The notes under the pieces: model-generated
What the model saw: only the letters and a program-made list of their open reading frames with translations
Told to the model about the DNA's origin: nothing
Databases searched by the model: none
Position numbers and translations under genes: made by a program
Assembly (NCBI GenBank): GCA_965153455.1
Contig: OZ234493.1
Span: 32,602,213-32,666,212 of the forward strand
Length of the DNA stretch: 64,000 nucleotides
Reading direction: 5' to 3'
Source of the DNA: Sphagnum compactum
Taxonomy: Eukaryota
Shown: one piece after another, positions 1 to 64,000 of the stretch
How the letters are laid out: each line of letters opens with the position of its first letter
How positions within the stretch are numbered: the stretch's first letter is position 1

Positions 1-1550
1 ACCTTAAATAGGCACTTCTTCTGATTATTTTCATTAAAGTAACATTGAAATAATGATGAACTTTTTTAATAAGACCCCCCCCCCCCCCCGCCCCCCTCAA
101 CCACCACACAAATATAAGTTCCATTGTTTTTAATTATTTCGCATCACACAATTACACACAATTACCACATTGTCAAGTCACAAACTATAATCATTTGCAA
201 TAATAAATTTGCAATAATGTCAATTAAATTGTCACAACCTTTGTAACAATTTGATTTGTACTTCAAGGTGTGTTTTTTTTCAATTCCTCCGTAGCGATGT
301 AGATGTTTAATATGAATCGGTTTCAATGGTTTTAAAGCCTTTCAATTTCAACCATAGATGTCAACCATAGAAAACTATTTCCAAATTTTGTCATGTTTTT
401 TTAATTTCATATGTTTTAGTTTCAAATCAAGTATTGAAAATACATAAGAAGGTTAGATAATTATTTGATAAATGGGTACGAGGTAGGGGGTAAGTATGTA
501 AACATAAGAGGTAGGTGGGTTGTAGGAGGTAAGTATGTAGGTTGTAGGCTAATAGGTGGGAGGTAGGATGGTAAATTGTTATGTACCTGAAGTATGTAGG
601 CCTAGGTTGCTTATTAGTTAGCATACAACATTTCATTTTATTAGAAAACCATTGACCATCTTAACCAAGGATGTTATTATTTATGTCCAACTTGACTAGA
701 TGTCCCATTTAACTATGATAACCCAATGGGCATTTTAATTTTAAGGTGATTGTGTTTTTGTTCAACTTTTGATTTGACATATAATCAAAGTCATTTTAGT
801 CAAGTGATTGGTCAAAAAATACACATGCCATTCAAGCCTTAAAACTTAAGTCAAAATGTACATGTTCACCAATCAAGAAGGATGATTCAATTAACTTAGA
901 TAACTTTAAAAATCATATTTTATAATAGTTTGGCAAATTATGTTAATATTATCACATTAGACATTATATTTTCATTCTTCATCAAAGCTAATTGTGTTAT
1001 ATTTAAAGTGACCAAATTCAAACAACAACCAATCCAATGTATTTATAATATCCAAGCTAGTGTTAATGATGAAAAGGGATATTACATTTAGTGTTGTACA
1101 TACAAGTAACAAGCATGGCCTATTAAATTTTGAGCTTGATAAAGAACCTTAAAGATCATAATTTGTGCCACATTTGATGCTTTCCCATATGACCAAAAGT
1201 GAGCTAGAAATTCTTAGTGTATAAAAATGGTATGAAGAGAAAATGCACATAAATATCTACCATATGGATAGAAGGGATTTCGATTTGTACCTTAAGTTTT
1301 TCTCCAAGTTCGTTATCAAATAGTTGCTCGTGGGCCTCTCATATAACTAAGCATGCTCAAACCATGTTACAATAGTCACATTTTATTTGGTGAAAATAAA
1401 TACAAGGCTTCAATCTTACGCTTGCATTCTCCATTATGAAGAGAACTATGGAGAATGCTTGATCTTGAGTTGGATGAACATGATTCCATATTTATATGTA
1501 ATCCTTGGTCATCAAATCATCCATCAACCCAATCAAGTTGGTTGGACCTT

Positions 1551-1755
1551 TGGTGTTAAAAAGACATGAGAAGAGGGTCTAGAATCTAGACTAATACAAT
1601 ATAAAATGGCCCATACTAGCTTGAAATAGAATCTAGATAGGCCAATAGGTCTACAATCTAGACCAATACAACATTAGTCTAAATTCTAGACCCTCTTCTT
1701 TTGTCTTCTTGACACCAATGGTCTAGATTCCATATCAAGCTAGTATGGGGCCATT
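1551..1755. repeat. Two interleaved imperfect inverted repeats (A ~1551-1595 / A' ~1673-1717; B ~1606-1638 / B' ~1722-1755), probable MITE/foldback relic
   Basis: tggtgttaaaaagacatgagaagagggtctagaatctagactaat is the near reverse complement of attagtctaaattctagaccctcttcttttgtcttcttgacacca. aatggcccatactagcttga pairs with tcaagctagtatggggccatt. Confidence 0.6.
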
Positions 1756-3154
1756 CAAGAATTAGTAAATTTGTTATCAAATGAAAAATAATATGATGTT
1801 TGTTTTATATTTTTTCTTATTAGTTTGATAAGATTTAATTAAAAAAATTACAATCCTATTTGGTACTATTATTAGAGTCTTTTGAGATGTTTAACCAAAA
1901 TATGGATACTATTATGACAAATGAAATTCAATTGCACATAAGTAAAAAACGATAAAATGTACTTAATAAGTTATAGCAACGTATTTGAATAATGAAAAAC
2001 CAAAACTAGCAACAAAGAAGAAGAGTTTCTAAACTCTAAAATATTCCCGCTACTTTCACTCTCATGTTTGCCATTGAAGGCATTTTAATGGAGATTTTAG
2101 TGTGTATGGAACACATTAATGTTATAAATGATCTGAAGCTTCAAATTCTTAACAACCGACACAATGTGATCCAAAAACAATAATATTGGTAAAGAAACAT
2201 GGTCTTGGAGAAGACATACTAGTTTGGTTCCGGTATCACCCATAGTAAGAAAGTGCATTTTGTTGCGAGCAATATGTTTAAAACCTAGTATTGTTGAATG
2301 CATTATAATAGACTCTACAAATATAACATAAACCATACCCTTACCAACAATGTCACACAACAAGGCTTCACTTGTATAATATCGATCAAAAAAAAAATTA
2401 TTGGTGAAATTTTGCTAAAAAGTAAAAATAAATAAATTTGGGGGAAGAGAAGTGAATTTAAAGATTTTTGATTGCTTAAAGTGAGAAAAAAATGCTAGAT
2501 TTCTATATTTGGTTTTTTTTTTGGTGTAGTACAAAATATAGAAGAATAAATTAAAAATATGGATTTCATATTTCCAAATTTTGTTAAATTTTCCTACGGA
2601 TGATTACCACTTTGATTTGCAAACAAAGATCCCTAAAAAAAAACACTAATACCAATACAACATAATTCAATATAGTAATTTCTACATAAAAACCTTCTTG
2701 GTTTTGTCTACTATATTTAAAGAGCACATTGCAAAAGCATAAGAATTCATGAGGCATTTCAAAAAATGAAACGCTTGCAAGCACAAGCATTCCAATTATT
2801 TTTTTAAATTGCGTCTTTTTTTTGTTAAAAAAATCTCGTACACATAGAGAATCACCCCACTAAATTATTTAAAAAATAAAAAAATTAAATTAAATTCCAA
2901 ACGTGATCTTTACGTTCCGTTTGGTAAAGCCCTTGGCCATGGGCTTTTTTAGAAGAATTGGACTCACACTCGGCTCAACCTCATGCGGGCCCTTATTCCG
3001 GTAATGCTTTTACCCTAAGCATACCACCACATAGTTAGTGATTTTCCGATTCATGGTAAAGGTCGGGTCAAGGCAAAATAAAGGGAAAGGTAAAATGTCC
3101 CGACTTTCACCTCACCTTCCCCCGACCCCAAACAAAACAAGGGAAAAGAAACTG

Positions 3155-3190
3155 TTAGGGTTTAGGGTTTTTAGGGTTTAGGGTTTAGGG
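3155..3190 (+). repeat. Interstitial plant telomere-type repeat, about 5 x TTTAGGG
   Basis: ttaggg tttaggg tt tttaggg tttaggg tttaggg read directly. Confidence 0.85.
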
Positions 3191-3329
3191 GGGTTTTTTT
3201 TTTGGCGGGGAGGGGGGCGGCGCGTGATTATGGAATGTGCCCCGTAGAGGCCATTGTATGTCCCCACAAGGTCAATTTGGTTAAGTCCGGGTAAGTCAAG
3301 CCAAAGATTTTGTGACCGCCCGCGTGAAC

Positions 3330-3770
3330 CCGGCACATTCCAGAACATAATGGTTTTCACCGTTTTGCCCCATGGGCACGTGGGGTTTTGAACCATGGTT
3401 AGGTCAGATTGACCCAAGAAGAGCTGTTCACTGTGCCTTGTGAGGGGCTGAGAGAGAGGGGGCAGGCAGAAAAGGCCACATGAAAAACATTACGTACAAT
3501 AAAGGGCCACCAAAAGGGTGGATTTGGGGGGCTCCTATACTTGCCTAGTCCATAATACGACCCGGAATCCGCCCTGGAGGGCCCTTTATTGGGTACATAA
3601 TGGTGTTTTCATATTGCCTTTTTCTGCCTTTTCTTAAGACCCCTTCTTTTTTTGTCCTCCTTATTACAAAGGACCACAATGGAGAGGTTTCTTCTTGGGT
3701 ATACCTGACCTAACCATGGTTCAAAATCATGAAAACCATTATGTTATGGAGCATGCCAGGTGCAGGTCAT
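3330..3770. mobile_element. Foldback/MITE-like element with long imperfect inverted arms (~3330-3510 vs ~3578-3770)
   Basis: ttttgaaccatggttaggtcag pairs with ctgacctaaccatggttcaaaa. aacataatggttttca pairs with tgaaaaccattatgtt. aataaagggcc pairs with ggccctttatt. Confidence 0.65.
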
Positions 3771-4653
3771 TGTGCCCATTTAGCTGCCCATTCAGAAATT
3801 TGGACTTGCCCGACCACGGCCCACCCAAATTTCTCAACACACACATTCAATAAAAACACTTTAGGTAGGCTACTTTGAGAAGGGCTTTGGACCTTTTTAA
3901 GGGCTTTGGACCTTTGGGACACCAAATCTATGTTGTCAAAAAAGTTTTTGCTCTTGTTGGTGCTCAAAGTTGGAGTGGGGAACATGACCCAACAACAACC
4001 CCTAGAGAGAAGAAGTAAACAAAGTGGGCTGGCTCCCTTTGGCCTCCTCTCCCCAACTCTCCTTTCTCATTTTAACTTTGTCCAACTTTCATTACTTTCT
4101 TGACTTTTTAGGCCTAATTGCCAACTAAAAAGACAAAAGAAATGAGAGATGTGGCACAAGATTTGTTTGATTTTTTTCTTGGTTGCCACTTTGAATTTTG
4201 TTTGTTCATCCAATTCTTGTGTTTGCTTTCTAGGACCATCTCCTTTCCAGGCCCAAAGAGAGACAATTGAACATGGAATTCACCATCTAGGTATATATAT
4301 TATCACAACATCAAACTTTTATAATTAGAAAAAACAGATCCCACCCCCAATCTTTTATTAAAATTAAATATTTTCATAAAAAGAGAGAGACTAACTAACC
4401 AACCAACCAACCCACCAACCAACCCACCAACCATGGTAGTCACTCACCAGCCATACAATTTTTTATACATAGGATAAGTTAACCTCAGGTAAAGACAAAG
4501 AAGGCAATATTTTTTTTAGTGTTAGGGGAGGCTAAGTTATATATATACACCAAAGTTTTCTAATTTTGTAATGTTCCTTCTCTTTTTTCACATTTTTTTC
4601 ATTTAAATTTCTTGTCATGGTCCTTTTGTTGGGTTAATGCCTTTACACCACGA

Positions 4654-4866
4654 CATTACTAGACATGGGTCCTCCTCCGTGCTCTCTCTCTTTGGCTATT
4701 GCCTCAAGCAAGCCCTTATTTTGGTGCATTACTAGACATGGGTCCTCCTCCGTGCTTTCTCTTGGCTATTGCCTCAAGCAAGCCCTTATTTTGGTACATT
4801 ACTAGACATGGGTCCTCCGTGCTCTCTCTCTTTGGCTATTGCCTCAAGCAAGCCCTTATTTTGGTA
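4654..4866. repeat. Tandem repeat, 3 x ~70-73 bp, upstream of the NAT gene
   Basis: Unit cattactagacatgggtcctcc...gcctcaagcaagcccttattttggt starts at 4654, 4727 and 4797. Confidence 0.9.
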
Positions 4867-5816
4867 ATGCCCTCCTCCTCATCCTCAGGCATGCTAAGGT
4901 AATGCCTCCGGAGGAGGATGCGCTCCATCCATCCATCCATCGTGGTAGTGTATACGCATTAGTGTGCCTTACTTACCTCAGTAAAAAATCTTACCTCGAG
5001 AGAGTACTTAACAAATGAAATCACAACCATTTAAAATCTCGAACAAAGCAGTTCTGGGAATTCAGGTCTCACACTCGACTCCCCCCCTGAGGGGGTACTA
5101 GTGTTCTTCCCTTCAATAAATGTTTGAATTTTTGGTTCAAAATCAGCTGCTCCGAAAGCTCGAAATGTTCTGAAAAATTTGCTTCATATTACTTACTACT
5201 TGACAATTTTTTTAAAAATTCCCTGCCACTCCCCTCCCCCCCTACCCTCAACTATAGAAAAAAATTTCAAGAATTTAAAAAAAATTGATTGCCAAAATGC
5301 AATAAAATAAATTTTTTAATTTATATATATATATATAATTCTTCAAGAAGATGCTTGAATGGAAAAGGTAGGAAATGTACTAGGGTTGGAGGGTTAGTTA
5401 ATTCATGGGAACTTGGGAAGGGAGAAACCCTAATTCTTCCCCCCTAGCAGTTGTTAAAAAACACGACCCCCCAAGAGCTGAGCTTCTTCTTCATCTGTTC
5501 CCTGACTCTAGAGGGTACTAATAAAAGGAAGGCGTCAGAGGAAGACCGTTTGATTTCAAATTTCTACCCCAAATTTTGGGGGGTCGGAGGGTCGGAGGGT
5601 TGGAGGGTTGGTGGGGGGAGGGGGGGTAAGTAAATTCACTCTCTTCTTCAGGTAGGTAGTAAAAACGTAAATTCTAATAGTAAATTTTGCTGGAGTGTTG
5701 AGAGTGAATTCAGTACTCATAACTAAACTGGGCTTTTCTTCTTTACAAGTCCACTTACTTACCCGGACCTTGTCATCAAGTGGGCTTGCTGGTCCCACTT
5801 AGTCCACTTGCTCCTC

Positions 5817-5853
<37 letters not shown>

Positions 5854-6232
5854 CTCTCGACTCTTCTGTGTTTTGTGTTTGCTGTTCGTGTTTTCGGTGG
5901 TTTTGTGTTGTCTGCGATACTCATCACCCAACGAAGGCTTTTCTTTTCAAGCGTTGTAGTTTGGTTTTTGGTGATCTATGAAGATGGTGGTCTGGTTTTC
6001 TGGAGCTTTGACTGTCGGGTTTTCTTGGGGATTGTTTTTGTAGTTGTTGGATTTCTTGGAGTGGGGGTAGGTGGGGGGGGGGAGGGGAAGGTGGGAGTTT
6101 GGGGGAGAGGAAACCATAGGTGGGGGTTTCGGGTTGGTGGTGGTGGTGGAGTGTCGGGGAGGAGAAGAAAGAGAAGGAGAAGGTGGGGGGTAGTAGTGTC
6201 TAGTGGTTGTGGTTTGGGGGTCTGGAGTACTG

Positions 6233-9200
6233 ATGGCAACTCCTATCGGAGTCCCTCCAAAGATGATGATGAAGCCGGTGGAGGATTTTCAGCATCCTGC
6301 TTTAGAGCAGCTTCCTCATCTTGCTTATTGTATCAATGATAATCCTCGATTGGGTAAGGAAAAGGAAGCAAAAGTACAAGTGTTGGGTCAAGGATTTTTT
6401 GAAAGTTTGTTTGTTTCGTTTTTTGGAAAGAGTTTACGGAGATTGTGTGTGTGTGTGTGTGTGTGTTTTTTTTGGTTGTTGTTGCTGTGGGAAAACGTTG
6501 TGAAGTTGGAAAGAATGAATTCGTATAATTTATTTCCTTGGTGATTGATGTCTGAGGAGGAGTAGGAGGGAGGAGTTTTTCTGAAGAAGACGCTAATACG
6601 ATGTTATTGTTTGTTTGTGCAGCGACAGCAATCATCTTAGGCTTTCAGCACTACCTTACCATGCTGGGGACTACAGTACTGATCCCAACTCTTATATTTC
6701 GTAGCATTGGCGGACATTCGGTGGGTCCATCATCTGGAGCAAGAAACAAAGAGAGAGAAGAGCTAGAGCAAGCTTTGACACTTCTTTTTTGGGAATACTA
6801 ACTTCTTGAGCTTTCGCTTCTTCTGTCTGTACCTTGTGGGTTTTGGTGGTGGGGTGTTGAGGAGCAGTGGGAAGTCTGATTGTGAGGGTTTGCGATTGTA
6901 CACATTTGTGTTTGCAGGGCGATTTGGCTCGAGTAGTACAGAGTGCGCTGTTTGTGTCAGCTATCAATACCCTGGTGCAGACTATACTGGGCTCAAGACT
7001 GCCGGCAGTGATGGGAAACTCTTTCTATTTCCTTCCTATTACCTTGTCAATCGTCAATGCTCCTCGCATCGTCGACATTGGAGACCCGCATGAGGTGGGT
7101 GGACGACCCTGTTTTTTTTTCCTCTTCTCCTTTCCTCTTTTCCTTTCTTGCCCACATCCCTGCCTATCTGCATTCCTTTTTCTTCCCTCGAAAAAACAGC
7201 AACGATGGCTTGTTCCAACCCACCCATGTGCAGAGATTTGTGCACGCAATGAGGGCAACGCAGGGAGCTTTCATCGCTGGTTCAGCCCTAAACATCATTC
7301 TTGGCTTCAGTGGCATATGGGGCATAGCTGCCAGGTAAATGAAAAGCCCCATCTCCTCTTCTTCTGGTGCTTGAAAGCCCCGTCTCTTCTTCTCCTTTTT
7401 GTGCCATCCCATTTCTTGTCCTGTCTGTGTTTTACAAGAAGAACAACCCAATGCTCAAATTGTGGTCGGGGACAGACCTAAGAGCTTGAAATCATGTTTT
7501 CTTCATTCAACAGCTCTGTGTGGGTCAAGAAGAACTATGCCTTAATTGCAATACCCATCTAAATGAAAACCCTATCATGCAAGAACTCAGCGCAAGCCCT
7601 GAGTTCTGCAAGAATGTAAAGTTCAGAATACTTTGGTGATGAAGTTCTCTTTGTCAGTTCTAGTTCTGAGGCTTGCCTGTTGTAGGTGTAAGTTCTATCA
7701 TCAAAGGCTCTTGATGACAGATAGATACAGAGAGTTCTGATCCCATGAATGCTGCTGGGTGCAGGCACGTCAGTCCCATTGTCATTGCCCCTGTTACAGC
7801 CATTGTGGGCTTGGGCCTTCTGGAATATGGGTTCCCTGGGGTATGTTGTCTATGTCCCTATGTCAGTTGTGAGAATCAGCATTATCAGCATCATCTTCTT
7901 AGTGTTCCTTTTCTTCTCCAGTTGCATTGCAGTAAGTTAACCCTGAAATTGTATAAAGCAGTTTTATACAATAACCCCATCTTATTGTTCCTGGCTTTGG
8001 CAGATTGGCAAGTGTGTAGAGATTGGCATTCCAGCTTTGTTACTTATATTGCTCTTCTCGCAGGTAGGTACCTCCAACTCCCTCCTGAGATGTCTGCTAA
8101 TTTTGCAGCTTTTTATTTTTACATTTGTGTGTTTTTTATTTACTTCAATTTCTTGGATTTATTGAGTTCAACTCCACATGAAGCTGCACTTGAAATCATT
8201 GACTAACATCTTTCATTGTTTGTTCTGATGATCAGTATTTTAGGCATATCAACATTCGGAGATTTCACTTCTTCGAGCTCTTTCCTATAATCTTTGGGGT
8301 GGCAATTGTATGGGTTTATGCAACGATTTTAACTGTAGCTGGAGCTTATAATCATGCTAGTGCACTGGGACAAATCCATTGTCGCACTGACCGGAGTGGT
8401 CTGGTCTCCCATGCACCCTGGTAATTTATTATTGGTTTTTCATTGTATGTCTTTTCTATATTCTCTCAAGCTGATGCAAGCTGTAGCATGATCATTCAAG
8501 TCTTAAATCTTCTTGTGGGCCAATTCCTTTGCATACAGGGTTCGGCTCTCTTATCCACTTCAATGGGGTTCTCCTACGTTCAATGCGGGAGATGCATTTG
8601 GAGTCATGTCAGCAGCATTTGCTGCTCTTGTTGAGGTACAAGTTGCTCCTGCGATTTTGGCTTGTGTAGTAGTAGTAATAATCGTGTACTTTTTCTTCTT
8701 CTGTTGTTTTACTAATGGTTGTGGGTTTGACCTTGCAGTCAACTGGTGGGTTTTATGCACTTTCACGATTGGCAGGAGCAACTCCTCCCCCACCTGTTGT
8801 TATTGGTCGAGGAATTGGATGGCAGGGTATTGGGGTCTTGTTGAATGGTTTCTTTGGTACCTTCACTGGTGCTACAGTTGCTCCGTAAGTACACAACTGA
8901 TGAACTTTACACTGTCTTATCTACAGAGTGATTGGTCTTCATTTAATCCAATGGTTTTGTTTTGGATCTGTTGTATCTAATAAGAACTCCATTTTTCTTC
9001 TGCCAGTGAAAATATTGGCCTAGTTGGACTCACGCGTGTTGGAAGCCGAAGAGTGATCCAAATTTCTGCCTTGTTCATGTTTTTCTTCTCCATATTTGGT
9101 GAGTGTCTTTTGCAGGATATCCTGCTTTACACTTGCTATTGTACTCAAAAAACAGTTAGTTTGCATGGACAGCATTTTGAGGGTTTTCCTTATAATGTTA

Positions 9201-9945
9201 TTTTCATTGAGTGCAGGCAAATTTGGAGGAATTCTTGCTGCTATTCCACAACCCATTGTTGCTGCCATTCTCTCCATTACTTTTGGAATGGTTGGTGAGT
9301 ACTATAATTTTCTGAAAGACTTTTCTCTGAACAAACATTCATTCTTTATGCTTGATCCTCATATGTAATGTACCTCTTAACAGATGTAAACATGGCTTTT
9401 TTCATCAATCTGATTTGAGTATTTTGGTGGTTTGAAACAGTGGGAACTGGACTTTCCCATCTCCAATTTACGAACATGAACTTGACTCGCAACATCTTTG
9501 TTGTTGGCTTCTCAATATTCCTGGGTTTATCGGTTCCTCAATATTTTTCTGAATTTGCTATTCGGTCTGATCATGGTCCAGTTCACACTCATGCACTATG
9601 GGTAAATTTCCTTTCTCTTTTTTCATATGTTGCCTTTTCTGTGGGAATTTATTATATTTGAATACAGTCTTTCTTTGCCATTTTGGTAACACACTTACAT
9701 GCCATGTTTCTGTGCTGTGACTTGTACAGTTCAATAATATTCTGAATGTGTTCTTCGGTTCTCCGGTGATTATCACAATTCTTGTAGCAACCGTTCTGGA
9801 CCTAACGCTTACAAGGCATGTGACAAAGAGGGATCGGGGTAGATTGTGGATCAAAAGGTTCAAAGGTTTTGAAAACGATCCCAGAAACTATGAATTTTAC
9901 CGGCTCCCTTTTGGTCTTCACCGAATGTTTCCCCCGACAACCTGA
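6233..9945 (+). CDS. NAT: Nucleobase-ascorbate transporter (NAT/NCS2 xanthine-uracil permease family), 13 exons: ~6233-6353, 6623-6720, 6918-7094, 7234-7334, 7765-7840, 8004-8063, 8236-8420, 8539-8635, 8739-8884, 9007-9098, 9217-9294, 9441-9601, 9730-9945
   Basis: GT-AG exons join to give ILGFQHYLTMLGTTVLIP, GSRLPAVMG, RATQGA, PLQWGSPTF, the NAT signature ENIGLVGLTRVGSRRVIQ, GKFGGILAAIP and C-terminal DPRNYEFYRLP. Confidence 0.93.
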
Positions 9946-12900
9946 TTGAAGTTCTTAAGTTGTGAGCTATTTTTTCCCCGGCTGAGCAAAACTCTTTTGG
10001 CAAAACCATAGACTGACAAACAGGCAACAAGCAAAGGTGGATGTAACATTTAGCTGGCAGTTCTCTGCATTAGAAGACCAGTTTTTGATATGTTACCAAT
10101 GGGCTTTGTTCCACATTCTTGTTCCTTTGCTTGCGTGGTTTGCATGCTTGGCATGTAATGGTTGCCTCCTTGAAGATGATGGCAGGAAAGGGTCCTTCAC
10201 ATGAGAAGTGCACCTTTTCTCGCATGTGTACTTACACTAGTTATACATATGCACTGACACTGTTAGGCCAATCTTGTACATCTCAGAAACATCAAATGAT
10301 CATTGGGTTGATACTCAACGGTTCTCAAGTTTTGGATCTTCTCTAGCTCTCCTTCGTTTTTTATTATCCATTATACCTTCTTTCTATATACTTTGGGTTT
10401 TTTTGTTTCCAAAATCAAATCCAGGCAGATTCAGAGGATTGGTGGGTTTAGGGTTTATGAAACTGGACTGTAAACCCTAGACTATTGAAACTGTTTTTGT
10501 GGTGGACTGTAGTGTTGAAATATTGTGTTTAAATCTAACATTTTTTGGGCTTAAAAATATGGAACACACTTGAAGGTACCAACGTGGGTGCTTGTTCACC
10601 ATGGCCTTGAATTTGAACACCACTCAAAATCTCTTTTGGAATTTTCATGGAACTACCATTGGTATGAGTTTAATGACTTAAATTTCATGGTCCATAAGCC
10701 CCCAACTCTAGGGTAAAGAGGGCCTTAGTTGCCCAATTATAATCTCCAGTTAAAGTGGTTGCAGCATTCAAATAAACTCTCATTTTATATTGTCCCATTT
10801 TTCATATTTATTAGTCAAGATTTAGAAACAAGTAACACACTTTATGTGATAAACATTGCTAGAAGCCAAATTAGGGGGCATGGGTGGAATTGCTTGGAGT
10901 GTAGCTATAGGTTACAAGCCGTGAGTTTAAGGGGCCAAAGATAAGCTTATGGATTAACATTATTTCATCTATCATCATCCATTACATTCATCAAAAAGAT
11001 TCATCCATTCATCTTGTTGATCTCTCACTATTTGATCATGTATACATCTTACTAATGACTAAAAGGATAACACTACAAATTGATTCAAAGCTTTTTGGAA
11101 AACAATTCCACAAGGGGACTTGTCGATTATCACATGGAGCCTTGAACCATTGTTGGGTAATTGATATAATGGAATAAAAAAAAGGACTATGAAATCCTAT
11201 TGGAGAAATGGTAATCTACTTTGGTTGGTGGATTACCAAGTCCCACCATCTAGTGTTTGCTATAAATCTCTCAAAACCTCTCACACACTACCCAATTCAA
11301 AGTAAGGAATGAAAGTAAACAAAGCCAAGTGGGGTCATTTGCATTCTCTAGATTATACAATACCACCAACAAGAGAACCATGTAATCAAGACAACTATAG
11401 CCTTTTACTATTTGGAAATCTAACATACTACCTCTAGGGATGAAACAATTAGTGTCACATACCTTTACAACAATTGCACCCATGCCCTATGGCTACAACC
11501 GTGTACCTAATATTGTACTAAATAATTCTACACAATTTTCTTTAATTCTTCTTTCAATCACCACTAAAATAAACAAAGAAAACACACATACAAAGATATT
11601 CCACACACAATCTTCCTCTTGATTATGATTTTCCACCAATGTACAAAACTAAAACACAATGGGTGAAAAAGCAAGATACATTCCCTTTCACTTTAAACCA
11701 TGCGCTCCCCTTCTTCCCTTTCACAATTGTGACAACAATTCTATTCAAATCTTAGTTAAACTAGTTAGCATCGCCTCCTACATTAGTGGAGGTAGTAGAT
11801 CTCACCTACTGTTGGTAGTTTTGTAATTAATAGGATGCCCCCCATACAATTTTAAATACGGACTAACCTTTAGTCCTTTTGAAGTGGAAACCTATGTTAA
11901 TTATAAAAGATATGGTTGGAGTACAAAAAGAAATTAGTAGTTAAAAACATTTATATAAATGATTTCATCCAACATAGTTTTGTCATAAGAAATACCCATC
12001 ACATGTTAATAGTCAAGCCCATATTTTATCTTATTAGAACAAATGATGAACCTTATTTTAACTTGATGTTGATTTGTGGACGAAGATATCAACCTTTGGA
12101 TCAAATACATCCTTTTGGCAAAGATGAAATGCAAATGCTTGCATGGGACATATTTTCCCTTCTTTCCAATAAAAGATCATAGAGACAAAATCAAAAAAAA
12201 TGAAAACAAAGTAACATCCCACTATGACATCATAAACATTGCCATGTAGCATGATATTGATAGTTGAAATTATGTACACACATCCAATCCCAAGTGGAGG
12301 GACATCAATGTGATGCAAAATTAATGCCTCCAATAGGTTTGCTAACTTTCATACCATGAAATTCACCTAGTTCAGTATGTCAAACTAACTTCCCATCTCA
12401 TTTTGATAAGACTTGCCTTATTGATGTGGAGGTAATGATCATCACCTTTGATAAATGCCATGCTCCCGAGGTGTTATTTAAATGGGAATGAATGTCTTGG
12501 TAGATGAAGACTCGATTATTCAACATTCACAATTTCACTAGTCACGAGATTTGTGCACAACGTCACCAACCATATAAAGGGCAATGATGGATGTTTAAAG
12601 ATAGATGCTCACATTCAACCTTCCACACACCTATGGATATCATCTACATAGAACCAAAAGTTATGATGTTGGGATTCCACATGAACTTTAGGTCAAAATA
12701 AACCTAAGTATCTTGGGGTTGGAGTTTCATGCATTCCCTTTGCAATAAATGCCTTTCGTTTATTCCTAGAAAGTACACAAATTGTAGTACACTTCACCCT
12801 AGATCTTGGTTTTGTTAGTTCAATATGCCACCTTATTTGAATGCAATATGTTTCCCCAACCTCTTGGGATCTAAATGGAACTCCCTTGATGTTAGACATC

Positions 12901-13522
12901 TGTCGTGCACTATGGTATCAACATCCAATGTTATCAAAACTAAACAAAAATCAATGCCATACACATGAAAACATGTACACAAATTTTAAAAACTCACCTA
13001 CAAATTGCAGGAATCCAAGTTCAAAACAACAACAAAAACTTTAAAGCGACACTGTGGGGATAAACCCCCCAAATACACAAAAAATGGAACCTCATTTATA
13101 CTACACATGGTTCAAACCACACATGGCAAACTACATAAACTAATTTTTTTACAATAAATACTTAACAACTATCATGGACTACTAGATTAGCACCCAACTT
13201 TGTTGAAACTTACAAAACCACACACATGAAAACATGCACACAAATCCCCCCTCCTTAGCTAGGGTAAAAGGTCCTCCTACACCATATAATTAAATCTACG
13301 ATAAAATAAAACATGATATGATAAAGTAATTCATGAAAAGAATTTGGCCCCTAATGCTATGTGATCAATAAACCAGGTGCAATGTGAGCCCCATCATTAA
13401 TCGCACAGTCACAATCCCTCTTATTAAACCAAATTCCAACCTTTTTAAAATCACCCATTGTCCCAATCAAGAACATGCCTATGTCTTGATATGAAGGCTT
13501 AACATGAAACAACAAAACATGT

Positions 13523-13666
13523 TTATTTGGTGCATTATGGACACACCCAATTTCCTATGGGAACCTCTAAAAGTGGTGGTGTCCAACAACCTATATGCCA
13601 TCCTCTAAAACAACGATCACAAACCAACCTAGTTGTTGCACCTTGTGATTATTTGCACAACATGCA
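13523..13666 (-). pseudogene. Decayed PHD finger at the integrase C-terminus of the older element
   Basis: Manual translation gives CMLCK*SQGATTRLVCDRCFRGWHIGCWTPPLLEVPIGNWVCP*CTK* (C4HC3 pattern with two internal stops). Confidence 0.85.
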
Positions 13667-14500
13667 TTGCAAACATGCTAGAACTATGGCCAATGATGGA
13701 TCCACTTGGCCATCCACATGCGAAAGGTGACATGGAACACAATTCCACACATGGTTTTTCCATAATCAACCATCCCGACCTTCCAACAACAAAACCCTAG
13801 AAAGTAAAACCTTTTCATACAAAGAATGACACACCCAACCATCACATTTAATGTGCTAAGTGTTGTATGTTGCAAATAAACATAATCCTTAGGTTCAAAC
13901 CTTAAAACCTTGGGTCGATATCCACATCCATGGATGGTGGCATATCATAATGTAATATTTTGATGTTATGCAATGGCCAAGTTTTCCATAGCCATCACAT
14001 GGTTCTTTTGAACAAGGCTACATATTGCTCACAAGCTTGGACCCACACATTGGGATCATCCAAATTAACCACATAGTCCACATCCCTACAAGTGGATGCC
14101 AATAATTGGGGTTCATGCCTAAAAGGCAAAAAGTAATAGGAAAATGATGCAAGGGATGTTTGCTTGCTGAATCGATATCCCATGGGCAACAATGGTAGTT
14201 ATATGTCCCAATCAATTATATGCCCCTTTTGTAATCCATATTTTTGCAAACCTTTTTTCACCATCTGTACCATTCTTTTAGCTAAACCATTCACTTTAAA
14301 ATGATCACAAAAAGTAATCCTATGGCTGTCGTGACGTGTAGTGTCGTGACATACAGTGTCGTAAGGTGTACATTCATAGGAAACTCTACTAACAAAAAGA
14401 CTAAAGCCAGTCAAAGATATAAACTAATCAACTAAAAAGAGATACATGCACACATATATATACAATGCACACGTGAGACTGAGATGAAATTCTCATGTAT

Positions 14501-14508
14501 CCCCCCCC
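14501..14508 (-). other. Polypurine-tract candidate (G8 on the - strand) just downstream of the integrase-PHD stop
   Basis: C8 run at 14501-14508, about 40 bp past the TGA at 14550 and about 175 bp from the element end. Confidence 0.55.
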
Positions 14509-14549
14509 AGACCTGAGCCGGGAAAAGCATGGCATGGTCTGAGTAGGAA

Positions 14550-15620
14550 TCAAGGTGCTGTAGGAGAACATGACGAACAGTACCAATTGCCAACGGGAAC
14601 TTGAGTGAGCTCCGGCTTGAGGCAGAAGAGATGGTATCCACCATTACAGTTGTCGCAAAGCAGCATCTGATCAGCATCGTCCGTCCTCTGACATACCTGA
14701 CATGGATAATCAAGTGGAGGAATCCAAGTCGACGTGATGATGGTAGGGTCCAAGTTTGGCAGGTGGCAAGGCGCACAATTTTTGGAATGATCCCGAATTG
14801 TGCGTCCGTCAGCTCCTTGTAGCTCCAACACACCTGAAGGCCTGATCGCCTTAATCCTCAAGATGGTGCGACCGGAAGAAGTGTCTAAAGTATCATTGGG
14901 TTGTCGCTGAAGATACACAAAATCACCAACATCAAATTGTCTCACCTTAGGTTTGTAACTGCCACCTCGTGTGTGTGCATACCGTAAGGTGTCTCGATGT
15001 TGTGCAATGGACAGGTTTTCCATGGCCATGGGCATAACCCTCCTGAATAGAGCGGCCCTTTCTGCAATGACCTTAGCCCAAATGGTTGGGGAGTCCAAGT
15101 CCACAACTTGGTCCATTTGAGCAACAATGGAAGAGGGTGGAATGGGATGTCTCCCAAAAAGTAAAAAGTAAGGGGAGAAATGAGATAAAGAGGTGTGTTT
15201 GGACATCCTGTAACCCATGGCGATGTAAGGGAGGGCCAGGTCCCAATCCTCTTTGTTCTTAGTGAGGCAAATCTTCCGAAGTCCCTTCTTGCATGTTTGA
15301 ACCATCCTTTCTGCAAGGCCATCAGCTTGGGGATGATCTCTTGAAGTCCGACGATGGTCAATGAGAGCATGGTCAAGTAGGTCTTGGAATTCTCCCCTGA
15401 ATTCTGATCCTTGATCAGTAAGGCATTCAACACAAGCCCCAAACCTACTTAGAACCTGTTGTAAGAAAGCCTGGCTAGTGCTGTGTGATGACTTGTCCGG
15501 TAGCGCAACAAGTTTGACCCACTTTGAAAAATGCTCAATCATAATCATGATGTAGACATTACCCCTGGAGGTCTGTGGTAATTCTCCAGCTAAATCACAT
15601 GACCAGCGATAGAACATGCC
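14550..15620 (-). CDS. Integrase catalytic core plus C-terminal PHD finger (3' part of the polyprotein, after a frameshift)
   Basis: DDE motifs WSCDLAG, LTDQGSEF, DGLAERMV. Also SPYFLLFGR and FDVGDFVYL. PHD CQVC...LLCDNC...YHLFC...WYCSSC at 14568-14702. Confidence 0.92.
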   Translation of the reverse strand, partial: GMFYRWSCDLAGELPQTSRGNVYIMIMIEHFSKWVKLVALPDKSSHSTSQAFLQQVLSRFGACVECLTDQGSEFRGEFQDLLDHALIDHRRTSRDHPQADGLAERMVQTCKKGLRKICLTKNKEDWDLALPYIAMGYRMSKHTSLSHFSPYFLLFGRHPIPPSSIVAQMDQVVDLDSPTIWAKVIAERAALFRRVMPMAMENLSIAQHRDTLRYAHTRGGSYKPKVRQFDVGDFVYLQRQPNDTLDTSSGRTILRIKAIRPSGVLELQGADGRTIRDHSKNCAPCHLPNLDPTIITSTWIPPLDYPCQVCQRTDDADQMLLCDNCNGGYHLFCLKPELTQVPVGNWYCSSCSPTAP

Positions 15621-18600
15621 CTCTCCAATGGTAATGAGGAGCGAGAAGGCTATAAGTACGCTTAACTCCAAAATGTCCAAGCTCCGAGTGTACTTTCTGA
15701 ATAAGACCAGGCCGTTCATGTGGTGGTGGAACCACTCTGTCGCCTTGTGGTAAGCATCGGACGAGGTGATTGTCCCTCCATGAGTAGCGTTTGGATCGCT
15801 GTTGTATGCGATCCCGCTGACTTGATGTAACTTGGGGAGGGTATTCCCCATGTTGAAGAAACCCCAGAGTGTCCAAGTCCTCCCATATATCCAGAATGGG
15901 ATGCTCAACCAGGTTACATTGCAGTAATGCAAGATAACTAGATGCCTCAGATACATGTATTGCTGGGATCTGGTCAAAATCTTGCCTGGCTTCTGAAAAA
16001 TCTTCAGAGGTAGTGAGGGGTCTTCGTGACATGGTATCCGCATTCTGATGTGTAATACCTGGTCGGTGAATAACCTTGAACTCATACTCTTGAAGTATAA
16101 GCGCCCAACGAGCTAACTTACCAGTAAGCTTATCGTTGGTCATCAACCACTTGATAGGCTGGTGGTCCGTATACAGAGTGAAATTGGTGCCATAAAGATA
16201 GGGCCTGAAATGTATGACGGCCCATACAACAGCAAGGCACTCCCCCTCGTATGAAGAGTAGTTGCTCTCAGCCTTGTTGTTGCTTCGAGATGCATAGGCG
16301 ATAACATATTCCTTGCCTTCCTCATCAAGTTGGCCCAGAATAGCTCCAATACCAAGAGCACTCCAGTCAGTGTGTAGAATGAAGACCTTGCTGAAATCAG
16401 GTCTTCTTAGAATGGGGAACTCTGAAAGCTTTTCCTTGAGTGTGTTGAAAGCTTCCTGAGCCTCTTCACTCCATGTCCAAGCAACATCCTTCTTTAACAA
16501 TGCATAGAGAGGATGAGCAATAGTACTGAAGTCTTGGACATAAATCCTGTAGTAATTACATAGTCCGATGAAGCTCCTCAAAGTGTGAACATCAGTAGGA
16601 TCGGGCATCTCCAAAATGGCTACTACTTTGGCCCAATGAGCCATAATACCATTTGGCAAAATTCTGTGTCCAAGGTAAACTACTGAGGTGACAGCAAACT
16701 CACACTTTTTAGGATGGATCTTCATATTGACTTCGTGGAGCCTCTTGAATAACTCCTCAAGATGAGCCAAGTGCTGTAGGAGTCCCTTGCTATGCACTAG
16801 GACATCATCTATGTAGCATTTCAGGAAATCTGCCCCTTCGAGAACTTGGTCCATGACTCGTTGAAAGAAGACAGGTGCATTCTTCAATCCAAAAGGCATC
16901 ACAAGCCATTCCCACAACTTATTGCTTCCATGGAATGCTGTTTTCTTGCGATCTTTTGCAACGAGCACAATCTGGTTGAAGCCTTGCCTCAGATCCACAA
17001 TTGTGAAGATGTTTGAGTCTCCAATGCTATCAAACAGTTCTTCAGGGATGGGCATGGGGTACCTGTCTTGAGGTGTAACCAGGTTCAAAGGCCTATAATC
17101 CCCGCACATCCTTTTCTCAGTCCATAATCCAGCTGAATCCTTCTTTGCTGGCATTACTGTAGCGGCTGCGAAATCAGAACTTGATGGCTGAATGAGACCA
17201 GCCTCATGGAGCTCTTTGCATCTTTCATCTACCAATTCCCATTCATGTTTGCTCAACCTATGCCTCCTTCGATAAACGGGTGTCTCATCTGTAAGGTCTA
17301 TAGAGAACTGCATGGTCTTACACCTACCTAAGTCTTTCATTGAGAATGCGAACACATTCTCATACTTAATTAGCAAGTCTGTGACCTGGTCTCTCTCCTT
17401 CTTGGTGAGCTGGTTCCCCATAACAAAAGGGTAGTTGGAAACACATGGAATGGAGTTGGAAAGTGTGTTTGAAGAACCTGATGTATTGGGTTCTCCATTA
17501 TCCAACTCCGTAGATTCGTAGAAGGTTGTAATTGTTTCTCCAGAAGCTGATGTACCTCCAGGTGTATTGGACATAACTTGAGTCAAATTACATGGTACCT
17601 CCTCCCCCCCAACACTGAGAGTGAAATGTAGAGTGTTGAAGATAGGCAAGTGTACTTGGTCGGGGTGCCATGTGGTTGCATCGTCAGAGCTGCAAGCTGA
17701 TTGAGTCAGTGTTGGTGTTGTGTACATTTGAAAGAGTACACAGGTTACCAATAACCATGTAAGGGAGTTCAGGTCCATGCTTCTCCCGAGTAGAGCGTTA
17801 CGCTCCAATCTAGTCACCTTGGTGTGACTAGTAGTGCCAGTTTGGAACCCCATAGCCCTTTCTCTTTCTTCTGGGCTTGGTTCATCCCAAGTGGCTGAAG
17901 CATGACGATACACCAAGCCTGGTCCATCTCCCTGAAAGGCGTGTGCTCCAGGGAAGGAGACAAAGGTGGGCCAAACACCTCTTGGTTTTCCTATTGTATT
18001 CGCAGGAAACCAAGGAGGTTTCTCTTGCCTTGTAACTGGTTGGCAAGAGCTCTGATCATCCAATATGTGAGAAACCTGCAGGTTGTGGTCTCTGATGGTG
18101 TATCTCAGAGCCAACTGCAGAATTGAAAGTGGTGCAAGGTTGGTCCACCAGTTGCGCAGCTGGTGCGCATAGGAACCGCATTGTGCCGCATCGAGTAGGA
18201 GTGGCTCTCCAAGGTAATGTTTGACAAGTGTGTAGTGCTCCTGGACTTTCTCCCTCTGGTCAAACTGAGAAGGGGTGTTCTCAATTACATAACCAAGCGT
18301 AGGGGAAATGGATTGAGCCCAGGTAATCAATCGTACCATGTCTGTGAAGAGACCGGATCTTGTGTCACTCAAGCCTTCTCCAAATCCAGCTGCTGAAAAT
18401 CCTTGACACTCCCAACCTGAAATGATGAGGTCCACGGGGCCAAGTAATTCCATATGCTTATTCTGAATTAATTGTATGTCAGGGGGCAAGAAAGTGAAAC
18501 TGGCCTTCCATGCGGTGGTTGTAAACTGTTGTGGAAATCTGGTTGTGAGCTCCATCATTCTCGATGCTGCCACTTGCCTTGCAATAGGATCAATGTCTAC

Positions 18601-18705
18601 GTAGAAATACCTTCGGACCACCATCCCTGACTGTAGTAGGGCTTCGAGACCTGTACCAATACCACCAAAGAGCTCTAGTAATGTAATCCCTTCCTTAGGT
18701 GGTGT
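15621..18705 (-). CDS. Pol segment: DNMT3-like C5 cytosine methyltransferase (~17745-18687), reverse transcriptase, RNase H and integrase N-terminus
   Basis: MTase motifs I LELFGGIG (upstream of the ORF-track start), II [53 protein letters not shown]...LLGRSM. RT has CGDYRPLN, DLRQGFNQ, MPFGLKNAP and YIDD (16804-16815). RNase H has LHTDWS, EGECLAV, YTDH. Integrase HH is VHSELGHFG. Confidence 0.92.
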
Positions 18706-20010
18706 CTAGGTGATTAGCTGACGGAGTAATGGCTTAATCGGTTCGCCATGGCTCTCCATGCTTTCAAAACTAGACAAAGCTTTGACCAAGGGCTTGTAGG
18801 CTACTTTGAACCTTTGTAAAACCTCTGGTCCATGTTGAATGTCAGTAGGAACCACCCTCAAGCTTTCAGTAGCTTGAGCGTAAGCTATCTCTTCTTCATC
18901 TCCCTCTATCCATTCGTGGCTAGCTTGTTGGATGTAGGAAATGGTGTGTGCTTCCTTGAGCATACAATGGTGAGCCATAGGACTATGGTTCCCATGTAAA
19001 TCAAGGGGTATGTATCCCAGGTGGTGGCCATCAGTCTCCCAATCCACTCGGTAGTACGCATGTTCGAACCAATTGTCAATTGTAAAACCTGGTGGAAACA
19101 GGGCCTCTTGCCCAATGAGCACATCGTAACTAGTGGCATTGGTGACTAAACATCTGACCTGTAGGCAAAGCTCCTGATCTGTACCTTCATTGAAATTAAG
19201 TGCAATCAAATCCGAGCTCTCCCCAAGTACCTCCTCTACGCTCCCACTAGCGGTGCGAATGTGCCACATAGATTTTCGTAGTTTGGAGTCGAGCATGCCC
19301 ATCTTCTTGGCGAATTGAACTCCAAGAATCACTGGTTGGGCACCTGTATCAAGAAGAACCACTCTGGGTGTATGTCCTCCCACCTGGATTGCTGACTTAG
19401 TATTGTCGACAATGGCAACTCCGGTGGCGATGGAAGTTCTCTCACTAGGCACCACCTTCAGAAATGAGTGAGAGACTTTGTGGAGAGAATGGCTATCCAC
19501 AACGCCTTTGCTGAGTAACAAATCCACAAGTGAGGTGTTCTTAACTCCCTTTTGATATGTGAATGTAGAATCAGAGGTAGGAAAGCTCACTAGTTTAGCC
19601 ATGCCAGAACTAGTGACTAGATTACGAACGCCATCTGCAACACGTGAACCAATCGAATGTCTCTCCAAGGTGTTGGATGGGACCTCTGTAGCATGTGGAT
19701 TAGGGGTTGGTAGAGGACCTGATGTAGTGTTCAAGGTATCCTCTAAGATTGCAATTATGTCCCTGGTGCTTAGCTTCAAATCTTGAAAACTAAACAATGG
19801 TGTATTCACAAGCTTTTGCGCCACTTCATGCATTTGAAGTTGGCATTCCATAAGCTGATCAGTGGAAAATTGTGTGTTTTCCTTATGTACATGTACTCCT
19901 GGGACATGAGAATTTGATGCCCTAACAGCTTGTGGTGTAGTAGTCTCCTCCCCCCTCGCCAACAAGGTGCCTTCTTCTTCCATGTTGAGAGGACGAAAAG
20001 ATTGTGGCAT
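18706..20010 (-). CDS. Retroviral-type aspartic protease segment of the polyprotein
   Basis: VLLDTGAQ active site, IRTASG flap and YDVLIG. Same frame as gag and pol, separated from each by a single stop codon. Confidence 0.88.
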   Translation of the reverse strand: MPQSFRPLNMEEEGTLLARGEETTTPQAVRASNSHVPGVHVHKENTQFSTDQLMECQLQMHEVAQKLVNTPLFSFQDLKLSTRDIIAILEDTLNTTSGPLPTPNPHATEVPSNTLERHSIGSRVADGVRNLVTSSGMAKLVSFPTSDSTFTYQKGVKNTSLVDLLLSKGVVDSHSLHKVSHSFLKVVPSERTSIATGVAIVDNTKSAIQVGGHTPRVVLLDTGAQPVILGVQFAKKMGMLDSKLRKSMWHIRTASGSVEEVLGESSDLIALNFNEGTDQELCLQVRCLVTNATSYDVLIGQEALFPPGFTIDNWFEHAYYRVDWETDGHHLGYIPLDLHGNHSPMAHHCMLKEAHTISYIQQASHEWIEGDEEEIAYAQATESLRVVPTDIQHGPEVLQRFKVAYKPLVKALSSFESMESHGEPIKPLLRQLIT

Positions 20011-20016
20011 GACTGC

Positions 20017-21852
20017 TCAAGCTCCTTTAGCCCTGGTAATAGGACTTGAACCAGATGCGAGTCCATCAGTTTGAATTACCTGCCTAGTGGCAGAAACTCT
20101 GGGTGCCACACTAGTTTCTTGTGCTGCGACATAGGAAGGGCAAAAAGAAGTAGCCAATTCTGGTGTGAGACTAGAATTGTGTGGAGTGGAAAGAACATAC
20201 TCCCCAACCATTGCATCGTGTGGAAGGCCATAGAACGACCTAGGAGGTCCCTCGCGTGATCCTGAACCTTGTACAGGTTGGGCATGACTAGCTGATTGGG
20301 AGGACTTGCCTTTTAGATTAGCAAGTTGGGCCCTCAATGATTCGAGTTCATTTTGTAAAGTCTGAACTTGAATTGCATGGGCTTGAAGCACCTCCCTCTT
20401 ATCAGCATTGTGCTCCTTCTTCTTAGCATTCTTGTTGGAATTACCCTTGGTGGGCAAAGCCTGAGTGGAATGCTGAGGTGCCTTGGCTTTTGGTTGAGGG
20501 ATAGTGGAAGATGCTGGCAGATTTTGCCATTGTAATCGGAGTTGCTTCCGCTCTGGGAACTTGGCAAAACAGACAGATTCATGATGTCCCTCTTTCCCAC
20601 AATAATCACAAAAGAGATCCTCGGAAGGAATGTTGCACTCACTAGCTTTGTGGGCAGGATTGCCACAGTAGTTGCAAGAAGGTAGGATGGGTGTAGCCGA
20701 GTGCACCGCTTTAGTCCTTGAAGAAGAATGTGATGATCTAGTTGGTGCAGCTGTTGTAGGTTGAGGCCTTGAACGTGATGGAGGCCTCATAGTACTGGCC
20801 TCATAGTGTGCATGAGCCAGTTCTAGCTTTTCGGAAATGTTGTACACATCCAGCAACGTGTACGAGTCTCCAAATTCTGCAAAGACTCGTTGCAAAACCT
20901 GTGCGTGGAGTGTTGGAGTACCTTCCAAAGAACGAAGATACCGATGGGCAGCTTCTAAGTCGGTGATGCTCTGGGTATCCTCTTTGAGTTTGAGAAGCCT
21001 CCTGTAAAGCATCTTGAGGGTTTCATCCTTCTGCCGAGAGAAGGTGGCGAGCTGCAGAATTTTTTCAGAACTTTTGACTGGAAATTCCAGCTCAAGAATT
21101 CGAAAGAATTCCCCCATTGGATCAACAAAAGCTGGCGCATCAATGGTGGGAGGAATGTTTGCAGTAGCAGCAATGAGTTGTTGAGGAGAGAGGTTTACCG
21201 AGGTAGGTACCGGGTCTGGATTATTCGGCACAGTCCCGTGATGTGCAATTGCAGCTTGTAATGCAGCTTGAGAGGCGGTGGCGATGGCTATGGCGTAAGC
21301 TGGATTGGGAGCTTGGGTGACACCCAAAATCCTTGCAGAATGTTGCTCGTAGACATCCAATGCCTCATAATGCACATAACGGGCCAATTGCTTAAATGCA
21401 AACGCTTCGGTGTAATTAGCACCATACTTCAGCTCCAACTCACAGACCACTGTTGAGAAAGTTGCCTTGAACTCCCTCAACGAAATAGTACCTGGCCTTC
21501 CGCTGAACTTCTCTATTCTCCCAGAGGAACTGCTGACCTCCATGGTGTATATGGGTGTTGAAGTCACAGCTTGCAACGGAGTATATGGTGATGGTGTGAA
21601 AGCAGGTGCAGTAGTAGGTGTACCCCACTGATTAACCCCTCCAAATGGGCTCTGGTGTGTTGTTGATGTAGTGTAACCCAAACCTGAATTCCTAATAGGA
21701 GTTGTACTAGATGATGATGGTGCTGTGGATGCTTGGTGATACCGTCGTGAGCATCGTGAACTCAAAGATATTGGTTCAAAGGGTTGTGTGTTACTTCGTA
21801 ACTGATACCTTGGCTCTGGATGAGTAATGCTACTTTCATCATCCGAGGACAT
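20017..21852 (-). CDS. Gag protein with two CCHC zinc knuckles
   Basis: 611-aa ORF with IEKFSG, RQKDET-type capsid-like motifs, and knuckles CNYCGNPAHKASEC and CDYCGKEGHHESVC. Confidence 0.88.
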   Translation of the reverse strand: MSSDDESSITHPEPRYQLRSNTQPFEPISLSSRCSRRYHQASTAPSSSSTTPIRNSGLGYTTSTTHQSPFGGVNQWGTPTTAPAFTPSPYTPLQAVTSTPIYTMEVSSSSGRIEKFSGRPGTISLREFKATFSTVVCELELKYGANYTEAFAFKQLARYVHYEALDVYEQHSARILGVTQAPNPAYAIAIATASQAALQAAIAHHGTVPNNPDPVPTSVNLSPQQLIAATANIPPTIDAPAFVDPMGEFFRILELEFPVKSSEKILQLATFSRQKDETLKMLYRRLLKLKEDTQSITDLEAAHRYLRSLEGTPTLHAQVLQRVFAEFGDSYTLLDVYNISEKLELAHAHYEASTMRPPSRSRPQPTTAAPTRSSHSSSRTKAVHSATPILPSCNYCGNPAHKASECNIPSEDLFCDYCGKEGHHESVCFAKFPERKQLRLQWQNLPASSTIPQPKAKAPQHSTQALPTKGNSNKNAKKKEHNADKREVLQAHAIQVQTLQNELESLRAQLANLKGKSSQSASHAQPVQGSGSREGPPRSFYGLPHDAMVGEYVLSTPHNSSLTPELATSFCPSYVAAQETSVAPRVSATRQVIQTDGLASGSSPITRAKGA

Positions 21853-22092
21853 GGTGTTGTCCCATGCCCCAAAATTTTGTACTAATATAATCCCTCAATT
21901 ACAAAATTCTAACACAATGTATGGTTTGAATCTCCCTAATTGCAGGACGATAGTATGGCAGAATGTAGCAAGATAAGCTGCAAGACACAAGACCACACAA
22001 TGCACGACCACAGTGCGAAGAACACAGGAAACAGGACTGCAGTACAGTAGTACGTAGGACGCAGGACGGCAAAGCGCAGGACGGCAATACGG

Positions 22093-22350
22093 TGATGTCA
22101 GCAGTGACGTAGGCAGGACGCAGGACGAAAACACGATGACGTCAACAGTGACGTAGGACGACAGGGCGCAGGACAGCAGTACGGTGACATCAGTAGTGAC
22201 GCGGAAGGACGGTAGTACGATGACGTCAGCAGTGACGCAGGAGGACGGCAGCACGATGACGTCAGCAGTGACGTAGGCAGGACGGCAACACGATGACGTC
22301 AGCATTGACGTAGGCAGAATGGCAACACGATGACGTCAGCAGTGACGCAG
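22093..22350. promoter_or_regulatory. Tandem array of seven as-1/ocs-like elements (TGACGTCAnnnnTGACG) in the retroelement leader
   Basis: Units at 22093, 22137, 22185, 22221, 22257, 22294 and 22331. Each has two TGACG-type half sites exactly 12 bp apart, as in CaMV as-1. Confidence 0.7.
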
Positions 22351-22416
22351 AACAGTCCGACGAACGTCGACGGAAGTCGGACGGACCAAGGTCGCAGCGA
22401 TGGTGCTGCAGCTCGC

Positions 22417-22960
22417 AACGTTGCGACGCTGCGGCGCTGCTGTGGCAGCGTGCTGCTGAAGCGATGGCGCTGCGGCGCTGCACTGCTGCTGCAGCGTAGG
22501 CGCTGCGGCGCTGTTGCTGCACTGCTGCCGCAGGGATGGCGCTGCGGCGCTGCACTGTTGCTGCAGCGCTGCACTGCTGTCGCAGGGATGGCGCTACGGC
22601 GCTGTTGCTGCGGTGCTGCACTGTTGCTGCGGCGCTGCGGCGCTGTTGCTGCGGTGCTGCACTGTTGCTACGGCGCTGCACTGTTGCTGCAGCGATGGCG
22701 CTGCGGCGCTGTTGCTGCGGCGGTGCTGCTGCGGCGGGGCTGCTGCAGCGATGGCGCTGCGGCGCTGTTGCTGCGGCGGTGCTGCTGCAGCGATGGCGCT
22801 GCGGCGCTCTTATTGCGGCGGTGTTGTTGCAAGCGCTGTTGCGGCGGCGGTGCTGCTGCAGCGATGGCGCTGCGGCGCTACGACGCTGCAGCGTTGTGGC
22901 GCTGTAGCTCGCGGCAACGGCGGAACGCAACGCCCTGCGGCGCTAGAGCTCGCTGCTGCG
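22417..22960. repeat. GC-rich degenerate repeat island (gcggcgct / gctgca / gcgatggcgct units) in the retroelement leader
   Basis: Many copies of gctgcggcgctgcactgttgctgcagcgatggc-like units, very dense in CG and CWG. Confidence 0.85.
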
Positions 22961-23107
22961 AAGTGATGGCAGGCGGCGCTACGCTGCCCTGCAGCGATGG
23001 CAAGCGGTCGGCGCCGCAATTCTTGTTTTTTTTTTTCTTTTTTTTCGACAACTTGAAGAGAGAAAAAGAATGGGAGAAAGAGAGAAGTTTTGACACCTGA
23101 TCTCTAA

Positions 23108-23612
23108 TGTCTCGACTTCGTTTGTCCCTGCTTGGTTGGTTGTAAGAAACGCAAAGCTCCCTCCAACAACACCAGTAGCAACAGTAGTAACGCGCTCCTT
23201 CCGGCAACAACAACACGAGTAGCAACAACTCAAGAATTTCAAAAGCACAAGAAATCTGTTGCTTTCAACATGAAGCAACAGGGAATATAGTTTTTCTAGA
23301 ATTGAAAATGCAAAGCAAGAAAGAAATGAAATGTATGTAGACGGTGGCCGTGCAATGGCCGCTGTGAGCATCTAGAAATCCTAGCTTATGATGGAGAAAA
23401 CTCCTAACAAAGGAATTCTAGAAAAACTAAAGGAGAAGGGCAAAGCTTGGCCCTTTTATACAGCCACCAAAGCTGAAACCCTAAATACCTAATAGCGTAC
23501 AGTCACTTATGAACGCACATTAACCCTACAAACGTACATTAGCCCTCAAAAGACATGATGGGCATGCCCGTAGCCGGCCATCATGTATGAGGCCGTGCAT
23601 ACGGGCATGACA
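23108..23612 (-). promoter_or_regulatory. 5' LTR-like module (505 bp, TGTC...GACA bounded) with TATA box and no 3' counterpart
   Basis: On the - strand it begins TGTCATG (23612), contains TATAAAAG (23460-23453) and ends GTCGAGACA (23108). Confidence 0.55.
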
Positions 23613-26339
23613 TGGTTAATTAGAGCTTGCCAACACAAATTTTGAATTTTTCTTCCAAATTTCGTGCATTAATCCATGAATACTTCTATTGGAACACTAA
23701 ATTTACTCAAGAAAAACTTCGTGCCCTAATCCATGAGTACTTTTGTTGGAACACCAAATCTACTCAAGACCTAATCTAAAAATGCATAAATGGCCCTCTC
23801 ATTATTTTTGTCTCAAATGGTGGCAATTCAATCCACTTCAAAAAATGTTCAATCATAACCAACACATAGTAGTTATGATGAACAATAAGCTTAATGGCCC
23901 AACAAAATCCGAGCTCCATTGGTATCCAAGCCCCATGATTGGTAGAGGTTGTAAATGAAGGGTGGGTGCATTAAATGAGGCATGAACCTAGTCACACACT
24001 ATGCATTGTGAACCTCCATTGAACCTCCAATTACATGCCTTTCCACTAATATTGGCCTTGAAGCAAATTGTAGGTTTGACGTATCCCAAAATGTCCCAAC
24101 TCCTATGGGTATGTCTCACACTGCTTTCTCACATTTTTGGTCATGGTACCACTTGTACATGCTCATCTTGCCATATCCTGAGAAGGTGTTGGCCTTTCCA
24201 ATGATATCTTTTGGCCTTTTGAAGAACCCAATCTTTTTCCTTGAATGTTAATCCTACATCCAATTCCCTTATTTGTAAATAGGTCAACATTTGGGCATCC
24301 CCAAAGATGTCCATAGATCTAATGTCATCAAGTTTAATTTCCAAATTCCTAGAAGTGCCTAAAGGATTCACTTGAACTTGACATGATACCTCTTAGCAAC
24401 CATTTGCCATGATGCAAATAAATGAAACAACATGCCAACCAAACACTATCTCCAAATCAATTTCCCCATGCCAACGTGCTCCAATGGTGTCCAAATCACT
24501 AGCACTTGGGTTCCTATTCAACCCATCCACATCCTTATTAACTATCATGGCCCAATGTTTGGCATCAAAATCATATTCTTGAATAATGAAAGCCCATCTT
24601 GACAACTTCCCCATGAACTAGTTAGACTCCATGAGCCACTTCAATGGCTGGTGATCTATGACCAAATGAATGGGCTACCAAACAAATAACATGTGGCCAT
24701 GGCCCACACAATTGCCAAAAAATTCCCTCACATGAACTATATTAGGCCCTTATTTGGTTGTTGGACTAGCTTGCATAAGCAACCACAACTTTTGATTTTC
24801 CTCATTAGGTTGTATGAGGACTGTTCCAAGTCCCAAAACACTCCAATTTGTCTGCAACTGGAAAAGACAACCCCTAATAGGTCACCTCAAAATGGGTGCA
24901 GAATTAAACTTAATTTTCAACTCTTAAAATTTTTGTTCTTGTGCATCCCCCCAAATGAACTTTTCATTGACCTTGGTAAACTAGTTAAAGGTTTCGGAAT
25001 CCGACTAAAACCTTTGACAAATTGTCGGTAATAGTTTGCCAACCCAAAGAATGCTCTTAACCTACTAACATCAATTGGTCTTGGAACCTTGGAAATTGCA
25101 TCCACCTTGGCCTTTCGAATTCCCAAACCTCATGGGTAAATCATGTGGCCCAAATATTCAACTTGGGATTGAAAGAACTTATATTTTCCTGGGGTTTAAA
25201 CCATGCACCCCCAAACAGTCAAACACATTTTGCAAATGATGATTATATGTGCTCCTCCATGGTGGAATTAAACACAATGATGTTCTCAATGTAGCATGTG
25301 GCAAAATCCAAACTTGCAAGCACCCGATCCATCACCTTCTGGAATTCTATAAAGGCATTCTTCAACGCAAAAGGTAAGAATTTCCATTGATGTACAAACA
25401 ATCCTTCCCATTTTGGTCAATGCCCCATAATGCAATCTTCACCTTGTCATTTTCACAAAATGGCAATTGGTGATATCCAGATCATAAATCCAAAGCGTTA
25501 AACACCTTCGTATGGCCAATTAAATAAAAAATCTCCTTTAACAATGGCATGGCATATTTTTCTGGACATGTCATGTACACTTGTTGGTACGTCTATAATA
25601 TCCACACATCTAACATTTAATATAATTGCAAAGATGTCTTTTTTGGCAGGCGTATTGTGGCTAATGCATACTCCCCTTGAAAAAGCTCCACCAACCCTAC
25701 CTCTAAAAGTTCTTTTATTCGAGCTTTAACCAAAACTAATTTCATATCATTTAATTTGTAAAATCTTTGAAAAATAAGGGTATCATCTAAGCTAATGTGT
25801 ACTTCTTGCCCCTTGAATTTACCCAGCTACTTGAGGTTGAAAGCAAAACAATGAACATAATCATGTAACAATTGTCGCATCTTGCATGCCTCACTTCCTA
25901 TTACCATGAGATCGATTTTTGGTTCCCATGTTTCTATAATTGTAGGTGCCTTGGTATTGGATGGTGACTCATCCTTAATGCTCGAGGTTGAGGCTACACC
26001 TTATAATTGCTACATGAAGCCCCCATTGCATGTGCATCTGAAAGTCCCTTCACCTTCTTCAAACAAGTCCAAAATCTTGGATGCATTCATCATGTATGTT
26101 CCTCATTCCAAACATTGAGCATTCATGGCATCCATCACCCTTTCCCTTCGTGCAACATCCCATAATTGCCAAGGGTGTTTGGCCCATGTAGGATCACTAG
26201 ATGTGACCTTGTGATCATGCCACCCCCCCTACATGAATGCACTTGTCCCAATATGAAATGTAGGATAAGGTGAAGTAGAAAAATGGTTTAGTGGATGGGT
26301 AATTTACAATCATCGTTGTTCAACCAAACCTAGGTTAAT

Positions 26340-27030
26340 GACCCAAGTGAGATAGTTCAAGTCCATGACTTGACTAAGAAATCAATATTTGATGGCCTTT
26401 GATAAACCAAAAACATATGTGGTGTTTATATGGAACCATGTAACACACTTTTGGTTTTTAGCATTGGGTTTTGCCCAACAAGAATGTTTGGAATCCCAAA
26501 ACATACTAGGACCATTATCACAAAAAAATATGAACTTGGAAAGTTCATGATTATGGGCAAGGCTCCCTATGATTGGCCCACCTTGTTGACAATGGCAAGA
26601 GGTGGTTGATCATCATGTTGCACTTGTGAGATGTGTTTTGTATTCAAAATAACATTCACAATAAGGCTTGCATGTTGTGGCACCAAATCAAATGCCCATT
26701 GCAACAACTCAAGTGGTGTTAAATTAATCTAGAACTAACATAACCAATGTGCATGTGATTTCACTAATGTAGCATCCTCCAAAATTGGTTTGCCCACCCA
26801 AGTATGAACTTGGCACCATGCCACCAAAACTTATGACCGAAAATCACATATTGGAAGAAAATTCTCCAAAAGGTAAATGAATGGTTATTCTTGAATGGTA
26901 TGTAGATGTGACAACACTTGTAATAGGTTCCAAATTTTTTTTATCACATGTCAAGTAATCCACCACATGTGTTTACATGAAAATGCCCTTGACATGGCCA
27001 TCCAACTATCACTATATTCATGGGGCCAAC
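26340..27030 (-). pseudogene. Decayed C5 cytosine methyltransferase domain of the older element
   Basis: Manual translation gives GPMNIVIVGWPCQG (26986-27027, motif IV), FIYLLEN (VI), GKPILEDATLVKSHAHWLC*F*INLTP (VIII) and FLSQVMDLNYLTW (X, ~26341-26381). Confidence 0.85.
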
Positions 27031-30000
27031 ATTATCCAAATCTTATGTTTCTTGTCATGTCCTCAAGTGGAGGTGGGACATCATTTACATCCAAATTTCC
27101 TTCTAGTAGTCCCATCCCCCAAGGTAACATGCTAGCAAATCCAGGCAATATGGTAACACCACCCACATATCCAACACCTCGTGCAAAATATTGGACTTGG
27201 AGTTGTGTGTGATGCCCATTTCCTAATTGCCACCCAAGTCTATGGGAAGTAGTTTCCTCCCAAAAGTTCAATACAAATCCCATGGGATACAACACGACAC
27301 CCCAAACCAACACATCATAAGATTAGGCATTTGTCACCACAACTTGGACTTGAGTGGTTGATTGTTTTGTTGGGTGGTTGGGGTTCAACTGCACCAAAGT
27401 ATTAGTCTTGGTAAGCCCATGGGCCTTCTTTGATGCACCCATTGATGTCTAAATCTAATATGGGCATGGTTGAAGGTTTTCATTTGTCATGCCAAGACCC
27501 ACAAATGTTGATTGGCCCAATGTCACTGGTTGGGCACTAAAATCCAATACAACCTCTTGAAGGCAAAATGTTTGCCCATGTCCATTGCTCTTGAGCTAAA
27601 AACACCTTCTTTGTTGCACACCAAAACCACTCTTGGTGTCAACAATGCCCAATCAATGGTGGGTTGTGTCGAAAGGTTGGATAACTGGCAATTGATGTTT
27701 GTCATGAAATGTCCACCTCAGAATGTATTGTTTCTTGAGGTTTTTTCTTTAAGTTAATTGTTGGGAACAACTTTGATGTCATATCTATAATCACACATGC
27801 CATTCTTCCACTTTCACATAAAATGGCCACAAGTCAAAAAATGGGAATTGGCTGTATTTTAAGGTTTGCCAAGGTGATAGCCAAAATAATGAGGTGTGGC
27901 AAATGGATGTAGCCACCCCCAACATCACCCCACACACATCCAACCTAGAAGATGAAGATCATCATTTTGTTAACTTTCTGAGAACATGCCCCATGCTTGG
28001 GGATGTGGATGTATTAGTTAACATTGTTTTAGCCAATGTGAATGATTGGGGAAGATGCACTTAACACCTAGCCTCCCCCCTTTGAGTGTCGAATCCCTTA
28101 ATGGGCCACTTTAAAAAATCATTGTATTAAACTTTTAATGCAATACTTGAACTTGGAGGACTTAGGTATTTCATTCAATTTCAATATATATGTTTAATAT
28201 CTGGAATGTTTTTTACCCTTCTTTTCAACACCATAAATTTATTTTTTGATTATGTAGTTTCAAACAACTGGTATTGACTAACTATGTTTTTATCATGAAA
28301 TTGATGATGACCATCACATTATCACATTATTGTAGAAAATGAAACATTGGAAACCATTGGGGAATAGATTAACAAATGAAGATTTGTTCAATTTCCAAAA
28401 TGCGTTCCTCTGAAAACTCAATGATAAAGAAAAAAATCATTATTGTGGTAATGAATATAATGATCTATCAACAAATGCAAAAGTACAAAATAGTTATTTT
28501 CAAGTTACTTTTTGTTAATGTGTTGTATTTTCCCCCAATTCTTTATATCTTTATTTGTGTGAATCACTCACTTTTTTCTCAAAGCATGTAAAATCATTCA
28601 TTACATTAAGAGTTTCAATTTTTTGCTGCAAATACATTAAATTTGTCATCATGTTTCAAGGTTGTGTGGAAAGGAACTCATTTTTTTCATAACAAGAAAG
28701 TTATCGTTTAATGCATCCATGTAGATTCATTGCATGCTCACTACTTATTTGCACCCATGACCTTTCTCTTGATCATAAGCTTTGAATAAGGAATTTAACC
28801 TTGTTGATTTGGTTAAAGGTAAAAACACCCTATTCAAATAATCTTCATAAAATTTTCACATGACAAGAAAAAACTTTTCTTTAAGAAAAAAAATTGTGCT
28901 AAAATGTTGACATGAAATAGATAATTATTTTTTGCAAATTTTTAATGCTTTTATAAGAACTTGTAAACATGTCCAAAAATAATAATTCTGGGTAAATTTT
29001 TCATTAAAATGTTGACACACTTCAGTTTTTGGGCAATTTTCATTCAATTTCAATAGTTATCTACAAACTTTTTGCTAAAATTCGCTAAATCTTGTTTGGA
29101 ATGATTACTAACAATTCCACATTAAAAAAATTGGACCCAAAAAAAAAAAGCACACTACTCCAAAATAACAAGCAAGTATTTTGTTTTAAACTATTATGAT
29201 TTGTATAAAAAGATAAACTTGCCATCCATCCCCCAACCAATTTTGGCTTAAGGATTGTCTAAGCATGAAACATTTGAACCCACGTAGGTTAGGAGGGCTA
29301 TGGATGAAATTATATAAAAAATGTGAATGAGATTGGACTTAAATAATAAAAATAAAAATAGAACAAAATTGATCCAAACTTGGATTATCACCATAATCGA
29401 ATAATTTGAAGTGTGACTAGGATTAACTTGGTCTAATCAAAACCCATTTGGAACCAATCCAAAAATCGACCAATATGCAATTGAAATGGATGTTTGGAAT
29501 GGTTGTGGCCTAGACAAATCTAATAGAACATGAAAAATTCAATTAAATGTAAAAAAAATTGAATTGAAATTAGTTTGAGAATAGACTGAAATTAATTAAA
29601 CGCATCATGCCATTTATATATTTATTATAAATCCTTTTATGAAATATCTAGACCCAAATGATACCATAGCTTAGAAAAAATTGAATAGATGATTTGAAAA
29701 GTTAAACAAAATTGAGCCTAAATTAGTTTGAGATCATAGACAAATTAATTAATATTATATAGTTATTATATTAAAAGTATTACACTTGGGCTTCACATTA
29801 CTAGTGATGATCAATTGATGAAAAAAATGAATTGATTTTTTGAAAATAAATTTCAAGTGAAGTATTTGAATGACATTGCATGCAACCTGAATTGAAATTC
29901 AATTTCAAATAAATTAAATCAAATTGAACAATTGGATTAAAATTCAATGGAATTGAATTCAAATTTAATTGAAGAGAAATGAGATGCAAATTGGTGGAAT

Positions 30001-30562
30001 TTTTTAAAATTATATGATTGCACCACTTTAGAACTTATATATGAAAGGCACAAACTAGAAAGTGTTGATAATGTAAACTAGTATGACACAACCTTTTCTC
30101 ACAAACCCAAAGAACTAAGTACTGATCATAGTGAGTATACCCACTCAAGGAAAATTTAAATGAGATCCATGTCCATAACTTATTATTCAACGATTTCAAG
30201 TCAATATATTCAGTGAGATGAGCTACAAAGTGCATGATATTACATATGCTTGACTATTTGTTGTCAACAGTTTTTTTTAGCAACGATGTCTCTCAACTGG
30301 GGGTTTTGAGGATGTAGATCACCAAACTGGATTACAATATTTCCTGTTGCTCTTGACAGCTGAGAGGGTCATGCTAATTTATTTGCAGCAAAACCTCGCT
30401 CTGCATACCTCTCATTCAACGAATTTTGATTATTCATAGCATCTAGTTCCTTGTGAGCTGTGGAACAGAGAGTGCTCTATTTTCTGCTTTTTCATTAGCA
30501 ACATTGACATACACATAGGAATAATTGGTAGATAACTTACATGAAGGAACCTCGAAACTGGA

Positions 30563-33270
30563 TTATGAGGATGAAAATAGCTGGTTTGGGCTGCTTTGAA
30601 CATCTGAGAAGCCTGTCCTCAGAACATGGGAAGATTCATGTCGTCTATCCATTACTCCCTTAATTGAGTTTGCACACTTCAATGCAAGTTTATCTGAGTT
30701 GCACTCCAAGGCCACTGACAGGAGCTTTATCCAATTATCTGAAAGAAGATCCGATTACAGAAACGCAAATTCAGGTTTTAAACTAAACATAAGTCATGTC
30801 GGTAACAATTAAAACGATTGGTGCCATAATGCGCATTACCTTGTGTAGCCTGGATCAAGTCCTCACAAATGAAGACCAAGCTTGTTATACCATACTGCAA
30901 AAACCACCACTATTATAGCATTACTGTTTTGCATTTGCGCTATGTTCCTCAGGAATGAATCGGCCTTTGGAATACACTGGCACATTTGTTTAAGGTGGTA
31001 GACTACTCTAAGTATTTCACAGGCAATTTATGTTGTTTAACCTGATAATACCCCAATCAATGAGTGGACAAAGAGAGCAAGACAACTATTCTTGTTGTTA
31101 GTCAACTCAAATTTTGTGACTCCCTTACAAAGGATATCAAAATGCTGCTTCCCTATGTACATCTGAAGAAAAGGCTTCAAATTCTTCACACCTTGTGAGC
31201 TGCAAGTAGAAGATCAAGACCCCTCTGCTCCATGAAGTGATGGTCAACCTCACCAGTATAAAGAAAGGCAACCATTGCCTTCACCACGTTGAAGGATGCT
31301 TCGTTGAGATCCAATCTATTGGCATATGATGCTGCCGCAATCTCAAGATTCAACTTCAGGACCTGAACATAATAGTAGGAAATGCACTTAAAACCTTCAG
31401 ATATCTAGATAGTATCCCACAAGAGCCATGTGTCACTTGGGGCAACTGAATCTTAGGTGATACGAACAGAATTCTTTTCATAGTCACAAGCTCTTGTGTG
31501 CTAAATAAAATTCTATCATCACCTGCCAATAGGAGTACATGTCAAAACAGACTCTCCATGATGTAGTTGATAGAGGCAAGCAATTAAGAATCCTGCCAGT
31601 AATCCAAAGAGCAAGGCAACAACTAGATACAACTAACTCTCTGTGTCATCCTCCATTTTCAATGACATAAAGAGAGACCATTACATGAGATTGGTGACCG
31701 AGAAATATCTACCTTTGATGCCTCAGATAGGAGGAGCTTGAGGACAGTGATGTTTTTCCCCTCTGCCCAGACTTCAACCAACTCATGCTTTCCACTTTCA
31801 AAAACCTTGGCCCAATTTTGCTGGATGGTAGTAGCCATTGGCCTTGGTGAAGCTGGTTCATTCTTTCCATGGTAATGATCAATGGTTGCTCCCGCCAAAA
31901 GCTTAAGCATGCCGTCCCAATGCCGATACTCCCACCCTGCTCACACATAAGAGGGCTTAAACCATTCAAAACAGCCAGAAATGCCCAGCTATCCAAGGGA
32001 CAGTTAACTGCCTGAAAAGAAATCTAATTTGAATCATTTCAATAATCTGATTGGTATGTGCCATGTGTATCCAAATGGGAGAGGCCAATGCTAAAAGCAG
32101 TGCTTACAGTTAACTGCCTACATCAGACATCCTTTCAGCTCTCCTCAATTCCTGAGGGAGGCAGCTGAATGTGCACCAACTGACTGGTTGGATCAGCAAG
32201 TACTTTGTCTTTCATGATGCTCAAATATTGCCACCAAGATTCATCTGGAGGAAATGGCAGAGTTGTGAAGATCACCCACCCCGTAGATAGAGAGATGATT
32301 TCAACTCCAAAGCTATGAGCAGTGGAGTCTTTTGGCCAAGAGTAATTCTCCTGGTTTCCAATAGGGTCTCTCCATGTGATGACCTTTTGTCCTTGTGAGC
32401 AATTGAGATCTTCTGAGCTGATGGTGGAACTGCCGCTTTAAGGCATACATCTGCGCCATTATCAAGCAATATCCTTGTTATCTCCAAACTCCGGCTGTTC
32501 TCATACTTGTAGACTGCCCAATGCAGTGCTGTCACACCCTGCAAAACAGAACTGTCATCAATCTCTTGCCTCCCTGAGCCCCCTTCTACTCAGACCTAAC
32601 TACAGTTTGGCAATCTCCTTCAAAGGTCTTGACAAACTGTCTGCCTTCTTTTGGTTGTGCTGTCTCAACCATTGGCGGCTCTAGACTGAAGCATCTGTAC
32701 TGGATGTCAATAATTATTCTCCTTTCAAATGGTGTTGTGAATCGACAGAACAAGAGAGAGGAGAAGGGTGCAGATCCAGTAGATGCATGGCAACACAGAT
32801 GAGATAATAACATTTGTTCCAAACGTTAGCAGAATGCACGAGGTACAGCGGGGTTTCTGAGAACAGAGATATGTTCAGATTGTCGATTCTTGATCGGAAA
32901 TAGGATTCACGGATATAAGGCCAGGCTTCCTAAGTCTAGCTCAAAGAACTGAGAACTGGAGTTCAGCATTTTTCAACAACAACAGCAACAACAAAAATAG
33001 CATAGAGAGAACAAAACAAACAAACTCCAAATTCTGGACTAAGTGCTGGCTGGCAATCTAATAAGACTTTTCTCTCACCTCATCATTGTAAGCATTGACG
33101 TCGATCTTGCGGTTTTTGAGTATGACCTGCAGCGTATTGGCATTATCCTCCTCTACACAGCGGAAGAACGTGGCTTGATTGATTAGCTTCAGGCGTTGAA
33201 CGCCGGCATCATCATCGGAAAGCCCGACTGCCTGCATACTTGATGCGATCTCCTGCTGCAACCCTGCCAT
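30563..33270 (-). CDS. Ankyrin-repeat and BTB/POZ domain protein, about 6 exons
   Basis: Spliced exons give IDVNAYNDE|GVTALHWAV...ILLDNGADV...KTPLLIA (ankyrin). BTB-like segments are NITVLKLLLSEASK, FNVVKAMVAFLYTGEV, LLLAAHK|YGITSLVFICE and DNWIKLLSVALECNSDKL. The stop TAA is at 30563-30565. Confidence 0.82.
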
Positions 33271-33644
33271 ATCTCTTCTATTGTGGATCCAAATCTTCTC
33301 TAACCTCCAAACTCCCTATTGATCCGATACAGTTTCTGACACAGACACAAGAAACTACAGCCCTGATCGATAATCCTCTCTCTTTCTCTGGTATTTCTTT
33401 TCAAAAGAGAGGTTCCAGAAAGCACGCAGAGCACGCGAAGCAGAGCGTTCTTCCTCCGCTTTGCTTTCCCACACTGTTGTGGTGTGTAGTAGTGTGTAGG
33501 CTACCTATCGAGGTTTCCTGACAAGAACGTACTCCACAGTCGGCAACACGTGGCATCATCTGGTTAGTTCCTCTTCTACCATTTCGACTAGTCTGTCAGA
33601 CTGTCAGCACTCATCCTTGCCACGTGGATGCCACATCATACAAA

Positions 33645-34680
33645 CCGGCCCTTACAACCACGGTCCCCGTCAAGCATGTAATTTGTCCCTTTGTAACCAT
33701 CGTCCCTTAAGCTTGAATGTTGGCCCTTACAACCATGGTCCGGCAAGCATGAAAATTCGTCATTCTTTACAACCATGGTCCCCCCTCAACCATGAAATTT
33801 GTCCCTTTATAACCATGATTATCCCTTAAGCTCAAATATTGTCCCTTACAACCACCACGGTCGCTTAAGCATGACTATCATCCCTTACAACAACCATTGT
33901 CCCTTAAGCATGAATATCAGCCCTTACAACCACCATCGTCCCTTATGCTTGAATATTGTCCCTTACAACAACCATTGTCCGTTAAGCATGAACATTGGCC
34001 CTTAAATATCCGTCCTTTAATCATGAATATCATTCCTTACTACAACCAGGTCCCTCCTACAAAGCATGGAATTCGTCCCTGAACAACCTTGCTGCCTCAA
34101 GCATGAATTTCGTCCCTTGACTATGAGTCCCTTAATCGTGGACTTTGTTCCTTGCAACCTTGGTCCTTCTGAAGCATGAATTCATTCCTTAACTATAGGT
34201 CCCTTAATCATGAATTTGTCCCTTATCTGGTTGGCTTTTTCACACTGCAATTATATTCATTCTCATTTCAGGTCAGACTGTGGTGAGTTGTGCTTCTCAT
34301 GTGGATGTCATATCACACGTCTGTCCCATTAACCATGGTCCCCCAAGCATGAACTTGTCCCTTAATCATGGTCCATTTAATTGTGAATTCGTCCCTTTAA
34401 GCATGCCCCCTCAAGCATGAACTTGTCCCGTGACTATGGTCCATTTAATTGTGAATTCATCCCTTAAGCATGGGCCCTTAAGCATGAACTTGTCCCATAA
34501 CTATGCTCCATTTAATTGTGAATTCATCCCTTAACATGCCCCCTCAAGCACGAACTTGTCCCTTATCCATGGTCCATTGAATTGTGAATTCATCCCTTAA
34601 GCATGGCCCTCAAGCATGAACTGGTCCCTTAACCGTGGTCCATTTAATTGTGAAATCATCCCTTAAGCATGGGCCCTTGA
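33645..34680. repeat. Degenerate minisatellite array (~35-40 bp units, gtcccttacaaccatggtcc...aagcatgaat)
   Basis: Recurrent cccttacaacca / aagcatgaa / ccatttaattgtgaattc cores over about 1 kb. Confidence 0.85.
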
Positions 34681-34690
34681 ACGCACCAAT

Positions 34691-35312
34691 AAAACTGAAA
34701 CTGGGACAGCAAATAGGTGGGGGACTACTAATAGTAAGCCACCTCGACCAATCATTATGATGGGCCAATCAGAAACGCTGAGCACCAGGTAGAACATATT
34801 TATTACACTCGTTTCTGCAGGTGCACAGCGTTGCTGAACCTTTCACCAGCCACGGTTGCCCTGGGCCAATTATGCTGAGCCAAAACCATTTTCCTGAGCC
34901 AAACTGGCATGCGTTGGATTTTCTTCAATCCAATTTTACTGTGCAGGATCACATACCGAGCACCGCTGTAAGAGCATCTCCACAGGTGCCCAGTACGTGA
35001 ACCTACCAAAATATTTCTCACATCCAAGTTCAGTTATTTACTTTTTTGCAATCCCACCCACAAAACTGAAACAAGGACTGCAAATAGGTGAGAACTACTA
35101 ATAGCAAACCACCTGGACCAATCAAAAAACAGGAACACCAGTCAAATCACGTTTATTACACTCTTCTTTAGCAGGTGCACAGCTCTGCTGCGCTATTCAC
35201 CAGCCTCAGCAAACCGAGCAAATATGTAGGAAAAAAAGAATTTTCCTGAGCCACACCGGCATATGTTGATTTTTCTTCATCCAATTTTAATGTGCAGGGT
35301 CACATACTGAGC
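34691..35312. repeat. Two tandem diverged copies of an interspersed repeat (starts at 34691 and 35061)
   Basis: aaaactgaaac...gcaaataggtg...actactaatag...tattacactc...gcaggtgcacagc...tccaatttta.tgtgcagg.tcacatac.gagc occurs twice. Confidence 0.75.
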
Positions 35313-38300
35313 TCTAATACACACACCCAATTCCACTAGGCTGAAAACAAAATGTCAAAAATGATGTACAAGGACACTTTCCTCAAATTTTATTTCAATT
35401 TGAATGACATAACACACCCAAATGTGAATCATACCTATACACAACTATCGAGATAAAAGCATCTTGGGTTTATGTCAATTTTTAATAACATGGTGAACAT
35501 TGTTAGAGGTGCTTACAATCTTTCTATTACATGCATTCTCTTGTATCTCACCCAGAACATGCTCATCTTTATCACCGACATGATTGAATTGTCTTCACAA
35601 ACTCTAATTAATTACCATTTTTGACATGTTGACACTAAATTTTTTAAACCAATTTGTTTCAACGTTCATAGATTTACATCCTTATAATGTTTATTGTTCG
35701 AATACAAAATCTAAATATATTTAACATGTTGATTTACATATTTCAATCAACAACACACATGTCCTTGGACTAGGTGGACCTACAATCAACAACCAAACTT
35801 GAATGCAACGACACATTAAAAAAACACAAAAAAATACAAAATCCAAGATCAAATCTCCCAAATTCACATTCAAAAGTTGATCATCAAATGGTACTAAATT
35901 CAAGACCAAATCTACGTCCAAATTGATTACACACTTACAATCAATATTAGTATTGTTATTGGAAGTATTAATAATTGTAACCTCAATTACACACATATTT
36001 TACAGTATGAAACAAAATTATTCACAAAACATCCCTAAGTTCCATTATCAAAACAAGAAGGTCCAAGAAACTCTCAAAATTGCATCAAGAAATAATGTCA
36101 AAACACAAAAAGGTAGGAAGAAAAAATTCAAAATTTTCTTCCAAACCCTTGATTCGAATCCATCAACTAACTACTTATTAGTTATTACATACACTACATT
36201 TTGCTTTCACTAACTAGTATGTCTCCTTAACAAAACATTAGTCATATTGTACTTTATTATGTTTACGACTCGTGTTTTTTTGTTAACCATGATGATCACC
36301 ACATGGACCTCCATCTAGGATAACAATGGGGTGTCATGTTTAATCACATTGTCTTTGACACATGGATCTTTCATGGTGTGAATGATTTCACAGTTGTCCT
36401 CTATGATTACTAAATGGATTCTACCATGTCATGTTCAAAAAGGGTATGATGTCTAGTATAATTTATCCATGCAAATTCTTTCTTTAGTCAAATTTGTCTT
36501 TTATAATTGAGAATTCTTTTAATGTGTTCCAACCTACCAAATCCTCAAGGTTTGTCATGATGAAGTTGCATAGTTTTAGCTCTATGAATTTCAAGCTCCA
36601 AGTTCTTCAAAGAACCTTGAAATCCAAGCTAGCTTAGTCAAGGATTGAAGTGTATCTCTACTTTGCTTTTAAAAGTTTCGTGTGTCTTTTATAAAGAGGG
36701 GATAATCGCACAAAAGAAAGCAAAAGCAAGGGAGAAATGGCTACCAAGAATCTTATTTTTTAAAAAAAATAAACAAAACAATTGTGTCACATTTTGTTGC
36801 TTTTAGTCATTCCATGAAGCATCATTGTTAATTATTGAACTTCACACATGCAGCCTCATCAAGAAACAAGTTTGAGCCCAACATCAATTGGGGAATGTTT
36901 GAAGGAACATTCCCCAATTGATGTTGATGAATGGGGAAGAACTACAAGAATGCAAATTGGACTAAAGGCAAATGTGTTAAGGGCGATGATTGAAAGGATG
37001 AAAAAAACACACACATATATAAGAAGATCGAGACTAATGACATGGAAAAGTTAGCAGACCTTCATAGAACCTCCATGATTGCCATTGCCAAAACCAAACC
37101 AGCTCAAAGAAGAAAATATCGCCTAGGGCAACACCTTGCAAGCAAAGATAGACGGACAAAACAAAAAATAGTTGAAATAAAAATGCAAAAGACAAAAGAG
37201 AAACAAAGCCTTCACATATAACTATTATCAATAAAAACCGGAAGCAAGAAGTGCAAAAGCTAAACTAAAAGACAATAGAAACCAAAATTAAATTGACAAA
37301 CAAACTCTCCTAAGAATATGAACTTCCCACTCAAGAAATACCCAAGAATGACCTAGTTGTTATAATGTTGAACAAGAAAATGTCATGGTTGAAAGGCCTT
37401 GATGACTAGTAAGAGGTCTTGATGTGATGATGAAATGGAAATAATGTATTGTGGATATCAATGAAAAGTTGGGGAGAGTGTTGTTGGGAAAGTTTTTGTT
37501 GGAATTTGTTGGATATGGTGAATAATATTACCTTGCTTTTGTTTCCTTGAATATGACACAAGAATCACCATTCATGGCATCGATTAGGTTTCCATAAGGT
37601 TTTTTTTTCTCAAGTTGTAGATTCTTTTCAAACTAGATGCTTGGATGAGAAGAGGGAAGGGACATACAATAACAATGATGGAAGGATAATATCCAACAAG
37701 TTACAATACTTGAAACATTTTGTGATGCTTGTACCATTGGTTATCCTAGTTTAACATAGATTATATAAATTATTCTTACATGTTAATAAGTTGGTATTGA
37801 GTACATTCAAAATAAAAAGAGTTGATTATGTCTCTCGAGACAATCTTTTAACAATTCAATAGATTATGTGGTGGTTTAGGATTGGTTAAATAATGTTTAG
37901 ACAATGTTTAAACAATGTTAGATTTTTTGTAAAGCCATTGGTTATTGCACTAAAAATGATTTTGGGTATGATATATTCATCAAATAACTTTTGAACTAAT
38001 TAAAATGATATATTGATATATTATTTTAAAAATTGCACAAATGTAATACACATTTTCAATATTCATTTAATTTACTAATCTTGAAAATGTGTAAAATCAA
38101 CATTGATTACACTTGCAATCAATTTTATTTTTTCAATTTTGTGATGTAGCCAATTTGGTTATAGACCCAATATGAAACTAAAATTGAAATCTGGAAAATT
38201 GGAGATTTTTTTTCACAAAAATCCTTTCTATATGCCAAAACCATATTGTTTAGGTCAAAAAATGTGAAAATCCCTTCTCCCCCAAAGGAAAAAAATTTGC

Positions 38301-41300
38301 ATGCAACTATTCATTTTACTATGAATGCACCTTGTTATATAATATTCCTTTCATGGTTAGGTTAAGGATTGACTTTAATATTGATGAATGTCTTCTTGTG
38401 ATCATTTCCAAAACTTTAGTTGAATTGTGTAACGATTGTAGGCTTGTGTAAGCCATTTTGTTTGTGACTATCCGAATTATAACAATTTTGGTATTTTAGG
38501 GTAAGTTAACACCTCATGTTTCCAATTTGGTACTTATTTGAAAAGTTGCCATATGTTGACACAATTTTTTTTTTGGAGGGATGAATAGTTCCCATAACAT
38601 CGTCATAGATGTGATGTTGATAAGGAATTATTGCATGCTATCAAAAATGATATGTATGAGTATGGTAAAAATGTAGTCCATTAAATAATTGCCATCAACT
38701 TGGTCACAAAAACAAGGATTGTCTTTAAGTATATAATTCTATTTGATGGGTTTCTCATTATTAATCAATCTATGTCTTTCACCTTGTTAAGTTTTGTGAA
38801 GTTGGTTCTTAATCCTTAGTTGAAATTTGACCAAAACAATCCAAATTGGGATGAGGAGGGACTTTCAATTATTTCATAATTGCCAAAAAGTCATGTAAGT
38901 TGTTGAGATTTTGAAAATTCAACTTGGTAGAATTGTAAAGGACATCAAGTGGAATCTTTTCATAAAAGAATTTGAATTTGGCTTGAGAAATGGAAAATCT
39001 CCATTATTGAAATGAAATTCTACGAATTTACATGCAACTTTCAAGTTTTCATGTTTTTGAAAATTTTGACTTGACCAAATTACCATTCTTCATTGACGGT
39101 AAAATTTTTAAGGTAGATGAAAAAACATCCATATGAGGTTGGTGCAAAAAACAACCCTCCATTTGGACTTGGGATGATGTGGAATGAAATGGTCAAAGAC
39201 ACAAATCCAATGGACATTTACACACAATCTAAGAAAGGCAATCTTTGTGACAATTTTTGAGCGCCTTGGTTATTCATTGATTGTCAACTCTCCTATATTA
39301 ATCTTCAGCCCTCCACCTCCCAAATTTGGGAACAACATACCTATTTAACATGAGTAGATAACAAAGCTTCCTCTCATGTTGGTGAGTTTTTTCTTTCATT
39401 ACAAAGCTCCAAAAGTCTTAGAATGAAGGCTTGAATGAAGGTTGAAAAACATGGGACGGGCATTACAAGGGTGAGAAAGAAGAAGCAAGGTGTCCCTTAC
39501 AACATAAGCATGTCTATATTTTGGTTTAAAGGGCTTTAGGTAGGAGAACTGACAAGGTCACAAACTAGTTCAATATGTAGTGATGTTTAAAAATTACATG
39601 TGATTTTAAAAGATAGGTTAGTTTAAGGGATGGGGTTATACATGTTGCAAGACGTAATTAAGGATTAATTTCAATTGTCAATTATGTGTGACCATTTTGC
39701 AATAATTGTGGGGGTGTGGACACGTGGTAGTGGAATGTCAATCAAATCTTACATAGTACCTTGGGGACTTTGATGACAACAATGAGTTCCTCGACCATGA
39801 AAGGAAAAAATTGCATATTATGATAAGAGGAACAAGGTTAACTAATGTGATGTGTTGTGCACTACTAGATTGGCACCTAATAATATTAAAATTAACAACG
39901 TCACACACATGTAAACATGCACATAAATAGTTTGTGATTTTTTTGGGTTTGATGTGAATACATTTTATTTTGTTTTGAAACACAACAACATAACTAACCT
40001 AACAAGTCATTGGCATCCCCAAATCAAGCTCATTGGTAGAAGGCCGATAGGAAATAATACAATTTGTAACATGAAAGATGAAACTCTGAAGCCACACCTT
40101 GAGGCACACAAAATAATTGGAACTTTGTTTACAATGAATTGGGTTCGAACCACAAACCAAATCCTATAAAAAAATGAGTATTTTGTAATTAAAAACTTGA
40201 CACATGTTTCAAAAGAGTTTTGATTTCATGATAGGTTTTTGTTTAGGAGGGGTGCTTACAATGGTATGCAAGGTTTCTTTTGTTTGTTTATGATTTTTTT
40301 GTCAATTAAGTTGCAAAAATTTGAACAAGTTATTCCTTTTTTTACAAGTAAGGATCAATATAAAATCATACCCGTCAATGACAATTTATTGAAGAAAATG
40401 TTAACGGCCTTGTCAGGACAACCCTTCTATCACCAATTTTTACATGGTCCCACCCTTTGGAGGTTTTATCTTTGGTAATGATGTGTTCTTTGTCATTGTC
40501 ATTATGAGCCATGCTACTCTAAATGTAGTTTTTTTTCTTCACATGCTTCTTCTCCTTAGCAATGGTGTTCTTGACTAATGAGTACCACAAGATGTGTATC
40601 CAACTTTTTTGTGTTATTTTGTGTTTCCAATTTACTTGAAGCAAAAGGTGTAGAGTGGTTGAAGGGCAAGGGAAGGAGAATGTCGGTCATTGTAATAATG
40701 CACAATTGTTGTACAGTTCTTACAAGAAGTTAACAAGTAGCTGATGAAAAGCTTGCAACTTTAGCCAACACGCTCTTTTGGAACATTTTGCATCGATTCC
40801 ATTTGAGTAGGTACTCTTTGCTTCATTTTTTTTCCTTTCTACATGTCTCTTGTTATGTATAAGTTCTCACTTTCACAAATCACAATTTGAAGTTTGTTGG
40901 TTTTTCTTTCTTTTGGAGCGAATGTTGGCCACTAGTTATAGGTCATTATGGTTGTGAGTGATAGGTGATATAAGTTTTCCAGACTTATATGGATCAATTC
41001 TTTTGGGGTGTTCTTTCGTGTTTTTGTTTCCTTCCTTGAGGGAGCCAAGTTCGTGGTTTTAGAGTTGTGGACTATTATTGTTGGCTATGACCAAAAACAA
41101 AAAGCTCATGAAGGATGCATGAATAATCTTGTGAGGAGTGGGGTAGTAGCAATGACTAATGTGACCTCATCTGGATGCAATTCTAGTGTGAATTCTTCTT
41201 CATGGGCTTTGTGGCATGCAGTTGTAGGGGCACAACAACTCCAGAATGGCTTAAGTCCAGCAAACTCCATAGCAACTTTTGGTTTCTTTGGGAGAATTGG

Positions 41301-42468
41301 CCAGTCTGTAGTGGAGATACTCTTAGGATCCCAATTTGGGCATATGTGGTCTTGGTATTAGGATCCTCATTTGACCATATGAAAATCCCTCTTTTGAGGG
41401 TATTTGGGTCCTTGTTTGACGATACTAAAAGTCCTCCATTGAGGATTTTGTGTGCGACACACAATCCCTGGAGGAGGAGCCTACTCGCAATCCAAGAAGC
41501 CCCTATAACAATTCTTCACAAATTCATAATTAATTGATAAAATGTCCGAAAGATTGGCTTGAATTTCAGTTGAGTTTCAAATTGTCTTGTATTTAAGGGA
41601 GATTTCCTTTCCTTCTCCTTTAAGAATTTTCTCTTCTTTTCTCTCTCTGTTTGTATTCCACTATCCTTCTGATTTCTTTGGTGTTCTCCAAGTCTCTGTT
41701 ATGTTCTGTTGAGCTAGCCAGCTCAATGGCTATGTTTTCCCATACTGGCAGACTTCTCTCAGTATGTTTGTTACATATCCACCTGCTGCTTGAGAGCTGA
41801 TGAAGCCAGTGGGGATGTTGTGTGGAAGTTGATCAATACCATACACATTGCTGCCAAAGGTTGCTGAACATGTGTGTTTCTGTCACTTGTTATTCAACCA
41901 CTCGTTATATTTGATACTGTTTGGTTACTGTTTTGGTTCTGTTTTCTCAATTCTATAGGGTTAGGTTTTCTCTTGTATTTTGTTTGCTGATATTTTGTTA
42001 GATCTGAAATCATTTATTGAATCATTTTTCAACTCTTTCAATTCTCTCCTGAATCACCATATACTCTAAGCAAAACGCGAAGGCAAATACCTGCTTCCAT
42101 TTGTTCCCTTATATCATGTGGTCTGAAATCTAATTTATTCACTTCTGCAATCATTGCTCAATTTTGTTGCTCAATTTTGTCATCTAGCAGCAGAGTTTCA
42201 AAATGCAGATAGGGTAACTATTATATCTGCAACTGATATTGAGGTGATGAATAAGTCCTGAAAGGCTTGGCCAATTTTATTTTTTTGGGAGTGCTATTTT
42301 TTTGGGAGTTTCCTAATACCGACAGGAGTGGGATGTAGGTATTCTGTGGCTCCAGATCTTGTGCACTCTCTATTGGAGGAGCTCCAAGGTCTCCACCTCA
42401 TGGTCAGCCTCATGGGTAGTCATATTTTTACCAAATTTTTTGTTGTCAGTCACCAAGCAGCAGCTGTG

Positions 42469-43112
42469 TCAATCCTTTTTTGATGATTTGTTGATGAGGG
42501 ATTTATGGATGTGTGGGATGACCCCACCTCCCGCAATTGTGCCCTTGATCAAAGTGTCCAGCTCTTCATCTCCTCGAATTGCAAGCTGCAGATGGCGGGG
42601 TGTGATGCGCTTCACCTTCAGATCTTTGCTGGCATTTCCTGTGAGTTCCAAAACCTCAGCTGTGAGGTATTCAAGAATGGCAGCTGAATACACTGCAGCC
42701 GTTGCACCCACTCTTCCATTTGCTGCCATTCGTGACTTCAGTAGCCTGTGTATACGCCCCACTGGAAACTGCACAATTGGAAACAGAGATTAGATGTCAT
42801 GTACACACACACACAGAAGCAGAAACCACAAGAGGATTTGTTTTATGGAAGTTGTTGCACTAGGGAGAAGAGAGAGGGAGTGAGAGACACACACTCACAC
42901 ACATACATACCCATACACATCCATACACACATGTGCCCTACAATTGATAGAAAGCAAACCTGCAGTCCAGCACGAGAGGATCTAGAGATGGGTTTTTTCT
43001 TGTCCTTGTTGTCACTCATGCCTGCAGACTTCTCCAGCAACAAACCCTTGGTTCCTTTCCCCGCCTGGTTTCCTCCTCCTCCTCCTCCTCCTCCTACCAC
43101 CACCACCACCAT
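42469..43112 (-). CDS. H2A.Z: Histone variant H2A.Z (exons ~43112-42960 and ~42768-42469; start codon/first exon uncertain)
   Basis: AGKG...[21 protein letters not shown]...RVGATAAVY...[45 protein letters not shown], diagnostic of H2A.Z. Confidence 0.95.
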
Positions 43113-43422
43113 TGTTGTTGCTCCCACACAAAATTCCTACTCTCTGATTTTCTTGATCGCATCCCAGACAAAGAAAGAAAACCCCTCTTCAAAAGAACAC
43201 CCCCCACCCAAAAAACACCTCAAGAAAATCACATGCAATGTGGGTCTTGTTCTTGTTCTTGACCAAGATGTGAGCCTCCTAAAGCTCCAACAACTTCACC
43301 ATTGCAACTATTGGAACTACCAAGGAAAGAACTAAAGTCTCCTGCAATTTGAAAGTAGCGCCTCTCACAACAGCAAATTTTATAATGCGATTCAGTTCGT
43401 GAGGAAGAGGAGGAAAAGAAGA

Positions 43423-43456
<34 letters not shown>

Positions 43457-43583
43457 GTTGATGAAGCACCCAAGAAAAGGAAGGAGATTTGGGCGTGGCG
43501 GAAGCGCAAGAGAGCGATGGCGGGCAACAAGCGAGACGAAGGAGAAAGTGATCATGGCAGCCGAAGGAGCTGCAGGCATGGGC

Positions 43584-43714
43584 TTAACTGGCATGGATGG
43601 GGTTACGGTTAACTGTTAACTGGCATGGATGGGGTTACGGTTAACTGTTAACTGGCATGGATGGGGTTACGGTTAACTGTTAACTGGCATGGATGGGAGT
43701 TACAGTTAACTGTT
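43584..43714. repeat. Tandem repeat, 4 x 32 bp, upstream of H2A.Z
   Basis: ttaactggcatggatggggttacggttaactg at 43584, 43616, 43648 and a variant at 43680. Confidence 0.92.
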
Positions 43715-45634
43715 ATCTGTTCGTTGAATATTGTTGTTTTTTTTTTCTCAGCTCCAGGGATTCGATCCCTCTACCTATTTCACACATTCTGGATCTGCAC
43801 ATTTCTAGTTCCACACTCTAGTTTTACCTAGCTGGTAATCACCAATCCATGAAAACCTGGTTTCCATCCAGGTAGACTAATTTCCATCCAATTTTATCCA
43901 ATTTCAATCCAAGGATCCAAGTGTATACATTTTTCATCCAAGATTACAAGTTTCCAATCCAAGTAAGCAATTTTCCCATCCAAGCATATACAAAATTTTC
44001 ATCAAAATAGACCAATTTCCAATCCAAGAAAGCAAAATTGCATCCAAGTATGCAAAAATCTCTATACACTTAGGTACCATAGGCCCCAGTAGGTAGCCAA
44101 CACTGTTGAAGGATGCTTTTTTTTTTCCTAAAGTTTTTACTTTCATATCTTGTTTATAGCCAGATTTGGCTAAATCCTCCTATGGATTATCCCCTCTTCT
44201 GCTACATCAGAAAAATTGCTAATGAATAAATAAATAAATAAAAACTCTGGAACTTGCATTTCTTGTAATTTTGTTTGAACCTGCTGTTGGGCATAGCAAC
44301 TACACAATATGTGGCTTGTTATTTCAGTCTCTTGGATCTTTCAATAAAGGGAACCACATCAACAAAGAACAAAATTCAACTTTGAAAAAAAAAACCAAGC
44401 AGCTTATAGCTTAGTAGAACCATGCAGATGACGCACAGGACTGCACACTGACACCCACAAAGTCTCTACATGGGTGTTTAGCACCCTACCTCTGGCTTTC
44501 TTGCCAGTCCAAACAAGTGGCTCATTTCGTAGATAGCTCATCACCTTTTGGGGAATTCAAACCAGCAACAGTTAAAATACAGAATGTTGCAATGAGGTTG
44601 GGATGAAAATGAACTCACAGTTCACCCTGACACCAGGTGAACATTCCTCAAAATTTGGATCAAATCAACTCTGTATCATCCAGTGATCTCTCCCTGATGG
44701 GTAGAGCCAACAAAACTATGAGAATTGATGAACTGGCAGTTCTTTGATTCTGCAATGCCCCACAAACCAGAACTGGCAGTTTTAACAGATTCAAATACTC
44801 ACCCAACACTGTTCATAACCTTGTGAGTGTCACTCATAAGGTCTTCAACCATCACCTTCATTGTGAGTGGCAGTGGCTAGCTGCCATTACCCCTCCACTG
44901 ACTCATCAGCTCCCAAATGTGGGTGTAGATAAGGTATTCAATAATATCCTTAAAATTTCAGCAAGCAATTCAAAAAAATCTATTTTGAGTCTGTTGTATT
45001 CAAAGAAGCAATGGGAATACTCAGTCATGATGACATTGGCTGGCACAAACCTAACTAATATATAATTTTAAAAATCAAGAGTCTCCTAAAATCAAGTTGC
45101 AATGAGCTTGTGAGTACATTTTTCATTTTATTTTAGCTTGTGCCTGTGCAAGCTTAAGCATGAGGCATAGAGAGGCCTACATGGAGGGGTAGTCATTGGG
45201 TCACCTGGACCCCAAACATATATCCCTTAATGCACATCTGGTGACTAAATGGATGCAGTACATCTGCTGTAGCCCACTGGAAAATTATATCCAAACAAAA
45301 AATATATATATCCCCAAAGGACACGAACATGAATACCTTCTCTGTGCATATGGGGATACACTTGAGCTGTCCATCAACAAAGAAAGATACAAGGAGAATT
45401 CAGGGCACACTATATGGATCATTTTTGGTGGAAAACCACCAACTTGGGGGATGGGGAATCCGCGATAAAATGTGCGGGTCAACATGACACTTTAAACTCG
45501 CCATGCTGACAGGGCACCCTTCCCTATGCTTACTCTCTCTTTCCTTACAAACAAGAAAACACCAATAAAAACCAAGGCAAAAAAAATTCTCCACTTATCT
45601 GGACAACCCTTCATGAATCAGCTAGTTATAAGGG

Positions 45635-47270
45635 TTAATCAAGGTCCAGAAACTCCATCCGCTTTCTCATTGTCCCTTTGAGTTCTGTGGCATCCTTCTC
45701 TGCTTTCTGTGCCTGAGATTGAGAAACGAAGCAGTCAATGCCCATCCCTTCTCTCAGAAAATATCCACCCTAAAATTGTGTCATAAGTAAAAACAAAGAT
45801 ATTCACAGGGGGAGGGGGTATGTGTGTATTATACCAGCTTGATTTCAGAAGGTGTCACACAAACCATGTGAGGTGGCAACTCCTCACTTTCAACATCCTT
45901 TGTTGTCACCCATAAACACCCCCAATCATCAGTCCCAAGCACCCTTTCCTCATTGACCAACACAAAGAATCAATGACTAGGCTGAAAAACCAAATCCTAA
46001 GCTCTTAAAAAAAATACTCATATTTTCTTGGGGGGGAGTTCTGACAGGACTTTGCAATCAACACAACAGTAGATCTATCTCTGAACTTGTCTGCTCGTTG
46101 AGAGTAAAATCATGTTCATGGTAGACTGACATAGAGGTTGTTCTGTGCTTACCAGTTCACCAATGAGGACAACATTCTCCCCACGTATGATGTACAAGCC
46201 CAAAGGAAGATCACAATAAAGCTCTCCCACAATGATTCTCTCAATTGCTCTTTCCAACACCACATTCGCTGTGTTTCCCGCACAATCAATCAGTGCCCCC
46301 CAAACCCTTTACCCACATCAAGCAACATTCAAGCATATCTACAAAATTTGCCAAGAAAATCTCCACAACAACAAATTCGAAAATAATACAACAATTGAGA
46401 GCAGCCATAACTTTATGAGAGTGGGAGCCACTCACAAAGTGTCAGACTATATCACCTTCATCATAAACAGCAGTGACAAGATGCCTTGCCTACCCACTGA
46501 CTTCATCAGCTCCCAACAGTCAGGGTGTAGATAAGTATTATAGAGAACAAAAGGATAAGAAAACATGAATGTCATGCACCATGTTCCTAGCTACAATTGT
46601 GGGTTCTCATCATGTACCAAATTGATCGAAAGAGCTCAGGATGCCAACTAGCTTCCTTCCATCACGCAAAATCACAAGCAGCTTCTCTGCACACATTGAG
46701 CAGAAGTGGGCTGGGTATCACAACATGCTTGATTTTTAAATGCAGAAGGTGTGAGAAACATACAAAAAAACAAGTTAACAAATCTGAAATAGAGCACATG
46801 AAGCCACTGCAGCAGAGCAGAAGCTTGAATAAAACCATGCTAAATCTTTCTCTTCCGCTTAGGTTGTGAAGGTTGTCTACATGCTAATGCAATGTCTCTC
46901 TTAACGGCATTAGGAACCAAACACCAAACACTATAACTTAAAATTATTTCTGCTGGCTGTGGGATGCAGAATCTTACTATGCAAAAACACATAAAAAGAG
47001 AGAAAACATTGGGACAAACTCCAAACCCTCAAGATATGAGATGGGAAAAAACAAAAACCCTAATTCTGATCCAATCTGCTTTAGAGATCAACCACCATCT
47101 CACCACTTGCATGAATATCCAGTAGTTTGTTTGTATTCTCTATGCATGCGTGCAAGCGTGGGGGGTTTGCTTACATGGGTTGGGTTATGTGCGAGAAAGA
47201 GAAGGAGCTTACTATCAAGATTATCAGCAAGGGAGGTAGCAGGGAAGTTATCGGAGCCTGCCCACGACAT
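45635..47270 (-). CDS. LSM1: Sm-like protein LSM1 (mRNA decapping activator), 5 exons
   Basis: Spliced translation MSWAGSDNFPATSLADNLD|KKLLVILRDGRKLVGILSSFDQF|ANVVLERAIERIIVGELYCDLPLGLYIIRGENVVLIGEL|DVESEELPPHM...|AQKAEKDATELKGTMRKRMEFLDLD*. Confidence 0.93.
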
Positions 47271-47510
47271 CCCCCTTCTTCAGCGAAAATATTCTTTGGG
47301 GTTGTATCACGTAGTAAGCTGGTAGCATTCCTTCCCGCCCGCGCCCTCGTCTCTCTCCTTTCTCTGTGTGGTCGTCGAGCCTCCCGCCGTCACTTCCTCT
47401 TCTTATTCCTTGTACCCTCTCCTCCCCTTCCCACACCTTTGCATCTCTCCCTTTTCCCCCCAGCACACCCAAACCCTAAACTCCGGTCTTCCAGACTCAC
47501 GAATAGGTGT

Positions 47511-47541
<31 letters not shown>

Positions 47542-47896
47542 CCCTGTCCAATCTACTTGCCGCCACAGACGAAACCCTTGCCTAATACGACAAAAACCTT
47601 TACCACCAGCACCAGCCCACAACCACAAAAGCCGAAGTCTTCTCGACTTCCAGTTCTCCTGCGATTTTTTCCTCACATACCCACTTTGCTACAACATTCA
47701 GCCAACAGATGTAGCACAGTTTTGCACCTCCAGCTTCGTGAATTTCACCTCGCCTGGTGCATCACGCAACCGCCAAACCGTCCCCTTCCACCGCTTGCTA
47801 TCTCTCCTCGAGACGCTAGTCGCTACCCGCAACCCGTCCGCAGGCCGCAGGTTTATACCAGGGGTCGCTCCCCCTCTGTCCATAAGTTCTGCGCAT

Positions 47897-48237
47897 AATT
47901 CCACCGACCGTTGGTTGGTCACAGTATCCTATGGATCCTAAGTTTCTCGCCCGGTAGTTGTACACATGGAGGAGTCGAATGTTCTACGTAGGCTTATGTT
48001 GCCTGGCAGGCGAGCGCACGTGGCTGCCACGTAGGTGTCCAAAGTCAGACCAGGGGTCACTCCCCACTACCATAGAGACCTGGAACAATCCCACCGACCG
48101 TTGGTTGGTTGGTCACAATATCCTAAGGATCATTAGTGCACCCCGTGGTTTGTACACGTGATGGGTTGACTGTCCTACGTAGGCTAATATTACCTGGCAG
48201 GCGAGCACATGTGGCTGCCCTGTAGGCATCAAAAGTT
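47897..48237. repeat. Diverged tandem duplication (~190 bp) upstream of LSM1
   Basis: ccaccgaccgttggttggt...ctacgtaggct...cctggcaggcgagc.ca..tggctgcc occurs from ~47901 and from ~48092. Confidence 0.8.
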
Positions 48238-48559
48238 AGGAACTTACCCCTGGTAAATAGTAAATACAAACATGTTTTCACCCCAAGTGAGAATCGCATT
48301 ATTGAAAATTGTTTGTTTTAAAAAAACATTTGAAAACCATGTTGGTTCTATGAAAGTACCAAAACTCGATTCTCAAGTTAGTAGTTAGATTAGGTTAGTT
48401 TAGGGTTTAGGTTGGTTGTTAAGCAGGAAGTCTTGGCAACGCCCCCTCGTATAAAAATCCTTTTGGGGTTAGTTGTTCCTAATCACGATTAAAAGTTTCA
48501 TTTTTCTTCACATTGATCCTTTGCATTGTTCCTTTGTGTTGTTTTTTTTGCATTGCTCC

Positions 48560-49300
48560 CTTGTGTTGTCCCCATCATGTTACTAGTGTTGCTCGTGGTT
48601 TGTCGGATTGCTAGCATTATTAGTTTATTGCATTGTTAGTGTTGTTGGTTTGTCATGTTGCTGGTGCATCACATTGTTGGTGTTATTAATGGTTCATCAC
48701 ATTGCTAGTGGTGCTAATGGCTCATCACATTGCTAGTAGTGCTAATGGTTCATCACATTGTTAGTGTTGCTTGGGTTTCGTCACATTATTAAAACTATTC
48801 GTGGTTTGTCATGTTGTTGGCGTTGTTATGGTTTGTCTATTACTATCGTCAGTTTGTCATGTGTTGGTGGTACTTTTGGCGCGTCACATTGCTAGTGCTA
48901 CTATTGGTTTGTCATGTTGTTGGTGTTATTCCTAGTGCGTCATGTTGCTAGTGTTGATGTTAGTGTGTCATGTTATTAGTGTTGGTGTTGGTTTATGGTG
49001 TTATTATTGTTCGTGTTGTAGTTTAATTATTGCATTATTAGTGTTGTCGTTTCTTCGCATCGTTGGTGTTACTTGTGATCCGTCGTATTGCTGGTGCTAG
49101 TGTTAGTTTGTCACATAACTAGTTTTATTGTTGATGCATTGCGTTGTTGATGTTGTTGATTCATCGTATTGTTGGTTTGTTACATTGTTAGTGTTGTTGT
49201 TGATTTTTTGCATTGTTGGTGTTATTATTGGTTCATCACATTTATGGTGTTGTTGGTTGTTCGCATTGTTGGTGTTATTGTTGGTTTATCACATTTATGA
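48560..49300. repeat. Low-complexity GT-rich degenerate repeat (tcacattgctagtg / gttggtgtt)
   Basis: Recurrent short motifs and no credible protein. Confidence 0.7.
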
Positions 49301-50976
49301 TGTTTATCTTTTGTTAGAAGATTTTTGTATTGTATAAATAATTATTATATTTAACCACATGTGTTTTGTTAACAAGTTCATGTTATAACTATGTTTAATT
49401 TGTCTCCCATTACAACGACTAAGATGGCAGCAGCCACAAATGACGTGGCAATGCAAAATATGCTTCTATTGATAGATAATATTTTGCCACATAAGACATG
49501 TCTAAAACCAGGGGGTAGGATTCTTAATAAAGGTGCTAAAAACTTTTTTTTTGCTTCAACACATGGCACACCAACCTTGGTAGATTTCTATACTTATGTT
49601 GAATTGAACAAAAACATTATTATCGAAAGTCCATGTGAATTAGTGGCATATAAGGTAGTAAGAGTGGAATAAATGTAAAGACATGGTAGAGGTAGAAAGG
49701 ATTTAGCTAGGTAATAAGGGTGGAGTAAATGCAACTTTAGGTTTAGATCATGAAAAAAATTAATAGTAGAAGGGGGAAAATGCAATTTGATTTGTTGACA
49801 ACATTCATTTGAAAGTTCATCCATTTTATTTAGATCATTCATTTTTTTCATCCAAGAAAATCGTTCATCGATGACACGTGGCAAAATAATCTTCCACATC
49901 ACCAAATATTTCTTTGACATCAACAAGATATTCTTGAAAAGATTCCTTTGGTTCATTTGTTTACACCCACGTGCTCACCATTCATGCTCACACGTTCACA
50001 AAATAGCACCCCTGAACCTAAAGCTATGAACCTAAGCAAGCTTACCTACCTAGGTTGACTTGGCAAAAAACCTAAAGCTAGGAATTTGGGCAAGCCTACT
50101 TAGGTTAACCTATTAGTAAAGTAACATATTTTAGGTATATTTAAACATACTAGATGTAGTAAATTTATTATGTCTAGTTAAGTAACTTAAAAAGTAACTT
50201 ATATTACAAAATAGGTTTTTACTAAATAGCCTATACATAGGTTAATTTAATAGATATGTTAACCTAAGCTAGTGTGTTAAATAGTTAAATAGTCAATGAG
50301 TTATGGGTCACCTTTTTCAAAATGATTATTAATATTGTAGTCATAATTATAATTAACAATAAATTGTTCAATACACATACACATGCATGTGAATTCATGA
50401 TTTCAAAAACATCATAGCACACCAAAAAAAATGGCATGCCATGACAAATATTGGTGCCATAAATTCAAAACACATAAAAAATCATGGACTGCCATGAAAA
50501 TTTGTGACACTTTGTTGCCATGCCATGTCATCATCACATGGAAGACATGGTCATTATTAATCGCAAAGGACAACAATATTTTCAACTAGTTAATAAATGA
50601 GATTAATTTATCAAATCAATGACATGAATCATGATGTCAAGTTAGTGTCACAAATCATGAGGTGTTGTGATTACTAGTCAACCTCGTTGGCATGTGGCAT
50701 GCCATGTCAACATCACACGACCATAAGTTGTTAATATTCACCAAAAGTTGCCAAAATGAATGGAATTTTGTTATTAACTAATTTTGGATAATTAAAAATA
50801 CATTAAAAATACATTTTTGATATTTTGATATTTGTGTAAAAACCATCAAATCATGATATCAACTATAATTACAAAATGATAATGCCATGTGGCACCATAA
50901 TGTCTTTTACAACTACATAGTCATTAACATGAACTTATAGTTATAATTATAGTAAAAAAAGACAATAGTCGTTTTA

Positions 50977-51900
50977 TTAACCAGTTGTTAAACCCAAGAT
51001 GTGTTGTTGTGTTTTGAAGAAAAGTGGGAAGTAACCATTTGATTCAAGGTGTAATGCAGTGAGAGCTAAGGTGATGTTGGGGGACATGGACGCAGGAAAA
51101 AATAGTGTCAAAGTGCGAACTGCCCAAAAGTATTCCCTTGCATGCTCGAGAGCTAAACTACAAAACAAATGTTTGTGAGTTGGAAGATCATGTTGGGGAA
51201 AAGGGATTGAGTTTGAATTGGCCACCAAAGCTTGGGCCCATAAAATAAACTCTTCATGCAAGTTTTCCCAATTACTTGCTAAAAAACGCTTGAATCGAAT
51301 GTGTTTCCCTATGCATGTCGCCCTGCCACGAAGGGCAAAACAATACACCATTGGGATAGCAAGAGGAACAAGTGCCAAGCTGCCACATTGTACGGTTTTA
51401 TGTTAGCTTATTCAATGGAAAACAAAATGCCACTTGTACATCATGTCGTAGACTAATGGGGATGCAGTTGTATAATTGAGGACAACAAAGGCTTAAATGA
51501 AAGGACCCGAAGACATCCAATGATGAAACCTATGTCCAAGCTTATGTAGGTAAGGTAGGAGCAATGGAGGATATTGAGCCGGGATGATCACAAAGGTTTG
51601 GATTGGATGAATTGGATGTCTAACAAGAATGCTAATGACGAGTTAATCTTCGACTAATAAATTGGCGCCCACAAGTGAGGCACAAGATTTTAAGTAAAGG
51701 TTGAGAACATGTTGAAGAGATGGGGTTAGGTTGGGGGGTATGATCATGGCCAATTGTAACGACCAATAGAGTGGGAGGGGAAAAATGTTCTAATTGTGCA
51801 TGATCGAAAAGGTTTGGGAAAATGTAAAATTGGGACCCCACATTCACACAAAGGGTTGGGGATTGGTAGGGGAACTAGTAGGTGGTGTGTGAGATGTTAA
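50977..51900 (-). mobile_element. Possible decayed non-LTR (CRE-like) retrotransposon fragment
   Basis: CLTCGRQFISRRLTRH zinc-finger-like stretch. RFKRFLASNWENL and AVRTL...TLALTALH resemble the pre-RT region of CRE-clade elements (recognition by eye only). Confidence 0.35.
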
Positions 51901-54900
51901 AATGGGAGGGGTAACTAGTGAGTGGTTTGTGGTTTATGTGGGGGATGAGATGAAGGATAAAGCTATAGTGGCACATGATAAGGCAAATGGGTGATGGGAA
52001 CTACGAGGTTCGATGAGACGTGATAAGTTGGGGGACATGGGACATTTGGTGCCCATGAGGTAAGAAGTCTACTATGAACATGGGCCCCACTTTCTAAAGA
52101 TTGCCTACCGCTACAAGGTAATCCTTAATCTACAAAGCTAATCACACAATACTAAATGAAACGAAAAGAAAAAGATAAGAAACTTTTTAAGGAGTCCTTT
52201 GCTAGGGCATTATGCCAAGGCCAAACTCTAACTTTGTTATAGGCCTAGGTGTCACAATCACTATTCTATTGGATTCAACAATACCTAAACACTCTAATAC
52301 CAAAATATTACAAGCTTCACTCCTTGTTTTTTGTTTTGCAAGATATGGAACAAGGAACGCCACACGAAAGTTTCTTAATTTTGTGATGGAAAGCTAGCTA
52401 TGTCTTCACCCACTTGGAGGACACACTCCAATGCTCTAAGATGACTAGCCATATCCTTTGGAAATTGAAAAGATAACTATGCAATGAAATTGACCAAAAA
52501 GGTTGTAAGAAAACTTGGTCACTGCATATTTGTTAGCTAGTTCCCTTGGATATCACAAGAGTTGGATATGTGGAACCAGTTCTTTGATCATGGTTACCAT
52601 CTTTAAATAAATGAAAATGGAAATTTATATACATTTAAAATTATTTAATTATTAATTGGTTGCATAATATAACCTTAACCTAAACCCTGGTCAAAGAACC
52701 GTGAGTTTTCAGGCAGGGCCCGGATACACCAGGTTGCCTGTTCTTTCCAGGAACTGCTTGTTCAGCTGGTGGATAATTTACCATGGTTACCTTCGATGGA
52801 TACCTGGGAAGAAACAAGGAACCGCCCAGATATCCAGTGGGGGTCTGATGAGAAAAGTGATATCTGCCGTACACACGGGTATAATCTGATGGACCAAAAC
52901 AATTTAAAGGTCCTTCGAACTTGAAGAGCAATAATCCAATGAATCTTTCAATCTGAAGGATAATTTGCTAAAAACTCCTCCAAAAAAAATAAAGAGATCA
53001 AATTTGTGGGAGCAAATCTTAGAGAGAAAGTCTCTAATAATGTCAGTTGCGAACTCTTATTATACATTGAGATCATTTGGAGTGCATTTTACTGTTGTAT
53101 GTGGAGATGATCTCTGAGACAAAATTAAAGCAACTTGTTTCACTCAATTTTTTTGCTAAAAAGTTAAATTATGCGTGTATGGAAAGATGAGGAATAAATT
53201 GATTTAAATACTTACTTCATAATGTCTTACTTATTTATTATATTAAAGTTAACCGTAGAGTCAGGCGATTAGGGGGCGAGAACGGGCAGTTTCGGCATAA
53301 TAGGGCATCAAACGCGTAACTGGGAATGAAAATTTTACAAAACAAAATAACTGGGACCCAAACTAAATTTTCCACCAATTTTGGTGGTAAATTGAGTTTC
53401 ATCCTGTCTTTCCTTTTTTTTCCTGAGCGCCTCCACTGCTGTTACATATTTTTTCACTGCTCCTACCTGTACGGCCATTATAATTATTTTCGAACCTTGT
53501 GCATTAGATGCTGAGTTTCAGCATTTCATACTCAGATTTAATAAAATTTCATTAGTTTGTGAATACCGCTGAAAGAGGGGATAGGGGGTGAAAGAGAGGG
53601 TGACTTTATCGATATCTCTATTGTAGTAAATAGTATTCTATCTCTTTGAATATGAGTATTTATGGATATACATGTAAAATTCAAGTATGGTTCTCTCATT
53701 AAATTGATTGCTTGGTTGCACAATCAAGTTGGAAAATTATTGGAGTTTGGTACATTAAGATCCTTAATCACAATGACGAGCAACCAACCATGTCTTTAGC
53801 TACTTGTTCCCGAGTGTGCTGTGGAATCTCAAACCAAAAATGATCAAACTCCAAAACCACTCCTTGCGGATAAACAACAAAACTAAACTTCTGTTTTGGG
53901 TTATACCGACAAATGACAATAAAGAAAAATAAATATTTTGCACCAAATACCTAATGGTCACAACCATAGCTCTCATATCATGATAGATGGCTTTTTTTTG
54001 TTGTAATCACAACTTTTATAGACAACCAATTAACTTATCCCAATGAGCGATCTCACCATGTGTTTTATCCTAAAGTAGGCCATCAATTTTCAGGATTCTT
54101 TCCAGCCCCAGATCAAAATTTTACATGCTTTCAAAGACCTCCATCTAAAACTTGTGTCCAAACCGAACTTGGACACAATTTAGAGGGGCTTTCCAATAGT
54201 ACCAAGAACATTCATTGCCAGGGACCTCGTGGTGTGGGAGATCTCAACACGACAAAAACAAGGGGTGTGTCACACTGTGGCCTTGCCATTTACATTCAAA
54301 AGTATCTTCACCCAAAAGAAGAACTAAGGAAACTCAAATATTTCACCATGCAAAAATATATAATCTTCAAAAAATCCTCTAAAAAAGAAACCAAATTCTT
54401 TCATGATATATCATAACTCTATAACTAATCTCTAGTTTCAACACAAGCCAAAAAATCATCTTTCAAAAAATCCTCATATCAAAATAGACCTATTATTTAT
54501 TACCTAGGGGCCAAAATCCCTTAAGCTACTATTATACTCTATAATGAATCTAAACACAATATCCTCCTTGCCTTGGTAGGCAAGGCCAGCAAACCAAACA
54601 AAACAAACAAACAAACAACCTTCCTTAATAGGAAGACTTTTTTACATGCAAAATTTGCATGGAAGCTGCTGCCAGTTGGCTACCTTTAGAATGCCTTCAG
54701 TTGTAACTTATGACTCGGCTTCCAATAAATTGTCATCTAGCCCTCTTGAGTCTCTCTTATTTTTTCTTTTTTTGTTTTGGAGGAGCATAAAAGCTGGTTG
54801 CTGGTAGTTGTTGTTGGGTTATTGGGAGGGGAGACAACAGAGCTAACATGATGTTATGATGCAGAGGAAGAGTGAGTGATTCATTCATATTGTTGAACGA

Positions 54901-55414
54901 CAATCACCAATGAGAGCAGGCTGCTGATTATTATTGAAAAATAGCCAAGATGCCTCCTCGGTGCACCCCCAAGGCTACTATTTCCAATCACAGCCCGCAT
55001 AAAGCAGATGACTGGACATAACCAACATCCGTTACATCCATAACCCCTATTCAGCAGATGGATGCACATCAGTTTTTCATTCATTATACAGAATGGACAT
55101 GGTATGAACATTCACAGGGACTAGTTTGAACCCCATGCCTAATGCACAGGTGTGTTATTTCAACAATGTTTGGTTCATGTTTTAGTTTTTTTTTTAAACT
55201 TTTATCTTTTTTATTTTTATTTTATGTGTTTTCTGTTTTTATTATTATTTTGTATAATAAAAATAAAGTGTTTCTTTTTCACTTTTGTATTTTTGTTTAT
55301 TTGGATGCAAGTTTGAAGTTTGGAGAAAGAAGACACACCTGTAATGTTGGAATCCTTTTGATTAGAGTTACCCATAAAGTCAACAAATTAGGGGGGTCCT
55401 ATTACGTGATATAA

Positions 55415-55762
55415 GGGGCACTATAACAAGGTGCCCGTCGTGCTTTTGCTGCCCATAATATTCTAGGTGCTTGTTCACCAAGAAAAACGGACTCTACTAC
55501 GAGGTGCCCATCATATTTTTGCTACCCATATTAATATTCTAGGTGCTTGTTCACCAAGAAAAACGGACTCTACTACAAGGTGCCCATCATATTTTTGCTA
55601 CCCATATTAATATTCTAGGTGCTTGTTCACCAAGAAAAAAGGGGCCCTATTACAAGGTGCCCATCATATTTTTGCTACCCATATTAATATTCTCGGTGCT
55701 TGTTCACCACGAAAGAAGGGCCCTATTACAAGGCGCCCTAATATTCTAGGATCTTGTTCACT
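55415..55762. repeat. Tandem repeat, about 5 x ~65 bp
   Basis: acaaggtgcccatcatatttttgctacccatattaatattctaggtgcttgttcaccaagaaaa repeated. Confidence 0.9.
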
Positions 55763-55808
55763 TGTGTTCTAGTCATGACTTAAAAGTGTAGGGTAAGGCC
55801 TTTACGAC

Positions 55809-56113
55809 ATGGGTTGTTAATTTACCTCCACAAATTAGGGCCTGCATGATGCAATAGCCGAGTGTGGAATTGTCTCTCGTGCAGACCTGATTCTCGTAAT
55901 GGTGTCATCTAAGGGCCTTCCAAGTCATAAAGAAAGAGGCCAATGGACAACATCAAACAAGACATAATATGCAGAATTGGTGGTCGAGATAAACTTGTAT
56001 GACTACATGAACCCACCTCATAATAACATATGGGGAATTCTACAAACCATAAGAACCCTAGTCCTTCAAATGAAAGGCACGGTCCTAATTGTGGAGGTAA
56101 ATTAATAACCCAT
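55809..56113. mobile_element. MITE-like element with ~30-bp terminal inverted repeats
   Basis: atgggttgttaatttacctccacaaattagg (55809-55839) is the near reverse complement of cctaattgtggaggtaaattaataacccat (56084-56113). Confidence 0.6.
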
Positions 56114-57009
56114 ATAGTCGAGCCTAGGTTTTTACATTAAAAATATTCTCCCTTGTTCATGAGTTTTACCCGTAATAAAGTATGAAACAAACCCTATCAT
56201 AAACATACGGAGATCATGAGCCGGTGGAGGAGTGAGTATTCTTATGCCTACTCTTTAATAATGAGTACACTTACTCTTTAAGAGTGAGAGGGATCTTACA
56301 CCTACAAGTATTGGACTACAAGGAAATAGGTGTAAGATTCCTCCTTTATTGTAAGAGGGATATTCATGGATATATAAACGTGCCCTCCCAATACACGGTA
56401 CCAAATTTGTGGGTGTGATTTAGGTGGGGACCCATCTTCTCAAAGGCTAATACAAAGCAAGCAAAGTGGTGTTTGGAGGGGGGGGGGGGTGGGTGGTGTT
56501 GTAAGAGTCAATTTGCAGATAGAATTGGTCTCAAATGACAAGCCACCTACTTTAGAAACATATGCCAACAACAAAACAAAAGCACAAAACTATTATCCAC
56601 AATAGCAAGAGACAGAACGTTACATAAAAGGGGCCCATTATAAAGGGGTTTGGTTGTTGTTACACTTGCATGCTCATTGCTCAAGTTATGCCAGGAGTTC
56701 ATGACTTGGTCTTCATAACCAACAAACCACCACAACATCATGCAAGTAGTTAGAATTTAATCATGGATAATATTATGTAGGGTTTTTAACTCATGTTTTA
56801 TAATAGACCAATATATTTTAAGATTAGTATATAATAATAGGTCCATGCATAATTAGTTTTATGTCAAACTCATTTCATTAACATTCATATTGACCCTCAA
56901 AATGGTTGGGTTTAGAGGTGGGAGTTCTTGTTGTTTGTATTGCTCACAATGCTTGCACTAGCTAGTGTCACTGGTAGTACTTTGTGCAATATTAACAAGG
57001 AGATAACAA

Positions 57010-60000
57010 GAATGGCCCATGTAGAAAACAACGTGTATGAAAGTTCCAAACTATCAAGATTTTTCACTTATATTACTTGGAATTTTTTCATGTCTAATTT
57101 GCTATAGAGATATGAACTCATAGATCAATTGAAGTTGACAACAACAAAATGATCATGGAAAATGAAGGTGATTTTTATGTAGAATTGGAACATTGCAAGA
57201 AGAGGGCGTTGGCAATCATCAATCTTTATGTTAAAGATGAAATGATCTCACATATTGTTGGGATCACCAAACCAACAATTATGTGCCAAACTCAAACAAA
57301 GATCATTTCAAGCAAAAAATTTAAGCTTGTCAATTTTGTTGGGGACCATCTTTACCAATAACCACCTTGAAGATGGTAGATTTTTGTCATTGGGTTTTTT
57401 CAACAATCGAAAGACATCATGAAAAGGTTATCATAAAATCAAATTTCAACCCACTCTTTGAAAGTCTTGAATCTCTAGCTAATGTTTTAAGTCTATTACA
57501 TTGAGTTTTTTTCATTTGTTAATCTAACATCCATATTCTTGTTGGATATTTTTAGTTCATTTCATCAATGATTTCAAAAATTCATTTTGAATAATAGGCT
57601 ATAATTACAAACATTTTGACAACAATTGAAAACTATTGACATGTATTAACATTGTTTATATGCCTTTTTAGTTTGCTCATAATGTCATTAGCAACACCAA
57701 ACAATGTAAATTTTTTTAAGCATCACTTACGATGGGATCAAAGAGTTATTTTTTATGTTTTATTGTTGCTTGGATATTAAGCAAGTTCCATGTATGCATA
57801 CATGGAACTTGATAGAGGTAAATTCTTTATTGTTCTTAACATTGTTTTCACAACTTTTACATGATGAATTCAAATGAGAGATTAAAACTCAAAGAAAACA
57901 AAAAATGAAGCCTTGTTCAAACTCAAGCTTGACAAAATCACATATAAGCAAACCAAGAACAAGAAGGGATTTGTTATTAAGTGCATGGTGAGTTGCAAGT
58001 TTTATGGGAACCCTAATCACTAGATTTGTGGAATTGCGTTGAGTTGGCCAATGAAATTCAGCTTTGTGCAACCAATCACAATCAATGTTTTAAGAACTCA
58101 ATCAACATTGTTGAAAAAGGTAGTGATGAAGAAGTAGACAATTCCAAAGATTGCAACATTATGATATGAATTGGTAGGAGATTTGTTGGGAATGAACTTG
58201 GCTATGTGTGCATATATGTTAGTTTGGTCTATTGATAACAATGTTATTATTTGTTGTCCAATTGATGTCAAGTGATGAGGGGGAAGTTCAAAGGTTAGAA
58301 TTATTGGTGGGCTTTTTCATCAAGTGGCTAAAAGGGGAATATTTTGATTATTCTTTAAGATGATGGGATAAGAGAAACTTTTTAATACATGCTTGGTGTT
58401 GTAAAAATCTCAGTCAAATTGCCAACAATTTTAAAGTGTTGTTTGATGACAAACTTGTCTACATGATGGATGTTAGGTTTAATGTCTTAAGGGGATGGAT
58501 GTAAATCGATAAGTTTAATGGGTTCTACAAAAAAAAAATTCCATGAAAATTATTCTTACAATCAATAGTTAGCTTAAATTTTTGTACAAATTTGGTATTG
58601 ACATTTGGGAAATGGGTAAAAACAAGCAAATAGGAGCCAACGACAACCTCTTGAGTCACTATGACTAGTCTTGAAAAGATGATGTGGTAGCACATGATTG
58701 GATGAAAAGTTTTGAAATAGTGCTAAACATCAGTGTTTAAACAATGTTTTCACATTATGTCGCTATGCTAAAAAAGAATGGTTATAGGCTTTAAAATGTG
58801 CTGAAAGGTATTATATATTTATTGGATTACCTTTCAAACTTTACTAGATGTTAAATTAATATATTATGAAAGGTTTGACATAAATACAACATATATTTTC
58901 AACATTAACTTAATTTATGAGACATGAACATCAAACCCAAAGACTGGTTATGCCAAAATTGGCTCCTATTAGCTTGATTTTACCCAAATCTAAATCTCAT
59001 TGTTTGCAATTGTTAAATCAATTGATCACGTAAATATTCCACAACTTTTTTTTTGATGGATTATTATGCCATGCATGTACATTTGGGAAACATAACAAAA
59101 AAAAAGCACCCAAAAAAATCTTCATAGGAAAAGTTCACAACCATTTGATCAATTAGTTCATACAAATTTGTGTGGACCTTTTATCACAACATCCTTGTCA
59201 AGGGTTGTTTATGTAAGCATGTTTATTAACAACCATAATAGGTTTAGGTGGGTTTTTTTCATAAGAAAAAATTGAAACATTCACCCATTTTAAGTGATTT
59301 AGAGCCAAGATAGAACAAGAATTTGGCTTCATATCATTAAGGTTTTTTTATTAAATAAGGCATGTGAGTATACCTTTAATGAATTCATTGAATTTACATG
59401 GCATTGAAACATGATTTACACTATTCAATTCTTTCCATCAAAATGGAGTAGCAAAAAGAAATAATAAGAACTTGATTGAAAGGGTTCATAGCTTGGCCAT
59501 TAATGTTCACATATTAGCACAATTGTGGGTTGAAACCATGAACACAACTAACTACTTAATTAACATGTCATTAACCAACACCATTGATGGGTTCACACCC
59601 TATCAACAATTCTTTGGTATCCTTGTAATGTCCAACACCTTAAAGTATTTAGATGTGTTTGTTTCATGCATATTAACGCCCACAAGACCAAATGGTTCCT
59701 AAAGCTTAAACAATATGTGTTCTTTTTGCATTTATGATTCAAGTTCAAAATGCCATAATTGTTTCAATCTTGAAACAAATAATGATATCAAAAGATGTCA
59801 TTTTTGAAGATCATGTGGGGTATTCTAGAGCCACCATCAAAGGTCCAACACTTGCATAACCATGTATTATTTTCCCTATACTAGCACATGTTCAAGCCTC
59901 AAAAGAACATTATAAATCTATGACAATATTTTTTAGAACTATCAGCCCCATGGATCTTCTACTTGGAGTTTCATTGAATGTCACATGTGCATAATTCCTA

Positions 60001-62010
60001 TACAAATATAGATCATGATTCAAACATGAATGGTCATTTTATGACTAATGACATTGAAACAATGAATAGTAGTAATTCAATCCCAACTTCTCATGAGAGG
60101 TTTGAAAATGTTGACCTATCTAACAAGGAATTCATACTTCAACTTGGAAGGGATGTCAACACACCTTGTAAGTTTAGTGATTTTGTGGTTGCTTTGTATG
60201 AGGTGGTCATTGAACCAACTTCATATGATGAAGTTATTAAAATTCATGGTTGGGTAAAAAAATGGAGCAAGAAAATAACTCCATACATGAAAATTAAACT
60301 TGAATCCTAATATGTGTACCACCTACCAAGTAATTTGTCACCACCAATTAAATGGGTGTACAAGGCAAAGTCATATGTGTGGATTGTATCTATTGTAAGG
60401 TTTTAAACATATCTTGTAGCTTGTAGGTTCTAGTAATGAATTAGAGAGGATTTGGATGAGATGTTCATTATAGTAATGAAGTATAAAAACTTTTTGTACG
60501 ATCATTCTTCTTATAAAACATAATGGACACTCAATCTAACACCTAGATGTGAATATTGCATTTTTAAATGACAAATTAATTGAAGATTTTTTTGTTGAGT
60601 AGCAAGAAAGATTTTAAATGCAAGGGAAGGAGACTAAGGTCTACAAAATTTAAAGGTTTTATATGGGCTTTGCTTATCATCGTGTGCTTGCTACACAAAT
60701 TACCTTTAGCAAAAAAGCCTAGAACATGGATATGTATATGAAAAATTTATAATATTTCAAGAAAACACAAGAAAGTTGCATTATTCAATTTGCACATAGA
60801 TCAAGAAATTGCATTGGAGCGTTTGCATGGTATAGTCTAGGCACAACGGAATTATATTTTGAACATTTTCACAACAACTCATTTTTTATATGGTTTTTTG
60901 GATATGTGGAGAAAAGTTTCTAATGGAAATGTGCAAATAAAAGGTGGATAACATCCTAAACTTTCGTTATGTTATGAAATTGGCACACATATAAACAATT
61001 CATACATTTTAAAATTGCAATTGTTCATCACAACATTATAATGTAATAAAAGGACCAAGAAATATTAGTTTCAATGGGAATTTATCCATGAATTTTTTCA
61101 CATGCAAAAATACAAACATAAAGTACAATGTTCTCCATTAAAATTTTCCGTTTGTGTCGTGAAGTTTATATTAAATGATACATAAATATTTGGTATTACA
61201 TTTTGTTATGATCACAATGTTGATGATTATGACCTTTTTGGGTTGTAAATTATTCTTCCATTGAAAATATAGCTAGGTTTTTTTTAAAAAAATCATTCTA
61301 CAATAATAAAGTGAAAATTTGAAATATTAAAAAAACTATGTTGCCTTCTCACTATTGTCAAACATAGTGTTTTTAACAAGCTGTTTTATAAAGTTATTAT
61401 TGTACATTTACACTAAAGCATAATCATAAACCAATTTCATATTCATGATTTATGTAAAAATTGTTTTATTATTAATGAAAAATTAAATTATATGTGAATT
61501 TTGGAATAATTCAAAATGAGTGAAATTTTACATGTTATTATTTGATATTTTAAATACTTTCAATTTTGATTCCATTTATTTACATTGTACCATGCAAATG
61601 CGTCTTTAAAAGTTGAGTTGGACTCATTCAAAATCCAAAAACATTTCAAAATGACAAAAATATGTTTATTAAATCATTTACTGGGTCATGAATATTTAGT
61701 TTATCCTAATGGAAATATTGTTACTCAATGGGGCTATGTAGTTCAAATGCTTTAGGAGTTTGATTGTGTCCAATGCAATATAATTGTTGTTCCTGTTCTT
61801 TAAATTGATTTGAAATTTAAATAAAATATGGGTGCTATTATACCAACATACAATGGGCAAGTTGATTTGTTCACTTAGACAAGGTCCAATGTTGTCTTTT
61901 GTGTGGTGAACATGGTAAGTCAATTTGCATATAAAATTAAAGTTCCTCATTTGGATGTTATCAAACATTTGTTCCAATAGATCAAAAGGACCATTGATAT
62001 TGTGATTTGT
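57010..62010 (+). mobile_element. Highly decayed Ty1/Copia retrotransposon, interrupted by other insertions
   Basis: Gag-like KRALAIINLYVKDEMISHI (~57200). Integrase CHACTFGK...LVHTNLCGP and NGVAKRNNKNLIERVHSL (~59070-59500). RT EPTSYDEV, IKWVYKAK, HLDVNIAFLN (~60210-60570) and LSFVVNMVSQF (~61890-61925). Integrase precedes RT, which is the Copia order. Confidence 0.75.
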
Positions 62011-64000
62011 TATTGGCAAAGGGAGGGGAAAACATACATACTAGATATCATTTTTAAAGAAAATTTTTATTAGATTTTCTAGTAAAAAAAATTCAAAATG
62101 ACGTGTTTCAAAAAAACCATTGTGTCAATTTAGACAAGTTGATTTAGACCCATTGTTGTGACTAGGGTGATCTTTCTGGTTAGCAAAGTAAGAGACTATT
62201 TGATTGGTCATTTTCATTAATAAATAGTGAACCATTTGATTGATCAAAAGTTCACCTAAATTTAAATCATTTTTTGGATTATTATTTAAAATATTTTAAA
62301 ATAGGTAGATAGTAAATAGGTTTAGGTAGGTCATAAAAATGCAAGGAGGTTGTGGTAAGCATAGCCTAACCTACTTAATTACTTTAGTCTTATAATTTAC
62401 AAGTATTAAAAATTGAACCCTTCACTTGCACAATTGAACCAAGTCTTTACCAATGGGCTACACCTTCAAAAGGTGACAAATTTTGTCAAGTTTTTTTATT
62501 TCACATCATTATTCATGTAAGGAAGAAAATTAGGTTATTAATAAGTAGGCGAAGGAGGTTAAAGGAGGTAAGTGTCGGTGCATAAGTAGATCTATGTATA
62601 AGGTGGGCAAAATTAGGTAGGTAGGTAGACCTAAGTTATATCTATTTAGCTTAAATAGTAGGTAGGTAAGTATGTAGGTAAGTAGATAGCCTAAACTACC
62701 TACTTATTTAGGTATGTTTACTTAGCCTAGGTAGTAACTAGGTAAGTAAGTAAGTACATGTAGGTAGGTAGGTAGACCTAGGCTATTTACTTAACTTAGG
62801 TAATAACCAATGTTGGGTGGTTCTTTAGTATTTTTGAGAACAGCTAGGTCCAAGTATTAGATTGTTTTGAAAGACATGACCCAATTTTTTTTAAAAATTC
62901 ATTTTCATCTTTTAAAGACCTAGGCAGGGTTTCAAAAATTTGCAAACAATAATTTCACCCGGTCAAAGTGTCGATTCTCAAACATCTTATACCAGTCGAT
63001 TTTCAAAACCAATTTTCACATACCGGTTATTATTAATTTTATAACTTAGGATTTGTTGTCAATATGAGTTTAATTCATCCATTCCCATTAGGTTCATTTT
63101 ATGGTGTTATTGAATTGATTATTTATCCAACATTGATTTCATGACTATAAGAAATATGGCTAAAATTCATCCATTTAATTTACATCAACTAAAAATAAAA
63201 TTAATCAATTGAAACTCATCAATTTGGATTAATTATTCACCAGGTTAACATAAGATTCACCCATGTAAATAAAAAAATTCCACTTCATTATATCCATTTA
63301 TATGATTCATTTTTATCCAACTCGGTGAAATACTATATTCATGTATATCAATCTAACTTGCTTGGCTATAGTTTATTATTGTTTTCGATGGAGGTAAAAC
63401 ACTATTGTTATGTAATAGGAAAAAGTAGAAGAAAAAAAGAAGAAAAAAAAAAAACCAAAATAATAATAATTCTTTAAAAGGGGAATGTAAACAATTAGGG
63501 GGAAAAGAAAGGCAATGTTAATGACAATTGTGATTTCCTTGGAAAACAAAACATATCGTAACATCAACACAACATCAAGAACAATATGAAAAAAAACAAA
63601 TCAAAGGTTTTATGGGAAATGTACCTACTAGAAAGAGAGAAATATATTGCACTATTGTAAACCCTAAATTGTACACCATTAAAAGAAGTGAGAAAGAACA
63701 CACAAAACGAAACAACAACAATGAGAAAAACAAATAGAGGGGGTCTAAAGGGAGCATATTTGCTTGAGTGATGGAGCAAGGTAGGGAGTTGGGCCAACAA
63801 AGTTCAAGATGAGAGAAGATGGGTTGGGGGAGGGGGTGAGGCAAGGGGGTTCACAAGCTAAAGACCAACATCCATGAACACTAGTTTGTTACCTATAGAT
63901 AGGGAATTGTGTGTTTGTAAAGTGGAGTGAATCATGTGCAACAACTAACTAACTACAAGGTGGCAAGTGCAAGCCATAGTACAAGATCATTCTACTTCTC

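Follow-up and report, generated by a model that had tools for sequence, protein, structure and literature searches.

A DNMT3- and PHD-bearing Gypsy-type element probably nested in the integrase of a far older, dead relative in Sphagnum compactum

In a 64,000-nucleotide stretch of the Sphagnum compactum genome (contig OZ234493.1; hereafter the window), a retrotransposon with its own DNA methyltransferase lies between the remains of a similarly built element, which raises the questions of whether one inserted into the other, how far apart the two are in lineage and age, and whether the site was chosen. The best explanation, to which we assign a probability of about 0.92, is that a copy of a Gypsy-type element carrying DNMT3-like and PHD domains inserted into the integrase of a far older, dead element belonging to a different lineage. 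An earlier sequence-only reading had proposed a nested insertion into an older member of the same DNMT-PHD family, and the collinear remnants, restored reading frame and empty site described below bear out the nesting. Nesting in itself is ordinary.

The younger element and its family

The younger element lies on the minus strand at 14327..23612 (9,286 bp, delimited by Pfam domains, sister-copy ends and the empty site) in the short form A1-internal-polypurine tract-B1, and its ends, TGTCATG...CACGACA, agree with those of its sister copies. Repeat A1 (23301..23612; element positions 1-312) holds the TATA-like CTGTATAAAAGG, and the leader contains GC-rich tandem repeats with a period of 14 nt (22390..22900) and seven tandem copies of a ~37-nt unit (22065..22356), with TGACGTCA in every copy. 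The domain order on this strand is gag-PR-DNMT3-like-RT-RNaseH-IN-PHD, comprising a gag-like ORF with CCHC knuckles (20017..21894), an aspartic protease ORF (18706..20016, Pfam), a DNMT3-like C5 cytosine methyltransferase domain (17686..18705, Pfam and motifs) and, all by Pfam, reverse transcriptase (16660..17121), RNase H (16084..16473), an H2C2 integrase zinc domain truncated by a deletion and frameshift at ~15621 (15619..15729), the rve integrase catalytic core (15330..15611) and, C-terminal to it in the integrase, a PHD finger (14568..14702). A polypurine G-run (14501..14508) stands immediately 5' of repeat B1 (14327..14500; element positions 9113-9286). An in-frame TGA (20019-20017) closes the gag ORF at a codon that reads CGA in 28 of 43 sister copies, and an in-frame TAG (18708-18706) closes the protease ORF at one that reads TGG in 36 of 54. 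Moreover, a 107-nt integrase deletion is private to this copy, with 49 of 52 sister copies being 107 letters longer at this point and none sharing the deletion. Although earlier described as young, the element is thus younger, as the empty site demonstrates, but not intact: with two in-frame stops and its private deletion it is dead.

Self-blastn, end-to-end local alignment and a repeat search found no LTR or inverted terminal repeat in the younger element, whose ends align with a score of 22, below the 26 that shuffled sequence reached at most; since two long terminal direct repeats are lacking, we rejected its assignment as a canonical LTR retrotransposon. Its leader likewise gave no match to an initiator-tRNA-type primer-binding site, the motif for which occurs 6 times across the window against 3.4 expected, and a potential hairpin directly 3' of A1 was unremarkable (z-score -1.25). 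Sister copies instead show split direct repeats in the arrangement A1-internal-B1-NN-A2-B2, with TG..CA ends and 4-bp target duplications. The A2-B2 part, missing from the copy in the window, is found in the long forms among them, while 17 of 39 distinct sister copies are short, several of these with exact target duplications. Twenty sister copies have both ends, and among the 16 readable by script the duplication is exact in 9 and matches at three of four letters in 5 (L012 and L079, neither of them short, and L077 were assigned by eye). The older element has the same layout, as B1-GT-A2-B2, and like the younger one is without LTRs.

The methyltransferase domain of the younger element matches PF00145 (6.9e-08), and 26 of its 27 solved-structure matches are DNMT3A/B/C chains, the other having been deposited merely as 'DNA methyltransferase'. 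Motifs I, IV (ECQ, with its Cys kept), VI (ENT), VIII and IX-X are present, and the same motifs, including the motif IV Cys, are conserved over 55 relatives. The PHD finger matches PF00628 (8e-13), and Pfam found no chromodomain in the element. By sequence comparison the best solved relatives of this finger include KMT2D, WSTF, CHD4, KDM5 PHD1, ATXR5, BAZ2A/B, DPF2/3, KAT6A, UHRF1, AIRE and PHF21A. Most of these proteins read unmodified H3, and the element's finger may itself be such a reader.

The older element and the insertion into its integrase

When the four ORFs of the younger element were compared with the window by tblastn, ten matches fell outside it, all on the minus strand and in the same domain order: protease at 27553-27209, DNMT through RT and RNase H to the integrase zinc domain at 27039-24037 and integrase core at 23874-23714, and past the insert, integrase at 14324-13813 and PHD at 13801-13529. 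These form three chains (E of 1e-14, 2e-90 and 4e-48), and no further match was found elsewhere in the 64 kb. A relaxed search resolved 13 collinear, frame-shifting pieces with 36 in-frame stops. Still recognizable on the minus strand are the protease (27209..27553, 3 stops), the DNMT in three frames with GWPCQG and YLLEN readable (26337..27045, relaxed search and family profile), the reverse transcriptase (24977..25900), RNase H (24573..24953, relaxed search and Pfam), the integrase zinc domain and start of the core as far as the insertion point (23613..24102), the remainder of the integrase beyond it (13813..14326) and a PHD finger with 2 stops and every zinc ligand readable (13532..13666). 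Pfam recognizes the PHD finger (3e-07) and RNase H (1.5e-08) and gives no DNMT match in this element; a profile built from the 55 relatives, each <60% identical to the younger DNMT, matches 26935-26522 at E 6.8e-23, with weaker collinear pieces at 26525-26337 (3e-4) and 27045-26923 (0.02). The diverged protease, methyltransferase, RT, RNase H, integrase and PHD remnants reported earlier are thus recovered by tblastn, with Pfam also finding the PHD and RNase H and the profile the DNMT. The older integrase also carries a 57-bp internal tandem duplication at ~23640-23760.

The 3' end of the older element had been placed at 13245, and here the first reading fell short, as its repeats extend to 12901. 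A polypurine run (13256-13246) and repeat B1 (13245-13170) occupy 13170..13256 on the minus strand, followed by the dinucleotide GT (13169-13168) and repeat A2 (13167-12985), which begins TGTTAAG and has a TATA-like motif (together 12985..13169), and by repeat B2 (12901..12984), whose terminal CACGACA is the 3' end of the element. B1 and B2 align with a score of 49, where shuffled sequence reached 25 at most, and are 80% identical (61/76 aligned pairs), transitions making up 12 of the 15 mismatches. The CpG observed/expected ratio is 0.16-0.20 in the older element versus 0.39 in the coding part of the younger. Upstream of 27553 the search for gag or leader gave chance-level matches only; the 5' part is missing, and neither the 5' end of the older element nor its own target duplication was found. 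GC content drops at ~28100.

Cutting out 14323-23612, that is the younger element and one copy of the target, leaves a single reading frame through the joint, and the rejoined integrase aligns with that of the younger element in one local alignment (score 304) with no gap at the joint, as had been claimed for removal of 14327-23612 and one duplication copy. With one frame regained through the joint and collinear remnants to either side of it, the insert interrupts the older integrase. The flanking target duplication is 4 bp with three of four letters alike, reading TGGC on the plus strand at 14323..14326 and TGGT, the form of the empty allele, at 23613..23616. Among contigs from four public runs (X5, X8, X9 and X13), one contig each in X8, X9 and X13 has the exact empty site, joining 14321 to 23612 and skipping 9,290 bases, while X5 gave no empty-site contig but one that covers 23583-24305, across the filled junction, and shows 0 differences. 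The empty site that the sequence-only reading had suggested seeking in related accessions therefore exists. The older element occurs without the younger one in three runs, at ~2%, 3% and 8% divergence. X8 bears the same species label, yet is without the younger insertion. The empty-site contigs could in principle be paralogues, but contig depth over the older element is close to that of the flanks, which argues against this. Contigs at least 88% alike pile up on the younger element and none on the older; summed depth over the younger is 50-2000x that of the flanks, a figure unusable as copy number.

Lineages, relative age and choice of site

An RT-RH-IN tree assigns the two elements to separate lineages (support 97-100), each of which includes a liverwort protein. 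The younger copy clusters with P0002 and P0006 (support 99-100), and the older pairs with the decayed copy L030 (support 99) in a clade with P0024, P0031, P0115 and the liverwort protein P0035, a placement that may mislead given the odd letter composition and long branches of decayed rows. Constraining both elements to one clade costs 276 log-likelihood units and is rejected (p-AU 3.6e-40, for a group chosen after inspection of the tree). Additional support comes from the proteins P0010, P0020 and P0013, which match the older element at 898-985 bits, better than the younger element does, and from L030 as a second decayed copy with 73% DNA identity to the older element; in a blastn search against 80 loci the older element gave 4 weak matches only. 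Together with the runs that hold the older element alone, the tree upholds the earlier proposal of two sub-families, two waves of activity and an old DNMT+PHD build.

Decay alone might be thought to account for the difference between the two, as if they were one family, since the older element has 36 stops and numerous frameshifts, so that decay could underlie much of the 23-59% identity. The better matches to intact database proteins of another lineage, the tree support and AU result, the DNA-level identity of L030 and the accumulation of similar contigs on the younger element only all speak against this, and we consider it very improbable. Still less credible is an assembly artefact or recombinant mosaic in place of an insertion: a high-copy family such as that of the younger element can confuse assemblers, and the A2-B2 part found in many sister copies is missing from it, but the independent run X5 crosses the filled junction without a difference, the empty site appears exactly in three runs, and the distinct short sister copies include several with exact target duplications.

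What led the younger element to this site is a separate matter. The sequence-only reading held that the landing within a silenced relative fits heterochromatin targeting, though as a single case, and judging from its sequence the integrase PHD might bind H3 tails without K4 methylation and steer insertion towards chromatin that is silent and methylated, old transposons for instance. The closest solved relatives of the finger, most of them readers of unmodified H3, are consistent with this, as is its position in the place of the chromovirus chromodomain; moreover, a sister copy lies near decayed remains of the old lineage twice more (the L026 group at 48 nt, L030 at 3.2 kb), and L016 and L063 adjoin copies of their own family. 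However, the nest itself is flanked by host genes, namely a permease (~6861-9295), an ankyrin gene (32275-32589) and histone H2A (42472-42789), Gypsy coding remains lie within 4 kb in only 5 of 92 distinct sister-copy flanks, and a host gene for a 2OG-oxygenase lies ~270 nt away from sister copy L044. In its stated form the earlier suggestion is thus not supported, and we regard targeting as possible but rather unlikely. Most sister flanks could not be classed as gene or repeat because 138 of the 145 flank ORFs gave no Pfam match (7 did). Nesting is a common fate of retrotransposons, and insertion anywhere, followed by purging of genic copies and persistence of those in dead elements, is the account towards which we lean somewhat: outside the insert, about one tenth of the window is sequence of the older element, and few sister copies are nested. 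Against it, absence of the insertion from X8, under the same species label, implies little time for purging, and this is a single case. A single nest is explained as well by survival of harmless insertions as by targeting.

Comparison with known elements and a possible mechanism

The elements of the window belong to a known kind, Gypsy-DNMT3. KnitGypsy-Dnmt3 of Klebsormidium nitens (de Mendoza et al. 2018, PMC5890265) has a Gypsy-type Pol containing an intronless DNMT3-type methyltransferase and, according to the legend of Fig. 4c in that paper, repeats arranged as in DIRS elements with Gypsy domains; a 2026 preprint (10.64898/2026.05.21.726589) calls it a streptophyte 'Gypsy-DNMT3'. Similar to it, the younger element has the Gypsy order PR-RT-RNaseH-IN, seen as remnants in the older, and a DNMT3-type methyltransferase inside Pol with its catalytic motifs kept, and DIRS-like split repeats occur in the sister copies and the older element, the younger copy in the window having A1..B1 only. 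Two proteins of K. nitens, P0033 and P0076, are placed in the same RT clade, and neither showed a DNMT domain when searched. KnitGypsy-Dnmt3 differs in that its host is a charophyte and not a moss, and we describe here at least two coexisting deep lineages, repeat forms that are short or long, and a nested pair that an empty site helps to date. In the text of PMC5890265, PHD, chromodomain and moss have 0 occurrences each, and a literature search for retrotransposons with a DNMT in Sphagnum or bryophytes found no paper. Chromoviruses are Gypsy elements with an integrase C-terminal chromodomain, proposed to tether integration to chromatin state (PMC3350952, PMC6317226). They share with our elements a chromatin-reader module fused to the integrase end, but here the reader is a PHD finger and no chromodomain is found, which sets the elements outside the chromoviruses; PHD has 0 occurrences in the text of either paper. 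Chlamyvir, considered as a PHD-bearing clade, was rejected as a match, as these papers on it mention chromodomains only.

The split-repeat layout and the nesting also have parallels elsewhere. Ngaro/PAT-like tyrosine-recombinase retrotransposons have split direct repeats of the form A1-internal-B1-A2-B2, and this layout is shared here, whereas the family of the window elements has a DDE integrase (rve), TG..CA ends and 4-bp target duplications. Membership of the DIRS order was likewise rejected: there is no tyrosine recombinase, rve and H2C2 integrase domains are present, and the family makes 4-bp duplications. In the nested LTR-retrotransposons of plant genomes, a younger element inside an older one gives the relative order of activity, as it does here; in contrast to those, no LTR pair is available for dating, and the order comes from the empty site and the divergence of the older B1 and B2.

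Taken together, these data suggest the following course of events. The older element would have inserted before at least three related moss lineages separated, and would already have been dead when the younger element, of a different deep lineage but the same build, inserted after the nearest of these had branched off; the younger element has TG..CA ends and made a 4-bp duplication. The inserted polyprotein holds its DNMT3-like methyltransferase between protease and RT and its PHD at the integrase end, and the copy was either disabled later by the two stops and the 107-nt deletion or already defective and moved in trans. Reverse transcription from the polypurine tract may make B-NN-A terminal units; with the ends then joined, integrase may cut CA/TG inside these units and so yield long A..B-A-B and short A..B forms, although the short form could alternatively arise by deletion between B1 and B2. 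On a more speculative view, short A..B copies such as that in the window would derive from one-unit circles and long A..B-A-B copies from two-unit circles, with cutting at an internal CA-NN-TG, unlike ordinary linear LTR DNA. The DNMT and PHD domains presumably act on chromatin.

The nested pair provides a time axis for retrotransposons with their own DNA methyltransferase, with one lineage dead before three related mosses diverged and the other moving after the latest of those splits. Because of this time order and the occurrence of both lineages in a liverwort, the DNMT3+PHD build is ancient and was kept in land plants, beyond the charophyte from which it was first reported. At present we can only speculate that the DNMT3-PHD lineages are older than the moss-liverwort split, with circle-type integration and a PHD/DNMT3 read-and-write module that would direct new copies to silent chromatin and retain them there, a combination that we consider doubtful. 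If true, this module, a predicted H3K4me0-type PHD with DNMT3, would account for the insertion into a dead relative and also for the persistence of the build over so long a time. The sister copies, whose ends are exact and which have 4-bp duplications and occur in both a short and a long form, offer clean material on how an integrase-bearing element with DIRS-like repeats inserts, and are suited to asking whether a PHD finger can replace a chromodomain.

The nested insertion and its old host

The nested insertion is real and well documented. The young element lies on the minus strand at 14327-23612 (9,286 bp) and carries there four ORFs: one gag-like (21894-20017), one for the protease (20016-18706), one with C5 DNA methyltransferase (DNMT), RT, RNase H and integrase zinc domain (18705-15595), and one with integrase core and PHD finger (16112-14550). 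When these four ORFs were compared with the 64-kb window by tblastn, we found 10 further matches, all on the minus strand and within 13529-27553, which keep to the order of the domains to either side of the young insert; the remainder of the window gave no match. A relaxed search yielded 13 collinear pieces of the old element at 23-59% identity, which switch frame repeatedly and contain 36 in-frame stops, in agreement with the sequence-only reading that the host remnants are homologous yet diverged. Moreover, deleting 14323-23612 in silico left one frame across the joint, and the read-through gave a single local alignment with the young integrase (score 304) that is gap-free at the joint; the rejoining of the host element proposed in that reading is therefore correct. 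The read-through translation also contains a repeated 19-residue stretch, corresponding to a 57-bp internal tandem duplication in the old integrase (23640-23760).

Pfam recovered PHD (3e-07) and RNase H (1.5e-08) domains from the old pieces and gave no DNMT match. A DNMT profile made from 55 relatives, each <60% identical to the young DNMT, matched the old element at 26935-26522 (E 6.8e-23), flanked by collinear pieces that score less well; nothing comparable occurs in the rest of the window. In this remnant GWPCQG, with the cysteine of motif IV, and LLEN of motif VI are still legible. Upstream of the protease remnant (27553) the relaxed similarity search found no gag or leader, and GC content drops at ~28100; the 5' part of the old element is missing or unrecognisable. 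CpG occurs at 0.16-0.20 of its expected frequency in the old element, compared with 0.26-0.28 in the flanks and 0.39 in the coding part of the young element.

Split repeats and decay

No terminal direct or inverted repeat was found in the young element. A metagenome contig scan identified sister copies at 80 loci (70-94% protein identity), and these have split direct repeats in the order A1 (element positions 1-312), internal part, G-run polypurine tract, B1 (9113-9286), two variable letters, A2 and B2, with the family ending in TG..CA. After removal of 10 duplicate loci, and with L012 and L079 classed by eye, the distinct sister copies comprise 22 long forms and 17 short forms that stop at B1 as the window copy does, B being truncated in 3 of the 17. 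Short forms (~17 of 39 distinct copies) include L003, L010, L030, L032, L033, L034, L038, L044, L045, L050, L061, L069 and L075. Among the 20 copies with both ends, 4-bp duplications are exact in 9, agree at 3 of 4 letters in 5, score worse in 2 (by eye, L077, one of these two, shows ATGT/ATGT) and were unreadable by script in 4; exact duplications also occur in short forms L033, L038 and L061. Either B1/B2 deletion is frequent and produced the short forms, or a one-unit form integrated directly. The letters between the CA of B1 and the TG of A2 vary by copy (GC, AC, GT, AA, AT), and the A2/B2 joint is nearly constant (..TTCAAT/ATACATG.., with small length variants), a pattern compatible with fresh joining of the ends in each cycle.

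The old element shares this layout. Behind its PHD finger we found a polypurine run (13256-13246), B1 (13245-13170), the letters GT, A2 (13167-12985, starting TGTTAAG and with a TATA-like motif) and B2 (12984-12901, ending CACGACA). B1 and B2 align with a score of 49 (shuffle maximum 25) at 80% identity over 76 aligned pairs, transitions making up 12 of the 15 mismatches. The old element is therefore a long form that ends at 12901, and the boundary of 13245 first assigned to it has to be moved. The same DIRS-like repeat arrangement with Gypsy domains is described in the Fig. 4c legend of de Mendoza et al. 2018.

The leader of the young element holds a tandem array of 7 copies of a ~37-nt unit (22065-22356), each containing the palindrome TGACGTCA, which we take to be a bZIP/CRE-type site, followed by a 500-bp GC-rich array of 14-nt period (22390-22900); sister copies vary most in this leader, the A1-to-gag interval. 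The young element is a dead copy. Its integrase lacks 107 nt at ~15621, a loss that leaves the zinc domain without its second half and puts what follows out of frame; 49 of 52 sister copies have exactly 107 extra letters there, and none of the 52 has the loss in common with it. Database relatives cross both ORF boundaries without a break, with Arg at the window TGA (20019-20017) and Trp at the window TAG (18708-18706). Among distinct sister copies the first codon is CGA in 28/43 and TGA in 6/43, and the second TGG in 36/54 and TAG in 13/54; the two stops may recur through repeated C-to-T change where the sites are methylated, because they mark a sub-family, or because read-through is tolerated.

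The empty site and two lineages

We compared contigs of four public sequencing runs over 12500-28500 of the window. In one contig each from X8 (same species label, separate study), X9 (organism B) and X13 (organism D), 14321 is joined directly to 23612, omitting 9,290 bases, the length of the element together with a single 4-bp target copy; the X8 contig, of 971 nt, covers 277 letters on one side of the joint and 694 on the other. The empty allele reads TGGT, and the window target copies TGGC and TGGT. In contigs of X5, which has the same species label, no empty-site joint was seen, and one matches the window with 0 differences across the filled junction (23583-24305). In the catalogued pieces that cover the old element and the DNA flanking it, other letters were found at 133 of 5,969 positions in X8 (2.2%), 181 of 5,926 in X9 (3.1%) and 238 of 3,047 in X13 (7.8%). 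Since X8, X9 and X13 have the old element without the young one, the old insertion predates the split of these lineages, and the empty site in X8 places the young insertion after the split from that lineage. The sequence-only reading had pointed to related accessions as the place to look for such a site, and the two waves of activity it proposed are borne out by an old element common to the three runs and a young insert absent there.

Used as a database query, the young DNMT-RT-RH ORF found 249 matches; among the 120 listed, 58 cover the DNMT part, including proteins labelled Klebsormidium, Closterium, Chlamydomonas eustigma, Haematococcus and the liverwort Calypogeia. The old element's better matches are the database proteins P0010, P0020 and P0013 (898-985 bits, 41-44% identity), ahead of the young element. 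In a quick IQ-TREE analysis of 41 RT-RH-IN rows (SH-aLRT support), the old element paired with the decayed copy beside L030 (99) within a clade of P0024, P0031, P0035 (Calypogeia) and P0115 (97), and the young copy joined P0002 (99) and next P0006 (Calypogeia) (100). Constraining the two groups together, a grouping named only once the tree was known, cost 276 log-likelihood units (p-AU 3.6e-40), consistent with the earlier suggestion of at least two sub-families. Because decayed rows are skewed in composition, their exact position is less sure than the gap between them and the young clade. Under vertical inheritance, the lineage split would be older than the moss-liverwort split. The decayed copy at L030 (3-1905) is an old-lineage stretch from RT to integrase, interrupted by 19 stops and lying 3.2 kb from the sister copy, and a decayed old-lineage integrase-PHD piece with 11 stops lies at L026 (14966-15565; also L025 and L027), 48 nt from the sister copy's end.

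Landing site and significance

Targeting of silent chromatin, guided by the PHD finger, would account for landing in a dead relative. The finger's nearest solved relatives are those of KMT2D, WSTF, CHD4, KDM5 PHD1, ATXR5, BAZ2A/B, DPF2/3, KAT6A, UHRF1, AIRE and PHF21A, most of which read H3 tails without K4 methylation, and by this homology a reading of unmodified H3K4 by the element may be offered as a lead. The surroundings argue against a strong claim of such guidance: the nest is flanked by host genes, namely a xanthine/uracil-type permease of several exons (6861-9295, plus strand), an ankyrin-repeat gene (32275-32589, minus) and histone H2A (42472-42789, minus), and Gypsy coding remains lie within 4 kb in only 5 of 92 distinct sister-copy flanks (L012, L016, the L026 group, L030 and L063), most flanks being unclassable. 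The end of the L044 sister copy and a host 2OG-Fe(II) oxygenase gene that looks intact (8604-9867; DIOX_N and 2OG-FeII_Oxy) are ~270 nt apart, an example of near-genic insertion. Heterochromatin targeting, which the sequence-only reading took to fit this single case, appears rather unlikely to us; we lean towards chance landing with survivorship, at a probability of about 0.55.

Charophyte Gypsy-DNMT3 elements are already in print, as de Mendoza et al. 2018 (PMC5890265) state, and a 2026 preprint (10.64898/2026.05.21.726589) cites them as a streptophyte type. Our literature search found no paper on Gypsy-DNMT3 elements in Sphagnum or other bryophytes. Taken together, the nest documents two ancient lineages within an element type that is already known; nesting as such is commonplace, and further interest attaches to the repeat layout and to the PHD finger.

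Follow-up and report, generated by a model that had tools for sequence, protein, structure and literature searches.

The retrotransposon at 14327-23612 (minus strand) of the window, the 64,000-nucleotide stretch of the Sphagnum compactum genome analysed here, is a Ty3/gypsy element with DNMT3-like and PHD domains, and its insertion ends lie inside its LTR unit A-GC-B, at the palindrome ACA-GC-TGT. LTR retrotransposon replication regenerates identical LTRs. In the textbook case it is the ends produced by reverse transcription that an LTR element inserts, end-joined circles usually being deemed by-products. Judged from inserted copies, it is probable that the present element is a self-primed Ty3/gypsy element whose attachment (att) site has moved from the LTR edges into U3 and whose cDNA ends are joined.

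The true termini are the TG at 14327 and the CA at 23612, where the matches of genomic relatives end exactly, in agreement with the TG...CA termini of the original prediction. The window copy is flanked by tggc on the left (14323-14326) and tggt on the right (23613-23616), which had been taken for a 4-bp target-site duplication (TSD) and is one, with a single mismatch. An exact 4-bp TSD was found in 23 of the 24 copies with both ends in hand, the window copy being the sole exception, and a 5-bp TSD in none of the 24. Because the family ends are fixed and the 4-bp TSD is exact in 23/24, a reading of the flanks as atgg/atgg, shifted by one base, is superfluous. Comparison of the 24 TSDs gave no target motif. 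Of the older metagenome elements (22), 10 had an exact TSD and 5 a TSD with one mismatch, and from 7 no TSD was recovered.

Segment A (14327-14500, minus strand), the 3′ end of the inserted element, is the first part of U3 and runs from the polypurine tract (PPT) to the CA half of the att palindrome; it measures 174 bp in the window copy and 174-175 bp in the family, and is followed in longer copies by GC-B-A. Segment B (23301-23612, minus strand, 312 bp), delimited by copy comparison, is the 5′ end and holds the TG half of the palindrome with the rest of U3, R and U5. The PPT, the G8 proposed earlier, was located at 14501-14508 (minus strand) and is kept in most of the 73 classified metagenome loci. 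Segment A has no homologue elsewhere in the window copy, the best blastn-short match being 12 nt (E 0.078), and a self-comparison of the element, suggested as a check in the original prediction, gave no end-to-end homology. The statement that the approximately 175 bp after the PPT are unlike the 5′ module is thereby borne out, and the 8-mer shared between them (atacatga) is meaningless, a word of at least 8 nt being shared in 401 of 500 shuffles, which is chance level. The 505-bp 5′ module itself is not one thing, consisting of repeat unit B together with the primer binding site (PBS) plus the leader's start (23300 downwards).

The coding frames, all on the minus strand, carry protease, C5 DNA methyltransferase, reverse transcriptase (RT), RNase H, integrase and PHD finger in this order (Pfam). 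A gag-like frame (20017-21894) with two CCHC-type knuckles seen directly, and with no gag match in the Pfam scan, terminates at an in-frame stop, as does the aspartic protease frame (18706-20016; Pfam gag-asp_proteas, E 1.6e-6). The frame 15595-18705 holds the DNMT3-like C5 methyltransferase, RT, RNase H and integrase zinc-binding domain (Pfam), with Ty3 Gag-Pol (E 5e-71) and DNMT3A (E 2e-6) as best PDB matches. The integrase core, D-D-34-E (Pfam rve, E 4.5e-12), and a C-terminal PHD finger (E 8e-13) occupy 14550-16112, a frame severed from the upstream one by a deletion of about 105 nt near 15620, visible as a gap against a related contig (X12 record 9). With two in-frame stops and this deletion the window copy is broken; several relatives have a single open frame of 2,483 codons. 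Pfam gave no chromodomain match, and no tyrosine recombinase was matched in the 13 longer frames scanned.

Read on the sense strand, the family has the layout TG-B-internal-PPT-A-CA followed by 0, 1 or 2 GC-B-A units, and the window copy, with 0, is its shortest form. In the window's own genome (G000, 382 Mb), 186 candidates yielded 40 scored 3′ ends, of which 30 were fetched, along with 25 5′ ends. A single A was present at 8 of these 3′ ends, two at 21 (one being A-GC-A without B) and three at one, the second A at 22/30 resulting in split repeats, B...A-B-A. Further B starts were found by pattern in G000, 60 of 65 being fetched and 5 of the 98 B-start pattern matches lying outside the census, and 80 of 578 metagenome loci were added. 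The joint census holds 71 distinct B copies preceding the leader, every one without a same-strand A upstream, and 61 B copies between two A. Another 15 counted as B-A with no A recognised upstream; 8 of these were solo units, two of them having exact TSDs, and in the other 7 the upstream A or PPT region was shortened. A further 17 fell into no class (15 without a recognisable neighbour, 2 with an upstream A only). Among the 80 metagenome loci, some of which are one insertion seen in two assemblies, the long form was seen at 44 and the short form at 29, while 3 were without the region and 4 could not be scored. By this census of G000 and metagenome loci, the B/A split characterises the family and is not due to misassembly or to a single odd copy.

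The notion that the window copy belongs to an ordinary twin-LTR family and owes its form to rearrangement, recombination or misassembly is already largely refuted and must be considered extremely improbable. The only imperfect TSD among the 24 and the coding lesions would suit it, and the window copy may well have lost a GC-B-A unit after insertion, but its ends are shared by 23 others whose TSDs are exact, and they recur in independent metagenome assemblies. Twin-LTR copies, which the original prediction had named as the finding that would overturn it, number 0 among the 71 5′ ends, none of which carries a full LTR with A before B. Misassembly of the window copy was rejected separately, the same structure being present in the independent metagenome assemblies. 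The original prediction is partly supported as a whole. Its first branch, a non-canonical mode of replication or priming, gains support, and its second branch, a single aberrant or recombinant cDNA, does not.

Segment A starts at the PPT, B stops at the PBS, and the two meet at the palindrome, which is invariant. Given these boundaries, the established mechanism of reverse transcription should place the unit A-GC-B, about 489 bp, at both cDNA ends. Mismatches within copies were 0.73 for A and 1.8 for B versus 2.14 and 4.57 between copies, none of 20,000 permutations being as low (15 copies); both repeat pairs are regenerated in each copy, as LTRs are. All 18 young and middle-aged copies have GC as the spacer of the palindrome, and neither a purine tract nor a primer match was found at the palindrome.

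No TGG start of a tRNA-type PBS follows B, as noticed originally, and the PBS (23289-23300, minus strand) matches the element's own sequence, being complementary to the predicted first 12 nt of its RNA. Over 15-16 nt this site pairs perfectly with a B stretch that begins 31-32 nt after the TATA box. In the window copy the TATA box (23455-23460, minus strand) lies 32 nt upstream of the self-primer arm (23414-23428, minus strand), which is perfectly complementary over 15-16 nt to the U5 end and PBS and coincides with the predicted transcript start, placed by its distance from the TATA box. The predicted 5′ RNA folds with a PBS/self-primer helix (z -3.1). A perfect complement of at least 12 nt was present at 43 of 72 5′ ends, against 0 of 300 shuffles of the window's end, and was missing from 29, mostly older copies. 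No tRNA genes were found within the 64-kb window. The tRNA site appears to be replaced by a Tf1-type self-primer match, given the transcript start predicted from the TATA box. A PBS complementary to the RNA 5′ end is described for the self-priming Tf1 and Tj1 (PMC4600332), and self-priming has been predicted for plant Tcn1 elements (PMC6317226). In the parts of these sources covered, Tf1/Tf2/Tj1 and the plant Tcn1 clade resemble the window family in that the PBS is complementary to the predicted RNA 5′ end and not to a tRNA, but they are chromoviruses described with ordinary LTRs, whereas in the window family the insertion ends are inside U3, and a PHD finger and a DNMT are present.

The element was compared with four runs, all as contigs only, which may be DNA. 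In a run guessed to be RNA, one contig extends from the integrase through PPT-A-GC into B and ends near B position 249, and a metatranscriptome contig has the same joint with 31 nt on its short side; together these contigs fit, weakly, an RNA ending in the second B. All four runs had low cover over the GC-rich leader, to which no meaning is attached. The leader contains tandem repeats (22058-22908) rich in GC and CpG, the CpG observed/expected ratio being 1.18 in the leader against 0.15-0.24 in the flanks. These repeats also contain all 5 TGACGTCA words of the window, a bZIP-type motif, and may be a regulatory module or a target of the element's own methyltransferase.

In the mechanism we favour, the RNA would start in the 5′ B about 32 nt past the TATA box, pass A-GC and end in the second B, and its first approximately 12 nt would pair with the PBS and prime as in Tf1. 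Ordinary reverse transcription would then give A-GC-B-internal-A-GC-B. In the left LTR, integrase would cut both strands of the palindrome after CA, leaving at once two processed ends with a 2-nt GC overhang, and both of these would be inserted with a 4-bp duplication. The natural cDNA ends, that is the end of B and the start of A, would be end-joined either before insertion, in a 2-LTR circle, or afterwards as repair, giving B-internal-A-GC-B-A. The left LTR would be double-stranded first and so captured first, leaving the extra unit at the 3′ end only, and a still earlier capture in a one-LTR intermediate would give the short form. A cut in both LTRs or later recombination between A copies could also produce the short form, and for the window copy the loss of a unit by A-A recombination is equally possible as early capture. 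Only forms with a second B would have R at both RNA ends and be able to replicate; because the 3′ R is absent from it, the short form in the window should not be replication-competent. An age comparison meant to separate birth at integration from later recombination gave a short-form share of 4/19 in young copies, 4/11 in older copies and 29/73 in metagenome loci, the latter being partly duplicated insertions, and the age trend was not significant (p 0.42 and 0.18). At one locus, L025 (G000:C17:10226479-10227436), an inverted stretch of about 130 nt from the PBS and leader separates the second B from the terminal A, an arrangement outside the reach of the model.

The TG/CA ends with 4-bp TSD in 23/24 copies of the window family and in 4/4 copies of a second family, together with the DDE integrase, speak for the mechanism. 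Of six indels in 18 terminal units, five fall within 6 nt of the B/A joint (p 8e-8 under a uniform model, a value weakened by the AT-rich composition and microhomology of the joint, which could by themselves raise the indel rate). The junction indels differ among near-identical sister copies with 0-2 repeat mismatches. Because indels cluster at this joint and not at the palindrome, and differ between sisters, the B/A joint is read as end-joined. Two rare products are compatible with a cut at the palindrome followed by joining: in L024 an A-CA-GC is fused directly to an A start, and in G000:C18:2834211, an inverted product whose outer ends are intact, a single C links an A start to a TG-B end; the TSD of this product, aaaa, is hence weak. 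Against the mechanism, a plain 2-LTR circle would offer two equal palindromes, from which the extra unit should arise at either end, yet it was found at 0 of 71 5′ ends and at 61 internal 3′ positions. Further points against it are that the B/A joint is precise in 13 of the 18 terminal units, that 29/72 5′ ends have no 12-nt complement, and that the TSDs of the 22 older elements are only partly exact.

A second Gypsy-DNMT family in G000, of which six loci were fetched, is 46-53% identical to the window family in RT-RNase H where full length, and its repeats are unalignable. It has the same layout, with an A of 115 bp and a B of 340 bp, and keeps the junction GACA-GC-TGTCATG, intact in one copy and with transitions in three. 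The TSD is exact and the ends are TG/CA in all four copies, and the B/A joint is deleted in one of them. Its primer and site have different letters but are still complementary, at the same TATA distance, in 3/4 copies, the remaining copy having no 12-nt perfect complement. In both families a conserved PPT adjoins A and a conserved PBS adjoins B. The U5 of the window family ends CA-AT, and in the second family U5 ends CA and U3 starts with a few bases and then TG (G000:C7:101500-118500 and others); the CA and TG near these edges are possible vestiges of ordinary LTR ends.

PAT/Ngaro elements are tyrosine-recombinase retrotransposons with a replication model of their own. A replication of their type, in which the RNA would extend to the terminal A, template jumps of the RT would regenerate the split repeats, the B/A joint would be copied from RNA, and a circle closed at the palindrome would be opened by integrase with no host end-joining, would account for the extra unit being always 3′ and would suit the 13/18 precise joints. 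The layout moreover equals the DIRS-type A-coding-B-A-B described in PMC5890265, as far as that source was covered. Such replication is nevertheless unlikely here, given that a templated joint should be inherited, yet sister copies differ in their junction indels, and given the PPT next to A and the PBS next to B in two families; the single long contig guessed to be RNA, ending inside the second B, argues weakly in the same direction. PAT/TOC1/Ngaro and SymbioDIRS (PMC5890265) have the repeat order 1-coding-2-1-2 in common with the window family; unlike them, the window family has a DDE integrase, TG/CA ends, a 4-bp TSD, a protease and a PPT.

It is very unlikely that unusual priming or termination forms the cDNA ends directly at TG-B and A-CA, with no internal integrase cut and with tandem units arising by RT slippage or unequal recombination. 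That tandem units expand and contract is plain from the commonness of short forms (8/30 3′ ends in G000 and 29/73 metagenome loci) and from a copy with two units. Direct end formation however leaves unexplained why both families have retained a palindromic spacer of 2 nt, why GC or C is left at the rare joints, and why indels occur at the B/A joint but not at the palindrome, where neither a purine tract nor a primer match lies.

The integrase step of the favoured mechanism has a counterpart in retroviruses, foamy virus integrase being reported to cleave a palindromic circle junction (PMC1180852) and the integrases of foamy virus and HIV-1 to cleave 2-LTR circle junctions (PMC1905944, PMC4372172). 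In the parts of these reports covered, integrase cuts the palindrome into two processed ends, as proposed here, but the palindrome is formed by the joining of cDNA ends, whereas in the window family it is encoded inside each LTR. The joint between cDNA ends is, unlike in those viruses, a separate site that would end up inside the inserted element.

By class, the domain order, Ty3-like RT, DDE integrase, TG...CA ends and short TSD are those of Ty3/gypsy, with a gag that has no Pfam match, and a complete LTR at each end, bounded by PBS and PPT, is absent. No match to the chromodomain of chromoviruses such as Tcn1 and Chlamyvir was obtained, the integrase C-terminus having a PHD finger. The split direct repeats (B-internal-A-B-A) are those of DIRS, but a DDE integrase stands in place of the tyrosine recombinase, and the element is not a member of the DIRS order. 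The nearest described system is Gypsy-Dnmt3: KnitGypsy-Dnmt3 of Klebsormidium nitens (de Mendoza et al. 2018, PMC5890265) has, according to the Fig. 4 legend, Gypsy domains with repeats arranged as in DIRS, and like the window element it has a Dnmt3-like domain in the Gypsy polyprotein. That article, as far as covered, gives no TSD, palindrome, primer or mechanism for KnitGypsy-Dnmt3 and no land-plant member. The K. nitens protein P0023 resembles the window element in its PR-DNMT-RT-RH-IN order, 44% RT-RNase H identity and D-34-E spacing, but is partial, with no PHD seen, the algal element being compared by protein and description only. Streptophyte Gypsy-DNMT3 elements are mentioned in passing in the covered part of a 2026 preprint (10.64898/2026.05.21.726589). 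The repeat layout has accordingly been in print once, in the KnitGypsy-Dnmt3 legend, and the mechanism was not found in print in the portions covered. No account of an internal attachment site or of the mechanism was found in literature that largely excluded subscription papers and Repbase Reports, and a prior description is possible.

We would put at about even the chances that a green-lineage Gypsy clade has made cDNA end-joining obligatory, its integrase ignoring the ends made by RT and cutting a palindrome encoded in U3, so that only the end-joined form, the equivalent of a 2-LTR circle, founds copies and products with one LTR, like the window copy, are dead from the start. In a natural family that has recently expanded, the productive form appears to retain the junction left by end-joining, and an internal palindrome appears to serve for attachment, by which the old question of circles as integration precursors becomes testable on a eukaryotic element. 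It may also provide a route to split direct repeats without a tyrosine recombinase, and it shows a land plant to harbour Gypsy-Dnmt3 elements that have a PHD finger. LTR-pair annotation probably mis-bounds such families, LTR finders probably calling the long form with wrong boundaries and meeting no repeat pair in the short form.

Metagenome records that contain the sequence carry a moss label, and the named protein relatives come from Sphagnum, liverworts and streptophyte algae, by which a moss is the probable host. The usual integrase D-E spacing is 35, and D-34-E was found in 12 of the 12 proteins where the motif matched (window 15300-15450 and proteins P0016-P0042), a spacing common to algae, liverworts and mosses. 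DNMT motif IV (window 18390-18420) is GWECQ here and in several relatives and GWPCQ in others, the catalytic cysteine being retained. In the distant relatives P0016, P0021, P0024 and P0033 (39-42% RT-RNase H identity) the methyltransferase comes after RNase H and not before RT, an order from which the domain appears to have been moved or gained twice. The proteins P0005-P0013, P0018, P0020, P0022 and P0027, mostly 1,200-1,340 aa and including Marchantia and Calypogeia records, share the DNMT domain, have no RT match and are possibly another mobile or domesticated form.

Elsewhere in the window, exons of a xanthine/uracil permease-family gene lie at 6861-9298, about 5 kb from the insertion, and inverted-repeat pairs resembling MITEs at 1545-1749, 3325-3764 and 55804-56118. 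Tandem arrays are present at 23657-23769, 33695-34675, 43584-43697, 48579-49305 and 55407-55738, their periods being about 57, 39 and 67, 32, 28 and 76 bp.

Follow-up and report, generated by a model that had tools for sequence, protein, structure and literature searches.

The window (the whole stretch of 64,000 nucleotides of Sphagnum compactum DNA that was analysed) contains, on its minus strand, a Gypsy-type element of 9,286 bp (14327-23612) that encodes gag, protease, a DNMT3-like domain, reverse transcriptase (RT), RNase H and integrase, and in which the last domain of the integrase reading frame is a C4HC3 PHD finger of 45 residues. The ancestral state of this coding region is one polyprotein, with the order gag-protease-DNMT-RT-RNase H-integrase-PHD. 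The element interrupts the integrase gene of a related element of greater age, parts of which are found on both of its sides. The corresponding features, ordered along the direction of transcription, are the following.

23714..27553, minus strand: protease, DNMT-like domain, RT, RNase H and N-terminal part of the integrase of the older element, on the upstream side of the insert (tblastn)
23301..23612, minus strand: 5' terminal repeat unit A, with the element start TGTCATG at 23612 (homology limit in relatives)
20017..21894, minus strand: gag with two CCHC zinc knuckles, CNYCGNPAHKASEC and CDYCGKEGHHESVC (translation by eye)
18706..20016, minus strand: protease region (Pfam gag-asp_proteas, E 1.6e-6)
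17716..18693, minus strand: DNMT3-like cytosine-5 methyltransferase domain, flanked by protease and RT (Pfam PF00145, E 6.9e-8, 32.7 bits with the cut-off at 22)
16084..17121, minus strand: RT and RNase H (Pfam RVT_1, E 1.5e-28; RT_RNaseH, E 3.7e-39)
15619..15729, minus strand: integrase H2C2 zinc-binding domain (Pfam PF17921, E 9.8e-7)
15330..15611, minus strand: rve catalytic core (Pfam PF00665, E 4.5e-12; residues 168-261 of ORF 14550..16112)
14760..14939, minus strand: integrase SH3-like beta-strand C-terminal domain, approximate limits (AF2 strands, dN/dS)
14763..14780, minus strand: NCAPCH motif at the end of the integrase SH3-like C-terminal domain (sequence)
14568..14702, minus strand: PHD finger (Pfam PF00628; PDB sequence matches to 1.4e-15; AF2; VIA)
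14550..14552, minus strand: TGA stop of the polyprotein, five codons past the last Cys (ORF translation)
14327..14500, minus strand: 3' repeat unit B, with the element end ...CACGACA at 14327 (related loci)
13529..14324, minus strand: C-terminal half of the older integrase, on the downstream side of the insert (sequence comparison)
13532..13666, minus strand: decayed PHD finger of the older element (tblastn, 40% identity over 91 residues)

State, termini and setting of the window copy

The window copy is itself dead: two premature stops, and the loss of approximately 106 bp within the integrase gene, leave it incapable of making integrase. The two stops bound the protease region (TAG at 18706-18708 and TGA at 20017-20019), and the corresponding codons read TGG in 34 of 43 and CGA in 21 of 35 other copies, respectively. 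All 12 of the related loci listed display 103-106 additional bases at window position 15620, where contigs from RNA libraries also show loose ends, and it is because of this absence that the H2C2 domain lies in a different reading frame. Contigs from four RNA-library runs cover the element, including its PHD part; such libraries can hold DNA. Within the gag region (20017..21894), no Pfam family scored above threshold.

Homology among 80 related loci ends at 23610-23616 in most, and the element is bounded by TG..CA termini (TGTCATG...CACGACA). Fuller copies display the order A1-internal-B1-A2-B2, with A2 present in 41 and B2 in 37 of 70 loci, and the window copy corresponds to a short A-internal-B form without the terminal A2-B2 (29 of the 70 loci likewise end at B1). 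This repeat structure was worked out from the related loci and not from the window copy, in which self-BLAST, a short-word BLAST of the ends and a repeat search found no LTR pair or terminal direct repeat. The family carries DIRS-like split repeats instead of LTRs, as does the Gypsy-DNMT3 group. A 4-bp target duplication is perfect in 9 of the 17 assessable distinct copies and agrees at 3 of 4 bases in 5 more (ACCA/GCCA in the window), and the combination of TG..CA ends with 4-bp target duplications indicates that joining was carried out by the integrase. There is no target consensus in 40 distinct 3' flanks, and flanks of two kb contain Gypsy-like coding remnants in only 3 of 54 cases and match another locus in 23 of 54; neither set has a control, and the flank data therefore speak neither for nor against a chromatin preference.

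The older element is recognizable upstream of the insertion with a combined tblastn E of 2e-90, and its finger, downstream, has kept all eight zinc ligands and acquired two in-frame stops (CMLCK*SQGATTRLVCDRCFRGWHIGCWTPPLLEVPIGNWVCP*C in tblastn). The sequence-only reading was correct in describing this finger as a decayed homologue. The two elements share 40-49% amino-acid identity, by which the older one is placed in a different subfamily and is not simply an earlier copy of the younger one. The insertion point was located from the older integrase, whose protein sequence continues without a gap from one side of the insert to the other; an uninterrupted member of that older family (L065) aligns with the insertion site along one flank only, at 69% identity. 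The nested insertion in the window is a single case.

The integrase-PHD fusion as a family trait

The coding strand of the finger is the minus strand (read on the plus strand, 14568-14702 contains many stops), and window positions 14702-14568 correspond exactly to residues C471-C515 of ORF 14550..16112, the C-terminal residues of which are DYPCQVCQRTDDADQMLLCDNCNGGYHLFCLKPELTQVPVGNWYCSSCSPTAP, followed by the stop. The spacing of its zinc ligands, CxxC-x11-CxxC-x4-HxxC-x14-CxxC, is canonical for C4HC3; Pfam PF00628 matches across the full profile (1-47) with an E of 8e-13 and 48.6 bits, where the cut-off is 24; and AF2 returns two short strands with a pLDDT of 88-92. Structure comparison of the predicted finger using VIA, which retrieved 161 chains at Z >= 5, matched 52 of 54 residues to the PHD of ATXR5 (Z 9.2, rmsd 1.1 A, 46% identity). 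Ligand pattern, profile score and predicted fold are all those of a PHD finger, and the domain is one; the rve integrase core (E 4.5e-12) lies in the same ORF, which bears out the original placement of a PHD at the integrase C-terminus. It is a single classical PHD, and not a GATA-like plus PHD zinc module of the DNMT3 ADD type: no ADD family is found among Pfam matches to the window ORFs at E up to 0.01.

The TGA at 14550-14552 is shared by 73 of 74 matched related copies, from which it follows that the finger does end the polyprotein in the window's subfamily, as had been claimed. Among longer relatives with the C4HC3 pattern, the ORF continues for 51-428 residues beyond the finger in 78 of 116, and the PHD is thus not always the terminal module, nor the sole one. 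Fusion of integrase and PHD is a trait of the family: rve or integrase domains are accompanied by PF00628 in each of the 36 near-length relatives with a query coverage of 90% or more, and in 119 of 120 longer relatives among the matches listed (both being table counts). A C4HC3 regular expression matches 150 of the 240 relatives, and fragments are numerous among the remainder. Named hosts comprise chlorophytes (Haematococcus, Pleodorina, Volvox and Chromochloris), Klebsormidium, liverworts and mosses; the nearest named proteins are from one liverwort and one moss, and the RNA-library sources are labelled moss metagenome. At least 587 related stretches occur in one metagenome scan, and the family is abundant in bryophyte-derived sequence. 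A DNMT-like region is also present in 32 of 38 IN-PHD polyproteins of at least 1300 aa, and of the 9 DNMT-search matches extending into an integrase, 7 carry PF00628. The PHD is a constant component of the Gypsy-DNMT3 group. Two PHD polyproteins (P0187 and P0190) possess more than 500 residues upstream of RT and no DNMT similarity, which demonstrates that the PHD can exist without a DNMT.

Across 44 aligned relatives, each of the eight zinc ligands is retained in 39-44, and M326, L327, D330, G335, P349, G351 and W353 in 40-42. The SH3-like domain, in which AF2 predicts strands between residues 241 and 291 of the 363-aa query, ends in a stretch that reads NCAPCHL in the young copy and NCVPCHL in the old one; its conservation before both fingers had been noted from these two copies and extends to the family (C289, A290, P291, C292 and H293 in 41-43 of the 44). 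The acidic stretch before LLCD, on which the original comparison had drawn, is not conserved across the family: D is found at position 321 in 13, at 322 in 15 and at 324 in 10 of the 44, and no more than roughly one third of the family has DDAD.

Pairwise dN/dS was calculated from 64 gap-free copies and the window (65 copies, 2,080 pairs, with stop codons skipped), and amounts to 0.31 for the PHD, 0.31 for the catalytic core, 0.32 for the SH3-like domain and 0.57 for the stretch between core and SH3-like domain (residues 171-234); post-insertion decay inflates such values, and it is the comparison between domains that is meaningful. An intact, gap-free IN-PHD reading frame survives in 1 of 70 loci. 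The PHD is under purifying selection, and is constrained as much as the catalytic core.

What the finger may read and what it may do

The top PDB sequence matches to the finger are WSTF, KMT2D/C, CHD4, Lid/KDM5 PHD1, ATXR5 (E 9.2e-14), BAZ2A/B, KAT6A, DPF2/3, UHRF1, AIRE and PHF21A, and all 50 of the structural neighbours listed by VIA fall within this same class of PHD fingers. Complexes with unmodified H3 are named in the titles of ATXR5 (Z 9.2), BAZ2A ('unmodified H3K4', Z 8.0), ORC1b ('unmodified H3 peptide', Z 7.6), TRIM66 and UHRF1. The likeness to BAZ2 and KDM5-PHD1 that was originally proposed stands insofar as these are among the closest matches, but it is not particular to them, ATXR5, WSTF, KMT2C/D and CHD4 being equal or better. 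The PHD of UHRF1, a top structural neighbour, has (according to an entry title) also been solved with an H3K4me3 peptide, and likeness of fold therefore does not fix K4 selectivity. In readers of K4me3, a cage Trp sits two residues before the zinc-binding His. That position holds Gly in 42 of 44 relatives and, judged from sequence, the finger lacks the aromatic cage that characterizes the H3K4me3-reader subclass.

In the complex of the ATXR5 PHD with H3, as described in the relevant passages of PMC5499861, the backbone of a Pro-x-Gly loop holds H3 A1, two Asp residues after the beta-1 strand hold R2, and main-chain carbonyls in a narrow pocket select unmethylated K4. The candidate H3-contact residues in the family are P349 (40 of 44), G351 (40 of 44) and D330 (42 of 44), which were matched to the ATXR5 contacts by motif position and not by alignment or superposition. 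Given that the nearest sequences and folds belong to PHDs of unmodified H3, and that the cage Trp is missing, H3K4me0-type reading by the finger is plausible, if unproven.

The PHD probably docks the integrase on chromatin. Our more specific proposal, to which we assign an even chance of being correct, is that the finger acts as a C-terminal domain of the integrase that binds the free N-terminus of H3 and tethers the integrase-cDNA complex to nucleosomes lacking H3K4me3. The finger would grip A1, R2 and unmethylated K4, and methylation of K4 would block its binding; once bound, it would bias docking away from active promoters, and so change where the element lands. Its job would be that of the chromodomain in chromoviruses, but with a different mark being read. 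Most nucleosomes are unmethylated at K4, and a K4me0 reader would therefore target weakly.

The presence of a DNMT in most of the longer polyproteins suggests a different role, in which the PHD would serve the element's own DNMT, instead of or besides integration, as an ADD-like gate: it would sense K4-unmethylated H3 and place or license the DNMT, perhaps still attached to the integrase complex, at the newly inserted copy or in its vicinity. We consider this possible but unlikely. In its favor, beyond the co-occurrence counts given above, are reports (i) that the PWWP and ADD domains of animal DNMT3 are absent from land-plant and algal DNMT3s (in the portion of PMC12344493 that deals with them); and (ii) that the DNMTs of Gypsy-DNMT3-group retrotransposons methylate CG de novo (in the corresponding portion of PMC5890265). 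However, approximately 1,000 residues (RT, RNase H and integrase) lie between DNMT and PHD, which the protease probably separates; no ADD family matched at E up to 0.01; P0187 and P0190 have the PHD without DNMT similarity; and shared descent may by itself explain the co-occurrence.

The pattern of conservation within the finger would also suit a general nucleosome tether, gripping H3 A1-R2 whatever the state of K4 and boosting integration efficiency or nuclear retention with no choice of chromatin. The residues conserved across the family (P349, G351 and D330) are those matched to the contacts with A1 and R2, residues 321-325, which would lie opposite K4, are variable, and UHRF1 provides an example of a PHD solved with both unmodified and K4me3 peptides. 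We nevertheless think this rather doubtful: ATXR5, the closest neighbor, selects unmethylated K4 by means of main-chain carbonyls (according to the passages of PMC5499861 on that pocket), and since selection of this kind needs no conserved side chains, their variability is no evidence against K4 selectivity.

In our judgment improbable is a combination of targeting and gating, in which a DNMT3-like domain and an integrase PHD of H3K4me0 type would form a split writer-reader pair, kept together from chlorophytes to mosses. The PHD would supply the K4-unmethylated gate, as the ADD does in animal DNMT3, and the element would land in H3K4me3-free chromatin, methylate itself and so control its own epigenetic state.

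The occurrence of PAF15 and Stella peptides bound to the UHRF1 PHD among the structural neighbors raises the prospect that the ligand of the finger is not a histone but a host or element protein whose N-terminus resembles that of H3, and that the finger so recruits a host factor; this is very unlikely, as the finger has no known candidate partner, the polyprotein pieces of the element itself contain no ART or AR[TS]K motif, and the structural neighbors are dominated by H3 binders. Steering of integration to active promoters by reading of H3K4me3 is scarcely credible, for while the PHD superfamily includes K4me3 readers, of which ING, BPTF and TAF3 are specific examples, these three are named neither among the 60 PDB sequence matches listed nor among the 50 structural neighbors listed, and the position of their cage Trp is, as stated above, held by Gly.

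The result is at present mainly one of annotation, and extends the Gypsy-DNMT3 group to mosses, liverworts and chlorophytes. If tethering to K4-unmethylated nucleosomes is true, the finger would represent a second, independent solution by which a Gypsy integrase chooses chromatin, beside the chromodomain, and would do so in a family that also writes DNA methylation. Its spread through the green lineage offers a testable reader-integrase fusion in experimentally tractable hosts.

Comparison with known systems

The element is a member of the Gypsy-DNMT3 group already described from streptophytes (KnitGypsy-Dnmt3; de Mendoza et al. 2018, PMC5890265), with which it shares a DNMT3-like domain inside a Pol of Gypsy order (PR-RT-RH-IN) and repeats that are DIRS-like, not LTR-like (Fig. 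4c legend of PMC5890265), corresponding to the A1-internal-B1-A2-B2 order described above. Two Klebsormidium nitens proteins match the window IN-PHD and carry both rve and PHD (P0012, E 1e-167 and 55% identity; P0064, E 6e-122 and 52% identity). The host of the window element differs from that in PMC5890265, and the relatives described here, which reach the chlorophytes, are more widely distributed than the 'K. nitens lineage' of that study. The main text and three supplement files of PMC5890265, figures aside, make no mention of a PHD, and the literature searched holds no report of a PHD on a Gypsy-DNMT3 integrase.

Chromoviruses are those Ty3/gypsy elements whose integrase ends in a chromodomain (Gao et al. 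2008, cited in passages of PMC6673714 and PMC3350952). Similar to the window element, they have a Gypsy integrase in which the SH3-like C-terminal domain is followed by a small histone-reader domain, and its proposed role is likewise to tether integration to a chromatin state. Their reader is a chromodomain, whereas that of the window element is a zinc-binding PHD; the chromodomain ligand is H3K9me2/3, while sequence and predicted structure make the unmodified H3 N-terminus the likely ligand here; and the window family, unlike chromoviruses, has split direct repeats instead of LTRs, together with a DNMT. PF00385 is found neither in the window ORFs (Pfam, E up to 0.01) nor in the Pfam columns of the relatives listed. 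The original description of the finger as standing 'in place of a chromodomain' is accurate as a statement of position only.

PHD fingers in retrotransposons are already on record, and the window element adds another member of the Gypsy-DNMT3 group. The integrase of REM1 is said to carry both a PHD and a chromodomain. PHDs are described in REM1 and Gypsy-7a_cRei (Chlamydomonas), CR1 LINEs, Chlamys PLEs and Ginger1-9_HM, and a role in chromatin recognition has been suggested for them (PMC6673714, PMC8557442, PMC9940879 Fig. 6 legend and PMC2836005 Table 1). Their position within the protein differs or is left unstated in the passages concerned, which draw no link between PHD and DNMT.

The closest structural counterpart, and a strong sequence match, is the PHD of ATXR5 (PDB 5vab; Bergamin et al. 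2017, PMC5499861), which the cited passages describe as a plant finger that selects unmethylated H3K4 via a narrow pocket. ATXR5 couples its PHD to a SET domain that writes H3K27me1, whereas the window element couples its PHD to an integrase. EpiLTRs (bioRxiv 10.64898/2026.05.21.726589), the DNMT of which is stated in the portion of the preprint concerned with it to be distinct from Gypsy-DNMT3, are also single retrotransposons that unite one or more DNA methyltransferases with a chromatin reader; as described there, they carry adenine and cytosine methyltransferases and a chromodomain, whereas the window element combines a DNMT3-like domain with a PHD.

A PHD finger closing the integrase polyprotein

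Features of the young element and of the older element that hosts it, in window coordinates
14327-23612 (-): young element, Gypsy-DNMT3 group
23301-23612: A unit (terminal repeat unit)
(-): gag with two CCHC knuckles, identified by eye
(-): aspartic protease, upstream of the DNMT domain
(-): cytosine-5 DNA methyltransferase (DNMT) domain, PF00145, E 6.9e-8, above threshold
(-): RT, RNase H and integrase H2C2 zinc domain, after the DNMT domain
14550..16112 (-): ORF of 520 codons, stop to stop
14568-14702 (-): PHD finger
14327-14500: B unit (terminal repeat unit)
27553-23714: older element, protease to N-terminal part of integrase (tblastn)
14324-13529: older element, remaining integrase with PHD at its end (tblastn)

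The sequence-only reading had placed a PHD finger at the very end of the young element's integrase polyprotein, and that placement was confirmed. The feature is assigned to the minus strand because the plus-strand reading of the same bases is interrupted by stops; the 45 residues from its first to its last Cys correspond exactly to 14702-14568 (-), and the C-terminus of the ORF, DYPCQVCQRTDDADQMLLCDNCNGGYHLFCLKPELTQVPVGNWYCSSCSPTAP, is followed by a TGA that is found at that position in 73 of 74 copies. A full-length Pfam match to PF00628 (E 8e-13, 48.6 bits, cut-off 24), in one ORF with the integrase core PF00665 (E 4.5e-12), establishes that the finding is real and far beyond chance.

In this copy two in-frame stops and a frameshift break up the regions upstream of this ORF on the same strand. 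Where the window has TGA at 20017-20019, 21 of 35 matched copies have CGA, and where it has TAG at 18706-18708, 34 of 43 have TGG. The reading frame shifts between H2C2 domain and catalytic core because approximately 106 bp are absent at 15620, where all 12 related loci listed carry 103-106 bases. Because other copies possess intact codons or bases at these lesions, the ancestral state was a single gag-to-PHD polyprotein; the window copy is dead. Its 5' untranslated region contains two tandem-repeat blocks (22065-22356 and 22390-22990, -), one made of 36-48-bp units with TGACGTCA in each, and the other a GC-rich array with a period of about 14 bp.

A tblastn search of the window with the young element's proteins located a second element, from a related subfamily and far more decayed, in two pieces and with protein identity to the young element of only 40-49%. 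Its integrase runs as ...ALINH up to the insert and resumes as (R)ITFCDHFKVNGLAKRM beyond it, in gapless alignment to the young copy's ALIDHRRTSRDHPQADGLAERM; since the reading continues gaplessly across the insert, the young element was inserted in the older element's integrase gene. The homologous, decayed PHD that had been read at the end of the older element was borne out at approximately 13532-13666, with all eight zinc ligands retained, two in-frame stops, and a type described as 'GWH, non-acidic'. About 57 bp of the older integrase immediately upstream of the insertion point are tandemly duplicated (23654-23770, -), as spotted by eye. Approximately 6 kb from the end of the older element, an ORF fragment (6861-7481, +) with a Xan_ur_permease match just below threshold (26.9 versus 27 bits) could represent one exon of a transporter gene of the host.

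Conservation of the finger among relatives

A 363-aa query spanning integrase and PHD matched 543 proteins of about its own length and another 310 that are longer (E up to 1e-5). PF00628 was present in all 36 near-length matches listed with at least 90% query coverage and in 119 of the 120 longer matches listed (the lone exception covers 55% of the query), and no chromodomain was found among the listed matches of either set. Named sources are the bryophytes Calypogeia fissa and Sphagnum magellanicum and the algae Klebsormidium nitens, Haematococcus lacustris, Pleodorina starrii, Volvox reticuliferus and Chromochloris.

In a family alignment of 44 sequences (47-95% identity to the query), the eight zinc ligands are retained in 39-44, residues M326, L327, D330, G335, P349, G351 and W353 in 40-42, and the NCAPCH preceding the finger in 41-43. 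This last motif (14763-14780, -), together with a His four residues upstream, occurs in at least 41 of the 44, and may form a further zinc site, placed between SH3-like domain and finger.

Pairwise Nei-Gojobori comparison of 65 nucleotide copies (the window and 64 gap-free loci, 63 of the latter with 1-11 in-frame stops and no indel) gave a dN/dS of 0.31 for the PHD, 0.31 for the catalytic core, 0.32 for the SH3-like domain and 0.57 for residues 171-234, which link the core to the SH3-like domain; constraint on the finger is equal to that on the integrase core. Among contigs compared over window 14200-23700, C>T and G>A account for most differences, and this excess, with in-frame stops that occur without indels, suggests deamination-type decay of methylated cytosines.

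Among proteins with the C4HC3 pattern, 29 of 34 in the near-length set terminate at most 15 residues after the finger, as do 35 of 116 in the longer set, in which 78 extend for 51-428 residues (P0143, P0168, P0179, P0194 and P0229 are among the extension-bearing relatives). These extensions share a motif recognized by eye, LHGRxVxKxFxD...FWGxVxY, and 5 of 20 scanned proteins gave weak, sub-threshold matches to the Tudor family PF21743 (best E 3e-4). The extension could represent a further reader domain, absent from the window's subfamily; if its Tudor-like character is real, other lineages would carry a two-reader module, in agreement with a chromatin-reading integrase tail.

Histone-reader class and candidate roles

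A search of all PDB sequences with the 66-residue C-terminus returned 90 chains (E up to 1e-3), led by WSTF (1.4e-15), KMT2D, CHD4, KMT2C, Lid PHD1, JARID1D, ATXR5, EHD3 and BAZ2B, with KDM5A, KAT6A, DPF2, KDM5B, ORC1b, BAZ2A, UHRF1, AIRE and PHF21A also among the top matches. AF2 modelled the finger with a pLDDT of 88-92 in a 68-residue segment (38-row alignment) and of 84-87 in a 363-residue model, where linker 301-304 falls below 50. When the best 600 Foldseek PDB chains were ranked by VIA-align and the top 50 considered, the ATXR5 PHD-H3 complex came first (Z 9.2, rmsd 1.1 A, 52 residues, 46% identity), followed by H3-bound MOZ/MORF and DPF3 double PHDs and then UHRF1; other neighbours include BAZ2A (Z 8.0, entitled 'in complex with unmodified H3K4 histone peptide'), ORC1b (Z 7.6, 46% identity, 'with unmodified H3 peptide'), JADE1, CHD4, TRIM66/24/33 and KDM5. 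The ATXR5 PHD is described as contacting A1 through the Pro60 and Gly62 backbone, R2 through Asp41 and Asp44, and K4 through main-chain carbonyls (PMC5499861), and the P-x-G that is invariant in the family and the Asp that follows MLLC match these contact residues by motif position.

The proposed likeness to the BAZ2 and KDM5 fingers that bind unmodified H3 stood in part: both appear among the PDB matches, and the acidic stretch that had been taken as a hallmark (DDAD in the window) is variable across the family, with D at positions 321, 322 and 324 in 13, 15 and 10 of the 44 sequences. It is plausible, from sequence and model, that the finger is an unmodified-H3-type PHD.

That such a finger would direct integration by reading K4me0, as had been proposed, is about as likely as not and is the most favoured of the readings weighed. 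Forty distinct 3' flanks, of 33% G+C, display no target consensus apart from a weak A at +1. Among 54 two-kb flanks, examined with no control set, three contain Gypsy-like coding remnants and 23 match another locus; the window's nested insertion and a comparable one in locus L011 are anecdotes in this respect.

The first rival, in which the PHD gates the element's own DNMT as the ADD domain does in animal DNMT3, is unlikely. A homologue of the window's DNMT region was found by phmmer in 32 of 38 collected IN-PHD polyproteins of at least 1300 aa; among the six others, three are too short ahead of RT for a verdict, one has an odd tandem-integrase model, and in two (P0187 and P0190) the sequence preceding RT exceeds 500 residues and shows no resemblance to the DNMT. 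In the reverse search, the DNMT domain matched 35 longer proteins, nine of which reach integrase, seven of these with PF00628. Among these proteins the pairing is strong without being absolute, and may be a product of common descent. Matches to the DNMT domain include annotated proteins of Marchantia polymorpha, Closterium and Sphagnum fallax (P0256, P0259, P0264, P0272 and P0273) that bear ordinary-protein annotation; retroelement ORFs may lie behind some of the host gene models labelled 'DNMT'.

A tether to nucleosomes that is blind to chromatin state is decidedly unlikely, and a non-histone partner is very improbable. Least probable is reading of H3K4me3: readers of that mark carry a Trp two residues before the zinc-ligand His, a position held by Gly in 42 of 44 relatives, and to our knowledge none of the 50 structural neighbours listed is a dedicated K4me3 reader.

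Element ends and relation to known systems

A scan of metagenome contigs yielded at least 607 stretches, at least 587 of them encoding a relative, from which 80 loci were retained. Nucleotide homology of most of these loci to the window ends at 23610-23616 and 14322-14328, and the element is accordingly delimited as 9,286 bp with ends TGTCATG...CACGACA. Self-comparison and repeat searches found no LTR pair in the window copy. Fuller copies are arranged as A1 (about 310 bp), internal region, B1 (about 175 bp), A2 and B2; among 70 loci that reach the 3' end of the internal region, A2 is present in 41 and B2 as well in 37, and the short form ending at B1, to which the window copy belongs, accounts for 29. 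The B1-A2 spacer is about two bases in family copies, and a joint from 23612 to 14327 (a step back of 9286, with GT or AT between) occurs in contigs from three RNA libraries, which can hold DNA. Of 17 distinct copies that could be assessed (22 rows less 2 duplicates and 3 with misaligned ends), 9 have a perfect 4-bp target duplication and 5 more have one that agrees at three of four bases; the window copy is flanked by ACCA/GCCA.

The repeat layout of the fuller copies agrees with that of KnitGypsy-Dnmt3, for which a figure legend (Fig. 4c, PMC5890265, de Mendoza et al. 2018) gives DIRS-element repeats with Gypsy-like domains. That paper describes the Gypsy-DNMT3 family in Klebsormidium, and its text and three supplement files, figures aside, contain no mention of a PHD; nor are PHDs mentioned in the available text of two plant LTR surveys (PMC6317226, PMC3350952). 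A PHD is listed among the Pol domains of Gypsy-7a_cRei in a figure legend (Fig. 6, PMC9940879), the domain is termed a common accessory in Chlamydomonas transposons (PMC8557442), and a 2026 preprint describes retrotransposons that pair methyltransferases with chromodomains (10.64898/2026.05.21.726589). The present case is a reader-integrase fusion inside an already known DNMT-bearing family, whose host range, judged from the homologues, is broader than published.

Follow-up and report, generated by a model that had tools for sequence, protein, structure and literature searches.

The seven tandem as-1-like double sites at 22093-22347 of the window (the whole 64-kb stretch of Sphagnum compactum DNA analysed here) lie in the 5' leader of a dead Gypsy-type element, and they are restricted to one lineage within the family of that element. 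We hold with moderate confidence that this array is a lineage-specific leader minisatellite derived from one amplified unit, and that it would be nearly neutral or act, at the most, as an accessory downstream enhancer specific to the sublineage, and not as a core regulatory module.

Inspection of 22093-22350 gave seven units of the form TGACGTCA-N4-TGACG(T/C) on the + strand; the element itself runs on the - strand, where the sense reading of the 36-48 bp units is (A/G)CGTCA-N4-TGACGTCA. When the 64-kb window was searched with the 17-mer TGACGTCAGCAGTGACG, allowing up to two mismatches, there were seven matches, all on the + strand (starting at 22093, 22137, 22185, 22221, 22257, 22294 and 22331), with no match outside the array in the 64 kb and none in 100 dinucleotide-preserving shuffles. 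The starts of the two TGACG cores are 12 bp apart in every unit, corresponding to an 8-bp box, a 4-bp spacer and a second box. Five of the seven first boxes are the perfect palindrome TGACGTCA, and the remaining two are TGATGTCA and TGACATCA, each one transition away at the central CpG; the second box, which occurs in the variants TGACGTAG, TGACGCAG and TGACGCGG, shows weaker conservation than the first box. The as-1 element is described as two variants of a TGAC/GTCA palindrome with 4 bp between them and a less conserved second box (PMC4677692), and because this grammar is satisfied in 7 of 7 units, the original prediction of seven tandem as-1/ocs-type units with half-sites 12 bp apart is borne out.

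The repeat structure shows how these sites came to be so numerous. TRF reports a period of 37 at 22168-22347 (4.9 copies, 87% matches) and periods of 44-48 at 22058-22201, and in the unit alignment the units join end to end with lengths of 44, 48, 36, 36, 37 and 37. Since all seven sites descend from one 36-48 bp unit copied in tandem, their sevenfold recurrence represents one amplification and not seven independent events. TGACG pentamers are marginally high in the window as a whole (47 versus 36.4 expected), with 17 of the 47 inside the array. Other sizeable tandem arrays occur in what appear to be other repeats of the window, at 33652-34677 (periods 39/66), 48579-49305 (period 28) and 55416-55745 (period 76), and there is an internal run of the plant telomere-type repeat TTTAGGG at 3155-3190 (4.9 copies).

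Differences between the units are few and unevenly placed. Only 2 of 91 cells at the 13 motif positions vary, versus 23 of 149 elsewhere in the units (spacer, post-core position and linker; Fisher p = 0.0008), which suggests constraint on the motif, or on a small hairpin formed by it, during array growth. The 17-nt cores carry five substitutions in total, two of them CpG transitions and three of them in the loop or spacer. It had been proposed that the two variant first boxes are products of CpG deamination and that they imply past methylation. The first part agrees with the single transitions at the central CpG, but past methylation is weakly implied, given that two of the five core substitutions are CpG transitions and that the observed/expected CpG ratio of the array is still 1.29 (compared with 0.49 in gag and 0.38 in pol of the window).

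The host element spans 9,285 bp on the - strand (14327-23611). Its gag ORF (20017-21852, ATG at 21852-21850) encodes two CCHC knuckles, and pol (14550-20016) encodes an aspartic protease, a C5 DNA methylase, reverse transcriptase, RNase H, integrase and a C-terminal PHD finger, with Pfam matches to gag-asp_proteas, DNA_methylase, RVT_1, RT_RNaseH, Integrase_H2C2, rve and PHD. The ORFs at 21894-20017, 20016-18706 and 18705-15595 share a common frame, and that at 16112-14550 is in another; with two in-frame stops and this frame change, the copy is dead. That the element has its own methyltransferase, as was claimed, is supported by a partial match to the C-5 cytosine DNA methylase family in pol (PF00145, E 6.9e-8).

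Both ends of the element could be placed. A conserved 5'-terminal block on the - strand (23200-23611) begins with the family 5' end GTCATGCCCG, and DNA reads with the same species label confirm this end at 23611/23612, with depth falling from ~173 to 0.2 across 23626/23627 and 140 reads continuing from 23612 into heterogeneous, unlike flanks. At the other end, 15-nt repeats on the - strand (14327-14370, TRF period 15) finish with the family 3' end ...ACGTCACGACA at 14327, which is common to L018, L044 and L072, three related loci that each have different flanks. Each of these 3'-terminal repeats holds ACGTCA (sense ...ACGTCAYGACACTACACGTCACGACA), conserved in 4/4 copies seen, and they may be an integrase end-recognition sequence. 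Around 5262-5320 of L044, the family 3' end (...CACGATA) adjoins the family 5' start (TGTCATGCC...) with ~2 nt between them, an arrangement suggestive of a junction of head-to-tail, circle or tandem type. The element in the window is inserted in the integrase gene of another retroelement, flanked by CCAT at 23612-23615 and 14322-14325, and the interrupted reading of its host (...ATT AAC CAT, 23620-23612) resumes with AGG ATT ACT from 14321. This second Gypsy-type integrase remnant is split into 23613-24600 and about 13500-14321, and contains a 57-bp tandem duplication at 23657-23769. Terminal direct repeats (LTRs) were not found by a repeat finder, BLAST self-comparison, end-to-end local alignment or shared k-mers, the local alignment of the two ends scoring 56 where shuffles averaged 42.4 and reached up to 73. 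We also found no DIRS-like split repeats in this copy.

Upstream of gag there is a TATA box, TATAAAAG (23460-23453 on the - strand; TATAAAAGG at 23460-23452 with the next base), which is at least 90% conserved in the 56-sequence alignment of the 5' block. Starting 31 nt past it, a 16-nt segment (23414-23429, - strand) is perfectly complementary to 23288-23303 on the same strand, its primer-binding-site-like partner. This spacing from the TATA box makes the segment the likely RNA 5' end and self-primer, and the pair fits Tf1-like self-priming of reverse transcription rather than a tRNA primer site. The array follows the conserved TATA box and likely RNA start (self-primer start at 23429) at a distance of 1.08-1.34 kb and precedes the gag ATG by 241-495 nt. 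Its place, downstream of the TATA/self-primer site and upstream of gag, makes the term leader used in the original prediction correct. Between the array and gag there is no TATA box apart from TATATTAG ~30 nt before the gag ATG; a TATA-less internal start in that interval is possible.

Read in the sense direction on the - strand, the leader contains a GC-rich minisatellite of CAGCGCCGCAGCGCCATCGCTGCAGC-type units (22400-22990) that is almost private to this copy, and then, directly 5' of the array, a single copy of a family leader repeat theme, 'CCGTCCGAC/CGTCGGAC' (22351-22400), which is tandem in related leaders. Beyond the array, a conserved block of ~80 nt (21853-21930) directly precedes the gag ATG and has stops in several frames. 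A coding reading of the array was ruled out: these stops part it from gag, the unit lengths (36, 37, 44 and 48) are not all multiples of 3, and the overlapping ORFs have no Pfam match. An upstream ORF of 8 codons (ATGGGACAACACCATG...) begins out of frame at an ATG located 10 nt before that of gag; it overlaps the gag start (21850-21866) and is conserved in 8/8 aligned copies. ATG is depleted on the sense strand relative to CAT, both in the variable leader of the window copy (2 versus 22 in the 1,292 nt of 21931-23222) and in 53 leaders from the best 80 of 554 relatives (479 versus 1158, observed/expected 0.75 versus 1.37). This avoidance of AUG is a further sign that the leader region belongs to the mRNA.

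To compare leaders across the family, we took as relatives the best 80 of 554 gag matches in metagenome contigs, which share 75-93% amino-acid identity and may come from other moss species. Leaders were counted as complete if they had both the conserved 5'-terminal block and the ~80-nt pre-gag block, which left 56 among the best 80 of 554. Between the two blocks, these 56 leaders have a variable region of 420-1909 nt, and TRF detects tandem arrays in 51 of them, with different units and periods of 11-114. The repeat themes follow a fixed order: a GC-rich theme (...GCCATCGC...), then ...CCGTCCGTCGGAC..., then ...GTCCTRCGTCC.... In the window, the array is placed after the second theme and before the third, whose core is contained in the array unit. 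Units in two related loci, L002 and L015, have the same placement as those of the window, between the CCGTCCGAC theme and the GTCCTRC theme.

The double site itself is rare among these relatives. The composite (sense CGTCA-N4-TGACGTCA) was found in one of the 56 complete leaders, as one unit in L015; among the best 80 of 554 loci it is present in two (L015 and L002), leaving 78 of 80 where it is absent. Upstream of gag, four of the 80 loci have an intact TGACGTCA (three times in L002, and in L015, L038 and L069), and the decay-tolerant form TGAYRTCA is also rare (5 of the 56 complete leaders from the best 80 of 554). CpG decay could explain part of the absence of the composite from dead copies. 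In a gag tree, the window copy is sister to L002, with L015 in the neighbouring clade, so that, among the best 80 of 554 matches, the carriers of the composite are the closest gag relatives of the window copy. The predicted spacing is therefore kept among copies to the extent that L002 and L015 retain N4, but the composite is not a family feature. Since the family as a whole does without the units, the array is most likely nearly neutral or at most accessory.

Across 52 non-redundant leaders from the best 80 of 554 relatives, TGACGT is mildly enriched (28 versus 14.8 expected), and ACGTCA shows no family-wide enrichment (22 versus 17.8 expected). The consensus of the closest subfamily contains two single TGACGT sites, ~105 and ~195 nt before gag, both of which the window copy has lost. 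The most over-represented sense-strand hexamer in the same 52 leaders (best 80 of 554) is GCCATC/CCATCG, with 174 occurrences versus 12.9 expected, present in 49 of the 52 (compare 22400-22990 of the window).

DNA reads with the same species label, matched at 85% likeness or more with both mates summed, give depths of 210-330 over gag, 60-81 over the array, 1-18 over the GC-rich repeat and 114-197 over the 5' block. Array-like reads are thus present at about one quarter to one third of gag depth, and the reads and contigs of the organism include unit-number variants with forward jumps of 84, 68 or 115 nt or backward ones of 33, 47 or 77 nt. Taken together, this depth and these variants indicate that the array-bearing lineage transposed repeatedly, with variable arrays, and that the array is not harmful. 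Where the reads differ from the window, transitions predominate (C>T and G>A together account for 211 of the 397 places listed). From 21881 upward, 71 DNA reads agree (0.87) on a different sequence, which indicates a sizeable subfamily with another leader beside gag.

We propose that the family leader, from the TATA/self-primer block to gag, is a zone of short repeats that would be continually made, expanded and replaced, probably by reverse-transcriptase template switching or unequal recombination. Within this hypervariable, CpG-rich and AUG-poor 5' leader of an element that is not bounded by LTRs, a single 36-48 bp unit would have been amplified in tandem in a young sublineage, the expanding unit having by chance held a perfect group-D bZIP palindrome with a TGACG half-site 4 bp off. 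Unit number appears to have risen from one (L015) to three or four (L002) and then to seven in the window copy. In vitro, we would expect TGA-type bZIP dimers to bind such units. Three points count against a pure-minisatellite view, namely the TGACGT sites recurring in the closest subfamily, the low variation of the motif and the fact that the array has been transmitted.

Two known kinds of sequence come closest, namely the UTR regions with hypervariable tandem repeats in plant LTR retrotransposons and the as-1-like elements. The 3' UTRs of Tat/Ogre Ty3/gypsy elements contain hypervariable tandem repeats thought to arise during replication (Macas et al. 2009, cited in PMC7004042). These too are noncoding intra-element tandem repeats in which monomer sequence and length differ among related copies (PMC7004042), but they are located in the 3' UTR, whereas the array described here is in a 5' leader that is CpG-rich and AUG-poor and belongs to an LTR-less element carrying a methyltransferase. 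KnitGypsy-Dnmt3 of Klebsormidium nitens resembles the present element in having a Gypsy-type polyprotein with a cytosine methyltransferase domain in pol (placed here at the level of the Pfam C5-methylase family). Its repeat structure is DIRS-like and not LTR-like (de Mendoza et al. 2018, PMC5890265, Fig. 4 legend), and the present element may likewise depart from the ordinary LTR structure. KnitGypsy-Dnmt3 differs in that the main-text sections devoted to it do not describe a leader repeat zone or bZIP sites (PMC5890265).

The chief alternative to amplification of a nearly neutral unit is that the array works as an as-1-type enhancer, with TGA bZIP dimers on each double site, induction by salicylate, auxin, xenobiotics or oxidative stress, and loss of binding once the central CpG is methylated, perhaps by the methyltransferase that the element encodes. 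Judged from the motifs, the array may have some enhancer role, and we consider this full version of it unlikely. Its appeal lies in the grammar common to all seven units and to as-1 and as-1-like elements of the CaMV 35S promoter and early salicylate- and xenobiotic-responsive plant genes, i.e. two TGACG-box variants 4 bp apart with the second less conserved (PMC4677692), and in a first box that is the perfect palindrome TGACGTCA, the representative motif preferred by TGA/group-D bZIPs, a group whose TGA members are present in mosses (PMC9360754, PMC10163045). The lower variation of motif cells than of linkers (p = 0.0008) and the presence of the array lineage at tens of read-depth units in the DNA of the organism are also in its favor. 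Regarding the methylation switch, the element has a C5 methyltransferase domain, DNMTs of related retrotransposons methylate CG de novo (PMC5890265), and the 1989 paper of Iguchi-Ariga and Schaffner reports in its title that factor binding to TGACGTCA is abolished by CpG methylation (cited in PMC7880685).

Conservation and position, however, do not favor a stress enhancer or a feedback loop through the methyltransferase. The composite is missing from 55 of the 56 complete related leaders (best 80 of 554), ACGTCA lacks family-wide enrichment, and the copy in the window is dead. The as-1-like elements described in PMC4677692 lie shortly upstream of the core promoter, within ~135 bp upstream of the start, while the seven tandem copies described here, recognised from their sequence, are more than 1 kb downstream of the likely start and within the 5' leader, and most relatives (best 80 of 554) have not kept the composite. 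Among 11.9 million records of raw polyA RNA reads with the same species label, we found three partial matches, all in the GC-rich repeat, and none on the array. In this RNA, the family is silent. Contigs from moss metagenome RNA libraries cover gag and the 5' block and hardly cover the array, with DNA carry-over possible in those libraries. The tobacco retrotransposon Tnt1 offers a partial parallel in its BII boxes, which are tandemly repeated. These are likewise short factor-binding boxes in a retrotransposon regulatory region, linked in Tnt1 to defence-induced expression; they differ in being located in U3 upstream of the start and in being experimentally supported, whereas the sites of the present array are putative and lie in the leader.

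A role at the RNA level appears improbable to us. It would have the unit hairpins, or the 8-nt self-complementary palindromes, help, for example, with packaging, with dimerisation or with the way ribosomes handle an AUG-free leader of 1.6 kb. Six of the seven units do fold as one hairpin with a 6-bp stem and a 4-nt loop, the three core substitutions in loop or spacer are consistent with such a structure, and the depletion of AUG on the sense strand marks the leader as being under RNA-level constraint. These single-unit hairpins are weak, however (-2.8 to -6.2 kcal/mol, z from -0.19 to -1.54), and the whole array folds no better than shuffled sequences (z = +0.52, with 68 of 100 shuffles folding at least as well). 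Rfam gave no family at its gathering score, all sub-threshold matches falling in the GC-rich repeat and none in the array. In addition, binding by bZIP factors predicts the same pattern of conservation, and the units are missing from most relatives (best 80 of 554).

We give little credence to the idea that the role of the CpG-dense leader is to attract methylation, for instance if the element's methyltransferase favored it as a substrate on new cDNA, so that CG density and not the bZIP motif would matter. The variable leaders do have a median observed/expected CpG ratio of 1.14, compared with 0.57 for the 5' block and 0.51 for gag (n = 55, best 80 of 554), in line with the value for the array; this is notable in a family that encodes its own C5 methyltransferase, and self-methylation of cDNA has been proposed for such elements (PMC5890265). 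Yet the composition of recently expanded repeats can account for the high CpG content, and the more diverged copies have lower leader values (0.53-0.92 in several of L071-L079), as plain decay predicts. It is also very doubtful that these ideas combine, in which case the repeat zone, CpG-island-like and free of AUG, of a family that encodes a methyltransferase would have given one sublineage seven CpG-centred as-1 double sites that act as a stress-responsive downstream enhancer shut by cDNA self-methylation, i.e. a methylation-gated brake on transcription.

Were the array to function as a methylation-sensitive enhancer, the methyltransferase of a retrotransposon would be tied to the transcription of that same retrotransposon, a new kind of self-regulation. 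Under the preferred explanation, a lineage-specific minisatellite, it illustrates that a perfect-looking array of transcription factor sites can come from simple unit amplification in a fast-changing leader, and that recurrence within a tandem repeat is not evidence of function. Gypsy elements that carry a methyltransferase in early land plants are still poorly understood, and the CpG-rich, AUG-poor and hypervariable leader, the conserved TATA box, the self-primer pair and the lack of LTRs provide handles on their biology.
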